A DNA stretch of 64,000 nucleotides from a virus, in IMG/VR virus record IMGVR_UViG_3300042691_047443, positions 1 through 64,000 of that record; one strand, 5' to 3'. The position numbers and the translations under genes were made by a program. This document shows positions 1 through 64,000 of the stretch, piece by piece (position 1 is the first letter of the stretch; each line of letters starts with the position of its first letter). The notes under the pieces are model-generated. The model had not been told where the DNA came from. It did not search any database and saw only the letters and a list, made by a program, of their open reading frames with translations.

Positions 1-71
1 CTGTCATTACGACATTTTATCGTCACCAGGTCGCCCGGACAGATGTCTCGGGCTTCGCCATGCGCTTCCAT
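1..71 (-). CDS. Partial short GDLV-family protein (runs off window)
   Basis: Translated by hand from ATG at 71: MEAHGEARDICPGDLVTIKCRND...; same PGDLV motif as neighbours; not in ORF track. Confidence 0.55.
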   Translation of the reverse strand, partial: MEAHGEARDICPGDLVTIKCRND

Positions 72-85
72 GTCAATCTCTTTTT

Positions 86-331
86 TCAACTTGATGATGT
101 CTCCTGATCCCATGGGACCCTCCGGACCCGCAGGGCGACATTCACCACGTCGTCTTCCACCAAGGATAGCGACACGACACCTCGCCCCCGGGTCAGGATG
201 TGTACCTCTCCCCACACCGACATGAAGTCACGTATCTTGGAACTTGTCTTGTTGAACCCGACGACGAGTCCTTCGACCCCGAAACTGAAGTCGGGGTTGT
301 AGAGGATATAGTCACCTGGGCGGATACGCAT
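86..331 (-). CDS. Short SH3/KOW-like GDLV-family protein
   Basis: MRIRPGDYI...GLVVG; TGATG overlap with upstream gene. Confidence 0.6.
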   Translation of the reverse strand: MRIRPGDYILYNPDFSFGVEGLVVGFNKTSSKIRDFMSVWGEVHILTRGRGVVSLSLVEDDVVNVALRVRRVPWDQETSSS

Positions 332-711
332 CACTCATCCTCTACGATCTCAAACCGCACCCCGGGTCCGTCGCCTCGATTCCACCCGAGGAAACTTTCG
401 AACTTGAGAGCAAGTCGGTCACGCTCTTCCGGGGTCATCTCCTTCACCATCGCGACGATGTCTGGGTCACTCACGTAAATCTTGTGCATTCTGGGTTGAG
501 ACGCTGCGGGCGGACAAATTTCGTGGTTGTACGCGCCACGACCAGCTTCCCCGTTGTGCGAAATGAGGTTGTAGGAAACGCGATATTTTTCGTCAATGAT
601 TCCACCGTCTCCATGAATGAAGATACACACAACCCTCCATGGATTATACCCTCGCTCGTCGTCCACTAAATCTACAAGTTCATTAATACGATAACGAATG
701 TCGTAGTTCAT
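331..711 (-). CDS. Hypothetical protein (possible SH3-like N-terminus)
   Basis: 126 aa ORF, ATGA overlap with upstream gene; YRINELV start resembles the GDLV family. Confidence 0.6.
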   Translation of the reverse strand: MNYDIRYRINELVDLVDDERGYNPWRVVCIFIHGDGGIIDEKYRVSYNLISHNGEAGRGAYNHEICPPAASQPRMHKIYVSDPDIVAMVKEMTPEERDRLALKFESFLGWNRGDGPGVRFEIVEDE

Positions 712-914
712 GACACTTTCTCCATATGATCACCTGTCACCCAGCCTGTATACCTGAATGATACAATCCTATACCAGCTTGTCACCTTTGTATCAACCTC
801 CAGAATGATTGCGAGGTCACCCTCACGCATCCAACCAATCATTTTGACATTCCACACCGTGGTCTCATCCGTGAATCTAGCGAGAGAACCAGGCGGAATG
901 ATGTTGACTTTCAT
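708..914 (-). CDS. Short SH3-like GDLV-family protein
   Basis: MKVNIIPPGSLARF...GDLAIILE...WYRIVS..YTGWV; start moved to ATG 914 to avoid overlap. Confidence 0.6.
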   Translation of the reverse strand: MKVNIIPPGSLARFTDETTVWNVKMIGWMREGDLAIILEVDTKVTSWYRIVSFRYTGWVTGDHMEKVS

Positions 915-928
915 GTTTCCCCTCAAGA

Positions 929-1156
929 TCATCCCTTGCGCCGGACAATTTCCATATCGGTCCCCAACCCCCATCCCAACGATTCCTTATAAAGGACCTT
1001 CACCCACAGGTCCCCTGGGTGGTTCACAGACCCCAGCGTCGCGACCACGAGGTAACAATCACCATGAAATGTGGCGCGTTGGAACTTTACGTCCTCGTAG
1101 TCGTGAGGCGAATCCCACAAGAAAGTGGACCCGTTCACAAGGTCGCCGGGTCTCAT
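929..1156 (-). CDS. Short SH3-like GDLV-family protein
   Basis: MRPGDLV...LVVA...WVKVL....LGW; ATGA overlap with 1153..1365. Confidence 0.65.
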   Translation of the reverse strand: MRPGDLVNGSTFLWDSPHDYEDVKFQRATFHGDCYLVVATLGSVNHPGDLWVKVLYKESLGWGLGTDMEIVRRKG

Positions 1157-1365
1157 GTGACACGCTCTACGAGACCATCCGATATCCACCCGGCTCCGCT
1201 TTTGGTCAAGATTTGAACCCTTCCAATGTGGGGATTGTGTGATACGACAACCGCAACTTCACCTTTCTTCAGCACACCAATAGGTCGAGGACCAGGAGGA
1301 TTGTCCCAGATGTAGAATTGTTGTGTGTCAATCCTAACTGTGCGAACTAGGTCACCATTTCTCAT
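1153..1365 (-). CDS. Short SH3-like GDLV-family protein
   Basis: MRNGDLV...LKKGEVAVVV...VQILT..GAGWI, an SH3b-like pattern. Confidence 0.65.
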   Translation of the reverse strand: MRNGDLVRTVRIDTQQFYIWDNPPGPRPIGVLKKGEVAVVVSHNPHIGRVQILTKSGAGWISDGLVERVT

Positions 1366-1609
1366 TTATCACCTTCAGTGAGTCAGTCAACAACCATCCG
1401 AATCCATTGCTTCCAAACACTTGAGAAAAAGAGTCTTTAACTTCAATGACAAGGAGAGGTTCTTTTGGTTGAAGTAGGATTGAAGGTTCCCAGTGCTTGG
1501 GGCCGGGTCCGGGACCAGGATGCCCATAGGAGACCACAGGTATAGAACTATTGATTCTGGTGAGAGAACCTAGGCTTATTCTCTGTGCGGTGTCGGGTTC
1601 TCTTCCCAT
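1352..1609 (-). CDS. Short SH3-like GDLV-family protein
   Basis: LGSLTRI...LLVIEV...SQVFGSNGFGWL. Confidence 0.55.
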   Translation of the reverse strand: MGREPDTAQRISLGSLTRINSSIPVVSYGHPGPGPGPKHWEPSILLQPKEPLLVIEVKDSFSQVFGSNGFGWLLTDSLKVINEKW

Positions 1610-1902
1610 TCATATCCCTCGGGAACAACCATCGCGATGTCGTGCGCTGCACCATTGCTACCTTTGTCAAGACCCTTGCACACGATTCCCCACGAGGGTC
1701 TATACTTTACTTCATAGACCTTCATGTCAGGGTCGGGGTGACGAAACCATCCAAGAGTATATTCATCCGGACCGTTGTAGTATTTCTCTCCAAATCCATA
1801 GTGGAGATTACCATATTCAGACATCAGGGCTCGCCGAATGCGTCCCGAAGCGTCCATGATACAATTCCTAAACCTCTCGACCCGATTCATCTTTCCTCCC
1901 AT
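1576..1902 (-). CDS. Hypothetical protein
   Basis: ORF in the tightly packed minus-strand run; GGAGGA lies before the second Met, which may be the true start. Confidence 0.55.
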   Translation of the reverse strand: MGGKMNRVERFRNCIMDASGRIRRALMSEYGNLHYGFGEKYYNGPDEYTLGWFRHPDPDMKVYEVKYRPSWGIVCKGLDKGSNGAAHDIAMVVPEGYEWEENPTPHRE

Positions 1903-1925
1903 TCCATATTCTAGAATTTAGAATA

Positions 1926-2306
1926 TCAAGCTCGACCGTAGTCATCCTGATAACGAACGATGTCTTCCTCCGCGAACGAATCTCCCCTCTGCACCTCGAT
2001 GAAGACGAGGGGTTCATTCTCAGAATCATTACGGACCCGGTGCTTCTGTTCCTTGTCGATGATGACGAATGTTACACCCTTGCGACCACAAGGCGCCTCG
2101 ATAATCTCTCGCTTGTTGCTCAGCATGTCTTCAAGTTCGATGACACCAACGCCAGAGATGAACGTCCAGTGCTCTTCCCTGTGAAAGTGGGACTGGAGAG
2201 ACAATCTCCCTCCTGGATTCACAACGATTCTTTTCACCTTACACATGTCGTCTTCGTAAAGTTCCGTGTAATGTCCCCAAGGTCTATGTGTGGTCTTATC
2301 AGTCAT
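1926..2306 (-). CDS. Mannose-6-phosphate isomerase type II C-terminal cupin domain protein
   Basis: RPWG.Y..L...KVKRIVVNPGGRLSLQSH.HREEHW...HRVRN...LVFIEVQ.G....EEDIVRYQDDYGR; start placed 6 nt after the predicted -10. Confidence 0.9.
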   Translation of the reverse strand: MTDKTTHRPWGHYTELYEDDMCKVKRIVVNPGGRLSLQSHFHREEHWTFISGVGVIELEDMLSNKREIIEAPCGRKGVTFVIIDKEQKHRVRNDSENEPLVFIEVQRGDSFAEEDIVRYQDDYGRA

Positions 2307-2312
2307 GTGTAT

Positions 2313-2342
2313 ATGATACACCAGAAGTGTTCATTTGGACAA
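2313..2342 (-). promoter_or_regulatory. Sigma70-like promoter, leaderless
   Basis: TTGTCC-N18-TATCAT-N6-ATG(2306). Confidence 0.55.
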
Positions 2343-2345
2343 CTT

Positions 2346-2528
2346 TTAATCCGGTGTGGGGTTAAACACCTGCCCATCCCAATCCCAGGACCTGTGTGGG
2401 GCGTCCTGAGGATATTTCCGATTGAGTTCCCTCACAATGGCGTGGGGGATGTCCGTGGAACCGAGACCGCCGATCAGCTCGACCGGGTCGCCGTCCTTGT
2501 CACAGATTACCGTAAAAGGATTTACCAT
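2346..2528 (-). CDS. Hypothetical protein
   Basis: Short ORF filling the gap in the minus-strand run. Confidence 0.5.
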   Translation of the reverse strand: MVNPFTVICDKDGDPVELIGGLGSTDIPHAIVRELNRKYPQDAPHRSWDWDGQVFNPTPD

Positions 2529-2758
2529 CGGTCCACCCAATCCCAAACAGAAGTCGAGACAAAACGTTCCCCACCCTTGGGCAACTCATCTCCGACGTAC
2601 ATGACACGCCACAGGTGAGGTTGTACAACGTCGTCTTCACTCACGTATCTACTCAGAAGAACTGCAGGATATAAGTGAGACAGGCCAACCTTGTTCTTCC
2701 CAGGAACAAGGACGAGGTCGCCTGTCTGGTATTCTCTCTTTGGCCTGTGCTTCTTCAT
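2522..2758 (-). CDS. Short KOW/SH3-like GDLV-family protein
   Basis: YQTGDLVLV...PAVLL...WRVMY. Confidence 0.6.
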   Translation of the reverse strand: MKKHRPKREYQTGDLVLVPGKNKVGLSHLYPAVLLSRYVSEDDVVQPHLWRVMYVGDELPKGGERFVSTSVWDWVDRW

Positions 2759-2779
2759 TTTCTCATAATAACGTGTGAT

Positions 2780-2953
2780 TTAAATCAACGTCATGTACCT
2801 TGATGAAAACACCTTCACCCTTCCATTCGAAGATAGTACAGTGTAGAAAACACTGTCGCCCCTTCCTACATCATCTCTGCGGCCTAAGACGACACACAAA
2901 AAAGTTTGAAAGGTTACATTGGAATAATATCTGACGAGGTCCCCAGGTTTCAT
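2780..2953 (-). CDS. Short KOW/SH3-like GDLV-family protein (57 aa, below ORF-track cutoff)
   Basis: Translated by hand: MKPGDLVRYYSNVTFQTFLCVVLGRRDDVGRGDSVFYTVLSSNGRVKVFSSRYMTLI*. Confidence 0.7.
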   Translation of the reverse strand: MKPGDLVRYYSNVTFQTFLCVVLGRRDDVGRGDSVFYTVLSSNGRVKVFSSRYMTLI

Positions 2954-2961
2954 TTACTTCC

Positions 2962-2991
2962 ATGATAAGATGTTTAGGTGCGGGTTTTCAC
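2962..2991 (-). promoter_or_regulatory. Sigma70-like promoter upstream of the GDLV array
   Basis: GTGAAA-N18-TATCAT-N8-ATG(2953). Confidence 0.5.
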
Positions 2992-2998
2992 AAGAGAA

Positions 2999-4453
2999 TC
3001 AACTCCAGTTGTGTATGAAACCGTCTGGAGAGGCGACTATATTGCCGGGGTTCGCAGGATCACCGAAGAGCGTCGTTTCGTCCTTTCGGCAATTTACGAA
3101 CTTCGTGTCAGGATGTACAATGCAACTTCGAAAATCCACACCCCTCAGGTCCACGTTCTCAAACGTCACGCCCTTTAGGACGGTACGATCAAATTTTGTT
3201 TTGCTGAGGCCTAGGTCACGAAATGTTGTTGATGCGAATTTGCAATTTTTAAACTGCGTGCCCTTCAAGGAAGAGTTTGTGATGTTGCCGTTTGTGAACA
3301 CGCCGTAAGAAAACATCGAGGCATCGATCTTACAGTTCATGATTTCGCTGTCGGTGTAGCGTGTAGCACTGCTCTTTACCTTCGATAAGTCGCAATCGAT
3401 CAATTCGCCTCCTGCAAATTCGGAGCTGTTCAAGGCCGCTCCTTGAAAGAGGCAATTCACAAATTTTACCCGAGAGCTCGAAGACTGGTCTAGCGTAGTT
3501 TCGTTAAACTTGCAGTCTTGCACGGTGATACCGTTACCAAACGTAGGCCGTTCAAACTTAGTCCCAAAGAAATCTATCCCGCCGATGCTTCTATCAAACT
3601 TGACACCAACTAACATGCAAGTCAGAAAAGTAGAGCCTTTTGGAATTCGACCAAACGTATGGTCCACGAGACTTACGTCGTTATGGTGATTCTTTAGAGA
3701 TTGATCGAACAGTTGATCTGGATTCGTTGTCAGCTCATCTTTCTTGATAACATCAAGGAGCTCTAGGTAATTGGAGTCAAAGAATACGGATTGCGCTGGC
3801 TCTGGTCCGAAAATCACCCCATTACCAGGGTCCGCGACGCCATCATATTCCAGCAACCTGTGAATCACCTGAGCCCATTTATTTACAAAGTTCTCCTTGT
3901 CCTCAGTGTCTTGTGCCTCTTTGCTCGATGAGCGCTTGTCGCTTAGCATGCCCTTTGACACGATGCGCGAAAAGATACGAGACACGTTCCAGATCTTACC
4001 CGCGGGAGTCTGCACCCGAGCACGTTTCTTTGCCTCTTCGATGACGTCAGCGTCTAGCCCATTGTCCATGAGGATTTGCAGGTCTCTCTCAAGGTCACCC
4101 TCTGTGTAGCTGTCGTCAAGATTCAGGAGCCTCGTTGAGGACTTCGGCTTGAAGATGATCATGTAAGGCCTCTCCACCGCAAACTCAGAGATCTTACCGG
4201 GCTTGAGAGGATAACCGTAAAACCCCGTGGGGGTCGTGAACTTGTTGCTGGGATATATCCCGAACTTTGGAAAGAGCGAAAAGTGTATGTACACACCGGG
4301 CATCTTTGAATAGTGCTGGAGAGATTCTCGCCAGTCGCCGTAGCGCTTGTCTCCGTGGACCATGTCGAGCTTTTTTCCTGTCTCACGCTCGTACCTTGTG
4401 ATTTCTAACAAATTTTCGCGGATTGCCCACCTGAGAAGATCGTAACTTTGCAT
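2999..4453 (-). CDS. Pentapeptide-repeat protein with unknown N-terminal domain
   Basis: C-terminal ~200 aa of 5-residue periodic xF/Lxxx repeats (CKFNE TTLDQ...VTFEN VDLRG VDFRS); N-terminal LLRWAIRE motif. Confidence 0.8.
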   Translation of the reverse strand: MQSYDLLRWAIRENLLEITRYERETGKKLDMVHGDKRYGDWRESLQHYSKMPGVYIHFSLFPKFGIYPSNKFTTPTGFYGYPLKPGKISEFAVERPYMIIFKPKSSTRLLNLDDSYTEGDLERDLQILMDNGLDADVIEEAKKRARVQTPAGKIWNVSRIFSRIVSKGMLSDKRSSSKEAQDTEDKENFVNKWAQVIHRLLEYDGVADPGNGVIFGPEPAQSVFFDSNYLELLDVIKKDELTTNPDQLFDQSLKNHHNDVSLVDHTFGRIPKGSTFLTCMLVGVKFDRSIGGIDFFGTKFERPTFGNGITVQDCKFNETTLDQSSSSRVKFVNCLFQGAALNSSEFAGGELIDCDLSKVKSSATRYTDSEIMNCKIDASMFSYGVFTNGNITNSSLKGTQFKNCKFASTTFRDLGLSKTKFDRTVLKGVTFENVDLRGVDFRSCIVHPDTKFVNCRKDETTLFGDPANPGNIVASPDGFIHNWS

Positions 4454-4462
4454 TTGTTGACC

Positions 4463-4702
4463 TCAATTTTGCAAATATTCATTTAACCACGAAAGCAACG
4501 TGTCCCTGTCATAATGGATCTTTTCAGGTGCATCCTTGAGCCCATCCCTCAGGTCAGTCAACGCTCCAGTGAGAATAGCATTCTTTGTGTTGCTTTTCTC
4601 CAGCTTGTCGAGACAGATGACCAGATAATCGGTATAAGAATTGAATAGCGCAACCTTTTTCCGAGCGTCTTGTATCCAGTCGACTTCAGAAATTTCAGCC
4701 AT
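4463..4702 (-). CDS. Hypothetical protein
   Basis: Strong RBS AAGGAGG and an upstream promoter. Confidence 0.7.
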   Translation of the reverse strand: MAEISEVDWIQDARKKVALFNSYTDYLVICLDKLEKSNTKNAILTGALTDLRDGLKDAPEKIHYDRDTLLSWLNEYLQN

Positions 4703-4721
4703 GTGAATCCTCCTTAGCGTG

Positions 4722-4751
4722 AATCTAACTCAGTGAAAAAAAGTTTTACAA
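4722..4751 (-). promoter_or_regulatory. Sigma70-like promoter
   Basis: TTGTAA-N18-TAGATT upstream of RBS-led gene at 4702. Confidence 0.5.
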
Positions 4752-4753
4752 GG

Positions 4754-5146
4754 TCAACCCACACCAGGATGGCCGTTAGATCCTGTGAGCGTCATGAAGT
4801 TTCTAACGGGTATTGTGGTGAGCCCACAAAATAACTGATAGTCAACATCAACACCCGCAGAACACGAAATGTACAAAGCACTACACCTTATGTTGTGATG
4901 GACTGTATCACCTTGATCAAGAGTGACAAAATTTCCCGTGTTAAACCCGTTTCTTGTGAATGCAACTGCAATCTTATCTGTTCCCACCGTTCCTTTGTTT
5001 GCAACATCTACAAAGCAACTAACAAATGGAAAACCGTGCTTCTGAATTTCACCATTTGAAATCAAGGAAGACGTCAGATACGGCAACGCTGAAATTTGAT
5101 ACGCTGGAACAAAATGTTCGTCGCTAGATGGCCAATTAATACCCAT
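4754..5146 (-). CDS. Hypothetical beta-rich protein, possibly virion-associated
   Basis: 130 aa ORF; upstream ATAATTA motif 5 nt before ATG. Confidence 0.65.
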   Translation of the reverse strand: MGINWPSSDEHFVPAYQISALPYLTSSLISNGEIQKHGFPFVSCFVDVANKGTVGTDKIAVAFTRNGFNTGNFVTLDQGDTVHHNIRCSALYISCSAGVDVDYQLFCGLTTIPVRNFMTLTGSNGHPGVG

Positions 5147-5177
5147 GCTCTTAATTATATATTGAGGGGAAAATTAT

Positions 5178-6725
5178 ATGTCTGGATTTACATCTCTTGG
5201 AAAGAAAAACGCAGGTGGGACTGGAGACGGTGGTGTCTTCAATGCAAATGCCATTGGCCCATTCGGGACGTCACTTGTGTCCAGCATGACGCCTTCCGGC
5301 CAGGGAACGTTTGTGCATGGCATAAACAGCGCTATCTGGACCACTGGATCCAACGGCAGCGGCGGCCCGACGGTCTCTGCAAGCGATGCCATCGCCACTT
5401 GCACATCAGGCGGTTCTCCATACGCGTCGGCGGTGCTTCGCCTGAACAGAAGCAGCAAATACAGGGCAGGTCAAGGGACCATTGCCAGACTCACTGCAAT
5501 ATTCGGGGGTGGAAGCGCTGACACCCTACAGCTGGCCGGTGTGGGTAACGCTGAGTGTGGTTATTACTTCGCGATGAGCGGCACGAACTTCGGCATTCTT
5601 CACCGCGAAAGATCCAAGAGAGAGATCAGGGAATTCGCAAACGTGACTGGCGTCGGTGCAACCACGTTGACTGTCACCCTCGGCGGTGTGGTGAAGAGCA
5701 TAACCATCGACGGCGGAAGCAACGCAAATCAAACCGCGTACCTGATATCGAAACAAGACTACTCAAGGGTGGGCATGGGTTGGACTGCTGAGGCCCACGG
5801 CGCCAAGGTGCATTTCATCTCCAGCACTCCTGGGCCTGTCGAGGGAACGTTCAGCATCTTCAATGGGGCATCCTCAATCGCAACGACGGCAAGGACGCAA
5901 GCAGGCGTTCTGCCCACAGAGACATTCATCCCTCAATCAAGTTGGAACGTCGATCCAATGGACGGGAATGGTCCCACACGCTTCGACATGGATCCGACCA
6001 AAGGCAATGTATACGGAATAGGTTATCAATTCCTCGGGTTTGGAAATCCAACGTTTAGCGTCGAAAACCCAGAGACTGGACTGTTGGCCCAATGTCACAT
6101 GATACAGTGGGCAGGTTCTCACACGAGCACTGTCTTAAAAAATCCTGCGATGACTATACGATGGGAAGCGATCAACAGCGGGTCTTCAGCATCTTCCGTG
6201 AGTGTCAGCGGGGCATCTGGCGGTTTGTTCACTGAAGGTATCGTCCAGCGAAATGTTGGAGTAGCATTCTCAGCGGCGGGCACAAAGTCCGACATCAGCA
6301 CAACAGAATTGCCCATCTTGACCGTAAGAGCAAACCAAATTTATGGTTCGGTCTGCAGTTATGGTGAGTTGGCCCCTTTTAACATCTCACTCGGCAACGA
6401 AACTGGAAACTCAAGCAGCGGAAAGTTGTTAAGAATAAATCTCTACAAAAATATCGGTTTGACGGGGCCAGTTAATTTTCAGAATCTAGACTCGGCCAGG
6501 TCGATTGCTTCTGTCGATACAACCGCGACCGGTATTTCTACGACGGCAAACCAGCAGCTTCTCAAGAGCATCATCGTGGCAGCAAATGATTCGATTGTGT
6601 TGAAACTTGAGGACGAAAACTTCTTCATCGTCAACGGGGACACCTTAACAATCACTGCGCAACGTGCGGGAGGCTCGAACATTGACACGGCAGCAGCGTC
6701 AGTCTCATGGTTCGAAGATCAGTGA
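5178..6725 (+). CDS. Gly/Ser/Thr-rich beta-structured protein, putative virion structural or fibre-like
   Basis: 515 aa, the only large plus-strand ORF; composition typical of phage structural beta proteins. Confidence 0.6.
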   Translation: MSGFTSLGKKNAGGTGDGGVFNANAIGPFGTSLVSSMTPSGQGTFVHGINSAIWTTGSNGSGGPTVSASDAIATCTSGGSPYASAVLRLNRSSKYRAGQGTIARLTAIFGGGSADTLQLAGVGNAECGYYFAMSGTNFGILHRERSKREIREFANVTGVGATTLTVTLGGVVKSITIDGGSNANQTAYLISKQDYSRVGMGWTAEAHGAKVHFISSTPGPVEGTFSIFNGASSIATTARTQAGVLPTETFIPQSSWNVDPMDGNGPTRFDMDPTKGNVYGIGYQFLGFGNPTFSVENPETGLLAQCHMIQWAGSHTSTVLKNPAMTIRWEAINSGSSASSVSVSGASGGLFTEGIVQRNVGVAFSAAGTKSDISTTELPILTVRANQIYGSVCSYGELAPFNISLGNETGNSSSGKLLRINLYKNIGLTGPVNFQNLDSARSIASVDTTATGISTTANQQLLKSIIVAANDSIVLKLEDENFFIVNGDTLTITAQRAGGSNIDTAAASVSWFEDQ

Positions 6726-7010
6726 TTAAGACATGAGTTGATCACCCGGAAGCTTCACGGGTGGCGGATCTTTAATGTCAAAGGAAAAGAACTGAGAGAC
6801 AGTATCGTCCCACATGGTGACGTCGCCATTTGCACCGACACCCTTGAAAATGCAGAGCGACACCTGCTTCTTGTCGTAACGAATCCTTTCTACAACGACC
6901 TTTTCCCCGAGAGACACGATAAACTTTCCGTCCACAATGGCATCAGCAGCCTTGCTAAAATCAAACTTGACCTTCTTGATTCGCTGGGCGGGCTTCTTCT
7001 CTTTCTTCAT
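6726..7010 (-). CDS. Hypothetical protein
   Basis: 94 aa ORF ending flush against the stop of the plus-strand gene. Confidence 0.6.
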   Translation of the reverse strand: MKKEKKPAQRIKKVKFDFSKAADAIVDGKFIVSLGEKVVVERIRYDKKQVSLCIFKGVGANGDVTMWDDTVSQFFSFDIKDPPPVKLPGDQLMS

Positions 7011-7416
7011 GTAACTTTCTCCATTCGTAGTACCTCACAAGCGCACCGTCTTTCGGTGGCTCGGCAGGCAGCAATCCCCTACAGAATATATCATAAGCTG
7101 CTCCGGCGTATTCACCGATTCCAGGGAGCTCTCGGGCATCACTCCAGATGCCGTAAATATAAGCCTTAGACATCTTAATGATATTTTCAGAACGTCTGTT
7201 AGCGAAGCCCAGGGGCTTTATGATGTCAATCAAGGCACGTCTGTCACTGTCAATAAGCGCTTCAGGCGTAGGCCACGCGTAGAAGAACTTCGGCAATATT
7301 TTTTCAACTTGCTTCCTCGAAGTGCAATTCAAGAACATGCATGCCAGCAGAATCTTCCACTTGTCTGGCCACAGATCTTCCTGTATTAGTCCAAAGGGAG
7401 ACCGTGGCGGTATCAA
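6961..7416 (-). CDS. MBD4-like HhH-GPD DNA glycosylase
   Basis: PPRSPFGLIQE.L....WK.L.A..FLN.TS and ELPGIGEYA..AY.IFC...P.D..L..Y..W match the MBD4 glycosylase domain. Confidence 0.85.
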   Translation of the reverse strand: MIPPRSPFGLIQEDLWPDKWKILLACMFLNCTSRKQVEKILPKFFYAWPTPEALIDSDRRALIDIIKPLGFANRRSENIIKMSKAYIYGIWSDARELPGIGEYAGAAYDIFCRGLLPAEPPKDGALVRYYEWRKLHEEREEARPANQEGQV

Positions 7417-8411
7417 TGAACTTCCTTATAGTGAAACACTTGATCCAACGTCATGCCTGCTGACTGCTCGACTAGATCCCTGTCAGAGAGGATCTGCATC
7501 CTGACGTCTTCGTTAGGTCCTGAAAACTCTCTCACAAACTTGAACCTTGACGGGCGCTTCTTCAGAGAATCGTCGATCTTATCAATGTCATTTGCTGTCA
7601 TGATGAAGACGACGCCCTTGTAGTCGTTGTAGGCGCCGTCCAACGCATTGATGATGGAATCAAACGTGAATCTGACGTGTTCGTTCTTCATGAGACATTC
7701 ACGACCATCGAAGTAGGTGTCAAAGTCCTCTAGGAGAACTATGCAGTTGGCTGGAATGTTAGCAAACATCGTTGAGATCTCGATGTTGGAGTACTCGGGT
7801 GAGAAGTACACAATGTTAATCGGCATATTATGTTTCTTTGCGAGGTACTTGACGAACTGTGTCTTTCCGTTGCCTGGCTTACCGTAAAGTAACATGCTCG
7901 TCTTATGAGCCCTGCCGGAAAGGACGTTAATGACGTCGGCTTCCATGTCACGGAAGTCCTCAGGACTCATGTAAAGCTTCGGATCGTCTTCCTTGATGAT
8001 CTCTCCGAGCTTCTCATTTCCACCTGGGCTCAACGCATTGACAGGTACGGTCACTTCGTCCGAGGAGCGTGTAAAGAGCTTGTCCATCTTCGACCTATTC
8101 CACCTCAAGAAGGTTGCCTGGCTGATATCCTCTTTGCTTTTCCACCCCGCGTTGAGGAGCCTTTCTTCACGAGAGAAATAGAATGAAACACCATCAAGAC
8201 GGACGACTGCAGAAAAAGTTTCAGGCAGCTTTGGAGGAATTGTGTGCTGAGAGTTTATGATATACTTAAACTTTTTCTCAAAAAGGATCCTTGACAGGAT
8301 TCTCTTTGAGGTGTCAGACTCAAGTCGATAAGTGCAGATAAGCACGTAACGAAAGAAAGCCCAGATAGAGCCTAAAAAGCCGATGATCGCAGTGATGCTT
8401 AGAAAATTCAT
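7413..8411 (-). CDS. Membrane-anchored AAA+ ATPase (BCS1-like)
   Basis: N-terminal TM; Walker A LLYGKPGNGKT; Walker B IVLLEDFD; INALDG; IMTAN...RPSRF. Confidence 0.85.
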   Translation of the reverse strand: MNFLSITAIIGFLGSIWAFFRYVLICTYRLESDTSKRILSRILFEKKFKYIINSQHTIPPKLPETFSAVVRLDGVSFYFSREERLLNAGWKSKEDISQATFLRWNRSKMDKLFTRSSDEVTVPVNALSPGGNEKLGEIIKEDDPKLYMSPEDFRDMEADVINVLSGRAHKTSMLLYGKPGNGKTQFVKYLAKKHNMPINIVYFSPEYSNIEISTMFANIPANCIVLLEDFDTYFDGRECLMKNEHVRFTFDSIINALDGAYNDYKGVVFIMTANDIDKIDDSLKKRPSRFKFVREFSGPNEDVRMQILSDRDLVEQSAGMTLDQVFHYKEVH

Positions 8412-8417
8412 GTTTCC

Positions 8418-8675
8418 TCAACAGGGGTTGTTTCTGTACCATTCGATGAGACGAAGGATCTCACCTGCTTGAGAATCGTCGCAGTCTTTGTAAGACTTGC
8501 CTAAACGAGCCTTCAGGCGCTCCCAAATGTGAGCGTATGAATTGCGTTGCTTCAAAAATGGACAAGGTGGGAGTTTTCCCTTTAGATGATCTCCTGCCTC
8601 ACGGGCAGCCATCCTAATGATCTTTTGATTGTCTGGGGATAATGCCATACCTTTATGGTATTCGGTTACCTTCAT
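8418..8675 (-). CDS. Hypothetical phage protein
   Basis: 85 aa ORF in an operon-like run. Confidence 0.65.
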   Translation of the reverse strand: MKVTEYHKGMALSPDNQKIIRMAAREAGDHLKGKLPPCPFLKQRNSYAHIWERLKARLGKSYKDCDDSQAGEILRLIEWYRNNPC

Positions 8676-8868
8676 CTTTTACAAGACGATCTTCTTCGAA
8701 TTCCCAACCATTCAGATCTTCAAGATCTGCAAAAATACCCCTGTTTTGATGCCCAGATGTTGAATCGCCCTGGCGTATGTTTCCCAAAGCCCTGTCTGGG
8801 CCGGTTGAGCTCAGCGAACGAAATCCGGTGAGCACTTCGCGAATGTATTGTTTGAGGACAAGATTCAC
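8653..8868 (-). CDS. Hypothetical protein with N-terminal LKQYIRE motif
   Basis: 4-nt overlap with upstream gene; shared N-terminal helix motif. Confidence 0.6.
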   Translation of the reverse strand: MNLVLKQYIREVLTGFRSLSSTGPDRALGNIRQGDSTSGHQNRGIFADLEDLNGWEFEEDRLVKDEGNRIP

Positions 8869-9557
8869 TTTGACGGAACCTTGCTTTTAATGTATTTATT
8901 AAACCTTGTGTTCACCTGACTGACTAATTTTGCAATGTCATATGAGGTCATTTTTTGACGAACCCTACCAGAAAGCTCTGCCTGAAGATAAGACTTCAGG
9001 TCATCTACAAACATCCTATCTTTGAATTTTCTATTCACGGGAACAGTCTTTTTGTCATTGTGAAATTTTTCAAGCTCGTCTAGAACGTTCTGCGTCACTT
9101 GTGCCCAAGAAGCCTCAGAAGGAGGTGTCTTCATCTTATCAAGATGAGTCTTAAAACGTTCATTGAGACTTTTTATGATTTTTTGCATCTCGGTTGATGA
9201 AGGAACGTCAGCGTGATTTCTTGCATAATGTTTGACATAAGGCCCAATCTCTTTGAGGAAATCTTTGTCAAATTTTACTTTTACACTTTTCTCCCACTGA
9301 GAAACGATACTGTTGGCAACGTCGAGATGATTGTCCTTTTCTTTACTTGAAGACGTACCAGAGACCTCTCTTTCAGAGGAGGATTTTTCTGAAGAAGAAT
9401 CCGTTTTTAGTGAAGTCTTGGTCGAAGAGGTTTTATTTGAATGAGGAACGTATTCACCCTTCAACATCTCAACCGCGTTAGTGTATGCATCTTTATTCAT
9501 CCGAAGCTCTTGAAGGACAAAAGACACAAACTCACGCAAGAGAAGTGGTGTCATCAC
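8865..9557 (-). CDS. Hypothetical basic protein with N-terminal LLREFV motif
   Basis: 230 aa, Ser/Lys-rich linker. Confidence 0.65.
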   Translation of the reverse strand: MMTPLLLREFVSFVLQELRMNKDAYTNAVEMLKGEYVPHSNKTSSTKTSLKTDSSSEKSSSEREVSGTSSSKEKDNHLDVANSIVSQWEKSVKVKFDKDFLKEIGPYVKHYARNHADVPSSTEMQKIIKSLNERFKTHLDKMKTPPSEASWAQVTQNVLDELEKFHNDKKTVPVNRKFKDRMFVDDLKSYLQAELSGRVRQKMTSYDIAKLVSQVNTRFNKYIKSKVPSK

Positions 9558-9994
9558 TTACGCACCTCAATTTTTTGGCCCGCAACGCGTCTTGCGTCGA
9601 CTTCAAACGGGTTGTAATAGTATGGATGAGTTCCCGGGCATCCGATTCTCATCGCCACAAGATTTATTCCATAGATAATGGGTTGAAAAACTCCCAAACG
9701 CATGACTTGCTCGACATGACGCAACTCGTGTGTGAGAGTCTCACGGCTGTCCATGATAGACTGCTTCAAGACGACCACGTTACCGATAGCATGTCCACCC
9801 CAGCGTCTCCAGTAATTCTTGAGCCAGGATGGAGTCTTTTCATGATTCACTTCCCATATCATTCCATCGTCTACGATACCGCCCCAGTTATACCATCCCA
9901 TGGCCCAAAAGAGCGTGACATACAGAAGCCCTAAAAGAGTAACTGGTGCTGCCCATGCGTAACCGAGGAATTTTTTAAATTTTGAAAGTGTCAT
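9554..9994 (-). CDS. Membrane-associated HExxH zinc-metallopeptidase-like protein
   Basis: TM segment; HAIGNVV...LTHELRHVEQ...NPFEVDAR. Confidence 0.7.
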   Translation of the reverse strand: MTLSKFKKFLGYAWAAPVTLLGLLYVTLFWAMGWYNWGGIVDDGMIWEVNHEKTPSWLKNYWRRWGGHAIGNVVVLKQSIMDSRETLTHELRHVEQVMRLGVFQPIIYGINLVAMRIGCPGTHPYYYNPFEVDARRVAGQKIEVRK

Positions 9995-10000
9995 ATAAAC

Positions 10001-10021
10001 CTCAAGATTATCTATCTTGAG
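10001..10021. other. Perfect inverted repeat (hairpin) in intergenic spacer
   Basis: CTCAAGAT-tatct-ATCTTGAG, overlapping an ATAGATA motif upstream of 9994. Confidence 0.5.
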
Positions 10022-10032
10022 ATTCTGGATTG

Positions 10033-10863
10033 TTACCCCCAGAGCGAATCAAATGTTCCGATGAACTTATCCCACGAGCCCTCCTTGAGGAGGGAGGAAA
10101 ACCCGTACTTCTCGAAGACTTCTCGAAGAGGAACCCAGTCTCGGATTGGAGAAGAAGAAGTCATTTCCAGGCATTCTTCGTCTGACCAGAAAGCGAATTT
10201 GATGAGATCGTAATTTCTAATGAAAGTATCTGACTTGACAACGTCAGAGACGAGAAATTCGTCAAGCATCTTTGAGTCTCTAGAGAGTACCTCCGCCGTC
10301 TTATCACCAACGCCGGGGATGCCTGGAATGTTATCGGAACCGTCTCCGCGGAGAGACTTCCACGTGACATAATCATATTCTGGGCAGACTACGTAACCCT
10401 TCTTCATCGGGTTCCAGATTTTTACGTTGTCGAACTCGTTGAGAAGCTGGGTGAAATCAGAGTCGTTTGAGACCACTGTCCACTGCACAGCTGAGGACCC
10501 GCGCTTGATCAAATTATAAATGGTGTCGTCGCATTCAAAGTGCGGGTGCCTTACGACCGTGACGGGAAATACAGTCTTCAAAAGAGCGATCACTTCATCT
10601 GATTGGGCAAAGAACTTTGCTCTTTCGGCTGCCTCAGGGGACTCGGGATCAATGACACGATTTGCCTTATATTCCTTGAAAGCCTCCTTCCGGTGGAGGG
10701 CTTTTCCCTCAAGGACAAAATAGACTCGCGTCGGCTTCAACTGATCGATGATCGATCGAAAGTTTCTCATGAAATTAAACATCACAGGGGCCGGACCCAT
10801 CTGCCAGCCAGATCGAGCCCTGTGCATAAAATTCATACCATCAATCGCGACAACGTGAGACAT
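10033..10863 (-). CDS. 5'-3' exonuclease (PolI N-terminal / T4 RNase H / FEN family)
   Basis: IDGMNF..R; YKANR; ECDD; SNDSDFTQL; GDGSDNIPGIPGVGDKTA (H3TH). Confidence 0.92.
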   Translation of the reverse strand: MSHVVAIDGMNFMHRARSGWQMGPAPVMFNFMRNFRSIIDQLKPTRVYFVLEGKALHRKEAFKEYKANRVIDPESPEAAERAKFFAQSDEVIALLKTVFPVTVVRHPHFECDDTIYNLIKRGSSAVQWTVVSNDSDFTQLLNEFDNVKIWNPMKKGYVVCPEYDYVTWKSLRGDGSDNIPGIPGVGDKTAEVLSRDSKMLDEFLVSDVVKSDTFIRNYDLIKFAFWSDEECLEMTSSSPIRDWVPLREVFEKYGFSSLLKEGSWDKFIGTFDSLWG

Positions 10864-10885
10864 TTAACACACTCCTTATATAAAG

Positions 10886-10915
10886 GATGTAAACCATCTC
10901 TACGAGAGATTTCAC
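10886..10915 (-). promoter_or_regulatory. Sigma70-like promoter
   Basis: GTGAAA-N18-TACATC followed by AAGGAG RBS. Confidence 0.45.
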
Positions 10916-10922
10916 TCTTAAA

Positions 10923-11294
10923 TTAGGCGCAAGTTTGATAAGATGAAGATCTTGGCGTTAAGTCTACGCAATTACCTGCTCGACGTCTGACCAATCTTGC
11001 ATAGTTGTTTTTTTCATTTTCAACAGTAAAGTCTATGAGACTCACACCATCTGATGATTCAAAAACAACTGAACCTGACAAATCAGACATAAAAAAACAT
11101 AAGAACTTATCAGGACCCGAACATTCCCAATAAGAATTGCATATCTTATATTTGGACCTTGGCAACTGTTGCCCCTTGTTTACTTGAATGTTTACAAGAG
11201 AAAATTTGTTGCACCTTGGACATGTGCCTCTGCGTAGTCTTTCCGCATGCTCGTCGAGAAGAATTCGTCTTACTTTCATTCCCTTAAACCACAT
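10923..11294 (-). CDS. Hypothetical zinc-ribbon protein
   Basis: CPRC...WEC...C; true start may be ATG 11279. Confidence 0.55.
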   Translation of the reverse strand: MWFKGMKVRRILLDEHAERLRRGTCPRCNKFSLVNIQVNKGQQLPRSKYKICNSYWECSGPDKFLCFFMSDLSGSVVFESSDGVSLIDFTVENEKNNYARLVRRRAGNCVDLTPRSSSYQTCA

Positions 11295-11519
11295 TGTATC
11301 TTAACGTCAATCATAACTTTCTTCAAAGACATTGGGATTTTGTTTCCATTGGGGATCTTTCATCCCCATGAGATAAAGTATTTCACTACACAAACATTCA
11401 TTACAGGCCTGAACGTTAACCCATCTTAATATATACTTAGGCCTTACCAAAATTTAAAACGAGCAGTGCATGACATTTCTTTCCAAACTGTGTCAACTGC
11501 CTGAATTTTTCTATCTTAC

Positions 11520-11930
11520 TTATGAAAGTCTCAATTTACCCTTGACGCCATTTCCAAGATCAACGTACGCAGTATCTGAATCCCCGGTGGAGTAGGAATC
11601 TTCCTCTGGTTCTGCGGCAGTTTCTGCAAACCATTCCGTTGCCTTGTTCACCGCCAACTCAATGTGTTTATTCACTGATCTTGTCGCTCTGTCTAACATC
11701 ACTGTTCTTGCATGTTCAGCTGACTCAAACACCTCACCCTGTATGCTACTTAACAGATAATGTTTTGGATTTGCGCCGCCTGATTTTAAAGAATATTCTG
11801 TCTCCGTGGAGATCTCGCCTGCGTGCCATATCTTCTTTGTAATCTCTTCGTCCACACGCATCGGATATACAACCGTCTGTTTGTCGGGTATAACGTATAC
11901 TATTTGACCTACGTTAAGTTTCATTTTCAC
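11520..11930 (-). CDS. Hypothetical protein
   Basis: LNVGQIVYV N-terminus (KOW-like); AAGGA RBS. Confidence 0.7.
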   Translation of the reverse strand: MKMKLNVGQIVYVIPDKQTVVYPMRVDEEITKKIWHAGEISTETEYSLKSGGANPKHYLLSSIQGEVFESAEHARTVMLDRATRSVNKHIELAVNKATEWFAETAAEPEEDSYSTGDSDTAYVDLGNGVKGKLRLS

Positions 11931-12304
11931 TCCTTTTTAGGAAAGAGAGAATTGGTGACGCCATCCTCGTCGTCATCCTCGTCGTCATCATCATCCTCAT
12001 CGTTATCTGATGGCTCATTTGCAAGTTGAAATACTCCCAGAGGGGACATTCCGGTCGGGGCGATTACGTAATCAGGCGCGCTATCACCTGTTGGAAGACC
12101 TACCTCCTGACAAGCATTCACAAGCTTTTGCCACAACATTGACTCTATCATTTGGCGATTTTCTAAAGTCGCCAGAGAATTACTTATCGTTTGCTTTCCC
12201 TCCGGAGGGAGGGAAATGCTCATTAAATCCCTGAGGTGTAATAATTCGTACTTGGTGAATCTAATCTCATATGTCTTTCGAAGTTTAATTTCAGGTTTAT
12301 TCAT
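11927..12304 (-). CDS. Hypothetical protein with acidic C-terminal tract
   Basis: 125 aa; D/E run; leaderless promoter upstream. Confidence 0.7.
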   Translation of the reverse strand: MNKPEIKLRKTYEIRFTKYELLHLRDLMSISLPPEGKQTISNSLATLENRQMIESMLWQKLVNACQEVGLPTGDSAPDYVIAPTGMSPLGVFQLANEPSDNDEDDDDDEDDDEDGVTNSLFPKKE

Positions 12305-12310
12305 GCAGTT

Positions 12311-12340
12311 ATATTACAACTTTTTATTGCTTGTGTTTAA
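12311..12340 (-). promoter_or_regulatory. Sigma70-like promoter, leaderless
   Basis: TTAAAC-N18-TAATAT-N6-ATG(12304). Confidence 0.55.
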
Positions 12341-12631
12341 TCACTGATTACTTTCGTCAAGTACTTCCATAAAGAGATCATACGTATCCCTGTGTTCAAC
12401 GCCCTTTTGAATCTTTGCGACCTTTAAAGCGGCCTGAAGAGTTTTGTAATCGAGCTTTTCGCTGTACTCTTCGATCACCTCTTTGCGATCTTCCTTGAGA
12501 AGCTCAATCTCATCATCGATTGATTCAATTTTCTTTACGAACTCTTTGACCAAAGCACGAAGAGCATTGATCTCTGTGGGTTGCATGACTGCGATATTGT
12601 ACTGCTTTTCAGATTTATTCTTTTTTCCCAT
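12341..12631 (-). CDS. GapR/T4 DsbA-like dsDNA-binding protein
   Basis: LVKEFVKKIESIDDEIELLKEDRKEVIEE...LQAALKVAK coiled-coil pattern; start at ATG 12631, 6 nt after the -10. Confidence 0.7.
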   Translation of the reverse strand: MGKKNKSEKQYNIAVMQPTEINALRALVKEFVKKIESIDDEIELLKEDRKEVIEEYSEKLDYKTLQAALKVAKIQKGVEHRDTYDLFMEVLDESNQ

Positions 12632-12637
12632 AAGGGA

Positions 12638-12667
12638 AAAATAAGTCACACATCATCATATGTTCAC
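12638..12667 (-). promoter_or_regulatory. Sigma70-like promoter, leaderless
   Basis: GTGAAC-N18-TATTTT-N6-ATG(12631). Confidence 0.55.
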
Positions 12668-13737
12668 ATGGATTGAATCTTCTTGATTGTCTCTTTGTAC
12701 CGAGCTAAAACGTAGTTTTCGTCAGTGATTTTTGCGTTCGTCAACGACTTGATTTTTTGCAACATCTTTTTTATTGCATAATCTTTGATCATTTTTTTCA
12801 TGGAAGCAAATTGCTCTTGAGACAATTTTTGATCAGGAATTTTTGCCTTTTTCCCTAACTGCTGAAGCTCTTTGCCGGTTTGAATTTTCTTACCTGTCAA
12901 TTTTTCTATCTGTTGCACACTTTTCAGTGAAAGTAGTTGCTGCGTCTTTTCTATGATACCTGTCGTTTCTTCATCAACTATTCTCTTCGCCTCGGCGCGC
13001 ATTTTTTTGACCCTTGGATTGTCATTTATTGCTTTTATCATCTCTGGCGATGACAGCACGCTGGCCAATTTTTTCGGAGACTGTTTCGTGGCTGCCTGAC
13101 CTTTTCCTTTTACTTTACCTTTTCCCCCACTGGGAGATTCGTCTTCAAAGAGAAAGTTATTTCCCCTGCCGTAAGAACTGGTTTGTATGTTAGAACCAAT
13201 TGCAGCTACCGCGCCTACCTTTGCTACTGAACTTGCTGCATCTTTGATCTTTTTCAACTTATCTGTCATGGTACCTCCCGTTACAACATCAATGGCGTCG
13301 ACGGCAAGTTCCGGAGCTTTTTGTAAAAAAGCATTCGTGATCACAAGAGAGGGATTGGCAAAAAATGCCAAAGAAGCAACGTCACTATTTCCTAAAATTT
13401 TAGCAGTTTCATCGTAAGCTTCTCTGAAGACCGGATCGTTCTTTATGGCTTCTATATTTTTTTCTGATTCTTTAAATATTTCGTCATATTCTGCTGACGC
13501 AAACGGAATAAGGATTGATCCCACCGCTTCAAGTGAAATTCTGACGGCTGTTTTTACCTGCTCAAGCATTTCTTTGGATTTTCCAATCACAGTCTTGAAT
13601 AGTCTTGTAAAACCCCTAAAATACCCCTTTTCACTGATAGAAATTTCAGGTTCACTTGTGATGTCTCCGTCTGACCACTCGACTAAAATATCTTTGATGT
13701 ATTTACGCAGGATTGCTTCATTAATGTTGTTTTTCAT
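12664..13737 (-). CDS. Hypothetical protein with N-terminal ILRKYIKDILVE motif (putative internal virion protein)
   Basis: 357 aa; ATATTTA 6 nt upstream. Confidence 0.7.
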   Translation of the reverse strand: MKNNINEAILRKYIKDILVEWSDGDITSEPEISISEKGYFRGFTRLFKTVIGKSKEMLEQVKTAVRISLEAVGSILIPFASAEYDEIFKESEKNIEAIKNDPVFREAYDETAKILGNSDVASLAFFANPSLVITNAFLQKAPELAVDAIDVVTGGTMTDKLKKIKDAASSVAKVGAVAAIGSNIQTSSYGRGNNFLFEDESPSGGKGKVKGKGQAATKQSPKKLASVLSSPEMIKAINDNPRVKKMRAEAKRIVDEETTGIIEKTQQLLSLKSVQQIEKLTGKKIQTGKELQQLGKKAKIPDQKLSQEQFASMKKMIKDYAIKKMLQKIKSLTNAKITDENYVLARYKETIKKIQSM

Positions 13738-13954
13738 TTTCTCTAAATATTATCGGTCTGCCGGATAATTCTGTCCAAAGAGCTGCAACTTGAGACTCAA
13801 GTTCAATTTTTGCGATAATGTCTGATTCGCCGAACTTCTTTCTTTCTTGCGAGGGCAACGATTTTAACAACTCGCGTTTTATGATATTCCAGTCATCTAC
13901 GTGACCTGCGTATGCATATACTTCTCTAATTTTATTTATAATCTTTTCATTCAT
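13721..13954 (-). CDS. Hypothetical protein
   Basis: ORF between neighbours; start moved to ATG 13954. Confidence 0.55.
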   Translation of the reverse strand: MNEKIINKIREVYAYAGHVDDWNIIKRELLKSLPSQERKKFGESDIIAKIELESQVAALWTELSGRPIIFRENEKQH

Positions 13955-14411
13955 TTGTTTGGGCCATAATGTTAAGTCGAAGAACATCCAGGGCTTTATC
14001 TATCAGAGGTTTTTGGTAACTTTGTATGGGAGGTAAGTTATCTACACGAAACCACGACGCATCTGCAACCTCAGAATCTGGATCTTTTACGTTCGGTACG
14101 TTATTGCATACCTGCCGCGCGAGATAAGCAATCACCGTTTTTGTCTTGTTTTTCAGTTGAATCTTAACGCTTCCAAGCGGGGATTCAATTTCTACAAGAA
14201 TTCCGGTTTCTTCCTGGGTCTCTCTGATTGCGCATTCTTCGTGCGATTCACCCTTGTTGATTTTACCCTTAGGCATACCCCAGACATCGCTGTCAGAGAA
14301 TTGTTTAATCAGAAGAATTTGTGCATCCTGAAAAGAACGTGACATCTTGTAGGTTATAGACCCGCAGGATGTCACGTTCTTTTCTTCGTTGTTATTCAGT
14401 TTTTTAATCAT
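13947..14411 (-). CDS. NUDIX hydrolase
   Basis: Nudix box PKGKINKGESHEECAIRETQEETG. Confidence 0.9.
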   Translation of the reverse strand: MIKKLNNNEEKNVTSCGSITYKMSRSFQDAQILLIKQFSDSDVWGMPKGKINKGESHEECAIRETQEETGILVEIESPLGSVKIQLKNKTKTVIAYLARQVCNNVPNVKDPDSEVADASWFRVDNLPPIQSYQKPLIDKALDVLRLNIMAQTNE

Positions 14412-14457
14412 GTGCTAAATCTTAACACAATAATTACACAGTATACTGAACTCAATT

Positions 14458-14673
14458 CTAAACACTTAAATTAGCTTCTTCTTTTGAGATTGCGTTGTTT
14501 ATCGCCCCCCATAGAAACATTCTAACGTGATCGTCAGTCAAACGTTCGCTACCTAGATTAAAAGTTTCACGAATCTTATTCGTTATGACGTTGGTCAAGT
14601 CAATCCTTAGTTCATTGCCATTTGGCAGTCTAATCACCCTAGAGTCAACGAAATTAATTGTTTGATTTTCCAT
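14458..14673 (-). CDS. Hypothetical protein
   Basis: 71 aa ORF in run. Confidence 0.6.
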   Translation of the reverse strand: MENQTINFVDSRVIRLPNGNELRIDLTNVITNKIRETFNLGSERLTDDHVRMFLWGAINNAISKEEANLSV

Positions 14674-14678
14674 ATTGC

Positions 14679-15212
14679 TTATTTTTTAGGTTTAATCGGA
14701 GTGGGTCCAGAAGTGTCTTCTTCCGGGGCTGAATCTTTTTTCTCGGATCTTACAATGGTGGGTTTGATGGTGATTGTTTTTCCGTTGGATTTCCGTTTCA
14801 TCCAAATGTTGGCTGGATAATCTGAGGGATCAATTACCTCTTCAGCTGGAATTTCAGCTGTAACAATCTGGGAGATTGCCTTGAGAAATGCAAGCAACGC
14901 GACTTGCTCTGCTTCCTTCAAGGAGGAGATGTATCTCTGCATCGTTGTCTGTATTTTTTCATCCCTGAATGATCTTCCCGACCTGATCGAATTCAGTTTT
15001 TCGATTATATCGTCGACTTTCACATTTCCCTTCTTTAGAAGAAGGTCATCTTCGTCTTCATCACCCTCATCGCCACCTGACATCATGTCCTGAACTTCTT
15101 CCTCTGTTATGGCCTGCGTCTGAAGTTTTGATCGCAAGGTTTCACTGATTACAGAGTTGAAGTAATCCTTTAGACTCTTCACGTTGTTAATGTGTTTTAC
15201 GCTCATTGTCAA
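14679..15212 (-). CDS. Hypothetical protein (SLKDYFNSVISE motif)
   Basis: 177 aa ORF in run. Confidence 0.65.
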   Translation of the reverse strand: MTMSVKHINNVKSLKDYFNSVISETLRSKLQTQAITEEEVQDMMSGGDEGDEDEDDLLLKKGNVKVDDIIEKLNSIRSGRSFRDEKIQTTMQRYISSLKEAEQVALLAFLKAISQIVTAEIPAEEVIDPSDYPANIWMKRKSNGKTITIKPTIVRSEKKDSAPEEDTSGPTPIKPKK

Positions 15213-15451
15213 TTTCTCCCAAATTTAATCCTGTTCAGGGGTCTTTCTTGATGTCTTCTCGCCCTTTCTCTATTGGGAGAATCAGGTGATTGCTTACGAT
15301 ATAACTCCTGAATGACGATAGCATCCATGAACTTATCGAAGGCGAATGACTCTTTATTTATTTTTTTGCAAGTGCAGCCGTCACAGTCTTCATCACAACT
15401 GCAATTTTCCCTATCTTCATCACAGCACTCGCATTTATCACCGTTTTTCAT
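15209..15451 (-). CDS. Small Cys-rich (metallothionein-like N-terminus) protein
   Basis: CECC...CSC..DCDGCTC; GAGG RBS and ATATTTA motif before ATG 15451. Confidence 0.55.
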   Translation of the reverse strand: MKNGDKCECCDEDRENCSCDEDCDGCTCKKINKESFAFDKFMDAIVIQELYRKQSPDSPNRERARRHQERPLNRIKFGRN

Positions 15452-15474
15452 AAACACCTCTTTAATAAATATGG

Positions 15475-15858
15475 TCATTCTTTGATCAATTGCATGCTTA
15501 TGACGCAAGTTCTATGCTCAGGAGAAATGCTCTTTATTGCAAAGGCGTTTATAGAATATGTGCCTTTGTGTTTTATAACTTCATCGCCCAAAGTGAGATG
15601 AAACTCTGACACCTTAAGCGATGACCACGCCTCCGAAAGACCGAATGCATCTTCGTATATGACCTTAACGTCAAGATCAATTTCATTTCTACGAAAATTA
15701 CACGAGACAAGAGAACTGTTTAATGGTTCAATATTTTCACCAACAAGCAGAAACACGTCCACAAGAATGAAATTACTTTCATAATCTTCCATCTCTGTCT
15801 CAGAGAGCTGATTCTTGATCGCGTCGCTGATCAACATCTTCGCTTCATCTTGCAACAT
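15475..15858 (-). CDS. Hypothetical protein
   Basis: ORF in run; start moved to avoid overlap. Confidence 0.6.
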   Translation of the reverse strand: MLQDEAKMLISDAIKNQLSETEMEDYESNFILVDVFLLVGENIEPLNSSLVSCNFRRNEIDLDVKVIYEDAFGLSEAWSSLKVSEFHLTLGDEVIKHKGTYSINAFAIKSISPEHRTCVISMQLIKE

Positions 15859-15862
15859 AAAT

Positions 15863-16255
15863 TTACTCAGTCTTTTTTTTGCTGGAGTATGAATAATAAA
15901 CAATGTCTTTGAAAACTTCATCTGCGTACTTTGCGTACTCCAGATCAAGTTCGGTTATTGTCTCAATATTTTTTGTGAAAAGCTCTAGTTGTAGTGTTTC
16001 TTCTTTTACAACCATGTCAGCATTATGTTGCATTTGCTCCTCGTAGTCCAAGAGAAGCTTGATCATCAGGCTTCTGTCGCCTGACCTACGAAATCTAAAC
16101 GTTTTTACAAGACGTTTTGGGTCATTTTTTTTGACCCACTTATCCATGGGAATGACAGGTAACTCAATGTTTTTAGGTTCGACAGGCAGTCTTCCAAATG
16201 ACATCGGTCTCTTCGAAGATTGAATGTAATTTTCATGTATGGTTTTTAACTTCAT
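15863..16255 (-). CDS. Pterin-4a-carbinolamine dehydratase-like protein (degenerate)
   Basis: W......RLVKTFRF...EQMQHNADM...LFTK....ITELDLEYAK..DE; canonical HHP and TH are altered. Confidence 0.7.
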   Translation of the reverse strand: MKLKTIHENYIQSSKRPMSFGRLPVEPKNIELPVIPMDKWVKKNDPKRLVKTFRFRRSGDRSLMIKLLLDYEEQMQHNADMVVKEETLQLELFTKNIETITELDLEYAKYADEVFKDIVYYSYSSKKKTE

Positions 16256-17007
16256 GGTATGACCATTCCACCGACAACGGCCGCCTCAGTGAAGGAAGAG
16301 CCGTTTGTCCATATTTTTCTATTTCTATCAATGACGCAGGACCCACCCTTGAATTTCAGGTCCCTCTCTTTTCCCACTCGATTAGAGACGATGACATTCG
16401 CTCCAGTCTGTTCTGATAGTTCCACCCAAGAAGAATCAGGATAACCATATGTCGAACCCCAGTTAGTCAACAAGGCTATTGTATCAACCGACCCAGGATA
16501 ATAAAATTTCTGACCCGGCTTATAGAACTTATATGATTCCCTGTATCTGTTCGCAGAATCTCTACAAATGAGAACACCTAACCTGCCCGTCGGCGTATTC
16601 ACAACTGGGTGTAATTCGTCAGATGGTTGTGCCCACATATTATCGCTTCCCCAAAGATTGTGTTTTTGACAATTACCCTCCAATCCATACGGGCCAACAA
16701 TGGCCGCAGAATTGTAAAGCTTATCTTCAGATAGTTCAGGATAGCCGAATATGATGTGACAACCAAACTTTCTCGCAATGGGCACAAAAGATTGCGTCTG
16801 ATAACCGTTCTTAGGTTGAGAACAATCAGACGCCTCGCGTAAATTTCTTAACACGAACCCAGACGTACATAACTCAGGTAAAACAACCACGCGAGCACCC
16901 TTTGCAGCGGCCTCAAACGCCATCTGCTGTGCAATGGCAATGTTGCTTCTTACGTCGTGTAATTTTGGCTCAAATTGAACCGCTGCGACAATGATGGGTG
17001 CCTGCAT
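16252..17007 (-). CDS. Carbon-nitrogen hydrolase (nitrilase superfamily)
   Basis: Catalytic triad motifs VLPELC, QKHNL, LICRD; YNSA; SNRVG.E....F.GGSCVI. Confidence 0.9.
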   Translation of the reverse strand: MQAPIIVAAVQFEPKLHDVRSNIAIAQQMAFEAAAKGARVVVLPELCTSGFVLRNLREASDCSQPKNGYQTQSFVPIARKFGCHIIFGYPELSEDKLYNSAAIVGPYGLEGNCQKHNLWGSDNMWAQPSDELHPVVNTPTGRLGVLICRDSANRYRESYKFYKPGQKFYYPGSVDTIALLTNWGSTYGYPDSSWVELSEQTGANVIVSNRVGKERDLKFKGGSCVIDRNRKIWTNGSSFTEAAVVGGMVIP

Positions 17008-17012
17008 GTGTT

Positions 17013-18089
17013 TTACTCTCTTGCGTTATCAATCTTTCTCAGGACATCTTTGAGACCGCTTGCTACTTCCTTTCCACTTGCGCCTTTGTGCTTCTTTTGA
17101 AGTTCTGAAAAGACTTTCTTGTATTCCTTACTGTCGGAGAAGGTTCTCAAGGAATCAAGCATGTCGTAATTGTCACGCAAAAAGTCAAGCAAAAACACAC
17201 AGATAAAGCTTGGCAGCGTGACAACGGCTTCAGGATGCTGTCTAAATGCTTCAACGTCATCTTCTGAGATCATGTCAGAGGGATCTTCGTAGTTTTCCGG
17301 ATCTGTTAACCATCTGTCCACGAACAAGTTGATTGCATCCCTTACCTGCGGATCAGCGGCGAGCTTCGGAACATCGTCAGAATTGACCAAAGATTCGCCG
17401 GTATCCTTAAGAGGGTCTGCGCTCCATTGCTTCAAGGCATCTTTTTCAAGCCTGTTCAGGAATTCAATCCCTGCCTTGCGAAATTGTGCCATACCTGACG
17501 CGGGTATAGAATACATCCAGAGGTTGTCAGAGAACTTTTTACGTCCCTCTCTGTCGTCCCTCCAAACTCCTGAGGTTGACTTGCCCAACGCCTTTGCAAT
17601 GTCACTCAGTGCCATCTCAGACTCATCGCCAGCGGAGATATACTCCTTCTTCTCTGCACCATCTTCTTTCTTTGGGCGACCCGGTCTGCGGGCGGGGGTT
17701 GGTAGTGCTTCAAATAGCGATCTATTTTCGCGGATCATTTTACGAATTCTTGATCTTACAAGAGACTCAACCTTTGTGTCTTTTCTGTTCATTTTCTTAT
17801 CACCTTTTTTGTCATTTAAGTGCTGAATTACGCCCATCATTTTTTGATAAACGTCAGGAATTTTTTCCTGTGGGATTTCATCTTTCATCGAGCTTAACGC
17901 AATCGTAAGTTCTTCAAAACTGTCAGGCTTATAGTTTGGATTTCCTGGGTTTGTGAGAATCGCGGATGGGTCTACCACGTTATTTACTTTCACTGGTTCT
18001 TTTGACGAATTAGGCGACCTTGAATGCAAGACCTCTTTGATAAGATCCCTTATTGCACCTTCGCTTACGATGACATTTTGTTGCATCAC
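17013..18089 (-). CDS. Hypothetical protein with AT-hook-like and HTH-like segments
   Basis: RRPGRPKK; LSDIAKALGKSTSGV; two LxxxIxE motifs. Confidence 0.6.
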   Translation of the reverse strand: MMQQNVIVSEGAIRDLIKEVLHSRSPNSSKEPVKVNNVVDPSAILTNPGNPNYKPDSFEELTIALSSMKDEIPQEKIPDVYQKMMGVIQHLNDKKGDKKMNRKDTKVESLVRSRIRKMIRENRSLFEALPTPARRPGRPKKEDGAEKKEYISAGDESEMALSDIAKALGKSTSGVWRDDREGRKKFSDNLWMYSIPASGMAQFRKAGIEFLNRLEKDALKQWSADPLKDTGESLVNSDDVPKLAADPQVRDAINLFVDRWLTDPENYEDPSDMISEDDVEAFRQHPEAVVTLPSFICVFLLDFLRDNYDMLDSLRTFSDSKEYKKVFSELQKKHKGASGKEVASGLKDVLRKIDNARE

Positions 18090-18400
18090 TCCTCCACATC
18101 ATCAGTCTTTTGGTCAATCTTTACAGGTAACTTTGCATCAGTCCATTTTCTACCGAAATAAAGTGTAAGAATGGGAACTAAATACGCTCCCACGGCACCT
18201 GCATCAAATTCCCTAAATTCAACGTTGCCAATTTTTTCAAACCAAGATGCAACGTAGGCAAAAGTTGTCACCCAAAATGAAACAAGCATCAGTGTCACGG
18301 TCACAGATCCATGCCCTCGAGAGTCTCTAAGCATATACCAGGGTTTTTTATCGCCCTTTTGAGTCTTTTCTTTTTGAGGCCGTGTGCTTGACATAAACAT
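18086..18400 (-). CDS. Two-TM membrane protein (holin-like)
   Basis: Two hydrophobic helices, charged termini. Confidence 0.55.
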   Translation of the reverse strand: MFMSSTRPQKEKTQKGDKKPWYMLRDSRGHGSVTVTLMLVSFWVTTFAYVASWFEKIGNVEFREFDAGAVGAYLVPILTLYFGRKWTDAKLPVKIDQKTDDVEE

Positions 18401-18439
18401 CCTCTTACGCTAATTCTAGCCTTAAATAGGAAGAAAAAA

Positions 18440-18946
18440 TTAATTTGATGCTTGAATGGCAAACATTGTTAAAAGCGTAATACCGATTCCACCAAAAAAA
18501 CCAAGAGATGCCCACAAGGTGACGTTTGGTCGATTTTCTATTTCTTTTTGCAGTTGGGATCCTAGATCTAGTACTTGTTTTTCACTTGACGCCAACCTAG
18601 AAGATATAATCGTTTTTTCTGTCTCGTGTTCAATTTTTTGATTAGTAAGCTCACGATCGAGGTTGGCTGAGTGTTCTTTTATTAACCTGTCTTTCTCTAT
18701 GGTGACTGCTTCTTCGTAAGAAGATATTTCGGCAATAATCTCAGCGATTGCGCGGGGAGACAATAAGAGACCACTGAACGGCGCTTTCTGTGTTTTAATC
18801 AAAGGGCTAATCACCGCCCCAAGATCTGATTCAGATGAAGGAGACGAGATCGTGGGCAATTTTATTGCCAACTGAGGTTGATCTGCATGTACGTTTGTTG
18901 TATTTAACAAAAACGCCACAATGATCAATGATGAGAGAAATTTCAT
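18440..18946 (-). CDS. Secreted coiled-coil protein with C-terminal TM (spanin-like?)
   Basis: Signal peptide MKFLSSLIIVAFLL...VHA; coiled coil; C-terminal TM. Confidence 0.55.
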   Translation of the reverse strand: MKFLSSLIIVAFLLNTTNVHADQPQLAIKLPTISSPSSESDLGAVISPLIKTQKAPFSGLLLSPRAIAEIIAEISSYEEAVTIEKDRLIKEHSANLDRELTNQKIEHETEKTIISSRLASSEKQVLDLGSQLQKEIENRPNVTLWASLGFFGGIGITLLTMFAIQASN

Positions 18947-18947
18947 A

Positions 18948-19334
18948 TCACCCCTCGGGCATAATAATATCGAATCCGGTAACTTTTGAGAGTTGTATAG
19001 CGAGTTCGGCTGGATCATTTCCGTGATGAGACACAATTGTTTCTATCTGTTTTTTCTTTTTTTCTGTCAACTCTTTTTTAGCAGATTCATATTGTAGTTG
19101 AATACTTGCGATGATTTCTTGGTATTTTGCCTCGTTCAATTCGCGTAGTCTTCTTTCCTTTTCTAAAGATTCAGATATTTTTTTTATCTGCTGGTCGTGA
19201 TCTAGCTGTATTGACCTTAGCTTTGTGGTAAAGTCCGCGTCACGACGTCTAAAGAAAACGACAGAAAGCAAAACACCTAAAATTAATATGATGATTTGCC
19301 AATTCTTTTTTAATGTCAAGAATATCTTTTTCAC
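18948..19334 (-). CDS. N-terminal TM coiled-coil protein (i-spanin-like?)
   Basis: TM at residues ~13-28 followed by a long coiled coil. Confidence 0.55.
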   Translation of the reverse strand: MKKIFLTLKKNWQIIILILGVLLSVVFFRRRDADFTTKLRSIQLDHDQQIKKISESLEKERRLRELNEAKYQEIIASIQLQYESAKKELTEKKKKQIETIVSHHGNDPAELAIQLSKVTGFDIIMPEG

Positions 19335-19571
19335 TTAATTCAACTTTAGTTCGTCAAAAACAAATTCTATATCTTCGTGAGGTTCACTTAATCTCTTCAA
19401 CAACTCTTTTTGAAAAAGAAGAAGATCAGTCAATGCACTATGGTGTGCATGAACAATGAGGCTAAGTTGATCAACTGAATCCGACAGATTAACAATCTTT
19501 TTCTTCGTCTCAGCGTATTCATCTGAGATCTTGAGTGATTTTTCAAAATATTTGTGTAATATGGACATCAA
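19335..19571 (-). CDS. Hypothetical coiled-coil protein
   Basis: 78 aa ORF in run. Confidence 0.55.
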   Translation of the reverse strand: MMSILHKYFEKSLKISDEYAETKKKIVNLSDSVDQLSLIVHAHHSALTDLLLFQKELLKRLSEPHEDIEFVFDELKLN

Positions 19572-19870
19572 TCCTCTTTGTCAGAATTAATCATTGTATA
19601 CAGAGATTCAGAGTCAATTTCATTAAATGAACCCCGATTATTAGATCTCTTGGGACGACCCTCCAACGCATCCTGCAATTTTCTCTTTACGATACTTTCG
19701 ATTATATTTTTACCAAACCTTGTGTCTTCAACGATCTGCTTTGCACATTCATCAAATATTTCTTGCATAGAAATATTGTGTTTGAATAGCCTTGTTCTAA
19801 GCTCAAAGTGAGTGTTTTTTTCAAGACTAACGTGGATGCTTTTTCTTCCCTGAAAAAGATCATGCCCCAT
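19568..19870 (-). CDS. Ribbon-helix-helix-like DNA-binding protein
   Basis: RKSIHVSL....H..LR.......ISMQEIF strand-helix-helix pattern. Confidence 0.55.
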   Translation of the reverse strand: MGHDLFQGRKSIHVSLEKNTHFELRTRLFKHNISMQEIFDECAKQIVEDTRFGKNIIESIVKRKLQDALEGRPKRSNNRGSFNEIDSESLYTMINSDKED

Positions 19871-20433
19871 CAGGCCCCTCCTCCTCCGCTTGAGCCCGCC
19901 CTATCTGCAAACGGTGCCTGAAATTCATCAGATGATGTATTAGGCGATCCATCGACAGACAAATCGAACTGATCTTCCATGATGTCCTTAAACTTTTCAA
20001 CAACGTCAAGTTCGTAGTTTTTATTGATAAAGTTTGTGGCACGACGTAATATTGTCGTCCTGATCTCAAGCAAAGAATCGTAATTGTCTATTAGGCGAGA
20101 AATGCTGTTTGCAAAATTATTTAAATCTATGTCTTCAATCTTAAGCTTCTCGGCTTTTGTCTCTTCTGCGTCACTGCCACTGCCTGAGTCTTCGTCGCCC
20201 TCTTCTTCATCACCCTCAGCCTCAAGGAGGCGTCGAAGGAGTCTTCTCCAGTCCTTGGACTCGTTTTTTGACATCTTAGACTCTGATTCGTAATCTGATA
20301 GAAATCGATCGATCTGTATATCGATTGAATCATTGCCTCTTTCTTGAGGGGTCTCTTCCGCCTCATTCAAAATTTTTTTTCTTGACTCAGATACGAGTCT
20401 TTTCCATCCTATCTTAGGGCTATAACGCATCAT
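19870..20433 (-). CDS. Acidic hypothetical protein (putative internal virion protein)
   Basis: WKRLVSE..ILNE and WRRLLRRLLE motifs; acidic tracts. Confidence 0.65.
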   Translation of the reverse strand: MMRYSPKIGWKRLVSESRKKILNEAEETPQERGNDSIDIQIDRFLSDYESESKMSKNESKDWRRLLRRLLEAEGDEEEGDEDSGSGSDAEETKAEKLKIEDIDLNNFANSISRLIDNYDSLLEIRTTILRRATNFINKNYELDVVEKFKDIMEDQFDLSVDGSPNTSSDEFQAPFADRAGSSGGGGA

Positions 20434-21155
20434 GATTTCACCGCCTGAGCGATCAACTCTGCGCGCTCCACCCGTTCCTCAATGACGCTCCATTTGAATT
20501 CTTTCATTTGAGAAACAAGATAGCTTTTCTTGTCAGAGAGGTAATCTCTTGTATAGCTGTGCTCCCACATGTCAACGACGATTACTGGAAATACGCCCAA
20601 CATCACGTCTCCACTGTGATGGCTTACGATCATGTTCACAAACCTACGCAAGAACATGTGGTATCCACAGACTGCCCAGCCGTTTCCGGCAGACATTGCT
20701 GTCGCCATGAAGTCCTTTTGCCACGTATCAAAAGTTCCAAAGTCCCTCTGTAGTCGCAGATAGGCCTTGGAATCCATGACAATTTCGCTGTGTGGATCAA
20801 AACAATTTGCAAAATAAAGTTCGTGAAGCCAGACTGCATTGAGGTTATACGACTCATCTAGTTTCAGTGAACGAAATTCAGAGTGACGTGGATTTGCCTC
20901 TGATCGATCTGCGGTATCCAACTTCGAAGAAACGTCGTTCAGCGACTGAATGTAATTCTTGTAGAGGCCTTGGTGCATGTCTTTCGTTTTTTGAGAGACT
21001 AGTTCAGAAACCTGCTTGAATTGCTTCGGTTCTGCAACATATGCTTCATCCAAGGTGCTTCTGTTTTGTGTAACAGATTCTTTGACTGTTTTCTTCAAAA
21101 GCATGTCTAGGTCCGTACTGTCTATGATTGAACGTCCTGAATTAATCGACCTCAT
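20430..21155 (-). CDS. Fe/Mn superoxide dismutase family protein with N-terminal extension
   Basis: Metal-ligand motifs MH, LHELYF, DMWEHSY; RDFGTFD.W..DF; GNGWA. Confidence 0.88.
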   Translation of the reverse strand: MRSINSGRSIIDSTDLDMLLKKTVKESVTQNRSTLDEAYVAEPKQFKQVSELVSQKTKDMHQGLYKNYIQSLNDVSSKLDTADRSEANPRHSEFRSLKLDESYNLNAVWLHELYFANCFDPHSEIVMDSKAYLRLQRDFGTFDTWQKDFMATAMSAGNGWAVCGYHMFLRRFVNMIVSHHSGDVMLGVFPVIVVDMWEHSYTRDYLSDKKSYLVSQMKEFKWSVIEERVERAELIAQAVKS

Positions 21156-21450
21156 AATTTTTCTCCAACTTTTTGGCGGTTACTAGAAAATCTTTTCCTT
21201 CCGGCGTTCTTAAGACACAATCTTCGTTGTTGACGGATATTACAGTATAGCGTATCTGAGACTTTTTGTGACGAACTTTCAATCCCGGTGACAGGACAGG
21301 GATTTCCTCCTTTGGGACTTTTCCCTTCGAAGGAATCTTCACCGCATAATCTATGCCTACTTCTTCCGCAAGGTTTTTCAGTTTTGCTTCCCATTCCTCA
21401 CGAATCATTCTGATGATATCGGCTTCTGAAAGTTTCTTTATTTCCTGCAT
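21142..21450 (-). CDS. Hypothetical protein (IIRMIREE motif plus SH3-like C-terminus)
   Basis: GTAATTA 5 nt upstream; PGLKVRHK...YTVISV. Confidence 0.65.
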   Translation of the reverse strand: MQEIKKLSEADIIRMIREEWEAKLKNLAEEVGIDYAVKIPSKGKVPKEEIPVLSPGLKVRHKKSQIRYTVISVNNEDCVLRTPEGKDFLVTAKKLEKNYEVD

Positions 21451-21458
21451 ATGACTAA

Positions 21459-21896
21459 TTACCCCGATTTGTCCATTTTGATCGCGTCTTGATAACTGAG
21501 CACCTCAATTCCGGCAGATCTCATCATTTCAAGACCTGAAGTGTCCCTGTATTCGTGCAGGTATATGACTCTAGAGATTTCAGCGTTTATTATAAGTTTT
21601 GAGCATGCCCGACAGGGGCTATGCGTAACATACATATGTTTCTTTTTAGAAAAGTTGTAATCACACTTAATTAATGCATTAACTTCTGCGTGAATAAACC
21701 CGCTTTGGCCTGGTTCTTGTGATTCGTGACAATTAGGGCCGCCCTTGTAGTTACCATTGTAACCCATCGACAACATCTGAGTGTTGTCTTCTGCTACGAC
21801 AATGGCACCAACTTTTAACCGTGGATCGTAAGATCTTCCAGAGATAACGTTTGCAACGTCCATCCACGTTTCTGACCAATATTTTCTTTGATTCAT
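21459..21896 (-). CDS. dCMP deaminase
   Basis: KVGAIVV; GYNG; HAEVNA; THSPCRACSKLII. Confidence 0.93.
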   Translation of the reverse strand: MNQRKYWSETWMDVANVISGRSYDPRLKVGAIVVAEDNTQMLSMGYNGNYKGGPNCHESQEPGQSGFIHAEVNALIKCDYNFSKKKHMYVTHSPCRACSKLIINAEISRVIYLHEYRDTSGLEMMRSAGIEVLSYQDAIKMDKSG

Positions 21897-22483
21897 TTCT
21901 TTAACTTAAGATTAAAAACTGTTGGAAAATGAGTGGCGCACCTGGGTTCGTAAAGTTCATCGCCACCCACCTCAACCACAAATTCATCTCCGCCTAATGT
22001 CTTTTTATGCGTAAAGGGGGCATCATCTCCACAAACGGTGCAAACCGCAGTGCACTTCTCTATCCGGGTTGCCCAAGGCAACATCTGAGAAATTTCAGGG
22101 AAAGGCTTTCCGTTCGATGCCATGTCCAGCGTTGACACGATCACGTTAAAACCACTTTGGTACAAAAAGACAAGAACCTCAGCAATTCCCGGAATCATAA
22201 AGGCTTCATCTACGGCAATAACGTGAGGATCTTCACTTGCATTGGCAAGAAAGTGCAAGATATCTGCGCCTTCTTGCACACAAACTGCAGAATGCCTCCA
22301 TCCACCGTGTGTCATGATTTCAGCAACGCTGTACCTCGTGTCCATGGTGGGTTTAAAAACAGCAACCCTTTCACGTTGATACTTGTAACGTTCCAGGTCC
22401 ATCAATAACCTAGACGTTTTTGAGCTAAACATGGGACCACAGTATACATTAAAGACAGGATTTTTCTGCATCAGATTCCCCAC
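21893..22483 (-). CDS. tdk: Thymidine kinase
   Basis: GPMFSSKT; FKP..DTRY; IAVDEA; CTVC; VGG.ELYEPRC. Confidence 0.93.
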   Translation of the reverse strand: MGNLMQKNPVFNVYCGPMFSSKTSRLLMDLERYKYQRERVAVFKPTMDTRYSVAEIMTHGGWRHSAVCVQEGADILHFLANASEDPHVIAVDEAFMIPGIAEVLVFLYQSGFNVIVSTLDMASNGKPFPEISQMLPWATRIEKCTAVCTVCGDDAPFTHKKTLGGDEFVVEVGGDELYEPRCATHFPTVFNLKLKK

Positions 22484-23070
22484 TAATCTAAGGTATAATT
22501 TTTACATAAGGTGTTCATCAACAAAATATTCAAATTTTCCTTGAATGGCGTCCTGAGCCATTCTGGGATGACATCATGCCAATGGTGAGGCTTATAATTG
22601 TTTCTGTCTGCCGCAACGTTGAAATGCCTATCATAATTAGGACCTTTCTCATGTACGTGACCATGAACAATATGCAAAAAATCACCCAAGGCTGATTCGT
22701 CAAACTTTTTATCGGAAAGTGACTTAAGTGGATAGTGTGACAACGCCACACCCCCTAGGTTAAGATAATCGTAAACAGCGATGAAACCTGAATCTATGTA
22801 CCACTGATCCTGCTGGTGATCGTGATTACCTCTGATCAGGATCTTCTTACCGTTCATTCGCCGGATCAATTCTCTTAATTCTTCAATTCTTCCCTTTAAT
22901 CCGGCCGATATGTCGCCTACAAAAACCCCGACGTCGTTTTCCTCTACCCGAGAGTTCCAGTTCTCTAACATGTGTTCGTTCATTTGGGCTGAGTCCACGA
23001 AGGGCCTGGAACAATACCTGATGATATTTTCGTGAAAATAGTGATTGTCTGATGTGAAATAAACCGTCAT
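22483..23070 (-). CDS. Calcineurin-like metallophosphoesterase
   Basis: TSDNH; GD; GNHD; SHYP; HGHVH. Confidence 0.92.
   Translation of the reverse strand: MTVYFTSDNHYFHENIIRYCSRPFVDSAQMNEHMLENWNSRVEENDVGVFVGDISAGLKGRIEELRELIRRMNGKKILIRGNHDHQQDQWYIDSGFIAVYDYLNLGGVALSHYPLKSLSDKKFDESALGDFLHIVHGHVHEKGPNYDRHFNVAADRNNYKPHHWHDVIPEWLRTPFKENLNILLMNTLCKNYTLD
22490..22518 (-). promoter_or_regulatory. Sigma70-like promoter, leaderless
   Basis: ATGAAC-N17-TACCTT-N6-GTG(22483). Confidence 0.45.
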
Positions 23071-23071
23071 A

Positions 23072-24661
23072 TTAAATTCTCAATGTGTTCCAAATTGTGT
23101 CCTTGTTGTCCTCTGACAGCCAGGATGGTAAATTTTCCTTGAAAATTCTGCTCTCCCCTGAAGAGAGGTAATCTCTCATATCGCTTGCACACAAACCATT
23201 TGTCAACGTCCTTGAGATCGACACGTGTGATAGTCGTTCCTTAAATTGTGGGAGACGTGTGAGGAACGACTCCAACCTTGACTTCGCATCATCGTCGCCA
23301 TCGCCTGTGGAGCCTCCATAGATTGACACAGAACCAGATGCTCCGGTCAAGAATCTTTTTGCAAACAACAAGGCTTCCGTCATAGGAGACCCGGAAAACG
23401 AAGCATAAAGACCCGAGCCGTACATAATTTCCATCTTAGGAAAGTACACGTCCCTCCACAACGTCAGCATGTCATGTGTTGATACGTTTGAACGATCTTT
23501 CGTCGACAAGAACAACATCACTGACTTGCAACCGTCACTAAATGCACGATCAATTAGAGAGGCATGACCAGCGTGAAAAGGCTTTGCAGCCATGGGAATC
23601 AAGGCAACGTTGTCTGACTTGTCAGGTCCCAATAGGTTCAGCTTTGCGGTAAGAAACACATCATCTTGGACACTCAAAAGTGTTTTTATGGAATGTGCTG
23701 GTAGCGTTTTTGTTCGATAAATGCGAGAAGACAGTTCTCCAAAAGTCTCCTGTAGATCACTTATTACGACGTCTTTAGTCATTTCAGCAGCTACTTTGTG
23801 AATAGCTTCCCAGTATGTTTCCTCGTCTCTTTCTGTTGCTTTGAATCTTGATTTCTTTGCGTCTCGTACTTCTTTCAAGTGTTGGTCAGGAGCAAGCACT
23901 TTGCTAAGAGATTTCCCGTCGTCGCCTGTACGTTCAATCACTACACCTTCGGATTGACCACCGAGAACAGATTGAAAATCCTCAAACACGCCTATCAGAC
24001 GTTTCATCACCTCTTCGTGACGATCGAAATCAACGTGTCGAAAAGCCGAAATCAACAATTCTCTAACGCTACCAACAGCCGAACCGAATTCAATCGCCTC
24101 AGGTGCATTCATCCGTCCTTTAAATAAAGTTGGAAATTCACCAAGCTGTAACAATTGTCGATATTTTTCAAAGCGCTGCGCGTCATCGTGAAACATCGAA
24201 GAGCTGTACAGACGACCACGAAACTGTACAAAATTGCAGTCGCCAAAACCCACAAGGAACATGTTGTGTTTCAGCACATAGTCACGAGTAATCGTGGGCT
24301 TATTCTGTACAAACTCAACGAAAAATTCAGTGTTTCTCGGAATCTCTGCACAATCAGGGTGAACCTTCCGTAAATGATCATGCACAAACTTATATTGAGA
24401 CGTGCCGATGGAAAATTCCCGTATCTCGGAATCACGCTCAGCAAGACCACAAAATTCAGTGGCGTGAATGATGTTGTCCTTGTATGACACAATCCAGTTT
24501 TTGGTATAATCGATAGGATCAAATACTTCACAATTTCTGATTAACGTAAGCTTTGTTCCATCAATCTTTTCCACGATCTTCAGGTGACCGTCGAAAAAAA
24601 TCTTTGCCTTGCTTGCGGATGTTATTGTCTTCTTTAAGTCTTTAATCGAAATATCAAGCAT
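23072..24661 (-). CDS. Fusion of ATP-dependent ligase-like adenylation domain and HxGH nucleotidyltransferase domain
   Basis: EKIDGT (motif I), EFFVEF, SEGVVI, KV; C-terminal KPFHAGH and ASDMR. Confidence 0.75.
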   Translation of the reverse strand: MLDISIKDLKKTITSASKAKIFFDGHLKIVEKIDGTKLTLIRNCEVFDPIDYTKNWIVSYKDNIIHATEFCGLAERDSEIREFSIGTSQYKFVHDHLRKVHPDCAEIPRNTEFFVEFVQNKPTITRDYVLKHNMFLVGFGDCNFVQFRGRLYSSSMFHDDAQRFEKYRQLLQLGEFPTLFKGRMNAPEAIEFGSAVGSVRELLISAFRHVDFDRHEEVMKRLIGVFEDFQSVLGGQSEGVVIERTGDDGKSLSKVLAPDQHLKEVRDAKKSRFKATERDEETYWEAIHKVAAEMTKDVVISDLQETFGELSSRIYRTKTLPAHSIKTLLSVQDDVFLTAKLNLLGPDKSDNVALIPMAAKPFHAGHASLIDRAFSDGCKSVMLFLSTKDRSNVSTHDMLTLWRDVYFPKMEIMYGSGLYASFSGSPMTEALLFAKRFLTGASGSVSIYGGSTGDGDDDAKSRLESFLTRLPQFKERLSHVSISRTLTNGLCASDMRDYLSSGESRIFKENLPSWLSEDNKDTIWNTLRI

Positions 24662-25814
24662 TCAACTTCCTATTATAGTACGAAGCGATCATCTTCTCTA
24701 CGTGATGATCATACACCTTCAGAAATTGAAGTTCATTCCTGAACATATTTACCGCAGGCATCTTTGTGCTATAATCATTCGATTCATCAAAAATGTCGAG
24801 GACTTGGCTTTTTTGACCGAAAAGTTTGTGATCTACGAAGTCAAGGTATATGTCACATATAACCTTTTCTTCAAAGAAAGAGTTCAGCAGCGTCAACAGG
24901 CCCAGAAATGATGAGAACAAGTTCAGATCATCTTTAGTCGGGACTCGTGACACGAGCATTTCAAAAATGTCAGATTTACTCCTGACAAAAATAGAATCAC
25001 GTGCCTCAGTCTTTTTATATGCAAATTTTCCCGACACCATGACAGGAGTACAATCACGGTAGAATTGTTGTTCAGCTGCAACTCTCAATCCTTTGTCAAC
25101 AGAAAATGACAAAGTGTGAACATGGTCTGATTTTGCAAGCCTAATTTTTTCGAACGGTTCTAACGGGCTTTGTGGCGTTAACAACACTGCATCATGTCTG
25201 GATGATACAACAGTTGCAATACTTCTCAACAGAAGTTTGTGGAACACGCCTTTGACGCCTGCCTTTACGTCAAACCAATTTGATGACTTAGAAAATTTAA
25301 TGAACTCGAGCGGACCATTAGCATCATATGGTGTCCCTTCAAAATCTATCTGAACCTTTAACTTGTTTAACTCATTGAGTTCATATTCAAAAACAGAATT
25401 TATCTGACCGTTTGTTAATGAAGGCTTCTGACCTAAAAAGCTATGCTTTTCGGTAATTTTTTTACCCTGCATTGAACTAAGAACCTCGGACAGCGCACGT
25501 AAATTATTGTCTGGTACTGTTATGTCAAGATCGCCGATCTTCGGCTTGTATCGAACAAACTCCTCAGAGGAAATACCGTAGTCAAACAAGTGAGATGAAG
25601 AACCGTTGAAAACAGCGCATGTTGAAAAAAGATCGCTCCTCACCCCTTTTGGCCAAAGATTTAGACCGACGTGATCATGATACGCAGAATCTATCTGCTC
25701 AAACAAAAGTAAGAAATCATTCACAAAACGATCCCTATCTAGGATCCTGAAGTCAGGTTTGTCAGGCCTTTGATTGAGTCCATTAACGTCAACAACAACA
25801 ACATTCCCACCCAT
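24654..25814 (-). CDS. Pol-beta superfamily nucleotidyltransferase
   Basis: MGGN start; NGSS...GDLDI...QIDF catalytic pattern. Confidence 0.7.
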   Translation of the reverse strand: MGGNVVVVDVNGLNQRPDKPDFRILDRDRFVNDFLLLFEQIDSAYHDHVGLNLWPKGVRSDLFSTCAVFNGSSSHLFDYGISSEEFVRYKPKIGDLDITVPDNNLRALSEVLSSMQGKKITEKHSFLGQKPSLTNGQINSVFEYELNELNKLKVQIDFEGTPYDANGPLEFIKFSKSSNWFDVKAGVKGVFHKLLLRSIATVVSSRHDAVLLTPQSPLEPFEKIRLAKSDHVHTLSFSVDKGLRVAAEQQFYRDCTPVMVSGKFAYKKTEARDSIFVRSKSDIFEMLVSRVPTKDDLNLFSSFLGLLTLLNSFFEEKVICDIYLDFVDHKLFGQKSQVLDIFDESNDYSTKMPAVNMFRNELQFLKVYDHHVEKMIASYYNRKLNA

Positions 25815-25820
25815 CTTAAT

Positions 25821-26369
25821 TTAATCCTGGTTCAATACTACGAACGGAGATTTTACGCTGGGAGAATACTCCCCTGCGACCGCAAGGGCCCTTTCTATCT
25901 TTTGCTTTGGCGTCAGCGATATGTCATGGTAAAGAACATTCATCGCGCCTAGCGCATATGCAAATCCAGAGCCTGACACTGCAAACTTTTGTCTTAAAGA
26001 ACTTACGTTAAAGTCGGCCTCAATCACGTATATGTTTCCCTTGAATCCAAGAACGATCTCGGAGTCATGAGCATCTCCAGTTTCTTCCTTGAAAAGAACG
26101 CCCTTTGTGTCAAGCAGATTTCTCAGGCACTCCACAAAGTCGCACACTAGATATTCCATGTGTGCCTTATTGTTGAGAAACTTGGGAGGCCTGAGAGACC
26201 AACGTAACAGTTGTCCTATTCTGAAACTGCCTGAAAATCCAATAAGAAACTCACCGTTCTTGAAAACCTTTTCATCTTGACGAATGAGAACCTCATCCTC
26301 CCGATAAGAAGCGGAATCTGCACCCATCCAGATGGAACCATTATCTTCAAGTGCGACAACGCAGGTCAC
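25821..26369 (-). CDS. HslV/proteasome beta-like Ntn protease
   Basis: N-terminal Thr (MTCVVAL), GADS, KV, GFSG, SGSG..YALGAM. Confidence 0.85.
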   Translation of the reverse strand: MTCVVALEDNGSIWMGADSASYREDEVLIRQDEKVFKNGEFLIGFSGSFRIGQLLRWSLRPPKFLNNKAHMEYLVCDFVECLRNLLDTKGVLFKEETGDAHDSEIVLGFKGNIYVIEADFNVSSLRQKFAVSGSGFAYALGAMNVLYHDISLTPKQKIERALAVAGEYSPSVKSPFVVLNQD

Positions 26370-27130
26370 TTGAAAGCCTTTCCATATACAGACTCAGGAT
26401 AAGCGTCTCGATACTTTGACCTTGTAATACTCAACTCGCCAGTTTTCAAAAAGTGATCGACTAGGTAAAAATCTCTCTCATATACATGGATGCTTCCGAC
26501 CTGCCAGTGCAGATTACCTGCAGGATAACCAAGCTCACTCGCTACCTTCTCTAACATATGTTGCTGCCAAGATCTATCATTCTTGTATCCAATTAGCGCA
26601 TCGTTACTACGCATTTGCACGATAGCATGGCACTGTCCATTTCTTATAACATACTGAACTGCGTTGGTACACATGAAATCACTGCGACCGTTTGCGCTGT
26701 AATCTTCCCACATTGAAGGTCTTGTGTAGATGATGATTGCCCGTCGACTTTCTGGGTTCTTCCTCAATTCGCCTACGACCTTTTCGAACTGAGATCCGTT
26801 CTCGGGGCTTCGGACGCACCACCCATAGTTAGAGTTGATCTTACCGTCGGCACAGGCAATTGCACGCCAAACAGCAGGTGCGCCACCGGGAAAATCATTC
26901 ACGTTAAGCGACATGGAGTCATACCACTCTTCTTCACGCTTTACGTAATCATGGTTCACTTCTCCGAAAATAACTTCGTCGCCTGCAATGAAACTGGCAC
27001 CGACAATCTCAATCGTGCGAGACCCCATGAGATTGGTCATTGATGCCTCTCGATTGATGGACGTGAAGTGATTCCCCAAAAATAGATTTGCGAACTCATT
27101 CCTAATATCGATCACATTATTGTAATTCAC
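26366..27130 (-). CDS. dCMP hydroxymethylase (T4 gp42-like thymidylate synthase homologue)
   Basis: INSNYGW, SRRAIIIYTRPSM, SDFMCTN.VQY.IR, MRSND..GYKND, GSIHVY closely match gp42; GTG start chosen by GTGA overlap (ORF track start 27163). Confidence 0.9.
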   Translation of the reverse strand: MNYNNVIDIRNEFANLFLGNHFTSINREASMTNLMGSRTIEIVGASFIAGDEVIFGEVNHDYVKREEEWYDSMSLNVNDFPGGAPAVWRAIACADGKINSNYGWCVRSPENGSQFEKVVGELRKNPESRRAIIIYTRPSMWEDYSANGRSDFMCTNAVQYVIRNGQCHAIVQMRSNDALIGYKNDRSWQQHMLEKVASELGYPAGNLHWQVGSIHVYERDFYLVDHFLKTGELSITRSKYRDAYPESVYGKAFK

Positions 27131-28095
27131 TTGTTTAACCTCATGTTGCTGATCCATGACCAATTGTTATTATACCACTCGATAGTACGTTCCAGACCTT
27201 CCCAGAATCTAACAAGGGGACTATATCCCAACGTTATATGGATACAGTTAACGCTTGCTTGAGTGTGCATCACATCGCCCGAGCGCCATGGTGCATCGTG
27301 GCTTTTTGCATCTGGAAATCTTCCTTTAAGAAACTCAAGGATTTCTTTATTTGTTGTCCTGTCGCCGCAGGCAACATTGAAACAAGCGGCCGCAAGATCG
27401 TTATGGTGCGCTGCTGCACGCACGCAGGCATCTGTCACGTTATCAACGTAGCACATGTCTCGTGACTGTGAACCGTCTCCGTCACTGCGCATCGACATGC
27501 CTTTGTTTATGGCCGTAAGCCACGCAGAAACCGCAGTTGAATATGGAGAATCTCCCAATTGATTTGGTCCGAATACGTTGAAGAACCTCAAGGCAACTGA
27601 ATCAAGTTCGTACAGATCATAATAGATCTTCAGGTAATCTTCAATAATTGACTTCTGCAACGCATAGGGGGACTTTGGGTCCTTCTTTGTGGCTTCAACC
27701 GTTGGAAGCTTTTGAGCCCCACCATAGACAGAGGACGAAGATGCAAACACAAAGCGTTTTACGTTGTTGCGACAGGCTTCCATCAATTGAAGCGTCTTAT
27801 TTACGTTGGTTTCGTGCGTCTCAATGGGGTGTTCCACAGAATAACTCACCCGTGGTACAGCTGCGAGGTGAAAAATCACATCAAACCACTTTGACCTAAT
27901 CCTCGAAAGAACAGACTCAGAAGAAAAGTCTTCCTTTAAAAAGAGATTTGGATTGGCTGCAAAAAGAGGGGGCAAAAATTCCGTGTGACCATTTGAAAGA
28001 TCATCAACACCTGTGACATCCCAACCTTCCTTGAGACACCTTGCTACGAGGTTACTTCCGATAAAACCTGCAGCACCTGTGATCAAAACTCGCAT
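27127..28095 (-). CDS. NAD-dependent NDP-sugar 4-epimerase (extended SDR)
   Basis: GAAGFIG; HLAA; ASSSSVYG; YALQK; RFFNVFGP; SRD..YVDNV. Confidence 0.9.
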   Translation of the reverse strand: MRVLITGAAGFIGSNLVARCLKEGWDVTGVDDLSNGHTEFLPPLFAANPNLFLKEDFSSESVLSRIRSKWFDVIFHLAAVPRVSYSVEHPIETHETNVNKTLQLMEACRNNVKRFVFASSSSVYGGAQKLPTVEATKKDPKSPYALQKSIIEDYLKIYYDLYELDSVALRFFNVFGPNQLGDSPYSTAVSAWLTAINKGMSMRSDGDGSQSRDMCYVDNVTDACVRAAAHHNDLAAACFNVACGDRTTNKEILEFLKGRFPDAKSHDAPWRSGDVMHTQASVNCIHITLGYSPLVRFWEGLERTIEWYNNNWSWISNMRLNK

Positions 28096-28116
28096 CTAAA
28101 TCTCCTGAATGAAACA

Positions 28117-28145
28117 AATTTACAACAGAAAAAGCTCATGTACAC
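28117..28145 (-). promoter_or_regulatory. Sigma70-like promoter
   Basis: GTGTAC-N17-TAAATT then AGGAG RBS. Confidence 0.55.
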
Positions 28146-28150
28146 ATGAC

Positions 28151-29473
28151 TCAAAGTAGGTTCATCTTACGCATTGCATGTGTGGTTGTCGACTCATAGG
28201 AACAACGATCCCTCACAACGTTGAGCAACGGAACCATCGAATTGCACCACTCTTTTGTGCCCTTGTTTTGCTTAACGTGATCTATGAGATTGGACGCAAC
28301 TTCAACTATGTCAGAGAAATCTGACTTTGCTAGAACGGGTACTTTAAACCCAAGCTCAGATGCATCTCGAATGATTCCGGAGTATTCAAAATTATTCAAC
28401 CATAGAGGTAAACAGCCCAATTCTACACACTCTCTGGCGACAGTTCCACCATACGTGTCTTGGTCATACAGGCCTAAAGCGATGTCGACATGCGTTGCAA
28501 CAACCTTGAATTCATCACGTGTAAACGAATCAGGAACAAGAGAGACGTAACCGTTGTGACCGCACTCTGACGTAAGTTCCTCATTGGAGAACTTCTGGCT
28601 TGGGTTCCCAGCAAGAACGACGAAATCATTTCGTCTCTCATGTAAACGTGGAAGTACGTCAAACATGAATTTGCCACAATTTGTGTAATCTGACGATCTT
28701 CCTTTGCCACCGATCCGGTTTGGAACAAAGATAATTGTCTTGCCTTGCTCACGCCATCGATTGAAGACATTGGGATCAAATCGGATCCCATCAAGGTCAG
28801 GCGCGGACCTAATCTCCTCGATCGAATATCCGTCATCCCACGGTGATGATTTTGCCATTACAGCGTCCACGACGCCATCACGGAATAACTTACGTGCCTC
28901 TGCCTCAAATTCAGAAAGCGCGGACCCACATTGCCAAAAGTTCCAATCTGCCTTTAAGGCGGCCTCACATTGACCCAACCACAATGATGCATCAATCGGA
29001 AACTTGGGACAGGACGGCACATCTACAAAGTGTGAATGAACATAAAATTTAGGTTGATATCCACCTTCAAGGAGGAACATCGCCTTAAAGTTTCTAAGGT
29101 GCATCGGATCGTTGAGATACACCGCATCATATCTCACTGTAACTTCCGTCTTGTGCCTTGAAAGACCTAGTCTACGTGACAGCGAAGAAACGTCAAAGTT
29201 GTACCGAGTCGCAAGTGCATTCGGAAAAATGTCATGCTCCACGTAGTGTACACGTGAACCCCATGGAATATCAGGATTTACCTGATACGGTGTGGTGACC
29301 ACAGACCCTTCGGAAAGAAGGGGACCCATAACGTGAATCACGAGATCCGGATTCTGTTTTAGCATTTCACGGACACGACCCATGACCATCTGCCATCCAG
29401 AGTCACACTCAAGGATGAATCTGCCTCGTGTGTCATAGTTAGAAAGTTGTGTTTGAATAAGTAATTTTTTCAT
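28151..29473 (-). CDS. Putative GT-B glycosyltransferase (DNA glycosyltransferase candidate)
   Basis: Two Rossmann-like halves; IIFVPNR; DTYGGTVARECVELGCLPL donor-binding motif; gene context. Confidence 0.65.
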   Translation of the reverse strand: MKKLLIQTQLSNYDTRGRFILECDSGWQMVMGRVREMLKQNPDLVIHVMGPLLSEGSVVTTPYQVNPDIPWGSRVHYVEHDIFPNALATRYNFDVSSLSRRLGLSRHKTEVTVRYDAVYLNDPMHLRNFKAMFLLEGGYQPKFYVHSHFVDVPSCPKFPIDASLWLGQCEAALKADWNFWQCGSALSEFEAEARKLFRDGVVDAVMAKSSPWDDGYSIEEIRSAPDLDGIRFDPNVFNRWREQGKTIIFVPNRIGGKGRSSDYTNCGKFMFDVLPRLHERRNDFVVLAGNPSQKFSNEELTSECGHNGYVSLVPDSFTRDEFKVVATHVDIALGLYDQDTYGGTVARECVELGCLPLWLNNFEYSGIIRDASELGFKVPVLAKSDFSDIVEVASNLIDHVKQNKGTKEWCNSMVPLLNVVRDRCSYESTTTHAMRKMNLL

Positions 29474-29486
29474 GTGTTTCTTTGTG

Positions 29487-30029
29487 TTATCCCAGAAAAG
29501 AAATGATATCAGACACTTCTCTGTCTAGATTTTCGTCGTCGACATTCAGCTTCATATAATCACAGGCTGTGATTTCATGTAGGTATTTTTCATAGTGATC
29601 GTCTAGCTTCTGCAGGGTTTCTTGCTGAATTCTAGAATCTAGATCATCAATGATTCCTGTGTACGAACTTCTGCGACAAAAGATTATTTTTGCCCCCAAG
29701 GATGCCCACTGCTTGTCCATGTGGACAAGAAACTTCTCATCAGTCTTGCGATGAAACACGGATGAATAGACCCATTCACACGGAAAACCCCTGTCAAATA
29801 TAACTCCGTAACCGGTCTGCTTCAAAAGATCAAGTACGCGAGGATCGGCATGCCGCAATTGTGACAGAAACAATTCATTTTTGTCATCCATCGACAAAAA
29901 CGATGAATGTTCAGAGGAGGCCTTAAAATAAGGAACACTTAGTCGGACCGACAACTCTTTTGCAATCTGTGTCTTGCCACACATATCAGGACCAACCATG
30001 AACACTAAACGTTGTTTTTGTTTCAACAT
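29487..30029 (-). CDS. dNMP kinase (thymidylate kinase-like)
   Basis: P-loop GPDMCGKT; IFDRG..CEWVY. Confidence 0.85.
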   Translation of the reverse strand: MLKQKQRLVFMVGPDMCGKTQIAKELSVRLSVPYFKASSEHSSFLSMDDKNELFLSQLRHADPRVLDLLKQTGYGVIFDRGFPCEWVYSSVFHRKTDEKFLVHMDKQWASLGAKIIFCRRSSYTGIIDDLDSRIQQETLQKLDDHYEKYLHEITACDYMKLNVDDENLDREVSDIISFLG

Positions 30030-30035
30030 GAAGAT

Positions 30036-30064
30036 ATCTTAACTTAAGTTATGTCGCTGTACAC
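30036..30064 (-). promoter_or_regulatory. Sigma70-like promoter, leaderless
   Basis: GTGTAC-N17-TAAGAT-N6-ATG(30029). Confidence 0.6.
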
Positions 30065-30588
30065 ACTTCAAAATCGATGATGTGACCGTGCGTACCCGCA
30101 CCCTTCTTGACATGTCCATGTTGGGGGCAGTGAATTGTGTACTGTGCTGCGTCTGGATAGATTTTAATGATCTCTCCTGTTTCCTTTTTGCCCTTAAATG
30201 TAAAGGACACCTGATCTCCTAAAGCAAACTTTGCAGTGACCCCGTGTGCAAGAATCCAGCTATGATATACAATCTCCTTATGTGCAAGGTAACGCTGATG
30301 TGCAACGTCTTCAAGCAAGTCAACAAGATCGGCATCAGGGTCCCAGCCAGCGTGTTCCAAGTTCTTGGCGATGTGATACGCATCGTCGTCGTACTCAATC
30401 GCTGAAAAAATCTCAGCCTTTATCACCTCAAGCTCTTGAGCTGAAGGAGCCCCGCCTTCTTGGCACACCCACTGGATGATTTTTGGTGTGACGCGTTCTG
30501 AAGTGAGAGAGTTGACTTCCTTGCTAAGATAGCGAGGTCGCGGCGGAAGAGGAAGGTCATCGAATAGCTGAAGTTGCATACCTTTCAT
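30049..30588 (-). CDS. Hypothetical protein with C-terminal KOW/SH3-like segment
   Basis: 179 aa; FALGDQV...GEII. Confidence 0.65.
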   Translation of the reverse strand: MKGMQLQLFDDLPLPPRPRYLSKEVNSLTSERVTPKIIQWVCQEGGAPSAQELEVIKAEIFSAIEYDDDAYHIAKNLEHAGWDPDADLVDLLEDVAHQRYLAHKEIVYHSWILAHGVTAKFALGDQVSFTFKGKKETGEIIKIYPDAAQYTIHCPQHGHVKKGAGTHGHIIDFEVCTAT

Positions 30589-30620
30589 AGGTTAATCCTT
30601 TAACAGGTCGTATAAAGATT

Positions 30621-30809
30621 TCACTTTTTATTTCCATAACCATCAGCGTACCACCCACCGCCTTGCAGGAGGAAACCTGAGCCCCCCGTGATGAGCCTGT
30701 TCCGAGTCTCTGAACCGCACTTTGGACACGTGGCTCGAGCTTCTTCTTTCATCGACTGATTCACTTCAAACTGATTTTCGCATGCATCACATTTATAATC
30801 GTACTTCAC
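30621..30809 (-). CDS. FmdB-family zinc-ribbon protein
   Basis: YDYKCDAC...FE..Q......CPKCG....RLI......L.GGGWY..GY; GTGA overlap with the dnaE stop. Confidence 0.85.
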   Translation of the reverse strand: MKYDYKCDACENQFEVNQSMKEEARATCPKCGSETRNRLITGGSGFLLQGGGWYADGYGNKK

Positions 30810-33800
30810 GTTATCTTCCTCATTTTCCATTGGGATGTTGAAAGTCCAAAATCATCTCTCTTGACTTCTGCACAGAACAAGGTAAATGCATCAGGCAGGT
30901 CCTTTTGCCCCCAAACTGTCACTCGTTGAACCTTGCCTGTAGGGCCTGCAACATAGATTTGGACGTATTCCTTTCCTGCCTTTGAGGATTTTTTGATACC
31001 TGTCACAGGCGTTGCTCCCTTCTTCGGGGAAGTTGGAGATACAACCATCCAACACAATTGCGGATCTCCTTGTTCAACCTCTTCGATCGATTTGATGCCC
31101 CTTGTTTCAAAGGCGTTCAACACATTTGAATCTATCAGGCTGATGATGTCAATCGCACCAAACACCTCCACCATGTTTTGCGCCCTCTCCGTCGGAGACC
31201 ATTCCTCTACGGAAGAATTTTGCCTCAGTAAGTTGTAAAAATTCTTGAGTCCTTCGTGAGGATCAGACTTTGTCGAGCGTTTGATGAGTGCCGAGTGATC
31301 AAATTCAACATCCTCCGTGACTTCAATTCCCTTCTTTTTCCTTGTCACGGACTCAACATGCGATCCAAGCAAGGTTTGGTACATGTGATTGTAGTTGTTA
31401 AATAACATACCTTCACCAACCATGTTCATGGAGTCAAAAGCCCCAATCTTTATCAGGGCCTCAAGCGCCTTCTTGTTGAACTTACTGTGTCTCCATTCAA
31501 AGTTTTTGTCCCACAGCAGCTCTTCAATCGTAGAATAGGGCCGATTTTGGACAATCTCTTCAAGAGCGGAAGAACCGACACCCTTACACGATGTCATAGA
31601 AGGCATCAATCTTCTTCCCGGAAGAACTGTCCAACCAGACGTCGCAAGATTGATATCGATTGGTACGATCTGATAACCCAGAGACTTTACCTCACCGAAG
31701 GCTTTGGCACGCGACTCCGGGTTGTTTGACATTGACTCAAGGTATGCGGAAATCCACTCCTCCTCGTGGTAGGTGAGCAACCATGCACACCAAAACGAAT
31801 CAATTGCGTATGCAACTGCATGTGCCTGATTGAAACCGTATCCCGAGAAATACAGAATCTTGTCGTAGAGGTTGTTTGCCACAGGTTCAAGGTAACCATT
31901 TTTTACGCAACCAATCACAAAGCTCGATCGCGTCTCCTCTGCTGCTTTCTTTGCTGCCTCGCCCCCTGAGATAGAACGCTTCATGATGGCTCGACGAACC
32001 TCATCGCACTGCTCCTTAGGGAATCCGGCACACTTCTCTGCCAACTCCATGACCTGTTCCTGGAAGATGATCAGGCCTCGTGTCTTTTCCAGGATTTTGT
32101 TGATTCTTTGATCACCCCATTCGTACTCTTTTCCTTCCCTTGCCTCAAGGTACAGCTTGTCCACGTTTGCAGCAAGAGGACCCGGTCGATAGATTGACGT
32201 CAGCGCCGCAATGTCAATGATGCTCTTTGGTTTTGCCTTCACAAAGAGTTTCTGCGCGCCTTGAGACGTCAGCTGGAAGATACCAGACCACTTTGCTTTT
32301 TCATATACCTCATAAGGTTTTGGGTCATTGAAATCGATCTTACTGGGGGCCATGTGTTCGTCATACCATGCCCTGATGTCGGAAAACGTGGGATTCTGAT
32401 TCCCGCCCTTGCGAAGGACCAATTCAATTGTCCTTTCAATCAAACGAAGGGTCTCAAGGCCGAGAAGGTCGTACTTGATGAAGTTGCCAATATATTCTAG
32501 GTGTTTAAAATTTACCCCTTCGACCCATGGAGACTGTGGCTCACCACCGGATGTGATGAGTGGCATCTTTCGTGGAAGATCATCTGCGATGAGAACGCCG
32601 CCTGCGTGGCGACCCAGTGAACGATTCTGTTTGAAGAGAATCTTGATGGATTCGGCAACGTGTGGATACTTGTCGATGAAGTCCTTGAAAGTAGGAGAGT
32701 GGGCGTATGCATCATCATATTGCAGCACGAAAAGGTTTTTGTCATCGCCATGCTTCGTGGTCGCCCTTCTTACGTCCTCCTCAACCGTCTTTGTTGCTGC
32801 ATTTACCTCTTCAAAGGGAATTCCGTAAAACTTGCTTACGTCCTTGACGAGACTTTTCACCTTGAAGGTGTTGTAGTTCGAGATAGGAACCACGTTGTCA
32901 AATCCGAAGTAGTTTCGCAACTGTTCAAGGACCTTATCTCTGTCGGCAAGGTCGGTATCAATGTCAGGTGCACCTTTACGATACACCGAGAGAAAACGGC
33001 TGAAAGGCAAGTCCCAAAAGACAGGATCAAGGTCTGTAATGTACAGTACGTAATTGACTAGAGAACCTCCTCCCGATCCACGTCCGGGGCCGACAAGGCA
33101 CACTTTTCTCGCAAGTTCAATGATTTTCTGGTACGAGATGAAATAGTCTGCGTTCTTCATCGTCTTGATGACGCCTAGTTCTTCACGTAAACGCTCGATG
33201 TACTCAGGCTTATCCTGTAATCCTCGCTTCACCATTCCTTCCTTACAGAGGGAAACAAGGTGATTGAACGAAGAAATGTCTTTGGGAACCAACCTTTGGG
33301 TTGGAAACTTGGAGGTCCTGTCTGGCGGCACTTCGCCGATAACGTGATGCGCGATGTCGTGAGAGCGTTCGATGGCCTCCAGCACCTCATCATCATCGTA
33401 AAAGCCTGTCTCCTCCTTAGAGCGGAGGTACTCCTCCCATACCTGAGAGGCGTTCTTGGGGTACAGCTCACACTTCAGATCATCCTTTGACTTGGGGAGA
33501 GAATCTGGGCTGTACGTGGTGTAGTTCATGAACCCGAGCTTCTTATACAGCTCACGCTCTTTCCACAGCTCGGGCCGGTGGTAGTGCGAATCGCAGGTTA
33601 CCACGAGCTGTTTAGTTGTCCCCGTACGACGTGCAAACTCGAGAATCGCACGATTGACAAGGTTCTGAGCGGGAAGCCTATTGAACTGCAACTCGAGAAA
33701 GTAATTCTCTCGACCCACCGCAGAGGTCATCATGTCGTACACATTGCCGATGGCATTTACGCACTTATTCAAGAGGACGGCGTCATCAAGCAACTTCTCG

Positions 33801-34498
33801 TTCAGGTTGTCAAAAGCCACTCTCTGCAACTCTTGAAAGACAACCCAGGACGGAAAACCACCGAGGCAAGCGGAGGAAACAACAATATCACCGTTTTTTC
33901 CAGCCTCACGCAGCATACCGAGATCCATTCGAGGAAACCTATAAAAGCCATGTAGATATGACTTAGAGGTTGCCTCGAACAGAGACAGGAGACCACGCTG
34001 GTTCTTCGGTAGGATCACCATGTGATGGCGTCGATTCACTGGATTAAAGTGCTTCGTCGACTTTGACTCGTCCTCATTCTCAATGGTGAGAGCGTTTGTA
34101 GTCTCAATCTCTTCTGTCTCATCCTCAGAGTCCACCCGAGCGATGATCCTCGTCTTCAGGTCTTCCTGTTGCTTCTGCAACTTTGAAGCAGCCTTCTTGT
34201 CGATGGCGGCCTGATCAGCCAGATCCTTGTCACGCTGCCACTGGGCAAGATCTGGGTGGAAGTACGCCTCGATTCCAGGAATGTACTTAAACTTTCCCTT
34301 GTCGGAAGAATTCCACTTTTCTACCCAAAGCTGGGCGTGTGCATATGAATTAAAGTTACCGTGTTCAGTGAGAGCATGGGCGTCAAGGCCGTTCTCCATG
34401 CACCAAGTAAAATGCTCATCAGGATAGCCTAAGCCGTCAAAGGGGCTGAAGCCTGAATGACCGTGAAGGCCGACGAAACGATTGGGTGTGCGAGACAT
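30806..34498 (-). CDS. dnaE: DNA polymerase III alpha subunit (family C)
   Basis: PHP motifs HGHS..S..DG, TEHG, DSHY; GRGSGGGSLV.Y.L.IT..DP; PDIDTD; HAGGV; KYDLLGL; RPGP; YGFNQAHAVAY. Confidence 0.96.
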   Translation of the reverse strand: MSRTPNRFVGLHGHSGFSPFDGLGYPDEHFTWCMENGLDAHALTEHGNFNSYAHAQLWVEKWNSSDKGKFKYIPGIEAYFHPDLAQWQRDKDLADQAAIDKKAASKLQKQQEDLKTRIIARVDSEDETEEIETTNALTIENEDESKSTKHFNPVNRRHHMVILPKNQRGLLSLFEATSKSYLHGFYRFPRMDLGMLREAGKNGDIVVSSACLGGFPSWVVFQELQRVAFDNLNEKLLDDAVLLNKCVNAIGNVYDMMTSAVGRENYFLELQFNRLPAQNLVNRAILEFARRTGTTKQLVVTCDSHYHRPELWKERELYKKLGFMNYTTYSPDSLPKSKDDLKCELYPKNASQVWEEYLRSKEETGFYDDDEVLEAIERSHDIAHHVIGEVPPDRTSKFPTQRLVPKDISSFNHLVSLCKEGMVKRGLQDKPEYIERLREELGVIKTMKNADYFISYQKIIELARKVCLVGPGRGSGGGSLVNYVLYITDLDPVFWDLPFSRFLSVYRKGAPDIDTDLADRDKVLEQLRNYFGFDNVVPISNYNTFKVKSLVKDVSKFYGIPFEEVNAATKTVEEDVRRATTKHGDDKNLFVLQYDDAYAHSPTFKDFIDKYPHVAESIKILFKQNRSLGRHAGGVLIADDLPRKMPLITSGGEPQSPWVEGVNFKHLEYIGNFIKYDLLGLETLRLIERTIELVLRKGGNQNPTFSDIRAWYDEHMAPSKIDFNDPKPYEVYEKAKWSGIFQLTSQGAQKLFVKAKPKSIIDIAALTSIYRPGPLAANVDKLYLEAREGKEYEWGDQRINKILEKTRGLIIFQEQVMELAEKCAGFPKEQCDEVRRAIMKRSISGGEAAKKAAEETRSSFVIGCVKNGYLEPVANNLYDKILYFSGYGFNQAHAVAYAIDSFWCAWLLTYHEEEWISAYLESMSNNPESRAKAFGEVKSLGYQIVPIDINLATSGWTVLPGRRLMPSMTSCKGVGSSALEEIVQNRPYSTIEELLWDKNFEWRHSKFNKKALEALIKIGAFDSMNMVGEGMLFNNYNHMYQTLLGSHVESVTRKKKGIEVTEDVEFDHSALIKRSTKSDPHEGLKNFYNLLRQNSSVEEWSPTERAQNMVEVFGAIDIISLIDSNVLNAFETRGIKSIEEVEQGDPQLCWMVVSPTSPKKGATPVTGIKKSSKAGKEYVQIYVAGPTGKVQRVTVWGQKDLPDAFTLFCAEVKRDDFGLSTSQWKMRKIT

Positions 34499-34504
34499 GT
34501 GCCA

Positions 34505-34534
34505 ATCATAACTTGTGTCAATGCTAGTTTACAC
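34505..34534 (-). promoter_or_regulatory. Sigma70-like promoter, leaderless
   Basis: GTGTAA-N18-TATGAT-N6-ATG(34498). Confidence 0.65.
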
Positions 34535-35531
34535 TAGAAAGTTCTTCCATGAACCACTTGATCGTACGACGGACCCCTTCCTCAAGGTCTACGGTGGGTT
34601 CCCATCCAAGAATCTCTTTTGCACGAGAAATGTCAGGTCTTCTCTGAAGAGGATCATCCTTGGGCAGGGGCATGTTGATCAATTCGGGTTTTGTCGCACC
34701 ATACAACAGGCGATTCACGAGGAGGGCAAGATCCATTACTGTGAACTCTGCGGGATTTCCAAGATTGATCGGCCCCCCTGGATTTTTCGACAGTCCTGCG
34801 AGTGTCGTGATGCCCCTGATCAAATCAGACACATAGCAAAAACTTCGGGTCTGCTTTCCACCGCCGTAGATGGTGTATGGCTGCCTCTTCAAGGCCTGAA
34901 CAATGAAATTACTGACGACTCGACCGTCAAGGGGATCCATGTTTTCGCCGTACGTGTTGAATATCCTGACGAGTCTTGCATCAACACCGTGCTTGTGCAG
35001 ATAATCGTAACACAAGGCCTCAGCGGCGCGCTTTCCTTCATCGTAACAGGATCTTGGGCCATATGAATTGACGTTTCCCTTGTAGGATTCCGACTGTGGC
35101 GAGACGTCTGGGTCTCCGTACACTTCAGACGTTGACGCGTGAACAAACACAGAATTGTGCTTTCGAGCAACATCCAGTATGTTTACGGTGCCTGCGGTAC
35201 AGGTAAGAAGCGTCTCGACGGGAATCTCCTGATATCTAGGAGGTGACGCAGGACACGCAAAGTTGTATATCAGGTCGATTTTTCCACCGTTTGTAGTAAT
35301 GAAATCATCAACTGCCGCGACGACGTCAAGTGTTGAACATATGTCAACTTTTCGAATCATTGCACGTTCAGGACTGTACATCTTGCGCACAAACATCGAA
35401 TGATGAGAATCTTCTCGGGAGGAGGAATAGTTGTCAAGTCCTAACACATTGTCACCAGCCTTTAAGTGATGAATCGTGAGATGACTTCCGAGAAAACCAG
35501 CCGCACCAGTGATCATAACATTCTTACCCAT
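34524..35531 (-). CDS. UDP-glucuronate decarboxylase (UDP-xylose synthase)
   Basis: GAAGFLG; ACPASPPRYQ; ASTSEVYGDP; GNVN..GPRSCYDEGKR; RIFNTYG; DGRVVSNFIVQAL; QTRSFCYVSD; DDP..RRPDI. Confidence 0.92.
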   Translation of the reverse strand: MGKNVMITGAAGFLGSHLTIHHLKAGDNVLGLDNYSSSREDSHHSMFVRKMYSPERAMIRKVDICSTLDVVAAVDDFITTNGGKIDLIYNFACPASPPRYQEIPVETLLTCTAGTVNILDVARKHNSVFVHASTSEVYGDPDVSPQSESYKGNVNSYGPRSCYDEGKRAAEALCYDYLHKHGVDARLVRIFNTYGENMDPLDGRVVSNFIVQALKRQPYTIYGGGKQTRSFCYVSDLIRGITTLAGLSKNPGGPINLGNPAEFTVMDLALLVNRLLYGATKPELINMPLPKDDPLQRRPDISRAKEILGWEPTVDLEEGVRRTIKWFMEELSSVN

Positions 35532-35567
35532 AACCATCCTTTGCTCAAGATTAAAGAGCGCAAAATT

Positions 35568-35596
35568 ACTATATAATAAGTGTACAATGTGTACAA
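35568..35596 (-). promoter_or_regulatory. Sigma70-like promoter
   Basis: TTGTAC-N17-TATAGT. Confidence 0.55.
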
Positions 35597-35605
35597 GGAA
35601 CAAAC

Positions 35606-35887
35606 ATGAACAATCAAAGGCTCAATGAAAGTGATGTCACGTACTACAATCAAATTCTGACCGAGAGGTTTGGAAGACCTATCGGTGATTCACCCTCAAC
35701 CGTCGGAGTCCCAGATGAACGTGAGGAACTCACGGAGAAGAAAAAAGGCCCATCAAAGAAGACAGCGAGAAAGATCTTGAAGGGAACCAAGACCTTTAAA
35801 GACAAGGTTAAAAAAGTGTCTTCTTGGGCAGAAGATCCAGAGGCCATGGCCGGTTGGTTGATGAAACGTGCGGACTACAAGAAGTAA
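35606..35887 (+). CDS. Small basic hypothetical protein
   Basis: AAGGA RBS; LNE and two LTE motifs; Lys-rich C-terminus. Confidence 0.65.
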   Translation: MNNQRLNESDVTYYNQILTERFGRPIGDSPSTVGVPDEREELTEKKKGPSKKTARKILKGTKTFKDKVKKVSSWAEDPEAMAGWLMKRADYKK

Positions 35888-35890
35888 TGA

Positions 35891-36445
35891 TCAACTCATA
35901 CAGCGCTGCTTGAGCAAGTACACGTGAGATTCGTGCTTATCCTCAATGCCTGCAATCATATTATCGAGACCACGTGTAAGAAGTCCGCATTCCTTGAGAC
36001 ATTCAACGAGGTGAGCGGCAACCTTAAGGAAGGTCATTTCCACCTGATAAGATCGACGTATCAGTTCCGAAGTCTGCGCAACTGTCGATGTAGGACCATA
36101 GTTTTGAACCAATTTATTACACTGAGCTGTGACAAGGCCAATGTCTACGTTATGTATCGAACCTAGGCCCACAACTTTCTCGGCCACCATGTCGATTTCG
36201 TCCTCAATACATTCGTACAACCTAGAAAACAGGAGGTGGTCGCCATAAAATGGATCGCCTTTTGCAATCCAGTGATGTGTATGATGAACCTTATTCAAGA
36301 ACTGAAGATAGGATAGAAGTACAGAGAGTTCAGCGTAACGAACCCCTCCCCACTCAGCGATCATGTTATCAACTACAATTCCAGTGTTGGGCTCGACCAC
36401 TAGCGATAACTCAAACGTCTCTTTTAAGGTTCTTCTCTTCATCAC
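35891..36445 (-). CDS. Dps/ferritin-like protein
   Basis: HHWIAKG..FYGDHLLFSRLY....DEID..AEK...LG; HE.H.YLL. Confidence 0.85.
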   Translation of the reverse strand: MMKRRTLKETFELSLVVEPNTGIVVDNMIAEWGGVRYAELSVLLSYLQFLNKVHHTHHWIAKGDPFYGDHLLFSRLYECIEDEIDMVAEKVVGLGSIHNVDIGLVTAQCNKLVQNYGPTSTVAQTSELIRRSYQVEMTFLKVAAHLVECLKECGLLTRGLDNMIAGIEDKHESHVYLLKQRCMS

Positions 36446-37542
36446 TTCAGCTCCACGTTAAAGGAAAATGATCCGATGGACATCGTGTTAGGGGTCCATC
36501 CTATTCTCACGGGTTCACCCCTTCTCGACTGAACGTCGTTCCACTTATTTACGTACATGTCAAGTGCACGCTCAGTCTTCGGCGTCATCCCCATTCCAAA
36601 AGGAAGCTTTCCCGTGCAAGGAATCATGATATCACCGGATAGACCCTCTGTCATCCTATACTTACGCAATCCTGCGGGCATGATTGATTCCCTGATCGAA
36701 AATAACCTATTCGCCCGTGTCACATATTCGTGAGACGAAATATTTGATTCAACAAGTTCTGTGACAGGGTCAACTTGCTCATAAGCGTCGTCTTCTCCCA
36801 ATTCATTATATGAAACCCTCGACTCTTTCAGAGAATTTCTTTCCAGAACGCGATCGTCACGGTCTGTTAGACGTTGTTGAATTGCCTTCCATAGCCTCGC
36901 GGGCTCATACTGGATACCTGTCGTCGCCTTCACTGAGGCACAATACCTGACAACAAATGGTTCGTCCCACTGGCCTTCGATGTTTGAGTTATAATCGCTT
37001 ATTGCCTTCTGTGCCAGAAGCTGATACGTAAAGTCGCTCAGTTCAGGGGAATTTGGAACTTTAACGTTGCCCTTTAGTCTCTCTCCGATGGAAACTTCAG
37101 CGGCTTCGCCAAGCCTTCTGCTACGATAAATTACGTGTAACTCGTCGTCGCCCGGTGATCTGCGCAACATTTCTTTCACTAGAGAAAGAGGAACTCTTTT
37201 TGCCGCGGCATGCCTGACGTAAGGATCTCTATCTGTGATAAAGTTCCTTGCAAACTTTTCAGGCAAAAGCCTGACCACGAGTCTTCTGACTTCCGGATTT
37301 GGATTATTTGCAAATCTGAGAAGCGTCGCAGGCCTAAACCCTTGTCTTAATTCACGACCCGTTCTTTCAAGAACGTCCATTCTGTCGTTGATGTTTTCGG
37401 CAAGTTGGTCAAGTTTCACCTCAGTGATCACAGATGGTCCAAGGTTACGTGTTGTTTCTTCACGTAAAACATCTAACGCCCTCTCTTCTGCGAGGGTTTG
37501 ATTTAAAACTTTCTTTAGTTCTTTAACTGTGATAGTTTTCAT
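36442..37542 (-). CDS. Hypothetical protein with HEAT/LRV-like repeats and N-terminal ITVKELKKVL motif
   Basis: NPNPEVRRLVV, DRDPYVRHAAAKR repeats; ATATCTA 5 nt upstream. Confidence 0.65.
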   Translation of the reverse strand: MKTITVKELKKVLNQTLAEERALDVLREETTRNLGPSVITEVKLDQLAENINDRMDVLERTGRELRQGFRPATLLRFANNPNPEVRRLVVRLLPEKFARNFITDRDPYVRHAAAKRVPLSLVKEMLRRSPGDDELHVIYRSRRLGEAAEVSIGERLKGNVKVPNSPELSDFTYQLLAQKAISDYNSNIEGQWDEPFVVRYCASVKATTGIQYEPARLWKAIQQRLTDRDDRVLERNSLKESRVSYNELGEDDAYEQVDPVTELVESNISSHEYVTRANRLFSIRESIMPAGLRKYRMTEGLSGDIMIPCTGKLPFGMGMTPKTERALDMYVNKWNDVQSRRGEPVRIGWTPNTMSIGSFSFNVELK

Positions 37543-37611
37543 GAGAATAGATATATCAATGCCTACGTCAAAATCAAGGTAAGAGTCTTACTATGTGAAT
37601 TAAACATATAT

Positions 37612-37806
37612 CTAGCCAAGCATCATGTCTTTTATCCATTTTTTGATGGACTTTTTGATATCATCAGGCACGTAAACGCTTTTTGAATTAATGGATTCAT
37701 CGTCATACAATTTTTTATCGTATGATTCTGCCAACCATTCTTCTCTTAAGGAACGTACTTCAGCAATGATGAAAGATCTCAGCGTTGATATTTCGTTTGT
37801 CATCAC
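37612..37806 (-). CDS. Small hypothetical protein (LRSFIIAE motif)
   Basis: ATACTTA upstream. Confidence 0.6.
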   Translation of the reverse strand: MMTNEISTLRSFIIAEVRSLREEWLAESYDKKLYDDESINSKSVYVPDDIKKSIKKWIKDMMLG

Positions 37807-37815
37807 TCATAAGTA

Positions 37816-38343
37816 TCACTTACGTTTGATAAACATTGACCAATCTTCGTGCCACTCTTTGCCCCTTGCGTTTTCCCAAAATTGAAATGGACTTGGCTCT
37901 GCGGGAATCGTCAAAAGGGGCATATTTGCTTCGTGCGGCGTCTTATTGGCTTTTTTTCTATTGCAGAACTTACAAGACGCAACACAGTTCTTCCACGAAG
38001 TTTTTCCGCCACGAGAACGCGGTTGAACATGATCGATGGTTGCGGAATTTTTACCTAGGTCCATTCCACAGTATTGACAACACCAATTGTCACGCGTGTA
38101 GATTGCAGATTTTCTGAATCTTGGTGGTTGCCACTTTCTGTTCACCCTATTTAACAAACGAATAGTTGCGGGAAGCGCGATGGATTCCTTTGTGGTGTTA
38201 ATAACCTGCTGAGACCAGGTACTTAACTTACCTCCTGTGTCCAATATTTCTGCCCTACCTTTGTGTACGAGTAGAAATGCACGTACATTGCTGACAAAGT
38301 GCATAGGAGAGTAGTCAGAATTGAGGAGAAGTGCCTTGCTCAT
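37816..38343 (-). CDS. HNH endonuclease (McrA-like)
   Basis: RDNWCCQYCG...TIDHVQPRSRGG..SWKNCV.SC..CNRKK. Confidence 0.92.
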   Translation of the reverse strand: MSKALLLNSDYSPMHFVSNVRAFLLVHKGRAEILDTGGKLSTWSQQVINTTKESIALPATIRLLNRVNRKWQPPRFRKSAIYTRDNWCCQYCGMDLGKNSATIDHVQPRSRGGKTSWKNCVASCKFCNRKKANKTPHEANMPLLTIPAEPSPFQFWENARGKEWHEDWSMFIKRK

Positions 38344-38383
38344 GCTTCAAATTCCCTGATCATATACGACCATCATACACCCT

Positions 38384-38725
38384 CTATTCCCAAACTACAA
38401 GATTCAACCTCTCTAAAAGAAATTTTATCTGTTCCACAAGAAGCAGCGATTCCTCTTGCTCTATCTTTGCGGCAGACAGTCTTTTTTTGATTCTTTCAAG
38501 TTTTGATATCGAAAGGTCTTTTGACGATTGACGTTCAAGAAGATCTTCCAGTCGGTGTCGACGCGAAGACGAAGACGTTAATTTAAAGCTGTACGTTTGC
38601 CAGAGTTTTTTAACGTACTCTGGGTCGTTCTCTAGATCTTTTTGCTCGTCTTTTGCTTCTTTACTTTTCTTCGTCAACGATCCCGGACGATAATTTTTCA
38701 ACGAAGCGGCCATAGTGTCCCTCAT
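38384..38725 (-). CDS. Hypothetical coiled-coil protein
   Basis: ORF fills the gap; true start probably downstream of 38725. Confidence 0.5.
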   Translation of the reverse strand: MRDTMAASLKNYRPGSLTKKSKEAKDEQKDLENDPEYVKKLWQTYSFKLTSSSSRRHRLEDLLERQSSKDLSISKLERIKKRLSAAKIEQEESLLLVEQIKFLLERLNLVVWE

Positions 38726-39446
38726 CCTGTTCTATTGCGATGAACTTTCTGCCTAACTTGCGAGCCGCAAATGCAGCAACACCAGATCCGGCAAACGGAT
38801 CTATTACCCAGTCACCTTGATTTGTGTTTACTTCAATTGGTATTTCAAATATTTTTGTCGGTTTTTGTGTTGGATGAACCTTTCCCGAAAATAGTTCATT
38901 TACGTCCATCCATACGTTAGTCCTTCTATAAAATTCGCTTTTGGCAGGATATTTGGCATTATAACCCGCATAACCTCTTTTTGTTTCAAGAAGCGGAACG
39001 TTAAAAACGGCGGGTTTCTTTATGTCTCCCTTGATCATGTACAATAGTTCTTCACGCGTAGATAGGTAATTGTGTTGTACGCCATAAGCACGCTTCTTCG
39101 ACCAGGTGATCAGGTTTGAAACGTTCATATCTGACTCTGATTCTATACGCGAAGCGTATTCAAAGAACGGCCTAAATCCTGCAACACCATAACCTCCCCA
39201 AACATACATTGCGCCCTGTGGAACCAGCAAATTGGAATAGGATTTGGTCCAAGAGATCATCCAGTCAACAAATTCAGACTGTGTTCCACTCCATCTGTCC
39301 CAACCATGGCGCAATATATTTCCGTAAGGAGGATCTGTGCACACAACGTGAACCTTGTCAACGATTGTTTTCACAAAGGAAACGACTTCTTCGCTGGTTG
39401 AGTCTCCGCAGATTGCAACGCCGTCATCGAATCTTTCAAACTTCAT
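38661..39446 (-). CDS. Site-specific DNA methyltransferase (N4-C/N6-A, beta class)
   Basis: TDPPY, HPTQKP, DPFAGSG. Confidence 0.92.
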   Translation of the reverse strand: MKFERFDDGVAICGDSTSEEVVSFVKTIVDKVHVVCTDPPYGNILRHGWDRWSGTQSEFVDWMISWTKSYSNLLVPQGAMYVWGGYGVAGFRPFFEYASRIESESDMNVSNLITWSKKRAYGVQHNYLSTREELLYMIKGDIKKPAVFNVPLLETKRGYAGYNAKYPAKSEFYRRTNVWMDVNELFSGKVHPTQKPTKIFEIPIEVNTNQGDWVIDPFAGSGVAAFAARKLGRKFIAIEQDEGHYGRFVEKLSSGIVDEEK

Positions 39447-39967
39447 TTCCGGTACTCCTTGAATCCGGACAGTCGATACAACAACGACTTTAGGTCGCTT
39501 GGATTATTGACGCTCCATCTTGTGTAATAGTGTTCCATCTGCGAAGGGTACAATGTTGACATTTGTATTGCATGATTCAATACAACATTTAGATCACTTG
39601 CTGACGTACATAACAACTCAGAATAACAAGCGGGCGCCTTTAAGGCGGCCACGATGTCTTCATCGTTTAACAGTGAAAACATCGTGAGGTGACAGCGCCG
39701 ATAATGAATCGCATCCCTTTCTAGGGAGAACTGTTTGAAGTCAGGTGTTGGTTCACCATCATGACCCAATGCAACCCATGATTCTTTAACAAGATCGTGA
39801 TGTGCCAGGGTGCAATAAATTCTGATGTCGTTAAATTTTGTCTTGTATTGATCAACGTGAATCGTAGAAATGACGCCTGTGCCATTGCAAGGTGGTACTG
39901 GGTGTCTTAACGCTGCCCCTACAAACATTGCAATATCATTCATCGAAGATTTGTTATGGAAGTTCAT
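39443..39967 (-). CDS. Hypothetical protein
   Basis: 174 aa; ATGA overlap with the methyltransferase. Confidence 0.65.
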   Translation of the reverse strand: MNFHNKSSMNDIAMFVGAALRHPVPPCNGTGVISTIHVDQYKTKFNDIRIYCTLAHHDLVKESWVALGHDGEPTPDFKQFSLERDAIHYRRCHLTMFSLLNDEDIVAALKAPACYSELLCTSASDLNVVLNHAIQMSTLYPSQMEHYYTRWSVNNPSDLKSLLYRLSGFKEYRK

Positions 39968-39998
39968 AACAAATAAAATATAGCGAAGAACTAAAAAA

Positions 39999-40025
39999 TA
40001 AAAGGGGACCGCTAGTCCCCTTTAA
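39999..40025. terminator. Intrinsic terminator (possibly bidirectional)
   Basis: TAAAAGGGGAC-cgcta-GTCCCCTTTTA downstream of the Hsp20 gene, T-run on the minus strand. Confidence 0.8.
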
Positions 40026-40040
40026 ATTTACCAAATTTTG

Positions 40041-40400
40041 TCACTTAATTGGAATCTTATAGGCCTTTGGCTTGGCTGTTTCAAGCTTGTTGAAAACAAG
40101 CGTTAGGACACCGTCCTCTAATCTAGCAGATCCAGATAGGGGATCGTAGTTCTTGGGAAGTCGATAATTGTAGAGAAAATCCTTACCTTTTTGCTTTCCC
40201 GTAATCTTTACGTCACCTGAAACTGATTCTACGAGTAGGTCAGAGGACTTAGCGCCGGGTAAATCCATGTTTAAGGTGATACCAGATTCATTTTCATGAA
40301 TCTCAAAATTGACTGTGTTCACCTTTGCGGCCCAAGGGTCAAGTAATCTATTGTAAACCAAAGAACCGTACTTATTAGTATCAGTATACCACCAATTCAT
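40041..40400 (-). CDS. Small heat-shock protein (Hsp20/alpha-crystallin)
   Basis: MDLPG; YRLP; ARLEDGVLTL...K; AAGGAG RBS. Confidence 0.88.
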   Translation of the reverse strand: MNWWYTDTNKYGSLVYNRLLDPWAAKVNTVNFEIHENESGITLNMDLPGAKSSDLLVESVSGDVKITGKQKGKDFLYNYRLPKNYDPLSGSARLEDGVLTLVFNKLETAKPKAYKIPIK

Positions 40401-40469
40401 TTTTCACTCCTTTTATTGAGGTTGTGAAATCAGTAAGAACATCTTGAAAGAAAGAAAGGAAAAAGTGCA

Positions 40470-40838
40470 TCAATATCCATTTTCAATCCTATCAAAATTT
40501 TTGACGCCTTTTTGCATGTATGCATGATACATTTCGTCAAGACTCACACCTGATGCAATCACAATCTCAAAGAAAAAATGCAGAGAATCAATAAGTTCCT
40601 CTAAATACGCATCTTTATCGAGGTCATTGACCTCTGTTGCACGGTGAGTTTTACTGTTCTTAAGCTCCTGATTTGCCTCGAATAATTCACCCATGCACTC
40701 ATAGGTGATGCTCTTCAGGAACTTTTGTCCAGCCTTTGAGCGAATGTCGACTGGGAACTCTGGAAATCCTCTCTTTTTCTTTAGAAGATTCATGAACTCC
40801 AGTTGCTGGTTCCACATTTCTTGTAATTTGTCCTGCAT
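40470..40838 (-). CDS. All-alpha dNTP pyrophosphatase (MazG-like; T4 gp56 dCTPase/dUTPase-like)
   Basis: ELFEA..EL...K.H; EELIDSLHFF; Y..K..KN..R...GY. Confidence 0.8.
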   Translation of the reverse strand: MQDKLQEMWNQQLEFMNLLKKKRGFPEFPVDIRSKAGQKFLKSITYECMGELFEANQELKNSKTHRATEVNDLDKDAYLEELIDSLHFFFEIVIASGVSLDEMYHAYMQKGVKNFDRIENGY

Positions 40839-40847
40839 AATTATCTC

Positions 40848-41102
40848 TCAGGAGTCAAAAAGAAATGTTGTGCTTTCTGCTCTCTTGTTTTGAAGAGAGT
40901 CTGCTTCCTGCAGCAACTTTTCATGATGTTCACGCACCCTCTTTGCATATTCTGCGGTCAACTCAAGCTCATGAGAGTCATCGACGCTATGCACGGGCTC
41001 AACTTCAATCTGCCTCATAAGATCCACAACATCAACGCCCAGAAGCATTCCCTCTTGGACGATCTGCGCAATTCTACCAATCACATTATCGCTAAACTTC
41101 AT
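40848..41102 (-). CDS. Hypothetical protein
   Basis: AAGGAG RBS; 84 aa. Confidence 0.7.
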   Translation of the reverse strand: MKFSDNVIGRIAQIVQEGMLLGVDVVDLMRQIEVEPVHSVDDSHELELTAEYAKRVREHHEKLLQEADSLQNKRAESTTFLFDS

Positions 41103-41114
41103 TTTAACTCCTTA

Positions 41115-41774
41115 TCATTCAAATGGCGGACAGGTGCTACCGTCTTCCAGGATCAACCCATGAGCCCGAAGACTAAGATCAAACTTACCAGTGTCACGAA
41201 CACACTCCAGCATTTTATACGCAACCTCTCTGATCTCCAACTGCGCATGCTTCGAGTACCTCAATTGCAAAAAATGGACAAAGCTTCTAAAATTAAACAT
41301 AACATCAGCTGTCAGCTGAACACCGTATGGAAGATAAAGTCGAGCTGATTCTTTGGCACGCTTTCTTGGTAAACCCTTGTCAATCAGGCGCTGAAGCGTC
41401 TCATGATAATTCTTAAGAGAAAGATTCAAGTGCTCAATGTATCGAGTCTTCTCTTCATCGTCCCAATCAACAGGAACATAAAACTTGTCATCCTTCAACT
41501 CCTTATAACGAGCTGACTCACCGTTAAGAGACACACCTGCTCGATGCTTGATAAGGTGAATGTGGGAAGCAATGTCGGTGGTGACAAGAAAATGGATGCT
41601 CGACTTTTCAAACGGCGTTCCGTGATTGTCACGAGCCAACATATTTAAGAGATTACCAATCCTGGAACGTTTTTCGTCGGTTAGGTCTCTTGAGGTGGAG
41701 GTCCATGCTGAAAGAGCATGAGTTTCATCTCCGCCATAAAATCCAATCAACTCTACTTTATTTTCATTCAGCAT
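41115..41774 (-). CDS. thyX: FAD-dependent thymidylate synthase
   Basis: HGTPFE; KHR...SLNGESARY; KESARLYLP; NFRS..HF..LR...HAQLEIR. Confidence 0.93.
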   Translation of the reverse strand: MLNENKVELIGFYGGDETHALSAWTSTSRDLTDEKRSRIGNLLNMLARDNHGTPFEKSSIHFLVTTDIASHIHLIKHRAGVSLNGESARYKELKDDKFYVPVDWDDEEKTRYIEHLNLSLKNYHETLQRLIDKGLPRKRAKESARLYLPYGVQLTADVMFNFRSFVHFLQLRYSKHAQLEIREVAYKMLECVRDTGKFDLSLRAHGLILEDGSTCPPFE

Positions 41775-41780
41775 GTGTGC

Positions 41781-41809
41781 ATATTACAATATGCAATGGT
41801 TTTGTTCAA
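41781..41809 (-). promoter_or_regulatory. Sigma70-like promoter, leaderless
   Basis: TTGAAC-N17-TAATAT-N6-ATG(41774). Confidence 0.65.
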
Positions 41810-42069
41810 GATTTGTGCATGAATGACCAAATTTTCCCTTCAATTGTGTCGAACAATTCTTTTTTTAGGTCTTCAAGCATTTCATTAGCATTGTCATGCA
41901 ACTGTCTTGCCTCTAGCGGACTCTGCGACTTGAGTTGGATGTACCTTTTTATGTGACCTTCAACCTTAGAAGCGCAGTCTTCCACAACTTCTCTTACCAT
42001 AAACTCAGGAACACCACGCATGTATTCTTCTGCAATGATGCTCCTGAGATTTTTTGCCGTGAGTTTCAT
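41806..42069 (-). CDS. Hypothetical protein (MKLTAKNLRSIIAEE motif)
   Basis: Start moved to ATG 42069; CTATATA 5 nt upstream. Confidence 0.7.
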   Translation of the reverse strand: MKLTAKNLRSIIAEEYMRGVPEFMVREVVEDCASKVEGHIKRYIQLKSQSPLEARQLHDNANEMLEDLKKELFDTIEGKIWSFMHKS

Positions 42070-42082
42070 GACAATATATAGT

Positions 42083-44422
42083 TTATGCGCTGCAAACCTG
42101 ACACTCTTCAGGATTTTCTGTTGAACGAACGACGTCATCTGCATCACCGTGTTTGTCTTCCACGGTAATTGCCTTAGCATTTGATGCAGGCTTTGAACGC
42201 AGGTAATACATTCCTGTCTTTAACCCCTTTTGCCAGGCGTAAAAGTGCATAGAATTGACAGACCCAACTGTCGGCGATGCAATAAAGAGGTTCATAGATT
42301 GAGACTGACAGACGTACACTCCTCTGTCTGCAGCTTGATCAATGATGGGCCTCATGGACATTTCCCACACAGTCCGATACCTTTTACGAATGTTCTCAGG
42401 AATAGTTGTGATAAATTGTATTGACCCTCCATGCTTGACAATTTCGTTCTTTATGTCTTCGTTCCAAAGTTTAAGTGCAATGAGATCGTTAACAAGATGT
42501 CTGTTCACGACGACAAATTCGCCAGACAGGACTCGTCTCACATAAATGTTTGAAGTGAACGGTTCAAAACACTCGTTGTTACCCAATATCTGAGACGTTG
42601 ACGCAGTAGGCATCGGAGCAAGCAACAGGGAGTTACGAAGCCCAGTCTTTGCAATTTTCCCCTTCAACGCATCCCAATCAAGCGTTGAATGAGGCGACAC
42701 TCCCCACATGTCAAATTGCAACTGACCTTGAGACACCGGACTGCCTTCGTAAGAATCATATGTTCCATCACGTTCCGCAAGGTCAGAAGAGGCCTCAAGT
42801 GCACCATAATAAATATTAGCAAAGATCCTCTTATTGACTTCCTCGGCGTCTCGAGAATCAAAGTCCATCTTCATCATGGCATATACGTCAGCAAGCCCCT
42901 GAACACCAATTCCTATCGGGCGGTGCTTAAGATTAGAGACCTTGGTCTCGGGGGTCGGATAAAAGTTCCTATCTATAACCTTATTCAAATTATGGGTGAC
43001 CTCATATGCCGTCTTCTTGAGCGACTCGTAATCAATTCTGGAGTCTACTACAAACTTTGGAAGGGCAATTGACGCCAGATTGCACACTGCAGTTTCATCC
43101 GGTGATGAAAACTCCATGATCTCCGTACAGAGATTTGAGGATTTGATCGTGCCCAGGTTGTTCTGATTGCTCTTCGCATTTGCGGCATCCTTGTACAGGA
43201 TGTAAGGTACGCCAGTTTCCATCTGCGCAGTTAGAATCTTGAGCCACAGGTCTCTTGCCTTTACTTGACGAACAAAGCGACCTTCACTTTCATATTTTGT
43301 GTACAAAGAATCAAATGCATCTCCCCAAACCTCTGAAAGGCCAGGGCATTGGTGTGGACACATCAGCGACCAGTCTTCATCATTTTGAACCCTTCGCATG
43401 AATAGATCAGGCGTCCATAGGGCGTAAAACAGATCCCGCGCCCTCATCTCTTCCTTGCCATGGTTCTTCTTCAAGTCAAGAAAGTCTTCAACGTCAGAGT
43501 GCCAAGGTTCAAGATAGACGGCAAACGCGCCCTTGCGTTTTCCTCCTTGGTTAACGTACCGAGCAACTTCGTTCAAGACCTTGATCATTGGAACAACGCC
43601 ATCAGACATGCCCCCGGTCCCATTTATCAGGGTTCCTTTTGCACGTAAGTCATGAATGTGTAGACCGATACCTCCAGCCCACTTTGAAATGTGGGCAGTC
43701 TGCTTGTACGTGCTAAAGATACCATCGATTGAATCATCGGCAAGGCTTTGCAAGAAACAACTTGCCATCTGAGGTCGCGGAGTTCCAGCGTTAAATAAGG
43801 TCGGAGTTGCGTGTATGTATTTACCCGTACTTAACCCTTCATAACACTTGATTGTAGACTCGATATCGTCACCATGAATTCCCAATGCGACACGCATCCA
43901 GAGAAATTGAGGCGTCTCAGCAACCTGACCGTTAACAAGCTTCAGGTAACCTTTTGCGAGGGTTGTAAGCCCAAAATAGTCAAAATTCCTATCTCTATCG
44001 TGAATAATTGCGCGATCAATGTGCTCTGCGTGCTTTGGATTTAAAGCAATGTTGACAAGTTCATCACTCACAAGAGGAGAATGTCTACCCGTGACAGTGT
44101 CAATATTATCATAAAGCCTGACTACGTTTTCAGAAAAACTCACGGGTATTGTCTTTTGCCATCTTGTGACCAAGACTCGACCAGCAAGATAAGAATAGTC
44201 AGGATGAATTGTCACCATCCTTGCCGCTTCTTGCGCGATGATATTGTCAATTTCTGCTGTTGTGATCCCATCAACAATAGACTCCGCAACTCGACGAGTG
44301 ACCTCCGTTGCGACTACATACCTTTCATCGAGGTCTTTGCACAATCTTTTGATGCGTTGAGTGATCTTATCGAACTTAATTTCTTCTGACTTTCCATTAC
44401 TTTTGACGACACAGTGACGCAT
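42083..44422 (-). CDS. nrdA: Ribonucleoside-diphosphate reductase class Ia alpha subunit
   Basis: ATP-cone VVKSNG; ATPTLFNAG; SCF; SNLCTEI; VCNLAS; PMPTASTSQ; GLKTGMYYLR; C-terminal CxxC. Confidence 0.96.
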   Translation of the reverse strand: MRHCVVKSNGKSEEIKFDKITQRIKRLCKDLDERYVVATEVTRRVAESIVDGITTAEIDNIIAQEAARMVTIHPDYSYLAGRVLVTRWQKTIPVSFSENVVRLYDNIDTVTGRHSPLVSDELVNIALNPKHAEHIDRAIIHDRDRNFDYFGLTTLAKGYLKLVNGQVAETPQFLWMRVALGIHGDDIESTIKCYEGLSTGKYIHATPTLFNAGTPRPQMASCFLQSLADDSIDGIFSTYKQTAHISKWAGGIGLHIHDLRAKGTLINGTGGMSDGVVPMIKVLNEVARYVNQGGKRKGAFAVYLEPWHSDVEDFLDLKKNHGKEEMRARDLFYALWTPDLFMRRVQNDEDWSLMCPHQCPGLSEVWGDAFDSLYTKYESEGRFVRQVKARDLWLKILTAQMETGVPYILYKDAANAKSNQNNLGTIKSSNLCTEIMEFSSPDETAVCNLASIALPKFVVDSRIDYESLKKTAYEVTHNLNKVIDRNFYPTPETKVSNLKHRPIGIGVQGLADVYAMMKMDFDSRDAEEVNKRIFANIYYGALEASSDLAERDGTYDSYEGSPVSQGQLQFDMWGVSPHSTLDWDALKGKIAKTGLRNSLLLAPMPTASTSQILGNNECFEPFTSNIYVRRVLSGEFVVVNRHLVNDLIALKLWNEDIKNEIVKHGGSIQFITTIPENIRKRYRTVWEMSMRPIIDQAADRGVYVCQSQSMNLFIASPTVGSVNSMHFYAWQKGLKTGMYYLRSKPASNAKAITVEDKHGDADDVVRSTENPEECQVCSA

Positions 44423-45390
44423 CAAAAATCTCCTTCCCAAGTTAAGGTCTGGGTTGCACCGTTCTTTACGCCTGCCTTGGCGTATTCACTAACTCGTCTC
44501 TCAAAGAAGTTTGTCTTCCCTTCAAGACCTAACATCTCCATCCAAGGAAATGGATTCTTTACATTATATAATTTAGGACAACCCAGGTCAGTCAACAATC
44601 TGTCTGCAACAAACTCAATATAATTGGACATTGCGTCGGAGTTCATTCCGATCAGACTTACGGGCAAAGCTTCGCACACAAATTCTTTCTCGACTGCGAC
44701 GGCATCCGAGATGATCTGCTGGATAGTTTCCACCGAAGGTTTGTTCTTGATGTGATTTCTAAAAAGCTTAATCGCAAAATCAGTGTGAGCGGCCTCGTCC
44801 CTACTGATGAGCTCATTGGAAAAGGTCAAACCTTTCATCCCAAGCCCCCTGTGCTTCAACCAGAATATCGCGCAAAATGAGCCGCTGAAGAATATACCCT
44901 CGACACATGCGAAGGCCAGAAGCCTATTCACGAATGGCGCGTCGGCATTCATCCACTTTAAAGCCCATTCTGCCTTCTTCTTCACGGCAGGAATGGTCTC
45001 TATGGCACGGAGCAACCGAAGCTTTTCCGTAGAGTCATTTATGTAGGTGTCAATCAACAGCGAGTAAGTTTCGCTGTGAATTGTCTCCATAGCAGCCTGA
45101 AAGGTGTACGCGGCTCGTGCCTCTGGGTACTGGACCTCACTGGCAAAGCGGTAACACAGATTTTCATTTACGATACCATCGGATGCAGCAAAGAACGCGA
45201 GCACATGCTTGATGAAGTGACGTTCGTTGTCCTTCAACTTGAGCCAGTCATTTCTGTCCTCGGCAAGATCTATCTCTTCCGCGGTCCAAAAGGACGCCTC
45301 TTGTCGTTTGAACTCTTTCCAGAGATCATCGTGTACGATAGGATAAATGACAAACCTGTCTGGGTTGTGCTGAAGAATCGGTTCTTCCAT
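44422..45390 (-). CDS. nrdB: Ribonucleoside-diphosphate reductase beta subunit
   Basis: FWTAEEIDL; [12 protein letters not shown]; E.IHSETY; [10 protein letters not shown]; SRDE..H; NFFE.RV.EY; start at ATG 45390 after GGAG. Confidence 0.95.
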
Positions 45391-45449
45391 AATTTCTCCA
45401 AATGAGACACGCATAACTATCTTCTTGCTCCCTATATGACAGGCAGATT

Positions 45450-46871
45450 TTAGACTTCACTTACTTTTGACATGCGCTTAGAGAATTCAGGATCATCGCG
45501 TAGTTCCTTCCATTTGAGCCTTAAGGCCTTTTTGACTTCATCTTCGTCTTCCTTTGCAGTCGCATCCAAAGACCCAGCACCCCCGATGATTTCGAACCTA
45601 CTACGAGCAGTGTCAATCTTTAGCGGAAAAACGAGACCGTCACGGCCGGCTCGATTCTTTGCAACATACAACCTACCAAAACCTGTGGACTTTTCATGTG
45701 ACTTACGAGAAATACCAACTACAATGTCTGCGACCTGTGCCTTTCCGTACGCTTCACTCATGTTGCTGAGATCCACGATGTCACTCTGCGAACCTTCCTT
45801 GTTGGACTGGGAAGCCGTCCAGATCGGAATACCTCTTTCACCCGCAAGACCACGAAGCTCTTCATAGATCAACTTCAACTCGTGCCGAAGAGAATCATAC
45901 TGTCGCGTAGACCGCATGATGTCGGCATAATCGATGATGATAACGCCTGGTCTAAACCCCTTCACGTCAAGGCGTTCGATATGGCTTCTGAGCGTGTAGA
46001 TGGACGCAGTATTAGTCGGAAACTCTTTGATGATAAGTCTTCCCAGCTTCATGTCCTTGTATTTCTCGAGCACCTGGTCTTTGTTGTCGATGACAGTGTT
46101 CGAATCCATATCACAAAGATTCGAATCGTAACGAAGACCGATCGCAGATTCAGACAACTCAAAAGTATAATGAAGCACGTCAATGCCCTGCGTAAGAGCG
46201 TAGGCGCCCAGGTTGATCAAGAAGTGAGACTTTCCGACACCGGTCGGGGCGACGACGACACCGATTTCACCTGCCCCGAGGCCACCGTTGAAGATGTCTT
46301 TCTTGTCTAGCTCGCCGAGACCTGTAGGAACTGCGTTTCGCTGAAGCCGAGTGAACCTGCTCTCATAATCTGCAAAAAAGTCGTGACCGAGTTGGGGAGC
46401 TGTTCCAACCATGACAGCCTTCTTGATGCCATCCACGATAGACTCATACTTTTCAGCCTGAATCTGCTCGACTGCCTCCTCGAGGGCCTTCTTAAGGGCC
46501 TGCTTTTTGCAAAAGTCAAGAGACTTTTCACGGACATACTGGAGATCGCCAGGGTCTGGATTCGCTCGCATTCGCTGGAGATAATCCACAATCTGGTCTC
46601 TGATGATCGTGTCGGTTCCAGTCTTCAGTTCATCACGAATGATGGTGAGAAGAAGCTGGAGAGTCGGGAAAACCTTATACTTTTTAGCATAAGAGAAATA
46701 CCGATCTGCCAAATATTGCAGATACTTCGGTTCAAAGTAACCCACTTCGAACACTTCAAGCATTTGCTCGGCATAGTGCTTGTCCACAAGAAATGCCTGA
46801 ACAACTTTTTCTTGAAATGACTTTCCATAAGTGCCAAAAGACACTTTTGTGACAACTTTATCCTCGATCAT
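45450..46871 (-). CDS. Replicative helicase (DnaB / T4 gp41-like)
   Basis: APTGVGKS; YTFELS; IIDYAD; WTASQ; KNRAG. Confidence 0.92.
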
Positions 46872-47842
46872 TCATTCCTCGTGTTTTCGATGTTTTCGAT
46901 GCAATTGAAGGTCATCAAGAATTCCGCCACGTCGAAATCATTGACACCCTCTTTGATCAGGTTCTTGACAAGACCCATCCTATCCGCCCGGGGGACATAT
47001 GTATCAATTAACGAATCTATCTTGGAGGCCTGATGAGGTGACAACATGCCTCCGTCAAGGTGAACAAGTTTCCAGTTTCTCCTTATTTCATCCTTGGATT
47101 CTAGAATCCTCCTGTAGGAAACAGATTCATCTGAGTGTGAACCGCAGTAGTCAAATACATCCTGAAGAAGGATGTCATTCTCAAGGGAAAGAAACGGCAG
47201 AATTTTTGCAACTGTCTTAAACCCCAGTCCTTTGACGCCTGGGATGTTATCAGAGGGATCACCGCACAATGCCTTTGCAAGTGCAAAATTTTTAGGCTGC
47301 ACTCGAAATTCATTTACTACATCCTCTGTGGTAACATACGTCTTTTTGTGAAGATTATAGATCTTCGTTGTGTCGTCTAAAAGTTGATACATGTCCTTGT
47401 CTGATGACACAATTATCTTGAGTCTGTCCTTGAATCTCCTGCGAGAGAGGTATGCGATGACGTCATCGCCTTCGCAATCGGAGACATAAAGTTGACATGC
47501 AGGAACTCCTTTCAACATGCCCAAAAGCGCTATGATTTGGTGTTTTTTGTTTTCGTCTGAGTCGGGAATGTCGTCTTCATAGAAACGATTCAGTTTCTCG
47601 GGCTTTCTATTCATCTTGTATTCTGAATATAGGGCCCTGCGTTTCTGTGAACCCCCACCTTCCCAAGCAACATATATTGCTCGAGGACCTATTTCGTAGA
47701 CAAGTCTGCGAAACGTTTTTAAAAAACCGATGCAACCTCCCATCTGGTAACCGTGAGACGACATCGTCGGATATGCGCTGTACGAACGTACAAAGAGGTT
47801 CATCGCATCTACGATGAGAATCGGTCTTTCGTTGATTGACAT
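46868..47842 (-). CDS. 5'-3' exonuclease (T4 RNase H / FEN family), second copy
   Basis: IVDAMNLF; YKMNR; EGDD; SSDKDMYQL; GDPSDNIPGVKGLGFKT. Confidence 0.92.
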   Translation of the reverse strand: MSINERPILIVDAMNLFVRSYSAYPTMSSHGYQMGGCIGFLKTFRRLVYEIGPRAIYVAWEGGGSQKRRALYSEYKMNRKPEKLNRFYEDDIPDSDENKKHQIIALLGMLKGVPACQLYVSDCEGDDVIAYLSRRRFKDRLKIIVSSDKDMYQLLDDTTKIYNLHKKTYVTTEDVVNEFRVQPKNFALAKALCGDPSDNIPGVKGLGFKTVAKILPFLSLENDILLQDVFDYCGSHSDESVSYRRILESKDEIRRNWKLVHLDGGMLSPHQASKIDSLIDTYVPRADRMGLVKNLIKEGVNDFDVAEFLMTFNCIENIENTRNE

Positions 47843-47849
47843 GTAGCAG

Positions 47850-47879
47850 ACCATAACATAAATGGTCGCTCAAGTACAC
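47850..47879 (-). promoter_or_regulatory. Sigma70-like promoter, leaderless
   Basis: GTGTAC-N18-TATGGT-N7-ATG(47842). Confidence 0.6.
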
Positions 47880-47897
47880 CACGATGCACACGCAGGG

Positions 47898-47931
47898 AAA
47901 AAACAAAACCCACTGTGGTATTCAGTGGGTT
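47898..47931 (-). terminator. Intrinsic terminator
   Basis: AACCCACTG-N7-CAGTGGGTT hairpin followed by a T-run on the minus strand. Confidence 0.7.
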
Positions 47932-47939
47932 GAACATCA

Positions 47940-48278
47940 TTAGGGCCTGTGAACACTCACAGGGTGATGTCTTTCAACGTCGTCGATTTCCTCCCATCGA
48001 CCCTCTTCGTCAAGCCAGTACTCTACATCGACTCCTTCTTTTTGACCAACGATCTGACCGTACACCACGTGATAGGAAAGCTTTGTGTCCACTGCAAGAC
48101 CAGCAGAAGAAAGCAATTTGTGAGGAACCATCCTTGTGGGATCATTGTCGTATGCAACGATTATCTTAAATAATTTCATTCTATCGATTTTTGATTCTCT
48201 TACAGGAGACCCACGCCCTGTCGCCGCCCTGTATTCTTCAATAATGGCCTGTTTTAACTGTGAAAGTGTGATCTTCAT
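47940..48278 (-). CDS. Hypothetical protein (MKITLSQLKQAIIEE motif)
   Basis: ATATGTA 6 nt upstream; flanked by terminators. Confidence 0.7.
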   Translation of the reverse strand: MKITLSQLKQAIIEEYRAATGRGSPVRESKIDRMKLFKIIVAYDNDPTRMVPHKLLSSAGLAVDTKLSYHVVYGQIVGQKEGVDVEYWLDEEGRWEEIDDVERHHPVSVHRP

Positions 48279-48311
48279 ATGCAATACATATACACAAATC
48301 GTGCATTTTTT

Positions 48312-48338
48312 AAAAATTGCCCCTACTGACGGGGCAAT
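48312..48338 (-). terminator. Intrinsic terminator after dut
   Basis: ATTGCCCC-N7-GGGGCAAT then TTTT on the minus strand. Confidence 0.75.
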
Positions 48339-48341
48339 CAG

Positions 48342-48797
48342 TCACTTTCCGGTTGACCCAAATCCGCTAGCGGAACGTTTCGTGTTGGCAAGATCTGCCG
48401 CAGACACCTTGACAAAGATGACGCTGGGAATCTTCGAGAACACAAGCTGTGCCACCCTCATTCCCTTTTCTACGAGAAAATCGTTTTTTCCCATGTTTGC
48501 AAGAATGACCTTCACTTCTCCCCTGTAGTCGCTGTCAATCGTACCGACACCATTTAAAACAAAAATGCCTTCCTTGGCTGCCAGACCAGATCTTGATCTG
48601 ACTTGACATTCATAACCTTTGGGAATTTCCATCGAAAGTCCTGTCGGCACCGGCGCCCAACCTCCCTTTGGGATCCACGTATTTTCAGAGGCAGTGACAT
48701 CGCAGCCCGCGGCACCGTGAGACTGGTAGCTTGGCTGCGTTTCTCCTGCGTACTTGACTGTAATAACGTTATCCTTGTAGTCGTCTACGTCAATCAT
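48342..48797 (-). CDS. dut: Trimeric dUTPase
   Basis: AAGCD; RSRSGLA; GTIDSDYRGE; RVAQLV; R...GFGSTG. Confidence 0.95.
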   Translation of the reverse strand: MIDVDDYKDNVITVKYAGETQPSYQSHGAAGCDVTASENTWIPKGGWAPVPTGLSMEIPKGYECQVRSRSGLAAKEGIFVLNGVGTIDSDYRGEVKVILANMGKNDFLVEKGMRVAQLVFSKIPSVIFVKVSAADLANTKRSASGFGSTGK

Positions 48798-50037
48798 CGG
48801 ATGATTCCTCTTCATGTTCATCAAGTTCTGCTTCGAGTTCAGTGACACTACCTCCGTTGATTGTCAGGGCGCAGTCAACGATCTTGTCGATGAATGGTTT
48901 GTGAGCCGGACTCTTCATCAGTTCTCCAAACTCACTCTTGTAGAATTTCTTCTCCAAAATAACTTCACCAGTTGACGCATCGCTGACAGTGAGATCCTTC
49001 CATGCTCCGGTTCCAGAGATAGATACCTCTACTTCACGAGTGACCTTCTTGTCATCGATCCATGACATGGTTGCCTTGTTCTTATCACACCAAGCTCTAC
49101 ATTCATCAAAGATGTACTCGTATTCCACAATGCCCTTTCCAAAGTGGATGTCAAACTCGCACTTTCGGAATGGTGGGGCGACTTTGTTCTTTTTGAGAGA
49201 AACTGTCGTGTGAATACCTATGATGTTTCCCGCCTTATCCTTGATCGGATTTCCGCTACCGAGACGAATTCTCACGGAAGCGTGAAACGGAAGAGACTTT
49301 CCTCCTGGGCTGACAAGAGGATCGCCGTGCATCACGCCGATCGCTTCACGTAACTGATTGATGCAGATCAACGTTACGTTGTTTTGACCGATTACACCCG
49401 TGATCTTGCGGAATCCCTTACTTAACACTCGAGCCTGTAGGCCGACGGTGTTCTGATCGTAGTCGCCGTCTAGTTCTGCCTTTGGAGACGTGGCTGCCAC
49501 GGAGTCCCATATCACCAGGATAGGAACGTTCTTGTCCACGAGCTGCTTTGCCTTAGTGATGGTGCTTTCAATGATGGAAAACACCTCCTCAGTGCAGTGT
49601 GTATCGCAGTACACAAACCTCTTTGCCACGTCAATTCCCATGTGACGCAGTTTTTCTAGAGGTGTGGCATTTTCGGTATCAACGTAGACGACCAGACCGC
49701 CTTGCGATTGTGTCACAGCTGCTGCATGATACGCAAGGTGCGACTTTCCTGAAGACGGAAGACCTGAAATCTCGATGATTCTGCCTTCGGGATAACCACC
49801 GCCAAGCGCATTTTTGATGGCGTAATTGAGTTGTATCGATCCGGTGTCTATCCATCGCTTGACGATGGTGGGAGCCTCATCTTCACTTAGGTTATAAGCC
49901 ACCCTTTGCCCAAATTCCTTGTTTAACTGCTTGATAAGATCAGCAGTGAGATTGTCCATCTCATCACCGACCTTCTTTCTTGCAGATTTTTCAGGAACAT
50001 CGACAGGAGCAGCAACCTTATTCGTTGCCTTTACCAT
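48790..50037 (-). CDS. recA: RecA/UvsX recombinase
   Basis: GGYPEGRIIEISG..SSGKS; DTEN; WDSVAA; GLQAR; INQLR; PGG..L.FHASVR; KNKVAPPF. Confidence 0.94.
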   Translation of the reverse strand: MVKATNKVAAPVDVPEKSARKKVGDEMDNLTADLIKQLNKEFGQRVAYNLSEDEAPTIVKRWIDTGSIQLNYAIKNALGGGYPEGRIIEISGLPSSGKSHLAYHAAAVTQSQGGLVVYVDTENATPLEKLRHMGIDVAKRFVYCDTHCTEEVFSIIESTITKAKQLVDKNVPILVIWDSVAATSPKAELDGDYDQNTVGLQARVLSKGFRKITGVIGQNNVTLICINQLREAIGVMHGDPLVSPGGKSLPFHASVRIRLGSGNPIKDKAGNIIGIHTTVSLKKNKVAPPFRKCEFDIHFGKGIVEYEYIFDECRAWCDKNKATMSWIDDKKVTREVEVSISGTGAWKDLTVSDASTGEVILEKKFYKSEFGELMKSPAHKPFIDKIVDCALTINGGSVTELEAELDEHEEESSDD

Positions 50038-50053
50038 GTTTTTGTCCTTTGGT

Positions 50054-50896
50054 TCAATCGTCGTTCATCAGGTCTTCAAAGGCCTCGTCGAGTGTCTGCT
50101 TCCTTGACACAGGCGCAGTATCATCAACTGACGGCTTTGGTGGTTTTGCCACCGACTTTACATCATCAATGATGTCATCCAAGGATTCACGGACCTGCGT
50201 ATTACCTCTCGTTGTTCCTTCGTCTGAAACATTGGGAACAACATCACCATTCAACCAGGCATTGAGAATCGTCTCAATCTCCTCTCGAGACTTGAGTCGA
50301 TACATGTCATCAATATTGGGAACAGAGTCCATCCACTTCTTCACCATGGTAGGATCATCGTGGATCTTTGTAGGCCTTCCCTTACAGTCGACGACCGTGT
50401 CCTGAAACTGCTTTCCTGGAGGCTGCGTGATCGTGACCTTCAGATCAAAACCCTCGTTGGGGTCAAGGATGTCGCCGTAATCTTCATCGATAAAAAAGCT
50501 GAGAAGGCGTTGGTAAACGATCTTGCCAAAAGACCAAACCATCGGTCCCTTATCTTCCTGACCACGAACAATGACTGGCGCATATGCGCGCATCTTAGAC
50601 TGAAGCTGCTTTGCAAGCGTACGATCATCTGGCTTGCCCGAACTGTAAAGCTTGCGAATCAGATCATCAATCGGATCTGGCTTACCGAACTGCTTGGGGG
50701 CAAGAATACCTGCGTTATTACCGATGTAATAGAACCATCGCTCAACAAAGGGCTGTCCTTCAACCGAGTTCTTCCAGGGAAGACAACGAATCTTGTATTC
50801 TCCTACCCCCGGCTTCCACAGCTGGACGTTGGAAGTCTTCTTAACACCACTAAGTTCCGCCATGCGGCGACGAATTGCCTCTAGATCAACTGCCAT
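50054..50896 (-). CDS. Single-stranded DNA-binding protein (T4 gp32-like)
   Basis: IRCLP; WSFGK.VY; D..DP.EGFDL; acidic tail LDEAFEDLMNDD; start at ATG 50896. Confidence 0.85.
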   Translation of the reverse strand: MAVDLEAIRRRMAELSGVKKTSNVQLWKPGVGEYKIRCLPWKNSVEGQPFVERWFYYIGNNAGILAPKQFGKPDPIDDLIRKLYSSGKPDDRTLAKQLQSKMRAYAPVIVRGQEDKGPMVWSFGKIVYQRLLSFFIDEDYGDILDPNEGFDLKVTITQPPGKQFQDTVVDCKGRPTKIHDDPTMVKKWMDSVPNIDDMYRLKSREEIETILNAWLNGDVVPNVSDEGTTRGNTQVRESLDDIIDDVKSVAKPPKPSVDDTAPVSRKQTLDEAFEDLMNDD

Positions 50897-50956
50897 ATTG
50901 ATTCCTATTCCTCTTCCTCTTTGAGTTAGGTTTGCCCACACCCTGTGGGTATCCCC

Positions 50957-50986
50957 AACTTAAATTCAATTCCGCTGATAGTTCAA
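50957..50986 (-). promoter_or_regulatory. Sigma70-like promoter
   Basis: TTGAAC-N18-TAAGTT. Confidence 0.55.
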
Positions 50987-50995
50987 GTTTAAAAT

Positions 50996-51286
50996 TTAAT
51001 ACCACTTCTTTTTAGGACCGCGTTTTGATTTTACGCCCATGTCTGAGGCGCCGAGTCCTAAGGGTGCCGTGAAACCCGCTATTGCACCGACACCGGAAAA
51101 TTCAGCAAGCTCTGACTCATCTTGGTGATCAGAGTCATTCTGATTCTTTCGATCTCGTTTATCACCCTTTTTTTCGCCTTGAGGAACCTTAGGCGCGCTC
51201 GGCGGCAGCAATTGATCTGCCGCGGCCGGATTAACGTCTGTCTCAATGATCATCTTAATGAATTGTTCAAGCAAGGCATAGTTCAT
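50996..51286 (-). CDS. Hypothetical protein (LLEQFIKMIIE motif)
   Basis: ATATTTA 4 nt upstream of ATG 51286. Confidence 0.65.
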   Translation of the reverse strand: MNYALLEQFIKMIIETDVNPAAADQLLPPSAPKVPQGEKKGDKRDRKNQNDSDHQDESELAEFSGVGAIAGFTAPLGLGASDMGVKSKRGPKKKWY

Positions 51287-51302
51287 GTGATAAATATAAC
51301 AA

Positions 51303-51560
51303 TCACGCCAAAACGACCTTAGAACGTACAAGGTTTAAGGTCTCTGTGATCTTTCTATTTAACTCTTTCTTGAGGGCTTCAGAGTGTGCCTCAACTTCGG
51401 AGGCCTTCAATTCCTCAAGCAATACCCAGGCTGACTCTGCTTCATCCTTTAAAGCCTTGATTAACTCGATGGCTGCCTGCAAAGCGAAAAACATTTCAGC
51501 AGGTTCTGTCCAAGAACTTACACTTTCAAGCTCTTTAATCTCATTTTCAATGTCTCTCAT
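51303..51560 (-). CDS. Hypothetical helical protein
   Basis: ATGA overlap with the HD gene. Confidence 0.6.
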   Translation of the reverse strand: MRDIENEIKELESVSSWTEPAEMFFALQAAIELIKALKDEAESAWVLLEELKASEVEAHSEALKKELNRKITETLNLVRSKVVLA

Positions 51561-52165
51561 GTGAATTCACCTTTTTCTTGGCGAGTCGATACGTAGTCAG
51601 CCGTCATCACGACGTGAGACAACAAGGGCTCCTTTAGACAATACTGTTTGTTGTCATCCACAACAAATCCATCATTTAACAATATCGCAAGGTACTCATC
51701 TGTCTTTAGGTGAAGACCGTAGTGCTGGCACATGAAGACGCTGCGTTGAGGAGTCTTCATGTGAATGATACCCTTGTTGTGCTTGTACATCTCGCCCAAT
51801 TTTTCCCGGTGCCAATCGGAATCTTGAGGTACGTAATATTCATTAAACGTACCGTCTGGGCGGTGTAGTCCCACCTTGCCAATGTCATGAAACAGACAAC
51901 CTATGATGAGAGAGTCTTTCGGAAGAGACCACCCGAAACACCTTGTGTAGGCAATTGCGTTTTGCAACACACGCAAGGAATGATCAACGAGGCCACCCGG
52001 TTCAGCGAGGTGATAGTCTTTGCGGGCGGATGCCGGGCACAGTGCGAGCTTCTCCCCCAGGTCGTCGACCATGGACAAGGCCGCTGAAGACCTATCGCCC
52101 AATTTTTCGCACAAGGATCGAAACTTCAAGAAATTTTGCTCAATATGTTCTGCTGAAAGTGTCAT
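51557..52165 (-). CDS. HD-domain phosphohydrolase
   Basis: PAS...H...PGGLVDHSL; LFHDIGK; AD. Confidence 0.88.
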   Translation of the reverse strand: MTLSAEHIEQNFLKFRSLCEKLGDRSSAALSMVDDLGEKLALCPASARKDYHLAEPGGLVDHSLRVLQNAIAYTRCFGWSLPKDSLIIGCLFHDIGKVGLHRPDGTFNEYYVPQDSDWHREKLGEMYKHNKGIIHMKTPQRSVFMCQHYGLHLKTDEYLAILLNDGFVVDDNKQYCLKEPLLSHVVMTADYVSTRQEKGEFT

Positions 52166-52245
52166 AAAAAAAATATATCACACTGAAGACCGAGTGTATA
52201 TTTACATGGTCGTTTAGACGTAAATTCAAACAGTGGGGGTAAGTT

Positions 52246-52581
52246 ATGAGATTGACGATTGGACAGCTGAGAAGAATCATCAGGGAAACAGTGGAAGAGG
52301 TGGTCGAAGAGCAGGAGACGGCCGAGCTCGAAGAGCTCGAAGAGGGTGAGCCTAAGTCGTGGTTAGACTTTGCGGGCGGAGGTGGGTTCCTCGGCGGCGG
52401 TGGTGGTAAGTCCTCTAGAGACTCTGATGAAGACTCATATTCTTCAAGAAAAGAGCCTGAAGGCAACCCCTACGGGTACGGCGACTCTCGCGGGGGTGGC
52501 AGCTACTCGACCGACAGCGAAGGAAACTACCACGGTCGCTCAAGCGGCGGCGGCAATCAGCGCGGCGCAGCCTGGGACTGA
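52246..52581 (+). CDS. Gly/Ser-rich small protein (MRLTIGQLRRIIRE motif)
   Basis: Shared N-terminal motif, then repeated LEE and a low-complexity tail. Confidence 0.7.
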   Translation: MRLTIGQLRRIIRETVEEVVEEQETAELEELEEGEPKSWLDFAGGGGFLGGGGGKSSRDSDEDSYSSRKEPEGNPYGYGDSRGGGSYSTDSEGNYHGRSSGGGNQRGAAWD

Positions 52582-52584
52582 TCC

Positions 52585-53793
52585 CTAGATTCTCTCCACT
52601 TTCACTGGGAACCTGTTCGCATAACCTGCGACGTTCACGCTGGAGAGTGAGTGCACTCTATCCAAAGACGAACTTGAAACGTCCAAGATGAGTGCATCGT
52701 GCAAGATGAAAAGGGGCCTGATGCCCGGGTCGCTCGCGAGCAAGTCCACGATGGTGGAAAAACCTAGCAGCGACACGTCGACCCCTGTCGATTGAGCGTA
52801 TGAATTGACGAAGATGTGGTCCAGGGGCTCATCGATCGCGATGCGTCGTCCGTGACGGTTGCGAATGAATCCCGACCTGATGAATTCCTCCTTCACGCGT
52901 TTCTTGAGCTCCGGAGTCTTGAACAGCGACCTGACACCCCTCACGACGGTGTCTAGTTCGACGCCAGATATGCCTAAAGCGATGCCCAGTTTTTCCTTAG
53001 AGGAGCCATACAACTCCGAGATCACCGCTCCCTTTGCGACCTTGCGACTCACCTTTCCACCGAACACATGTGATGATATGTGCTCGTATAGGTCGGCGTC
53101 GGGACAGTCACCACCGGCCTCGTACAACATGATGCGAGCCTCAAGGGCGGAAAAGTCTATCGACACGATGGCACCTCCTGGGTCCGAAGGCACGATCACG
53201 TTCCTGTATTCCTTTTTTAGGGTCAGGATGTCAGGACCTGACTTCACTGTCAGCCTGCCTGTCCGCGTTCCGAACCTATTGTAGGTCACCGGAGGTGCGT
53301 GACCGTCGGGACCCGGTCTAAAGCTGTCAACCACACGGTGGTTGATGCCGCTCTCCTCTCGGATCTGCGAGAAACGAACAGGATCAATCTTGGCGGGTAA
53401 CAGTGACCGCAGCAACCGCGTCTGAGGCGCCCACGTCTCCTCGAAGTAAGACCTATTTATTCGACCGAATGTTTCAACCACGTCATTTGTGAGCCTCTTC
53501 ACGAAGTCACGGTGTGCACACATGGGCATAACGTACTCCCAAGGCACTTGTCCCAGGGATCCCGTGACAAGAGACGACATCGACGTGACGAATCTCTCGG
53601 GAGGGTTTACGTCGATCGAGATACCTTCGGACGCAAAAAGGGAATCTAGGCAACGTTCCCTACGTGAATCAGGTCGACCCGAAAGACACCACGAATCTTC
53701 GGGAATTTCACCGAGCCACAAATACCCAGAATCAATCACCAAATGCCGTCTTGTGCCAAGAACATTTTTATCTATGCAGACCTTGTATGTCAC
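52585..53793 (-). CDS. Family A DNA polymerase, polymerase domain only
   Basis: TRTGRL; motif A DFSALEAR; motif B R..AK......LYG; NSYAQS; motif C LHDAL. Confidence 0.85.
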   Translation of the reverse strand: MTYKVCIDKNVLGTRRHLVIDSGYLWLGEIPEDSWCLSGRPDSRRERCLDSLFASEGISIDVNPPERFVTSMSSLVTGSLGQVPWEYVMPMCAHRDFVKRLTNDVVETFGRINRSYFEETWAPQTRLLRSLLPAKIDPVRFSQIREESGINHRVVDSFRPGPDGHAPPVTYNRFGTRTGRLTVKSGPDILTLKKEYRNVIVPSDPGGAIVSIDFSALEARIMLYEAGGDCPDADLYEHISSHVFGGKVSRKVAKGAVISELYGSSKEKLGIALGISGVELDTVVRGVRSLFKTPELKKRVKEEFIRSGFIRNRHGRRIAIDEPLDHIFVNSYAQSTGVDVSLLGFSTIVDLLASDPGIRPLFILHDALILDVSSSSLDRVHSLSSVNVAGYANRFPVKVERI

Positions 53794-53799
53794 GATACC

Positions 53800-53828
53800 A
53801 AGGTAAACAATTGCTTCGTGATTTACAC
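53800..53828 (-). promoter_or_regulatory. Sigma70-like promoter, leaderless
   Basis: GTGTAA-N17-TACCTT-N6-GTG(53793). Confidence 0.55.
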
Positions 53829-53830
53829 AA

Positions 53831-56800
53831 TCAACTTTGTACTCCGTTGAGTTCTTTCACACGAGACGCAAGATCCTCTATCTCGCCTTCAAGGGTAGCT
53901 GCCGATTCATACTTGCCATACGAATCATACGAAGCAAATGTCAGGTTAGTGTCGAACTTTCCTTGTCCAAAGGTATGAGTAATTCCAGATACACCATATA
54001 CGTTGTCCACGCTTGTTCCTGTGTTCATATCAACAAAAAACATCTGCGTAAAGCCAATTATAGGGATTCCTACTGTCCTCATTGACAACTGGGCAGGTAT
54101 GATTCGAAGAGGAAGGTTACCCACCCCTGAGCCTCGAGGAGTGGCTTGTGTCATATTACCTTTGCCCATCGATATCATTTGTGCAGCGGCAAGCATGGCA
54201 TTTCCCTGAGATCCCAGAGTGACCTCAAGAATACCGCTGCCATTTACACCAGGTATTAAGGTAGGAATCATTCGAGAAACATATGCCTTCGTCGAGTTCC
54301 AATCCGCAGCAGTACCGTTCACAATCAACTGCCTTCTCAGGACCTGACCTCCGTCAATCATTTTCGTGACATTGTCGGCCACTTCTATCGACTTTTTTAG
54401 TCTTCTTTGCGGATTTTTTTGCGATTCAGTCGCGTCTCTCACGTCCTCAGGTTTCAATTTTATCACTCTGTCTCTTGCGTATGGATTGTTAATCTCGTAC
54501 AGAGCGAGAAACGTATTTGTTTCACTGTTCCTGAATCTGAGAAAATTTGTCGCTTCCTTGTATGGATTCAAGGTACGATCATATATGTGAACCTTCAAAA
54601 TCCTGCTATAATCTTTGCCATATGGAGATGTGATTGGATTTGAATTTTGGTAAGCACGAAGCAAATCACCTGTTCCTTCTTCATACTTTACGCCATTAGG
54701 CGTACTCAATCGTCTTTTCTTATAAGTTACTTCAAGCAATATCTCTATTTCTGGTTGTTTAAACGGTCCTCTTCCTCTGTTAAATGACAGTGCAAGAGAG
54801 TTAAATAACGTATCCATATTTTCAGAAATTTGCGTAGGCTTGCCTTTTTCCCATGGGGTTAACAACGGATCTTTCATTCCCGTCTTTGCCCTGAACCCAT
54901 AAGGAACTGCAGCAAGATCTCTCACTTGAGATGTGATCACGAGTTGCAAAAATTGTTCTACAGTCATCGTAGTGCTGCCGTTATTTGCGATTGTTTCCCT
55001 GTAGGTGTATAAAAATGCAGGTAAATCTATCGCAAACTCGGCAATGTTTGTACTTGCCGCAAGACCGCAATATTCGTTCAGATTGTAAAAAATGATTTGT
55101 GATTCGTCTATTCCTTCCAATCCCAACAAGACGGGACCCATAAATACGCTAAATAGTTTACCAAAAGAAACTATCCTGCTGTTTATGATTTTTGTCAACT
55201 GATCGTTTGGTAATACAGTTTTAAAGTCTTTAACAAGATAAAGATATGGATATCCGTAGTCTGGGCCGTAACCCATGTCGTCTTGTAAAAGAAGTTTTTC
55301 CTTCTCGCTTGATGCAATGATGAACGGATCCGGAGTTGTCGCAAGTACGTCAAATTTCTTCTTTACTATTGCGTCTGCAACCTGTCTAAATGCCTGTCTT
55401 ATGGCTAATTTTTCACCGGAATCATTGTCCTGCGTGACCTCTTCAGTCTTCGATTCGGTCTCCGGTTCGTCTTCTGAATTTGTATCTTTATCTCCGACAG
55501 CGCTCGACTCTTCTTCCTCCTCCTCGGAAACTTTTGAGCGTGGCCTCTTTTTCCCGCCGTGATAATAATCGTCAAGTGCACTTCCAAGTGCACTAATCTT
55601 TTCCTGTGGAATCTGTTGATCTCCCCTCTTTTTCGCGAGCTGATTTGCCTTCTCGAGAGAATTAAGTAGTTCTGTGATGGCATCACCAACCTTGTTAGTG
55701 TCCATCTGAGGAATGGTCATGGTGGCAGCAGCGTTCAGGACCACCTGCGACCTAACTTCTGCAGCATCTGACGCTGATCCATTTCGAAGGTTGAGGTCAT
55801 TGGCAAGGTTGTTGATAAGTTGTGACAGACGACGCTGTCTTTCTTTCAGTTTTTTAAACTCAAGATCCTCATCAATTGTCGCCTTTTTGACATCTGAAAC
55901 GTGCTTTGTGAACAACTCGAGACTGATACCCACTCCACCACTCTGATTAAAAGAGTATGTAGAGCCCACGATACCGTAGGCTTCTCTGAGAAGCATGTTG
56001 TTGTTTATGAATTCTGCATATGTCCCGTTCGCATCATCACCAAGATTATCTGGATATCTCCAACCGTAGGTAAGCCACACGGTTGATCTACCGTAGGACG
56101 CCGGTTGCAACACATCGGCAAACTCTGATAATCTCGACTTGTCAAATAATGTCATGCTCAAGGCGGCTGTCTTGTGACTCATGACCCCCGTGGTTCCCTT
56201 GATGTTAATTGTGACGCTTTCAAGCGAAGCAAGAGGACGCATGGGGTCCAAGACGGGAACGTATCTATTGTTGGGATCCGTCGGATCCAGATTTATTAGC
56301 GTCTGTGGCGATGTAAAGAGCTCCATTCCTGCGGTTGTGCGTTGTCTGATGAGCTCGTCGCCGTAATAATTTGTTTCCTTGTATGAGCCACCATATTGTG
56401 ACTTATACATGATTGTGTTTGGATCACTTTCATTTTCACTTATTGAAGTTCCACCCATCAAAAACTTTAAAAGGCTTGGAGTGCTGAGCTTGTTTTCTGT
56501 CCCGTCAGGACGATCAAAGACAAATTCAAGTTCGACGTATGGGATACATTGCGATAAAATCACAGGAGGCAAGAAATTGAGGAATGTCTCAACTTTGCTT
56601 GCATCCCTTGTTGCCGGCGAGATGAAAGCATTTCTCGACAGACAGATGCTCATATTTTTTTCTTTAAGGCTCGGAGAGTTATCCGGAATGCCCAGTATGT
56701 TAGCGAAAGTCAGGCCGTCTTTGACCAATTTCCCAGTCTTTGGATCCTGATATGCGCGTGCAGACTTCTGGTACGATAATGTCGTATCACCTGATGATGA

Positions 56801-57055
56801 AAAGAACGAAAACCAACGATTCAACTGATTTCGTTGTTCAACATCTGTCTTTGCAGTCCCCAGTTCGTCTAATTTTTCTCGAAGAGCATCAACACCAAAT
56901 GATCCATTGTTGTTGCTCACAAGCAGTTCTGTGAGCCTCCTCACCATGGACAAAGGATCGTTTGCGTTACCATTGGAGTTCAGGAGCTCCGCCGCAATCT
57001 CTTGCGTAGGAGAGAAAATCCTGTATATGTTTTCAAGTTTTGTGAAGTCAGACAT
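53831..57055 (-). CDS. Putative baseplate hub / tail protein
   Basis: 1074 aa; LTYGW; C-terminal GIP....Q.FFVD..T...DNVY.V..ITHTF..GKF.T.L; follows the LysM-like gene. Confidence 0.6.
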   Translation of the reverse strand: MSDFTKLENIYRIFSPTQEIAAELLNSNGNANDPLSMVRRLTELLVSNNNGSFGVDALREKLDELGTAKTDVEQRNQLNRWFSFFSSSGDTTLSYQKSARAYQDPKTGKLVKDGLTFANILGIPDNSPSLKEKNMSICLSRNAFISPATRDASKVETFLNFLPPVILSQCIPYVELEFVFDRPDGTENKLSTPSLLKFLMGGTSISENESDPNTIMYKSQYGGSYKETNYYGDELIRQRTTAGMELFTSPQTLINLDPTDPNNRYVPVLDPMRPLASLESVTINIKGTTGVMSHKTAALSMTLFDKSRLSEFADVLQPASYGRSTVWLTYGWRYPDNLGDDANGTYAEFINNNMLLREAYGIVGSTYSFNQSGGVGISLELFTKHVSDVKKATIDEDLEFKKLKERQRRLSQLINNLANDLNLRNGSASDAAEVRSQVVLNAAATMTIPQMDTNKVGDAITELLNSLEKANQLAKKRGDQQIPQEKISALGSALDDYYHGGKKRPRSKVSEEEEEESSAVGDKDTNSEDEPETESKTEEVTQDNDSGEKLAIRQAFRQVADAIVKKKFDVLATTPDPFIIASSEKEKLLLQDDMGYGPDYGYPYLYLVKDFKTVLPNDQLTKIINSRIVSFGKLFSVFMGPVLLGLEGIDESQIIFYNLNEYCGLAASTNIAEFAIDLPAFLYTYRETIANNGSTTMTVEQFLQLVITSQVRDLAAVPYGFRAKTGMKDPLLTPWEKGKPTQISENMDTLFNSLALSFNRGRGPFKQPEIEILLEVTYKKRRLSTPNGVKYEEGTGDLLRAYQNSNPITSPYGKDYSRILKVHIYDRTLNPYKEATNFLRFRNSETNTFLALYEINNPYARDRVIKLKPEDVRDATESQKNPQRRLKKSIEVADNVTKMIDGGQVLRRQLIVNGTAADWNSTKAYVSRMIPTLIPGVNGSGILEVTLGSQGNAMLAAAQMISMGKGNMTQATPRGSGVGNLPLRIIPAQLSMRTVGIPIIGFTQMFFVDMNTGTSVDNVYGVSGITHTFGQGKFDTNLTFASYDSYGKYESAATLEGEIEDLASRVKELNGVQS

Positions 57056-57058
57056 TGA

Positions 57059-57352
57059 TCATCCAATCAGGTTTATGACGCTTGCGAGATCCGGTATTTT
57101 TATTTCGGTGTTGGGAGGAACCTGAAGTCCCCATCCGATATCGGAGGCGGCTGCTAACACCCACCAATAACGAGCATCACCATATATCTGTCCCGCTAGT
57201 ACGTCTAGACGTTCACGTTCCCTGAGAAACATTGCGTCGGTGTAAAGGCTTCCATTTTTAACCGCGGAACGTATCACGGCAATCGCAACAGAGGTTCCAT
57301 ATTGAGTCCCAAAAGATAAAATTGGTGTCCTATTATATCTGCTGTGTGGCAT
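57059..57352 (-). CDS. Baseplate wedge / tail X LysM-like protein
   Basis: ERLDVLAGQIYGDARYWWVLAAAS.I......P....IKIP. Confidence 0.8.
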   Translation of the reverse strand: MPHSRYNRTPILSFGTQYGTSVAIAVIRSAVKNGSLYTDAMFLRERERLDVLAGQIYGDARYWWVLAAASDIGWGLQVPPNTEIKIPDLASVINLIG

Positions 57353-57376
57353 TGTCTACCTTTTTACAAGACATTC

Positions 57377-60300
57377 TTAATCTTCTTGCTTGGAATCTGA
57401 AATTTCCACCTGTTTGTTCATTGGCACTACTGAGTATATAGGCGCCCTATTGTAACCTTGCGAATCAAGACCCGGGCTGATGTCATGTATTGGCGAGAAT
57501 GAAATGGTGATCTTACAGGCCTTTGGCGCGACGCTGCCGTTTGTTTCCCAAGTGTACGTGAGCCAGTCAAAATTCATGCTCTCTATGACACCTGCAAGGC
57601 CCTTACCTGATGCAGATTTGAACGATTTTACGATTGCATTATTTTTTTCATCCAAAAATGACCCAAGGCCTTCAATCCTTGCTTTGTTACGTGCTTCCGG
57701 AGTCATCAGTTTTTGTGCGCGAGGAGTTAATCCAGAGATCCAGAGATCTCGTTCAAATAATATGTACACAGGTGGATTGGGAAAGGACTTTTCAAGGTCT
57801 TCATTCTTTTTACGAATTGCCTCCTGCTCCGAGGTCAGGACGTAGCCCTCTTTTTTCCAAAGTGCTTTATTTGCCCACGGAATCGTAAATGCCCACAACC
57901 ATTCCCCTTGCTGGATTACACCTTTCTTGGCGCTTGTTGGTACACCTTGCTGAGAAGCATCAAATTGAAATCTCTTTACTCTTTCAATTGGAACATTAAA
58001 CGATGGACGTTCCTTGAAAAAGTTAAGATCACCAGAAGAACGAAGGATTGAAGGCGAATATACGTCGCTTGTCAGTCCCGGTGCCAACCACTCTCCTTCA
58101 AGACGACGGCTGCGGACTACGATTTGACCTGTAGATAGGTTAAAAATTTTCTCTCCCGTATCTTCATACTTCTTTTTTGCTTCGGCCAACAAGGTGTTAG
58201 GGTTCGAAGTGGTTTGTTTTGGAGGTTCGTTTGTCGTTTCCTGACTTGTTTCAGTTACTTCAGCCTCTTTGTCAAATCTTGATTCAGGCAAATTTGCGCC
58301 GAACAAACGAGCAAGCGCAAATTTTGAGTAGTTGCTCTTAATGAGATCACCCAACCGAAGTCTGATGAGAGGCGTTGCGCCGACAAGTTGAGAAAAGGGT
58401 TGTATGAAACTGTAATTTGTTCCCACGTTGTGTCGACGGCCTTGCGTATACTGTGGATACATCAAAGTCGTCATTTTATTTATCTTTTCCCACATAAACT
58501 GGTAGTCTGATTCATTCGTGGAAACCACCACAAACGAGATGCCGATCTTTCTTTGGGTTCCTTTGTATATCCTCACTGGTTCGATTCTGCCTATTCCCTC
58601 TATCGATTCGTACGCCGTGGAAAAATCATCAGACAACGATTCAAGAAATGCGTGGAACGACACGATTTCATTTGTTCTCAGGTCGTGAAAATAAAATGGA
58701 ACGTATTCTGCGTCTAATCGTCTTTCCACGAAAGACACAGTCACATCGTCAAGAGATTTTGGTGGCACATCGTCGCCGTTCGGTATCCTCCCACTGATGG
58801 GACGAATGTATTTAACCCTGGAGAGGTCGTCCAACAGTTTGACCTGTGGGGTGTCCATTTGTGTTGCAACGTTACCAACAAACTCCTCAATATTTCTAGG
58901 AAGCAGTAAGGTGGCTATTGCCCTACTTGTTCCCATTGACAATCTGTTGGTTACGTTGCCGAACTTGTCGATCACACGTGGGAGATGTATTCTCGGAATT
59001 CCTGCCGATGCCTGTTCTGCTGCACTTTGCTCTTGAAAATAATATCGAGTAGCCAGGTCGTAATCGCCCTTGATGGCAGCAATCCTTATTGCTGCCATCA
59101 ACTTAGAGTTAGAGAGCTCCTCAATCAAATTTTTCATCTTATACAAAGATTCTGAAGGAGAACCTATCAGGTTTAAGCTAAAAAGACCTATCACCTGTTT
59201 TATCAATTTTATTCCCGACACGATTATCATCTTTATGTAAAAGACGACCTGGGCGACCCCAGAAATTCCGTTTATCGCAATTTCGCTCAAAGAATCAACT
59301 GAATCAGTCAGTCCACCGAGGCCCAAGGCGCTTTCAAAAATAAGCGAAGTGCCACGAACCACTGCCTCAGCCAGTGAAAATTGGGTGGGAGGTATTCCCA
59401 ACAGGTTCATCACCGGATTGATTTCTTGTGAACTTCCAAACTTCTTCCTGCTCGTTGTTGGCAAAAGACTCTCTTTCCCAAAGATGAGCAATAGGATCTG
59501 ATAGACCTCCTGAATGATTTCCACAACGACGTTGGACATGACGCTTGCCAACGCCAACATTGAGGTCGATGTAAATGTATTGATCACGTTGTTTACGTTT
59601 CCCCATGAAGCGTCATTGGTGACGTTCAGGTAGAACTCGTCTTTTAGGTCTAACTCAGATATCTCCTTGATGATCTCTTCGAGCTCTAAATCGACAAGAT
59701 CTACTGTTTGGCCTCGGGCTTGCTTTGCAAGCCACGACTTTTGCACCACGGCAGGATCATTTGCGGCCTGACTTGACACCACTGATTCACCGGTTGCTCG
59801 CAGTGAAAGCGCAGTTCCAATCTGGGCAAGACGACCCGCGGTAATGGCTCCATATCTTGGATGGTGAAACGTTGGATTGAACCGAACATCATCTTCAGTT
59901 TCAACGTTCACAACAGAGACTCCGTCCTGCTCAACCTTTGTTTTCTTCTTCTTCTTACCTTCGCCGCTGAAGGTCTGTGACCTGTCCGAAATTGACGCAA
60001 ACCGGTTATTTGCAAGGATCGCGTTTTGGTAACGAGTCATTGCTTGTTTCGGTTCATCCTTGAGAAGAGAATCTCCTGTCTGGGCATCGCGGCTTTCAAC
60101 CTGACTTTTGCCTTTTTTTACAACGTCCTTCAAGAGCGCCTCGGGAGTGTCTGAGGTCGCCGCAGTGGTGACCCATCCCCTGAGTGGACTGTCCGGAGAT
60201 TGCAGGTTTACGCCTGATAGATTACCTGCATCACGAGTGTGATAATTAGAATTTGTTGCACCCGGAGGTTGTATCTGCGGGGTTGTATTGTTTTCTCCGG

Positions 60301-60688
60301 TTATGCGAGTTTCTACGATCGAAGACACACCATCCACCGGGTATCGATTTACCTCTGTCTTTTTTCCAAGGTAATCAGCCAACGTTCTTTTTGTGTCCTT
60401 GCTCAGGTCTTTTGGCGTGTGATCAACGTTTACATTTCCTCCGCGAAGCGACAGGTCAAACGGCAGATCTGGGTCCTGTTGCCTCGCTGGATCACCCACG
60501 ATGTACGAATAAATCCCGGGTTTGGAGTTGTTTACATCCCCTGGACCGATGACCACACCACCCAACCCGGTGTCTATGCCAACGTAATCAGCGTCCACCC
60601 CGGGAGCCGGAAGAGGTGAAGCCTGAATTCCTGGTCTTGCTTGTCCCGGTGGTTGTGGCGTAAATGGTGGGGTCGGAGGTTGTGCCAT
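57377..60688 (-). CDS. Large tail/baseplate protein with tube-initiator-like domain
   Basis: F.AFLESLSDDF...Y....G.GRIEPVRIYKGTQRKIGISF; P.IRLRLGDL; position between tape measure and LysM genes. Confidence 0.6.
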   Translation of the reverse strand: MAQPPTPPFTPQPPGQARPGIQASPLPAPGVDADYVGIDTGLGGVVIGPGDVNNSKPGIYSYIVGDPARQQDPDLPFDLSLRGGNVNVDHTPKDLSKDTKRTLADYLGKKTEVNRYPVDGVSSIVETRITGENNTTPQIQPPGATNSNYHTRDAGNLSGVNLQSPDSPLRGWVTTAATSDTPEALLKDVVKKGKSQVESRDAQTGDSLLKDEPKQAMTRYQNAILANNRFASISDRSQTFSGEGKKKKKTKVEQDGVSVVNVETEDDVRFNPTFHHPRYGAITAGRLAQIGTALSLRATGESVVSSQAANDPAVVQKSWLAKQARGQTVDLVDLELEEIIKEISELDLKDEFYLNVTNDASWGNVNNVINTFTSTSMLALASVMSNVVVEIIQEVYQILLLIFGKESLLPTTSRKKFGSSQEINPVMNLLGIPPTQFSLAEAVVRGTSLIFESALGLGGLTDSVDSLSEIAINGISGVAQVVFYIKMIIVSGIKLIKQVIGLFSLNLIGSPSESLYKMKNLIEELSNSKLMAAIRIAAIKGDYDLATRYYFQEQSAAEQASAGIPRIHLPRVIDKFGNVTNRLSMGTSRAIATLLLPRNIEEFVGNVATQMDTPQVKLLDDLSRVKYIRPISGRIPNGDDVPPKSLDDVTVSFVERRLDAEYVPFYFHDLRTNEIVSFHAFLESLSDDFSTAYESIEGIGRIEPVRIYKGTQRKIGISFVVVSTNESDYQFMWEKINKMTTLMYPQYTQGRRHNVGTNYSFIQPFSQLVGATPLIRLRLGDLIKSNYSKFALARLFGANLPESRFDKEAEVTETSQETTNEPPKQTTSNPNTLLAEAKKKYEDTGEKIFNLSTGQIVVRSRRLEGEWLAPGLTSDVYSPSILRSSGDLNFFKERPSFNVPIERVKRFQFDASQQGVPTSAKKGVIQQGEWLWAFTIPWANKALWKKEGYVLTSEQEAIRKKNEDLEKSFPNPPVYILFERDLWISGLTPRAQKLMTPEARNKARIEGLGSFLDEKNNAIVKSFKSASGKGLAGVIESMNFDWLTYTWETNGSVAPKACKITISFSPIHDISPGLDSQGYNRAPIYSVVPMNKQVEISDSKQED

Positions 60689-60709
60689 CTGTCATAATCC
60701 TATCTGAAG

Positions 60710-60949
60710 TCATGCGTTATTCTTAAGTATCGGCCATACATCCTTTGCGACTCTTGACAATTCATTGCGGACACCGACATCGGTCTTGATCTTGTCTAAG
60801 AACGTCTCGAGGCTCACAATAACGTCCAAAAATTCACCTTGGATCATACCTTCGATATTTTTTCTTTCGCCTTCTGGCGCTTTTTCTATGGCCTTTAGAT
60901 AAGTCTCGCCTTTGAGCATACTGGCGATTATTTCTTCCCTGGATCTCAT
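60710..60949 (-). CDS. Hypothetical protein
   Basis: GGAGG RBS before ATG 60949 (MRSREEII). Confidence 0.6.
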   Translation of the reverse strand: MRSREEIIASMLKGETYLKAIEKAPEGERKNIEGMIQGEFLDVIVSLETFLDKIKTDVGVRNELSRVAKDVWPILKNNA

Positions 60950-60950
60950 C

Positions 60951-63900
60951 TCATACCTCCGGTGTTGCTCCTGACGCCTGCAGACCAAAAGTCCTCGGCA
61001 GGCCGCTCGCTGTCGTTGCTGGGAACGGTGGTGGATTTCCCTCGTGCGGGATCGCAGAGGCAACCTTTGTCTTCTCTCCTCCTTGCTCGCCACCCGCCAA
61101 GAGGTTAATGTAGTCACGTATTATCGATTTCTTCCTGATGAGGATTGCACGTTCAAGCTCTGATGCAAGCATCTCCACGTGAACCTCAAGGTTGATCTGC
61201 AGTTGCTTATTCTTGATGACAAGGTCGTTCTTCCCACCGACACCCATGTTCTCAGCCAGTGATTTCAGGCGAGTCTTGATGTTTACCGTCCCCAGCTGAT
61301 CAGGGGCCAAGGCTTCATTCATGCTGTTGATAGAGCGCACCAAGTTGGTGACGGCATCCATCGTGCCTTGGGCGACGCCCTTGCTCATTGCGCTCTCTAC
61401 CTTTGCGAAGGACCGTTGTACCTTCACCAAAGAACCGGCAAGTTTGTCGAAATCAGATATCGCAGAATTCAGCGTTGCATAGTCGATGTTTTTTAACGCC
61501 GTGGTGAGTTCGGAAAGCTGGTTCTTACCGTCTTCGCCGACAAACCCCTTGGTCAATCCTCCCAAGGCAAGGGCAATCGAGGAAAACTTTTCAGGTGCAC
61601 CACTGAACCCAGCGGTGTCAATCTTGATGATGCTTTCAATTGATGATGCGGCATTCGCAAGGGACTCAGAAAACTTTGCCAGTCTTTCCATCATCTTGGT
61701 GCTGTTGGTCTTACCAAGAGAATCTCCAAGAGAATCTATGTGTCCCACGATATTTTCAACTGACTGCCCTATTCCCCCATTGCCCTTTCCAAGAATGACA
61801 TCAAGGGCCGACATTCCACTGCTCAAACCTTCTTGAAATGTCGGTTCATCGGCCTTCACAGTGTTGATTTTCGCACCGAAATCCCTGAGGCCGGTGAATG
61901 AATCCGAGAGTTTCTTCAGGTTTTCGAAGAACGTAGTGAGTTTTCCGGTGATCTTGGACAAGGACGTACTGCGGCCTTTCGTCAGGAAATCGTAGACCTT
62001 CTCCACTTTGTTCATCAGAGGAGGGAGGTACCCGCCGTTTGGACCTTCGATCATGCTTCCCATGATCTGTGTGATCCTCAAAATGGCGTCTCCCATGTCG
62101 AATTCCTTGATAACGATGTTTCCCTTGCTGTCCTTGGTCTCATCGAGGCTCCTCACGGCAGCGGCAAGTTCAGGCACCGCCTTCAACAGATTAAAGAGCC
62201 CAACCACTGTCTTCACCTTCTTGTCAAAGGTCTCACCGGCCTTGCCTGAAGGCATGGTGTCAGCAACACGCTGAACGCCTTCTACGAGGGACCCAAAGAG
62301 TGGGCCAATCTCACGTAAAATTTCAGTCAGCGTAGGCGCATTTGATGTGATATTGACAACGTTGCCCACGGCACCCTTGTCTATCTTCACTGACGGAACC
62401 TTTGCGCCCTGGTTGATCGCCGAACTAAGATCACCCACAGCCTTCAATATCTCCCCGATGCTGCCCATGGCGTTCAACTTGTCGACCGGTACGTCCTTCA
62501 CGTAATAAAGCAGGTCTTCGATCAGCCCTCCTGCCAACGTGCTAACCAATGATCTGATCCGTGGTAGGTATTCCTTGAAAAACTGTGTCACGCCCTCGAT
62601 GTCGAGCTTTTGGTTACCGTCTTTATCGGTGACCTTGAAGGCGTTTATCACCTCTGGGTTCGGTGATATGGCTTGCAATAAACTGGCTATTCCACTGAAC
62701 AATCCTCCTATGGCCTGTATCTTCTCAGGCGGCGGTAGAGGCTGTTCCAACATGCCCGAAACAGCATCGATCGAATAGCGGATGAGTTGCCGTAACGACC
62801 CGGTCATGGTCTTCATGGTCTCGTTGACGCCATCAACGAGTTCAGGAACGCTGGGCCCAAACATTGCCTCCGTTGCTTTGAAGAACTCGGGCGATGGAGT
62901 CAACGCCTTAGCCAGCTCTCCTACGGACCCGAGGACGCCGCTAAAAACACCAGCAGCTTCACCCATACCCTCAACGTTAAGATCCTTGATGGCGTTGATC
63001 ACGACCTCAACTATTCCAATAATTCCGTTGCCACCGCGTTCACCTATCAACATCTCAATAAATTCAGTCGCTTTGTTAATCTTCTTTGCAAAAGAGGTGC
63101 CCTGGATTATGTCACCCAGGCCTGGCGTCATCAATTCCATGATGCTGGCGATTGAATCAATCAGACTGCCAATGGACGACATCACCTTGACAAATACATC
63201 TGCCTTCGGTCCGATGTCGTCTGAAACATCTAGTTTATTGAGATCCTTTATGATCGTCATTGCAACTTCAGAGAGAGAGTACGTCGCGACCCCCAGGGCG
63301 GCAAATCCAGCCAACATGAATGGCAGCGCAAATGTTGCGGCGGCACCGACAATCACAGAAGCCAACAGGACAGGTACCATGATGAGGAATACGATCGCGA
63401 GTGACTCCAACATCGAGGTGTAAGCATTTACGATTTCCGGATCTATCTTCACCTCTTGTAAGGATTCAACGATGTTGATACCGATTTCGCTCAAGGCCCA
63501 AACGACGGCAGTGATCGCCGCGAGGCCGATGAGCACCTTGCCAATACCACCAGCTGATAAGCCGGATAGGCCCTCCATGCTCTTCATTACGAGAGAGGCG
63601 GCGAGTGAAACCGCACCGAGCAGAGCGGCGGCGATCCCGACCTCTTCAAGCGTGAATCCAGCCTCTGTGACAGATTGCAGGAGAGCATAGCCCACGAAGC
63701 TCAACGCAGCAATAGCGAGGGTCACGCCGACCAAAGCGCCAGCCATAGTCTTCCAGTCGACATCTTTCACATTTTCCATCATCAATCCCAGCGCACCCGC
63801 TGCCAGCGTCATCGCCCCTATCAAGGCTGCGGCCACCCCGATCTCTTCGATCTTGTAGTCCTTGACCATCTCTACGATTTTTGACCCTGCGAGGCCTAAA

Positions 63901-64000
63901 AGATATATGCCGAGTGCAAGTGAAGGCAGGATTCCCAAAAGGGCACCCCACGAGATGTCCTTGATCTTGTCGTACATCCCCCCGAACGCTATCGCGATGG
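60951..64000 (-). CDS. Tape measure-like protein, 5' end outside window
   Basis: More than 1000 aa, helical and Ala/Gly/Leu-rich with hydrophobic repeats; frame stays open to the window edge. Confidence 0.7.
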   Translation of the reverse strand, partial: IAIAFGGMYDKIKDISWGALLGILPSLALGIYLLGLAGSKIVEMVKDYKIEEIGVAAALIGAMTLAAGALGLMMENVKDVDWKTMAGALVGVTLAIAALSFVGYALLQSVTEAGFTLEEVGIAAALLGAVSLAASLVMKSMEGLSGLSAGGIGKVLIGLAAITAVVWALSEIGINIVESLQEVKIDPEIVNAYTSMLESLAIVFLIMVPVLLASVIVGAAATFALPFMLAGFAALGVATYSLSEVAMTIIKDLNKLDVSDDIGPKADVFVKVMSSIGSLIDSIASIMELMTPGLGDIIQGTSFAKKINKATEFIEMLIGERGGNGIIGIVEVVINAIKDLNVEGMGEAAGVFSGVLGSVGELAKALTPSPEFFKATEAMFGPSVPELVDGVNETMKTMTGSLRQLIRYSIDAVSGMLEQPLPPPEKIQAIGGLFSGIASLLQAISPNPEVINAFKVTDKDGNQKLDIEGVTQFFKEYLPRIRSLVSTLAGGLIEDLLYYVKDVPVDKLNAMGSIGEILKAVGDLSSAINQGAKVPSVKIDKGAVGNVVNITSNAPTLTEILREIGPLFGSLVEGVQRVADTMPSGKAGETFDKKVKTVVGLFNLLKAVPELAAAVRSLDETKDSKGNIVIKEFDMGDAILRITQIMGSMIEGPNGGYLPPLMNKVEKVYDFLTKGRSTSLSKITGKLTTFFENLKKLSDSFTGLRDFGAKINTVKADEPTFQEGLSSGMSALDVILGKGNGGIGQSVENIVGHIDSLGDSLGKTNSTKMMERLAKFSESLANAASSIESIIKIDTAGFSGAPEKFSSIALALGGLTKGFVGEDGKNQLSELTTALKNIDYATLNSAISDFDKLAGSLVKVQRSFAKVESAMSKGVAQGTMDAVTNLVRSINSMNEALAPDQLGTVNIKTRLKSLAENMGVGGKNDLVIKNKQLQINLEVHVEMLASELERAILIRKKSIIRDYINLLAGGEQGGEKTKVASAIPHEGNPPPFPATTASGLPRTFGLQASGATPEV

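Follow-up and report, generated by a model that had tools for sequence, protein, structure and literature searches.

A phage gene pair joining a Pol-beta-superfamily nucleotidyltransferase to a ligase-HIGH domain protein: a candidate repair system for polynucleotide breaks

Described end-repair systems and the phage locus

RlaP, reportedly named by Burroughs and Aravind in 2016, is a nucleotidyltransferase with which the locus described here can be compared. Enzymes of this type are described as sitting beside RNA ligases and adding one to two nucleotides to damaged RNA 3' ends (PMC12776372; PMC7824862), with the biochemistry of PfRlaP and PaRlaP given in the first of these sources (PMC12776372) and RlaP/RNA-ligase pairs reported in the second as common in large phages (PMC7824862). 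We examined a window of 64,000 nucleotides (positions 1 to 64,000 of IMG/VR record IMGVR_UViG_3300042691_047443, from a large uncultivated phage) in which, as in those pairs, a Pol-beta-superfamily nucleotidyltransferase (POLB) is genetically tied to a predicted RNA ligase (LIGNT), and the logic that we propose is likewise to restore lost 3' nucleotides and then ligate. Unlike RlaP, POLB shows no relation to PF10127 that sequence comparison could detect, and the phage ligase has an obligatory HIGH-signature nucleotidyltransferase domain and takes part in single-polypeptide fusions in many lineages.

On the ligase side, the folds closest to LIGNT residues 1-269 are those of T4 Rnl2, NgrRnl (the Rnl5 ligase of Naegleria), and trypanosome REL1 (Z 10.1-9.1 over 181-199 aa), and LIGNT has the KxDG lysine, EG(V)V, and the motif V lysine of these enzymes; however, identity is only 14-17%, and the C-terminal HIGH domain is absent from those ligases. 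In the editosome, REL1 is the partner of a Pol-beta-type TUTase, so that the same two kinds of enzyme are paired there. A further likeness is to the Clostridium thermocellum Pnkp and T4 Pnkp/Rnl1 systems, which combine a ligase, a calcineurin-type phosphoesterase, and a P-loop kinase; relatives of the present locus carry such a kinase, whereas the window has a ligase and a metallophosphoesterase (MPE) and no linked kinase of the Pnkp class, and POLB and the HIGH domain have no counterpart in the Pnkp systems.

The original prediction, made from the DNA sequence, had taken four consecutive genes as one module comprising an Ntn protease, a Pol-beta nucleotidyltransferase, a ligase-HxGH fusion, and a metallophosphoesterase. 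All four open reading frames and the motifs named there (GS..DxD..D; KxDG with EGVV; HAGH) are present on the minus strand (Table 1). The three nucleotidyl-transfer folds and the calcineurin-type phosphoesterase were confirmed; the AF2 models are confident (pLDDT 92.5 and, for POLB, 92.9), and their fold matches agree with the domain calls. The ligase-HxGH fusion, to which no pathway had been assigned, is a real and conserved architecture, listed as phrog_27149 with "unknown function". As to the single module, POLB and LIGNT do travel together across relatives, but the other two genes seldom accompany them (see below), and the best explanation of the data is a functional unit of two genes and three domains, POLB and LIGNT (ligase plus HIGH).

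Table 1. Genes and domains of the locus, in window coordinates
Feature	Position	Strand	Length
HslV-like Ntn peptidase	25821-26369	minus	182 aa
POLB, Pol-beta-superfamily nucleotidyltransferase	24654-25814	minus	386 aa
LIGNT, ligase plus HIGH domain	23072-24661	minus	529 aa
LIGNT residues 1-345, Rnl2/Rnl5-like ATP-dependent ligase domain, then helical subdomain	23627-24661	minus	
LIGNT residues 346-529 and stop codon, HIGH-signature nucleotidylyltransferase domain, PPAT/NMNAT-like	23072-23626	minus	
MPE, calcineurin-like metallophosphoesterase	22483-23070	minus	195 aa

Folds and conserved residues of POLB and LIGNT

The predicted model of POLB consists of a Pol-beta palm and a thumb-like part, with an extra C-terminal helical hairpin at residues 315-386, and the catalytic residues (G71-S72, D95xD97, and D157) are kept in 71/72 homologues. 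POLB matches phrog_19290 (E 9e-39), whose function is unknown; it has no match in Pfam or NCBIfam, and a search of PDB sequences with its profile (A2) returned no polymerase at E <= 10. At the structural level, Foldseek placed Pol lambda and Pol beta first (E 2.5e-4), with giant-virus PolX among the matches in BFVD, and VIA gave TUT7 (Z 7.9 over 103 aa), TdT and Pol beta (both Z 7.8 over 177 aa), and ASFV PolX (Z 7.0, 167/176 aa, rmsd 3.6), all structural matches being below Z 8 with TUTases, family X polymerases, and cGAS-like enzymes tied. POLB resembles family X (Pol beta, Pol lambda, ASFV PolX) in its GS...DxD...D palm and second subdomain, with 167-182 aa aligned, but differs from it in the low Z of 7.0-7.8, the lack of a sequence-level match, and the extra hairpin; no 8-kDa or HhH part like those of PolX could be recognised in POLB. 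Assignment to RlaP was also considered and rejected, as none of 30 POLB-family members matched PF10127 at E <= 1, a six-frame search with PF10127 gave no match in four phage records, and hhalign of A2 against the RlaP from locus L090 returned a probability of 0.1%. The RlaP-type traits that POLB does share are the Pol-beta triad and the linkage to a ligase, adjacent or fused in 68/80 loci.

By fold and motif I, the N-terminal part of LIGNT looks like an Rnl2/Rnl5-type RNA ligase, and sealing activity is predicted for it. Motif I reads E31-K32-I-D34-G35-T-K37, with K32, D34, and G35 present in 83/83 homologues; E238 and G239 of motif IV (E238-G239-V-V, 238-241) and K254 of motif V are likewise invariant (83/83), and E112 and E116 are conserved. 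Motif V of Rnl2-type ligases is canonically a KxK lysine pair, whereas one invariant lysine is seen here. In the VIA-wide comparison, the ligase domain matched NgrRnl (Z 10.1, 188 aa, rmsd 4.1), T4 Rnl2 (Z 10.0, 181 aa, rmsd 4.3), REL1 (Z 9.1), and Trl1 (Z 8.4), and Foldseek also found T4 Rnl2 (E 7e-8); the top matches are all RNA ligases, the sole DNA-ligase title being that of 3qwu ("putative"; Z 7.9). The window LIGNT has no match to PF09414 at E <= 0.01, a fused homologue reaches this Pfam family at 21.5 bits (below the cut-off of 27), and a precomputed PF09414 label is attached to 5/120 of the LIGNT homologues among those listed.

The signature of the HIGH domain is H363-A-G-H366, in which H366 is found in 83/83 homologues and H363 in 60/83, with Thr in the remaining 23, and a C-terminal arginine (R496) is kept in 65/83, around which the window reads CAS-DMR as against the family consensus SGT-xMR. 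VIA matched the domain to PPAT (Z 13.7, 153/157 aa, rmsd 2.7), NadM (Z 12.4), and NadD (Z 12.2), so that PPAT and NMNAT are tied within about 1.5 Z, and to TmcAL at Z 9.3; against PDB sequences, the A1 profile found PPAT (E 8e-6) and archaeal NMNAT (2e-5). Citrate lyase ligase is the best match in Pfam and NCBIfam, confined to the HxGH region; PF08218 scored 23.4 bits over 48 residues, and PF01467 was not reached by the window LIGNT. The likeness to PPAT (CoaD) and NMNAT (NadM/NadD/NadR) thus covers nearly the whole enzyme fold, the H/TxGH signature, and the ISxTxxR-like arginine conserved in the LIGNT family, but, unlike those enzymes, the HIGH domain has a fusion or linkage to the ligase or POLB in all architectures observed. 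It accompanies the pair without exception and, judged by its residues, appears catalytically intact.

Linkage, accessory genes, and genome context in relatives

We compared 80 related IMG/VR loci. In 42 of them, POLB is the immediate upstream neighbour of LIGNT, in 26 the two are fused into a single open reading frame, and in 4 POLB sits elsewhere in the locus; it was found nowhere in the other 8, of which 3 have less than 100 nt of upstream sequence. The fused order is LIG-HIGH-[insert]-POLB, opposite to the gene order, and because the domains are reversed, the fusions are not a simple read-through of neighbouring genes. In GenBank, the 6 Vibrio and 11 Campylobacter phages that encode one of the proteins encode the other as well, at distances of 1.3 kb in Va1 and 65 kb in CP220. 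The POLB profile returned 754 representative clusters at 50% identity, almost all viral, and the POLB-LIGNT family is essentially virus-only; that none of these clusters has an assigned function shows how abundant the family is for one without annotation. Further fusions were seen among 143 newly returned POLB-family representatives, 40 of which are at least 480 aa long: 3 of the 40 are POLB-LIG-HIGH fusions (P0208, P0239, and P0300), 2 are HIGH-POLB fusions without ligase (P0292 and P0275), and 2 carry a kinase (P0163 and P0230), and the giant POLB proteins P0286 and P0291 contain Amidoligase_2 domains. Few kinds of comparative evidence for a shared pathway are stronger than the recurrence of three nucleotidyl-transfer domains, each intact by its residues, in many gene and fusion orders.

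The MPE carries the metal-binding motifs SDNHYFH, VGDIS, RGNHDH, and HGHVH in its translation, corresponding to DxH, GD, GNHD, and GHxH, and matches phrog_547 (E 1.4e-39) as well as the Aquifex metallophosphoesterase aq_1665 (PDB 1XM7; E 6.4e-9), with which the motifs align. Pfam Metallophos gave no match at E <= 0.01, and the best NCBIfam match, the ligase-associated DNA-damage-response protein PdeM, is weak, scoring 24.5 bits where the cut-off is 150. An MPE gene is found in 10/80 loci, abutting LIGNT in 6 and lying 0.5-1.6 kb downstream in 4, and is a clade-specific accessory that likely encodes an end-healing enzyme. A P-loop kinase of the polynucleotide-kinase class (AAA_33/Zeta-class) is present in 3/80 loci, free-standing in L060 (37.2 bits), within a 472-aa protein in L049, and as a LIGNT fusion in L080; kinase, MPE, and ligase occur as a trio only in L060 and L049. 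The P-loop protein encoded at 29487-30029 of the window is unrelated to these kinases. A CCA-adding enzyme with an HD domain accompanies the pair in 1/80 loci (L044), and in the Vibrio phages an annotated tRNA nucleotidyltransferase lies about 3 kb upstream.

The HslV-like peptidase starts MTCVV, with Thr directly after the initiator Met; its GSGF-YALGA segment aligns with HslV (1M4Y, E 7.4e-6), and it matches phrog_1040 (E 8e-21) and, below the cut-off of 22.4 bits, Pfam Proteasome (17.6 bits). Because such a gene adjoins the pair in only 1/80 loci, namely L006, which makes 1/6 in the closest clade (L004-L009), we read it as a bystander, and the first reading is corrected in that the protease falls outside the system. 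As to the anti-defence role proposed in the original prediction, PADLOC models gave no match at E <= 0.01 to POLB, LIGNT, or the peptidase and only two weak matches to MPE (E 0.0027 and 0.0062).

In its wider setting, the pair is flanked in 24 loci by the major head and tail sheath genes, has terminase and portal as neighbours in the fused clade of 26 loci, and adjoins tail-fibre genes in 9 loci; virion genes are also near it in CP220 and Va1, and tRNA genes are near it in only 1/60 loci. A separate ATP-dependent DNA ligase is encoded elsewhere in 5/5 whole phage records, showing that LIGNT is not the replicative ligase, and Rnl1 is present in 4/5, so that with both enzymes already there, the ligase of LIGNT is not needed for classical repair. 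Of other enzymes sought in these records, NadV (PF04095) is present in 1/5 and KptA in 0/5.

Proposed repair pathway and competing explanations

The linkage and fusions of POLB and LIGNT, the RNA-ligase folds, and the near-invariant catalytic residues favour repair, and we give about an even chance to the proposal that the two proteins form a system that heals, fills, and seals polynucleotide breaks. As we infer the substrates and the order of steps, an accessory phosphoesterase (here MPE) would strip 3'-phosphate or cyclic phosphate from "dirty" ends, and in some relatives, the P-loop kinase would phosphorylate the 5' end; POLB would then add the missing nucleotide(s) onto the 3'-OH, and the Rnl2/Rnl5-like domain would seal the nick via a Lys32-AMP intermediate. 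We lean toward RNA or a ribo-terminated nick, over DNA, as the target. Such heal-and-seal repair fits the accessories of relatives, which are MPE, the AAA_33-class kinase, and the CCA-adding enzyme with its HD domain; on the other hand, few loci carry the kinase or the CCA-adding enzyme, POLB is not RlaP by sequence and has no structural match reaching Z 8, the carriers already encode Rnl1 and DNA ligase, and we know of no heal-and-seal pathway in which a HIGH domain has a role. Repair of tRNA in particular is weakened, because it does not predict the head, tail, and packaging context of three large clades, and the scarcity of nearby tRNA genes also counts against it. If POLB and LIGNT do act in repair, they would enlarge the means by which phages counter defences that cut RNA or DNA, with a nucleotidyltransferase family and a ligase architecture that are both new. 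Such a kit for mending RNA or DNA ends looks undescribed; Burroughs and Aravind 2016 may mention the family.

For the HIGH domain, our leading guess is that it would transfer or remove AMP at the terminal phosphate of an A5'pp5'N-type end, a proposed target resembling NAD or dephospho-CoA; another option is that it would supply a nucleotide cofactor. It is a tentative and rather doubtful idea that this PPAT/NMNAT-like domain itself works on polynucleotide ends and gives a ligase/polymerase repair machine a third activity with which it cannot dispense. By direct action, HIGH could make or resolve adenylylated A5'pp5'N ends without a lysine intermediate or, much as Hen1 marks Pnkp-repaired junctions so that recutting fails, could mark the repaired junction against recutting, and the system would be deployed late in many phages, beside packaging and virion genes. 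This would be new enzymology, a repair chemistry not yet described, with possible use in ligation and adenylylation tools.

The same virion and packaging neighbours (the 24-, 26-, and 9-locus groups, CP220, and Va1) would suit a late repair of DNA gaps and nicks, comparable in function to LigD or to eukaryotic single-strand-break repair, a reading that we consider possible but unlikely. A PolX-like POLB would fill gaps, possibly with ribonucleotides, the Rnl2-like ligase would seal the 3'-ribo nicks, and MPE would trim 3' ends, so that phage DNA, whether injected or concatemeric, would be ready to be circularised or packaged. Rnl2/Rnl5-type ligases do seal duplex nicks with a 3'-OH ribonucleotide, the widest overlaps of POLB and its best Foldseek matches are with family X, including giant-virus PolX in BFVD, and PdeM is the best NCBIfam match of MPE, though far under the cut-off. 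Yet the top ligase-domain folds are all RNA ligases, with "putative" 3qwu the one entry titled as a DNA ligase, a separate DNA ligase is present in every whole record, one variant locus includes a CCA-adding enzyme, and POLB shows neither the 8-kDa and HhH parts of PolX nor any Z of 8.

A machine for tagging or modification is improbable. It would start with a small molecule that HIGH turns into an NDP- or acyl-adenylate, in the manner of TagD, CitC, and TmcAL; POLB, the ligase domain, or both would next attach this molecule to a protein, a nucleic acid, or some component of the virion. The citrate lyase ligase and TmcAL matches of HIGH, the HIGH-POLB fusions that lack a ligase, the Amidoligase_2 domains of the giant POLB proteins, and the virion-gene neighbours in many clades all point that way, but the ligase fold and motifs are of the polynucleotide ligase type, and the kinase and MPE accessories suit end healing; the absence of LicD- or fukutin-type transferases from the best 50 structural matches of POLB says little either way.

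Phage salvage by NadV with NadM or NadR is described (PMC9503650), and the nearly full-length matches of HIGH to PPAT, NadM, and NadD (Z 13.7 to 12.2), together with profile matches to PPAT and NMNAT sequences at E of about 1e-5, would agree with a phage NMNAT/PPAT making NAD+ or dephospho-CoA, either countering NAD+ depletion or feeding an NAD-dependent step, with the ligase and POLB secondary. We think this very unlikely, and the cofactor regeneration raised in the original prediction is correspondingly weak: NadV and KptA are rare or absent in the whole records, a free-standing metabolic enzyme would need no link to ligase or POLB such as HIGH has in every architecture, and the catalytic residues of both partners are near-invariant. 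Reversible protein nucleotidylation, also raised there, is supported by no result of this analysis.

That the HslV-like protease works with the three transferases and the phosphoesterase as a four-gene module is highly improbable, as the genes abut in the window and in the syntenic relative L006 but the protease gene is not conserved beside the pair and the tight packing runs on into unrelated nucleotide-metabolism genes. Within the four genes, the peptidase and POLB genes are 6 nt apart, those for POLB and LIGNT overlap by 8 nt, and LIGNT and MPE are separated by 1 nt; beyond them, packing is equally tight, with a ThyA-like gene overlapping the peptidase gene by 4 nt and, on the other flank, a thymidine kinase gene overlapping MPE by 1 nt. 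Promoter-like (24 versus 21.8 expected) and terminator-like sites (11 versus 9.9 expected) occur at chance level.

Linkage of POLB and LIGNT across viruses

The conserved unit of this region is the pair formed by POLB, a Pol-beta-superfamily nucleotidyltransferase, and LIGNT, an Rnl2/Rnl5-like ligase domain fused to a PPAT/NMNAT-like HIGH nucleotidyltransferase domain; together they are a real, conserved, virus-only enzyme system. The original prediction had described a four-gene module that also included an HslV-like Ntn peptidase and MPE, a calcineurin-like metallophosphoesterase. The four ORFs (22483-26369) do abut or overlap as described, with a 6-nt gap between peptidase and POLB, an 8-nt overlap between POLB and LIGNT, and a 1-nt gap between LIGNT and MPE, on the minus strand that carries nearly all window genes. 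However, the flanking genes are equally tight (the peptidase gene shares 4 nt with the ThyA-like gene, and MPE shares 1 nt with the thymidine kinase gene), and a scan of the region for operon boundaries found promoter-like and terminator-like sites at chance level; tight packing alone therefore sets no module limits.

Features of the window discussed in the text
Feature	Position	Strand	Details
Pentapeptide-repeat protein	2999-4453		484 aa
Nudix hydrolase	13947-14411
Carbon-nitrogen hydrolase	16252-17007		nitrilase / NAD-synthase glutaminase-like
Fe/Mn superoxide dismutase homologue	20430-21155		Sod_Fe_C E 2e-17; kept in syntenic relative L006
MPE	22483-23070	-	ORF, 195 aa
LIGNT	23072-24661	-	ORF, 529 aa
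POLB	24654-25814	-	ORF, 386 aa
HslV-like peptidase	25821-26369	-	ORF, 182 aa
Pyrimidine/sugar gene set	26366-30029, 34524-35603, 41115-41774, 48342-48848
Three very large ORFs in a row	53831-63977		1074, 1103 and 1008 aa; no PHROG match

Gene neighbourhoods separated the pair from its companions. Among 80 loci collected by an IMG/VR scan with the LIGNT alignment, in which POLB was then sought with HMMs from our own alignments, POLB lies directly upstream of LIGNT in 42, is fused with it in one ORF in 26, and occurs elsewhere in the locus in 4; it was not found in 8, three of which have less than 100 nt of upstream sequence. The HslV-like gene, on the other hand, is present in 1 of the 80, the locus (L006) that is syntenic with the window from the superoxide dismutase homologue through the P-loop protein, so that the predicted boundary was wrong as to the protease. 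MPE is found in 10 of 80, adjoining LIGNT in L004-L009, the six nearest relatives, and lying 0.5-1.6 kb downstream in four others. MPE matches phrog_547 (E 1.4e-39) and the Aquifex metallophosphoesterase 1XM7 (E 6.4e-9), and the peptidase matches phrog_1040 (E 8e-21) and, weakly, HslV. BLAST of the downstream neighbours of different clades gave no cross-clade homology that would point to a shared third partner.

The fused ORFs (961-1350 aa) have the order LIG-HIGH-[0 to about 400 aa]-POLB, which reverses the gene order, and the fusions are therefore not simple read-through of adjacent genes. Among GenBank phages, 6 from Vibrio and 11 from Campylobacter (Firehammervirus) encode homologues of both POLB and LIGNT, and this co-occurrence holds even without adjacency, the two genes being 1.3 kb apart in Va1 but 65 kb apart in CP220. 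Two Xanthomonas phages encode a POLB homologue and a separate HIGH protein two genes downstream; in one of them, BUDD, the POLB homologue is matched at E 8e-56 and the HIGH protein (162 aa) at E 3e-9. We do not claim the 286-aa BUDD protein between these two as a ligase: KLDG and EGVVI can be seen by eye, but hhalign aligned 22 columns at a probability of 3.6%. The genes for the candidate ligase and the HIGH protein are separated from the BUDD POLB homologue by a 333-aa protein with no family match (L084 5840-6841).

A POLB profile search of 1.84 billion representative proteins returned 754 clusters at E <= 1e-3, of which 495 reach E <= 1e-30. At least 480 aa in length are 40 of the 143 newly returned representatives, among them three POLB-LIG-HIGH fusions (P0208, P0239, P0300), two HIGH-POLB fusions (P0292, P0275), a kinase-POLB (P0163) and a POLB-kinase (P0230). 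Three giant proteins, P0286 (1304 aa), P0291 (2078 aa) and P0301 (1528 aa), have the POLB domain first, followed by Amidoligase_2, second NTP_transf_2 and DUF6934 domains, the Amidoligase_2 domains being in P0286 and P0291. The family is essentially viral, since a set of one genome each for 185,579 prokaryotic species contains just four MAG contigs with a LIGNT gene; its Atlas clusters are 94-100% viral.

Predicted folds of the two proteins

Both core families, phrog_19290 (POLB) and phrog_27149 (LIGNT), are still of unknown function in PHROGs, and neither protein had a phmmer match among PDB sequences at E <= 1. The motifs named in the original prediction are all in the translations and all conserved in homologues, whose alignments show near-invariant catalytic residues in the POLB, ligase and HIGH domains, and the predicted folds were borne out by AF2 modeling, Foldseek and superposition. 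The LIGNT model, built from a 35-sequence alignment, has a pLDDT of 92.5 and a pTM of 0.89. Over residues 1-269 it aligns structurally with nick-sealing RNA ligases (NgrRnl, Z 10.1 over 188 aa; T4 Rnl2, Z 10.0 over 181 aa; REL1, Z 9.1; Trl1, Z 8.4), and Foldseek with the model found Rnl2 at E 7e-8. Residues 263-345 are modeled as helical, and the HIGH domain (residues 349-529) superposes on PPAT with a Z of 13.7 over 153/157 residues, on NadM with 12.4 and on NadD with 12.2. The LIGNT family profile recovered PPAT and NMNAT sequences at E ~1e-5, and the sole informative Pfam match was the citrate-lyase-ligase HIGH region (48 residues, 23.4 bits).

POLB has no match in Pfam or NCBIfam, and the POLB-family (A2) profile returned only chance-level repeat proteins from PDB sequences; its AF2 model (pLDDT 92.9) is a Pol-beta-superfamily fold, with Pol lambda and Pol beta as its leading Foldseek matches (E 2.5e-4). 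By VIA there is a tie between TUT7 (Z 7.9, 103 aa), Pol beta and TdT (Z 7.8, 177 aa) and ASFV PolX (Z 7.0, 167/176 aa), the broadest overlap being with family X DNA polymerases; with all Z scores below 8, these matches do not assign POLB to a subfamily. A lead to DUF6267 (PF19782), from an Atlas row of 990-aa viral proteins, was dropped, as it was found in 0/5 records and was also silent in every control genome. The predicted structure of an Atlas cluster of archaeal (Methanobacteriota) 600-aa proteins with a PDDEXK_1 nuclease domain aligns with POLB (TM 0.55), and these proteins may be a cellular POLB relative fused to a nuclease.

A proposed polynucleotide repair role and its rivals

We class the pair as a variant form of the machinery that repairs polynucleotide breaks, one that carries an adenylyltransferase domain of unexplained role. 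In the most likely mechanism, accessory enzymes would heal polynucleotide ends, POLB would extend the 3'-OH, and the Rnl2/Rnl5-like domain would seal the nick via Lys32-AMP. The same logic applies to RlaP/RNA-ligase pairs and Pnkp heal-and-seal systems, and it parallels the editosome, which pairs REL1 with RET2. RlaP enzymes are described as extending damaged RNA 3' ends by one or two nucleotides (PMC12776372), and in jumbo phages RlaP is proposed to act ahead of ligation (PMC7824862). The HIGH domain is what is new here. That it is joined to the ligase, and directly to POLB in some lineages, argues for a domain that works on a shared substrate or supplies both enzymes, without deciding which.

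Between LIGNT and MPE, variant loci have insertions of repair-type genes. An AAA_33/Zeta-class P-loop kinase is present in L060 (37.2 bits), within a 472-aa protein in L049 and on the LIGNT N-terminus in L080; L044 has a CCA-adding enzyme with an HD domain, and the Vibrio phages have an annotated tRNA nucleotidyltransferase ~3 kb upstream. Across the whole records of five carriers (BUDD, Va1, CP220, and a 278-kb and a 185-kb record, 84% and 78% complete respectively), an ATP-dependent DNA ligase is encoded elsewhere in all five, Rnl1 in 4/5, NadV in 1/5 and KptA in 0/5, and RlaP in 0/4 phage records. LIGNT is therefore an additional, specialised ligase, distinct from the replicative one and outside the standard NAD+ salvage and Tpt1 pathways. 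PADLOC defence-system models gave no meaningful match.

A role in late DNA gap or nick repair remains a serious rival to this heal, extend and seal reading because of the structural-gene surroundings, the rarity of nearby tRNA genes and the wide overlap of POLB with family X polymerases. In three large clades the neighbours of the pair are structural and packaging genes: 24 loci have it flanked by the genes for the major head protein and the tail sheath, the 26 loci of the fused clade have it beside terminase and portal, and 9 loci have tail-fibre-like genes next to it. Such blocks of head, tail or packaging genes, the terminase large subunit among them (L010-L034, L037-L074, L038/L039/L042, L002 and L001) belong to several unrelated phage clades, and CP220 and Va1 are arranged likewise, whereas in the window the pair is among nucleotide-metabolism genes. 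Genes for tRNAs were near the pair in only 1 of the 60 loci scanned (of 90), namely L035, with 17 tRNAs. The array (L035 2652-5188) precedes a LIGNT homologue by ~1.2 kb; this homologue is extended by 199 aa at its N-terminus, and POLB is absent from the 6.7 kb around it. Another serious rival is a role of the system in tagging or modification.

No published description of the POLB/LIGNT architecture was found, the survey of Burroughs & Aravind 2016, which might mention the family, being outside the search; among the papers listed under the carrier-phage names there were only isolation and genome papers.

The phage and other genes of the window

The source virus record (76,489 bases, of which the window is the first 64 kb) is 23% complete by CheckV estimate, so the whole genome is probably in the jumbo range. 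The region had no blastn match among GenBank phages, and the 64-kb window has no tRNA genes. Its genes include Pol III alpha, RNR, DnaB, UvsX and SSB. The phage encodes ThyX (PF02511, E 7e-35) as well as a ThyA-like protein that is divergent (PF00303, E 1e-14). Encoded nearby are dCMP deaminase, thymidine kinase, dUTPase, a P-loop kinase, two nucleotide-sugar enzymes (NDP-sugar epimerase/dehydratases) and a 440-aa protein that matches no family. Taken together, these genes resemble a route to a modified pyrimidine in DNA, perhaps a glycosylated hydroxymethyl one. The single Pfam match of the three giant ORFs is a sub-threshold Baculo_PEP_C on the third.

Follow-up and report, generated by a model that had tools for sequence, protein, structure and literature searches.

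A predicted route to glycosylated hydroxymethylcytosine, with a possible pentose donor, in a freshwater giant phage

Which modified base would a phage make that encodes, next to a DnaE-type polymerase, a T4-like dCMP hydroxymethylase, a glycosyltransferase (GT) and two sugar-nucleotide enzymes, and which sugar would that base carry? The question is raised by a 64,000-nucleotide stretch of viral DNA (IMGVR_UViG_3300042691_047443:1-64000, the window), taken from a 76 kb record that is 23% complete and corresponds to about a quarter of the genome of an uncultured freshwater giant phage. Near-complete related viral contigs measure 309-340 kb, and the lineage is frequent in lake and river metagenomes. 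The five genes on which a preliminary description had based the proposal of a pentosyl-hydroxymethylcytosine pathway were all found at or near the positions first assigned to them, and they lie, like the other genes located below, on the minus strand. Read from the genes alone, the phage DNA probably contains glycosyl-5-hydroxymethylcytosine (glycosyl-hmC), formed by pre-replicative replacement of cytosine with hydroxymethylcytosine, followed by post-replicative decoration with a sugar.

The base itself would be set by the enzyme at 26366..27157, which has start candidates at ATG 27157, TTG 27163 or GTG 27130. It matches Pfam Thymidylat_synt and T4 gp42 (PDB 1b49, E 4e-74), with 51.4% identity to the latter over 216 aa and 30% identity to RB69 gp48. 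In the alignment the equivalents of T4 E60, D145, C148, D171, D179, H216 and Y218 are all kept; the catalytic Cys (T4 C148) is found in the motif FMCTN, and the motif YKND places an Asp at the position of T4 D179 (E. coli N177), as the preliminary description had claimed. Since the Asp at the N177 position excludes a preference for dUMP, and in view of the 51% identity to T4 gp42, an ordinary ThyA was rejected; a separate ThyX, supplying dTMP, is also encoded. The column of E. coli D169 (T4 D171) holds Asp in the phage enzyme and Asn in RB69 gp48 and DLP3 gp80. The D169N replacement is the signature of 5-hydroxycytosine (5hoC) synthases (PMC13326640), and a 5-hydroxy-dCMP synthase of the RB69 gp48/DLP3 gp80 type is thus argued against. 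Asp also occupies the site of E. coli L143 (T4 D145), where an acidic residue goes along with hydroxymethyl and not methyl products (PMC13326640). Judged by these residues, the thymidylate synthase (TS) homologue is a T4-type dCMP hydroxymethylase, neither ThyA nor a 5-hydroxy-dCMP synthase, which upholds the original gp42-like assignment. It would convert dCMP to 5-hydroxymethyl-dCMP, a step for which both the strong homology and the complete set of specificity residues argue.

Ahead of this step, the pyrimidine pool would be reshaped by a MazG-like NTP pyrophosphohydrolase, a dCMP deaminase and a dUTPase. The first of these is an all-alpha MazG/dimeric-dUTPase-like protein (40470..40838; phrog_12184, E 2e-12; phrog_173, E 1e-10) and a candidate dCTPase analogous to gp56; its Pfam dUTPase_2 match is weak, and its phage matches carry the labels dUTPase, dCTP pyrophosphatase or MazG. 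The dCMP deaminase (21459-21896; Pfam dCMP_cyt_deam_1, E 1e-19) and a thymidine kinase (21893-22483; Pfam TK, E 8e-39) are syntenic with the module and are conserved downstream of the hydroxymethylase in relatives.

Phosphorylation of 5-hydroxymethyl-dCMP may be carried out by the P-loop nucleotide kinase at 29487..30029, and the host NDP kinase would then provide the triphosphate. The sequence evidence for this candidate hm-dCMP kinase is weak (PHROG 761, E 1e-7; weak similarity to RB69 gp45), with a GPDxCGKT P-loop present, while its AF2 model (pLDDT 85.7) matches YorR (3kb2, E 5e-7) and many Tmk structures in Foldseek. What holds of the dNMP kinase reported initially is therefore the P-loop NMP-kinase fold, of the YorR/thymidylate-kinase type, and not a likeness to T4 gp1.

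The phage replisome, with a DnaE-type (family C) DNA polymerase alpha subunit (30806..34498; Pfam PHP, DNA_pol3_alpha, finger and HHH_6 domains), would subsequently incorporate hm-dC. In relatives, dnaE shows 50-70% identity and is often interrupted by inserted ORFs. DnaE is the sole full-length polymerase seen; since the record also encodes a PolA-like protein, the gene underlying the earlier label of a DnaE-replicated phage is confirmed, and replication by DnaE is presumed.

The last step, in which the hydroxymethyl group in DNA would receive a sugar from a UDP-sugar donor, is assigned to the 440-aa protein at 28151..29473, on the grounds of its fold and conserved gene context, which make it a candidate hmC-DNA glycosyltransferase. 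This protein has no Pfam, PHROG or NCBIfam match; a PF00534 search of G000 returned nothing, and no match of the GT to the Pfam GT1/GT4 sequence models was obtained. Its AlphaFold (AF2) model (pLDDT 86.5), on the other hand, matches GlgM, MshA and BshA in Foldseek with E values of 1e-13 to 1e-12. VIA ranks BshA, PimA, MshA and sucrose-phosphate synthase highest (Z 25-28), the comparison with BshA 6n1x giving a Z of 28.2 and an rmsd of 3.6 over 354 residues. The model and both sets of matches bear out the GT-B identity proposed at the outset and indicate a GT4-like, retaining-type fold. T4 AGT and BGT are not among the fold matches listed for the model, a distant kinship being still conceivable. 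The family is virus-only and divergent, with just 151 representatives among 1.84 billion proteins; tblastn detected no member among 50,697 deposited phage genomes, T4 included, and no sequence similarity to the GT families of the RB69/DLP3 type was found.

The gene context is conserved. Co-occurrence across related phages, which the preliminary description had named as a check, is borne out by the order kinase, GT, epimerase, hydroxymethylase, which recurs in 12 related viral contigs at 49-68% identity, the epimerase adjoining the GT in every one of the 12. The block is retained despite inserted ORFs resembling homing endonucleases, and also in those relatives in which the hydroxymethylase is swapped for a different TS homologue, both Asp residues being kept. 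All 12 relatives belong to a single lineage, so that part of the synteny they share reflects common descent and is not independent. In two further lineages of phages, distant homologues of the GT sit amid genes of pyrimidine metabolism and replication: L048, a PolB phage, carries UGD, an SDR, the GT, a kinase::dCMP-deaminase fusion, PolB and a TS homologue, while L049 and L050 carry helicase, primase, GT, dCTP-deaminase-like genes, dCMP deaminase and a TS homologue.

The identity of the sugar is a more delicate matter, and it hinges on two enzymes. The donor would be tailored by the NAD-dependent extended-SDR NDP-sugar 4-epimerase encoded beside the GT (27127..28095; Pfam Epimerase, E 6e-52), in which the SSS and YxxxK motifs are present in an alignment with WbgU. 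The second enzyme, at 34524..35531, is by its sequence a true UDP-xylose synthase (UDP-glucuronate decarboxylase, UXS). It starts at an ATG within an ORF that extends to 35603, matches human UXS1 (PDB 2b69, E 4e-88), is 50.6% identical to S. meliloti Uxs1, and keeps the catalytic motifs STSE, YDEGK and QTR (catalytic Thr/Glu, Tyr-x3-Lys and Arg in the hUXS1 alignment). The gene lies directly upstream of dnaE, as first described, with a gap of 25 nt.

In the preferred scheme the donor is a pentose. Starting from UDP-glucuronate, supplied by the host or by a phage UGD of the kind seen in complete relatives, the phage UXS would form UDP-xylose by decarboxylation; this would be either 4-epimerized to UDP-L-arabinopyranose or used directly. 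Only with UXS followed by the 4-epimerase do the two conserved sugar enzymes fall into a single linear pathway. We regard a pentose as a reasonable yet tentative assignment, somewhat short of even chances. The complete scheme, in which a private pentose donor is made via UGD, UXS and a 4-epimerase whose lineage is so far not known to act on UDP-xylose, and a virus-only, previously uncharacterized GT-B family installs xylopyranosyl- or L-arabinopyranosyl-hmC on DnaE-copied DNA, is put forward with greater reserve, as one possible route. The hydroxymethylase, the GT-B enzyme and the conserved block of the pathway first proposed are thus retained; its pentose is not borne out in the same way, because the epimerase is nearest to WbgU/WbpP-type enzymes and because UGD, in near-complete relatives, lies in a distant glycan cluster.

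An alternative in which the hmC carries another sugar was therefore considered. The epimerase would then produce UDP-GalNAc from host UDP-GlcNAc, or the galacto form of UDP-GlcA or UDP-GlcNAcA, and the GT would add a HexNAc or HexA. The nine best PDB matches of the epimerase are WbgU/WbpP-type enzymes together with unnamed epimerase/dehydratase or capsular-biosynthesis entries (E 1e-50 to 2e-43), and TviC is its best NCBIfam model. The gatekeeper residue, at the position of WbpP Ser306 and E. coli GalE Tyr299, is a Thr, and a small gatekeeper is typical of enzymes that accept N-acetylated sugars. The identity to HexNAc epimerases is, however, about 36%, too low for substrate specificity to be transferred. 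Likewise, the 29% identity (E 2e-29) to SmUxe, the characterized bacterial UDP-xylose 4-epimerase, is below that to WbgU but neither shows nor excludes UDP-xylose 4-epimerase (UXE) activity, as this activity arose in several GalE-like lineages.

The nearest structural neighbors of the GT model use UDP-GlcNAc, and the top ones as a group (BshA, MshA, PglA and TarM) use UDP-HexNAc, the differences in Z being small. Epimerase-dependent formation of HexNAc-, HexA- and Hex-5hmC has, moreover, already been demonstrated (10.1101/2023.12.21.572611). UXS would have to serve elsewhere in such a case, either in a second glycosylation by another GT or in the distant glycan cluster, where the UDP-xylose might in fact be consumed: near-complete relatives have UGD in a separate multi-GT cluster about 180 kb away, and the cluster of complete relatives comprises UGD, Gmd, a PseB-like enzyme, an aminotransferase and 5-6 GT4 genes. 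Against this stands the location of UXS: of 10 relative records searched, 9 contain the gene (48-64% identity), each time close to dnaE within the replication block and not in the glycan cluster, even though dnaE and three other genes stand between UXS and the GT. A non-pentose sugar on hmC is accordingly judged unlikely, though a serious contender; the same grade applies to a HexNAc donor in particular, the remainder falling to a uronic acid or another sugar.

A second alternative is that the GT, the epimerase and UXS act off the DNA, on a glycan of virion proteins or of a host envelope molecule, the hmC of the DNA being left bare or carrying a different modification. The GT4 fold is indeed typical of envelope and small-molecule glycosylation, and the large glycan cluster of complete relatives does not look DNA-related. 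The GT family, however, was not found in that cluster; its neighbors in three unrelated lineages of phages are TS homologues, dCMP/dCTP deaminases, kinases and polymerases. The module order is also the same as in experimentally verified DNA-glycosylation modules, and about 28% of the pathways containing GT-B-like enzymes in a metagenomic survey are tied to thymidylate synthase (10.1101/2023.12.21.572611). Action off the DNA is thus quite improbable. A TS homologue making 5-hydroxy-dCMP (as in RB69), 5-methyl-dCMP or dTMP can be given very little weight: homologues with the dCMP-specifying Asp do vary in their C5 product (PMC13326640) and the kinase-GT-synthase order is that of 5hoC phages, but the Asp residues at the D169, L143 and N177 positions, the greater identity to T4 gp42 than to RB69 gp48, and the separate ThyX all speak against it.

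It is instructive to compare glycosyl-hmC formation as proposed here with known systems. The T-even phages, which make glucosyl-5hmC by means of gp56, gp42, gp1 and alpha-/beta-glucosyltransferase, share the gp42-type hydroxymethylase, the dCMP deaminase, the thymidine kinase and the candidate NTP pyrophosphohydrolase, and the proximity of the GT-B gene to the hydroxymethylase recalls T4, where b-gt adjoins gene 42. The present phage differs in its YorR/Tmk-like kinase in place of gp1, in a GT with no detectable sequence similarity to those of T4, in having its own 4-epimerase and UXS where T4 draws on host UDP-glucose, in a DnaE-type rather than family B polymerase, and in its giant genome of about 330 kb.

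RB69, DLP3 and their relatives, which carry arabinosyl-5-hydroxycytosine, and Rhizobium phage RL38JI, which carries hexosyl-5hoC (PMC13326640), have the same order of a Tmk/YorR-like kinase, a GT4-like GT-B enzyme and a TS homologue. DLP3 gp78 matches YorR/Tmk as the present kinase does, and the RB69/DLP3 DNA arabinosyltransferases match the same structural templates as the present GT (Table 1 in PMC13326640). The base differs, being 5hoC in those phages and predicted to be hmC here on account of the Asp at the D169 position. An unusual donor made by the phage itself would be common to RB69, DLP3 and the present phage, but RB69 and DLP3 obtain UDP-arabinofuranose from ribulose-5-phosphate via an isomerase, a kinase/uridylyltransferase and a phosphatase (PMC13326640), enzymes that are absent here, UXS and an SDR epimerase being present instead.

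The adjoining GT and epimerase genes resemble the "subclass II" GT-epimerase pairs of the metaviromic 5hmC clusters of Pyle et al. 2023 (10.1101/2023.12.21.572611), in which the GT needs its partner epimerase for 5hmC glycosylation and the products are Hex, HexNAc and HexA. There, 5hmC arises post-replicatively through a methyltransferase and TET, whereas here a gp42-type enzyme would produce it pre-replicatively; that study reports no UXS or pentose product, and the words "pentose" and "xylose" do not occur in its text.

For UDP-xylose to UDP-L-arabinose conversion, the S. meliloti Uxs1/Uxe pair (Gu et al. 2011, as cited in PMC6024577) offers a partial parallel: the UXS enzymes are close, but the phage epimerase is not an SmUxe orthologue and the two phage genes are not adjacent. 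UXS and a 4-epimerase were proposed as a possible phage route to UDP-arabinose by Thomas et al. 2018. Of the combination that the preliminary description had regarded as undescribed, epimerase-dependent 5hmC glycosylation is thus already published, and pentoses on cytosine are known, by other routes, in RB69, DLP3 and Thanatos; what a literature search did not find described is a UXS-fed route to glycosylated 5hmC.

Sugar-coated cytosines determine which restriction, type IV and CRISPR defenses can be evaded and which sequencing and cloning methods are workable. A common lineage may thus contain a DNA base not described before, formed with the help of a GT family named in no database, and this family could become a new reagent for 5hmC labeling. 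Were the donor UDP-xylose or UDP-L-arabinose, the route to pentosyl-cytosine would be unlike the ribulose-5-phosphate route of RB69/DLP3, and a family C polymerase would be handling hypermodified templates; pentosyl-hmC would be a new DNA base, and its biosynthesis the third independent way of arriving at pentosylated cytosine.

A conserved 179-aa protein (30049..30588; phrog_17597, function unknown), mentioned here for context only, is encoded in the interval separating the kinase gene from dnaE; it has no Pfam match and is found in 5 relatives at 25-38% identity.

The genes of interest lie within a long run of minus-strand genes that includes the 26.3-35.6 kb region, where the coordinates and gene calls of the preliminary description proved right. 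In the order of transcription, the module opens with the UDP-xylose synthase (UXS, 34524-35531 from its ATG, the ORF being open to 35603), followed by dnaE (30806-34498), a zinc-ribbon-like ORF of 69 aa, a conserved gene for a 179-aa protein of unassigned function, the kinase (29487-30029), the 440-aa glycosyltransferase (GT, 28151-29473), an SDR epimerase (27127-28095), and finally the thymidylate-synthase (TS) homologue (26366-27157/27163), all on the minus strand. The intergenic gaps are 13-55 nt where the genes do not overlap. Scans for promoters and terminators across 25.5-36.5 kb remained at chance level and are uninformative on operon structure.

With the T4 dCMP hydroxymethylase crystal structures, the TS homologue aligns at an E value of 4e-74, and its identity to T4 gp42 over 216 residues is 51.4%. 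In the alignment with T4 gp42, RB69 gp48, and DLP3 gp80, the T4 residues E60, C148, H216, and Y218 are kept. Also kept are D179, which occupies the position of E. coli N177 and determines dCMP specificity, and D145, at the position of E. coli L143, a feature associated with hydroxymethylation rather than methylation. The earlier assignment to a gp42-like enzyme with the dCMP-specifying Asp is thus borne out. The reading of "gp42-like" genes is altered by the work of Lee et al. (2026, PMC13326640), according to which the enzymes so named from RB69, DLP3, Thanatos, and RL38JI make 5-hydroxy-dCMP, with an Asn in the place of E. coli D169 as the proposed diagnostic of such synthases. The corresponding motif is MRSQN in RB69 and DLP3, and MRSND in both the window and T4. 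Because the motif is that of T4, and because the identity to RB69 gp48 is only 30%, the product is predicted to be 5hm-dCMP, and not 5ho-dCMP, 5m-dCMP, or dTMP. For the supply of dTMP, the window has a separate ThyX.

The kinase is only weakly recognized from its sequence. A profile search against PDB sequences gives matches at the P-loop level only, and a fold search was required, in which the model (pLDDT 85.7) matches YorR (3kb2) and thymidylate kinases. A YorR match is also given for the "nucleotide kinase" gp78 of DLP3 (PMC13326640), and the similarity to RB69 gp45 is faint.

The GT has no match in Pfam, PHROGs, or NCBIfam, and tblastn found none for it in 50,697 deposited phage genomes, nor for a distant member of its family in deposited phages. 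The family is small: a search of 1.84 billion proteins with its profile yields only 151 representatives, and the closest Atlas clusters consist of viral "hypothetical proteins". The structure model, for which an alignment with 12 IMG/VR relatives (49-64% identity) was used, is rated confident (pLDDT 86.5, pTM 0.85), and according to it the fold is GT-B, of the GT4 kind. Foldseek relates the model to GlgM, MshA, and BshA with E values of ~1e-13 to 1e-12, and VIA gives Z values of 28.2 for BshA and 25-26 for PimA, MshA, and sucrose-phosphate synthase (6kih). For the arabinosyltransferases that act on DNA in RB69 and DLP3, Lee et al. (PMC13326640) give the same templates. When profiles are compared, the GT family and DLP3 gp79 show no similarity.

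The order dnaE, kinase, GT, epimerase, TS homologue, HslV-like genes, thymidine kinase, and dCMP deaminase is found in all 12 relatives, so that the kinase-GT-epimerase-TS block, whose co-occurrence in related phages the preliminary description had named as a check, is present throughout. This order persists despite inserted GIY-YIG-like and other mobile-looking ORFs, and also where the TS homologue has been exchanged. In three relatives (loci L002:13943-14962, L010:15584-16585, and L011:14494-15336), the gp42-type enzyme is replaced by a longer, distantly related TS homologue of 280-339 aa, with a C-terminal extension and both diagnostic Asp residues. A different homologue at the same module position indicates non-orthologous replacement. 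The ORFs that relatives carry between the GT and epimerase genes were considered as extra pathway enzymes and rejected, being GIY-YIG-like, DUF7487, helicase or amidase genes instead. The dnaE gene, intact in the window (1230 aa), is present as two or three ORFs in L002, L003, L005, L008, L009, L011, and L012, and the genes splitting it in most relatives are probably homing endonucleases or inteins.

Since the 12 relatives represent one lineage, distant relatives of the GT were sought elsewhere. Three single-protein scans of viral contigs gave no matches, and the contexts were sought by a related-locus search. The L048 phage, which is unrelated and has a family B polymerase, encodes a GT relative at an hhalign probability of 99.4%. 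Besides the GT, its locus contains genes for a PD-(D/E)XK nuclease, two unassigned proteins, a UDP-sugar dehydrogenase, an SDR, a kinase::dCMP-deaminase fusion, and PolB, together with a TS homologue that keeps both Asp residues. The dehydrogenase and the SDR, the latter closest to GDP-mannose 3,5-epimerase, precede the GT (L048:3293-6770), and the locus suggests a different DNA sugar, possibly derived from a uronic acid. In the L049 and L050 loci, which represent one further lineage, the GT lies among genes for a DnaB-like helicase, a primase, a UDG-superfamily protein, dCTP-deaminase-like proteins, and a dCMP deaminase; the TS homologue encoded there again has both Asp residues. In three lineages, the GT family is therefore located among pyrimidine-nucleotide and replication genes, beside a dCMP-type TS homologue, and in two of the three it is accompanied by lineage-specific sugar-nucleotide enzymes. 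This context is our main argument for a modified cytosine of the DNA as acceptor and for a donor determined by the sugar enzymes encoded nearby. The logic is supported by the reconstitution of phage clusters for 5hmC glycosylation, whose GT is active only with the adjacent epimerase and which yield Hex-, HexNAc-, and HexA-5hmC (Pyle et al., 10.1101/2023.12.21.572611). We consider it probable that the DNA of the window phage carries glycosyl-hmC.

As to the sugar, the preliminary description proposed that the phage makes its own pentose donor, starting from a UXS directly upstream of dnaE. The enzyme matches human UXS1 with an E value of 4e-88, the catalytic motifs STSE, YDEGK, and QTR being aligned, and is 50.6% identical to the characterised Uxs1 of S. 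meliloti (pSymB); judged by its sequence, it is a true UDP-glucuronate decarboxylase. It occurs in nine of the ten relative records searched (48-64% identity), always on the dnaE side of the GT at a distance of 5-20 kb, and the lone record lacking it is a fragment that ends short of the expected position. UXS followed by a 4-epimerase would lead to UDP-L-arabinopyranose, a route suggested for RB69, where the genes were not found (Thomas et al. 2018).

Among solved structures, the nine best matches of the epimerase comprise WbgU, WbpP, and unnamed entries for epimerase/dehydratases or capsular biosynthesis (E values of 1e-50 to 2e-43). Its best NCBIfam model is TviC, and its identity to SmUxe, the S. 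meliloti UDP-xylose 4-epimerase whose gene adjoins that of Uxs1, is only 29%. The gatekeeper residue is a Thr, in place of the Ser of WbpP and the Tyr of E. coli GalE; the literature on this residue speaks of pocket size only. Furthermore, the closest structural neighbours of the GT are UDP-GlcNAc users, although with nearly tied Z values, and in all three near-complete relatives the UDP-glucose dehydrogenase (UGD) lies inside a separate cluster ~180 kb away. Taken together, these observations weaken the case for a pentose. Provided that the DNA is glycosylated, a pentose has slightly less than an even chance, and as an overall assignment it is tentative. On the same premise, a HexNAc is rather unlikely, the small gatekeeper Thr, the WbgU and WbpP matches, and the UDP-GlcNAc-using neighbours of the GT speaking for it; a uronic acid or another sugar takes the remainder. 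UDP-glucuronate and UDP-xylose could also be consumed by the distant cluster, in which UGD lies together with five or six GT4 genes. This glycan cluster (L045 and L046, G003:28000-62000; also in the records G002 and G005) further contains a GDP-mannose dehydratase (Gmd), a PseB-like dehydratase, and a DegT aminotransferase. It is adjoined by NAD salvage genes (a NadR-like NMNAT-Nudix protein and NAMPT), and two more GT4 genes are found beside a PD-(D/E)XK nuclease in the near-complete relatives.

In its proposed working, the system resembles the glucosyl-hmC pathway of the T-even phages, and its hydroxymethylase belongs to the gp42 family. The order kinase, GT, synthase is common to RB69 (gp45, 46:47, 48), DLP3 (gp78-80), and RL38JI (gp214-216), but the window inserts an epimerase and has a synthase of the hm type; despite the same architecture, it lacks the Asn that defines these 5hoC systems. 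With the subclass II clusters of Pyle et al. it shares the logic of GT plus epimerase, while its hmC would be pre-replicative. In the literature searched, we found no phage DNA-modification module with a UXS and no characterisation of this GT family. The suggestion that the combination is undescribed holds only in part, as a GT and an epimerase acting on 5hmC are published (10.1101/2023.12.21.572611).

An NTP pyrophosphohydrolase of the MazG/all-alpha-dUTPase-like type (40470-40838) is a candidate gp56 counterpart. In addition to ThyX, the window encodes a trimeric dUTPase, a class I ribonucleotide reductase, a dCMP deaminase, a thymidine kinase, and an HD phosphohydrolase. An N6/N4 DNA methyltransferase (38661-39446) is part of the same gene block, and the DNA may carry methylation besides the cytosine modification. 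DnaE is the only full-length polymerase seen in the window, but a 402-aa PolA-like protein with the family A polymerase domain only (52585-53793; Pfam E 9e-11, PHROG 17 E 8e-27) is also encoded. Replication of the modified DNA by the family C enzyme, as the preliminary description has it, is a plausible inference.

The genes at 22483-26369 (an HslV-like peptidase, proteins of 386 and 529 aa, and a phosphoesterase) were set aside as pathway members, because the 386-aa and 529-aa genes are missing from the modules of the relatives and the set resembles a separate unit, which looks like one of nucleotidyl transfer or repair. The 386-aa phrog_19290 protein, the 529-aa protein, with its cytidylyltransferase-like C-terminus, and the 195-aa phosphoesterase (22483-25814) lie between the HslV-like gene and the thymidine kinase. 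At this position the 12 relatives have no counterpart of the first two, and mostly a second HslV-like paralogue. An Fe/Mn superoxide-dismutase-like protein (20430-21155), 38-72% identical across the phage lineage, is located in the nucleotide-metabolism block.

The record as a whole is a single contig of 76,489 bp (45.7% GC) with a CheckV completeness of 23%. Its near-complete relatives measure 309, 340, and 324 kb (completeness 91, 99, and 86%, respectively), indicating that the window derives from a giant phage. At the nucleotide level, the 9.2 kb region has no match among deposited phages. According to a sequencing-run search, the phage is contained in lake and river metagenomes, with no RNA dataset among the listed matches. 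The epimerase alone is represented in metagenomes by more than 100 clusters (65-82% identity), on contigs of up to 369 kb. A homologous protein entry, P0070, with 69% identity to the phage epimerase, is filed under a Chlamydiae MAG name and probably originates from phage DNA binned into a bacterial genome.
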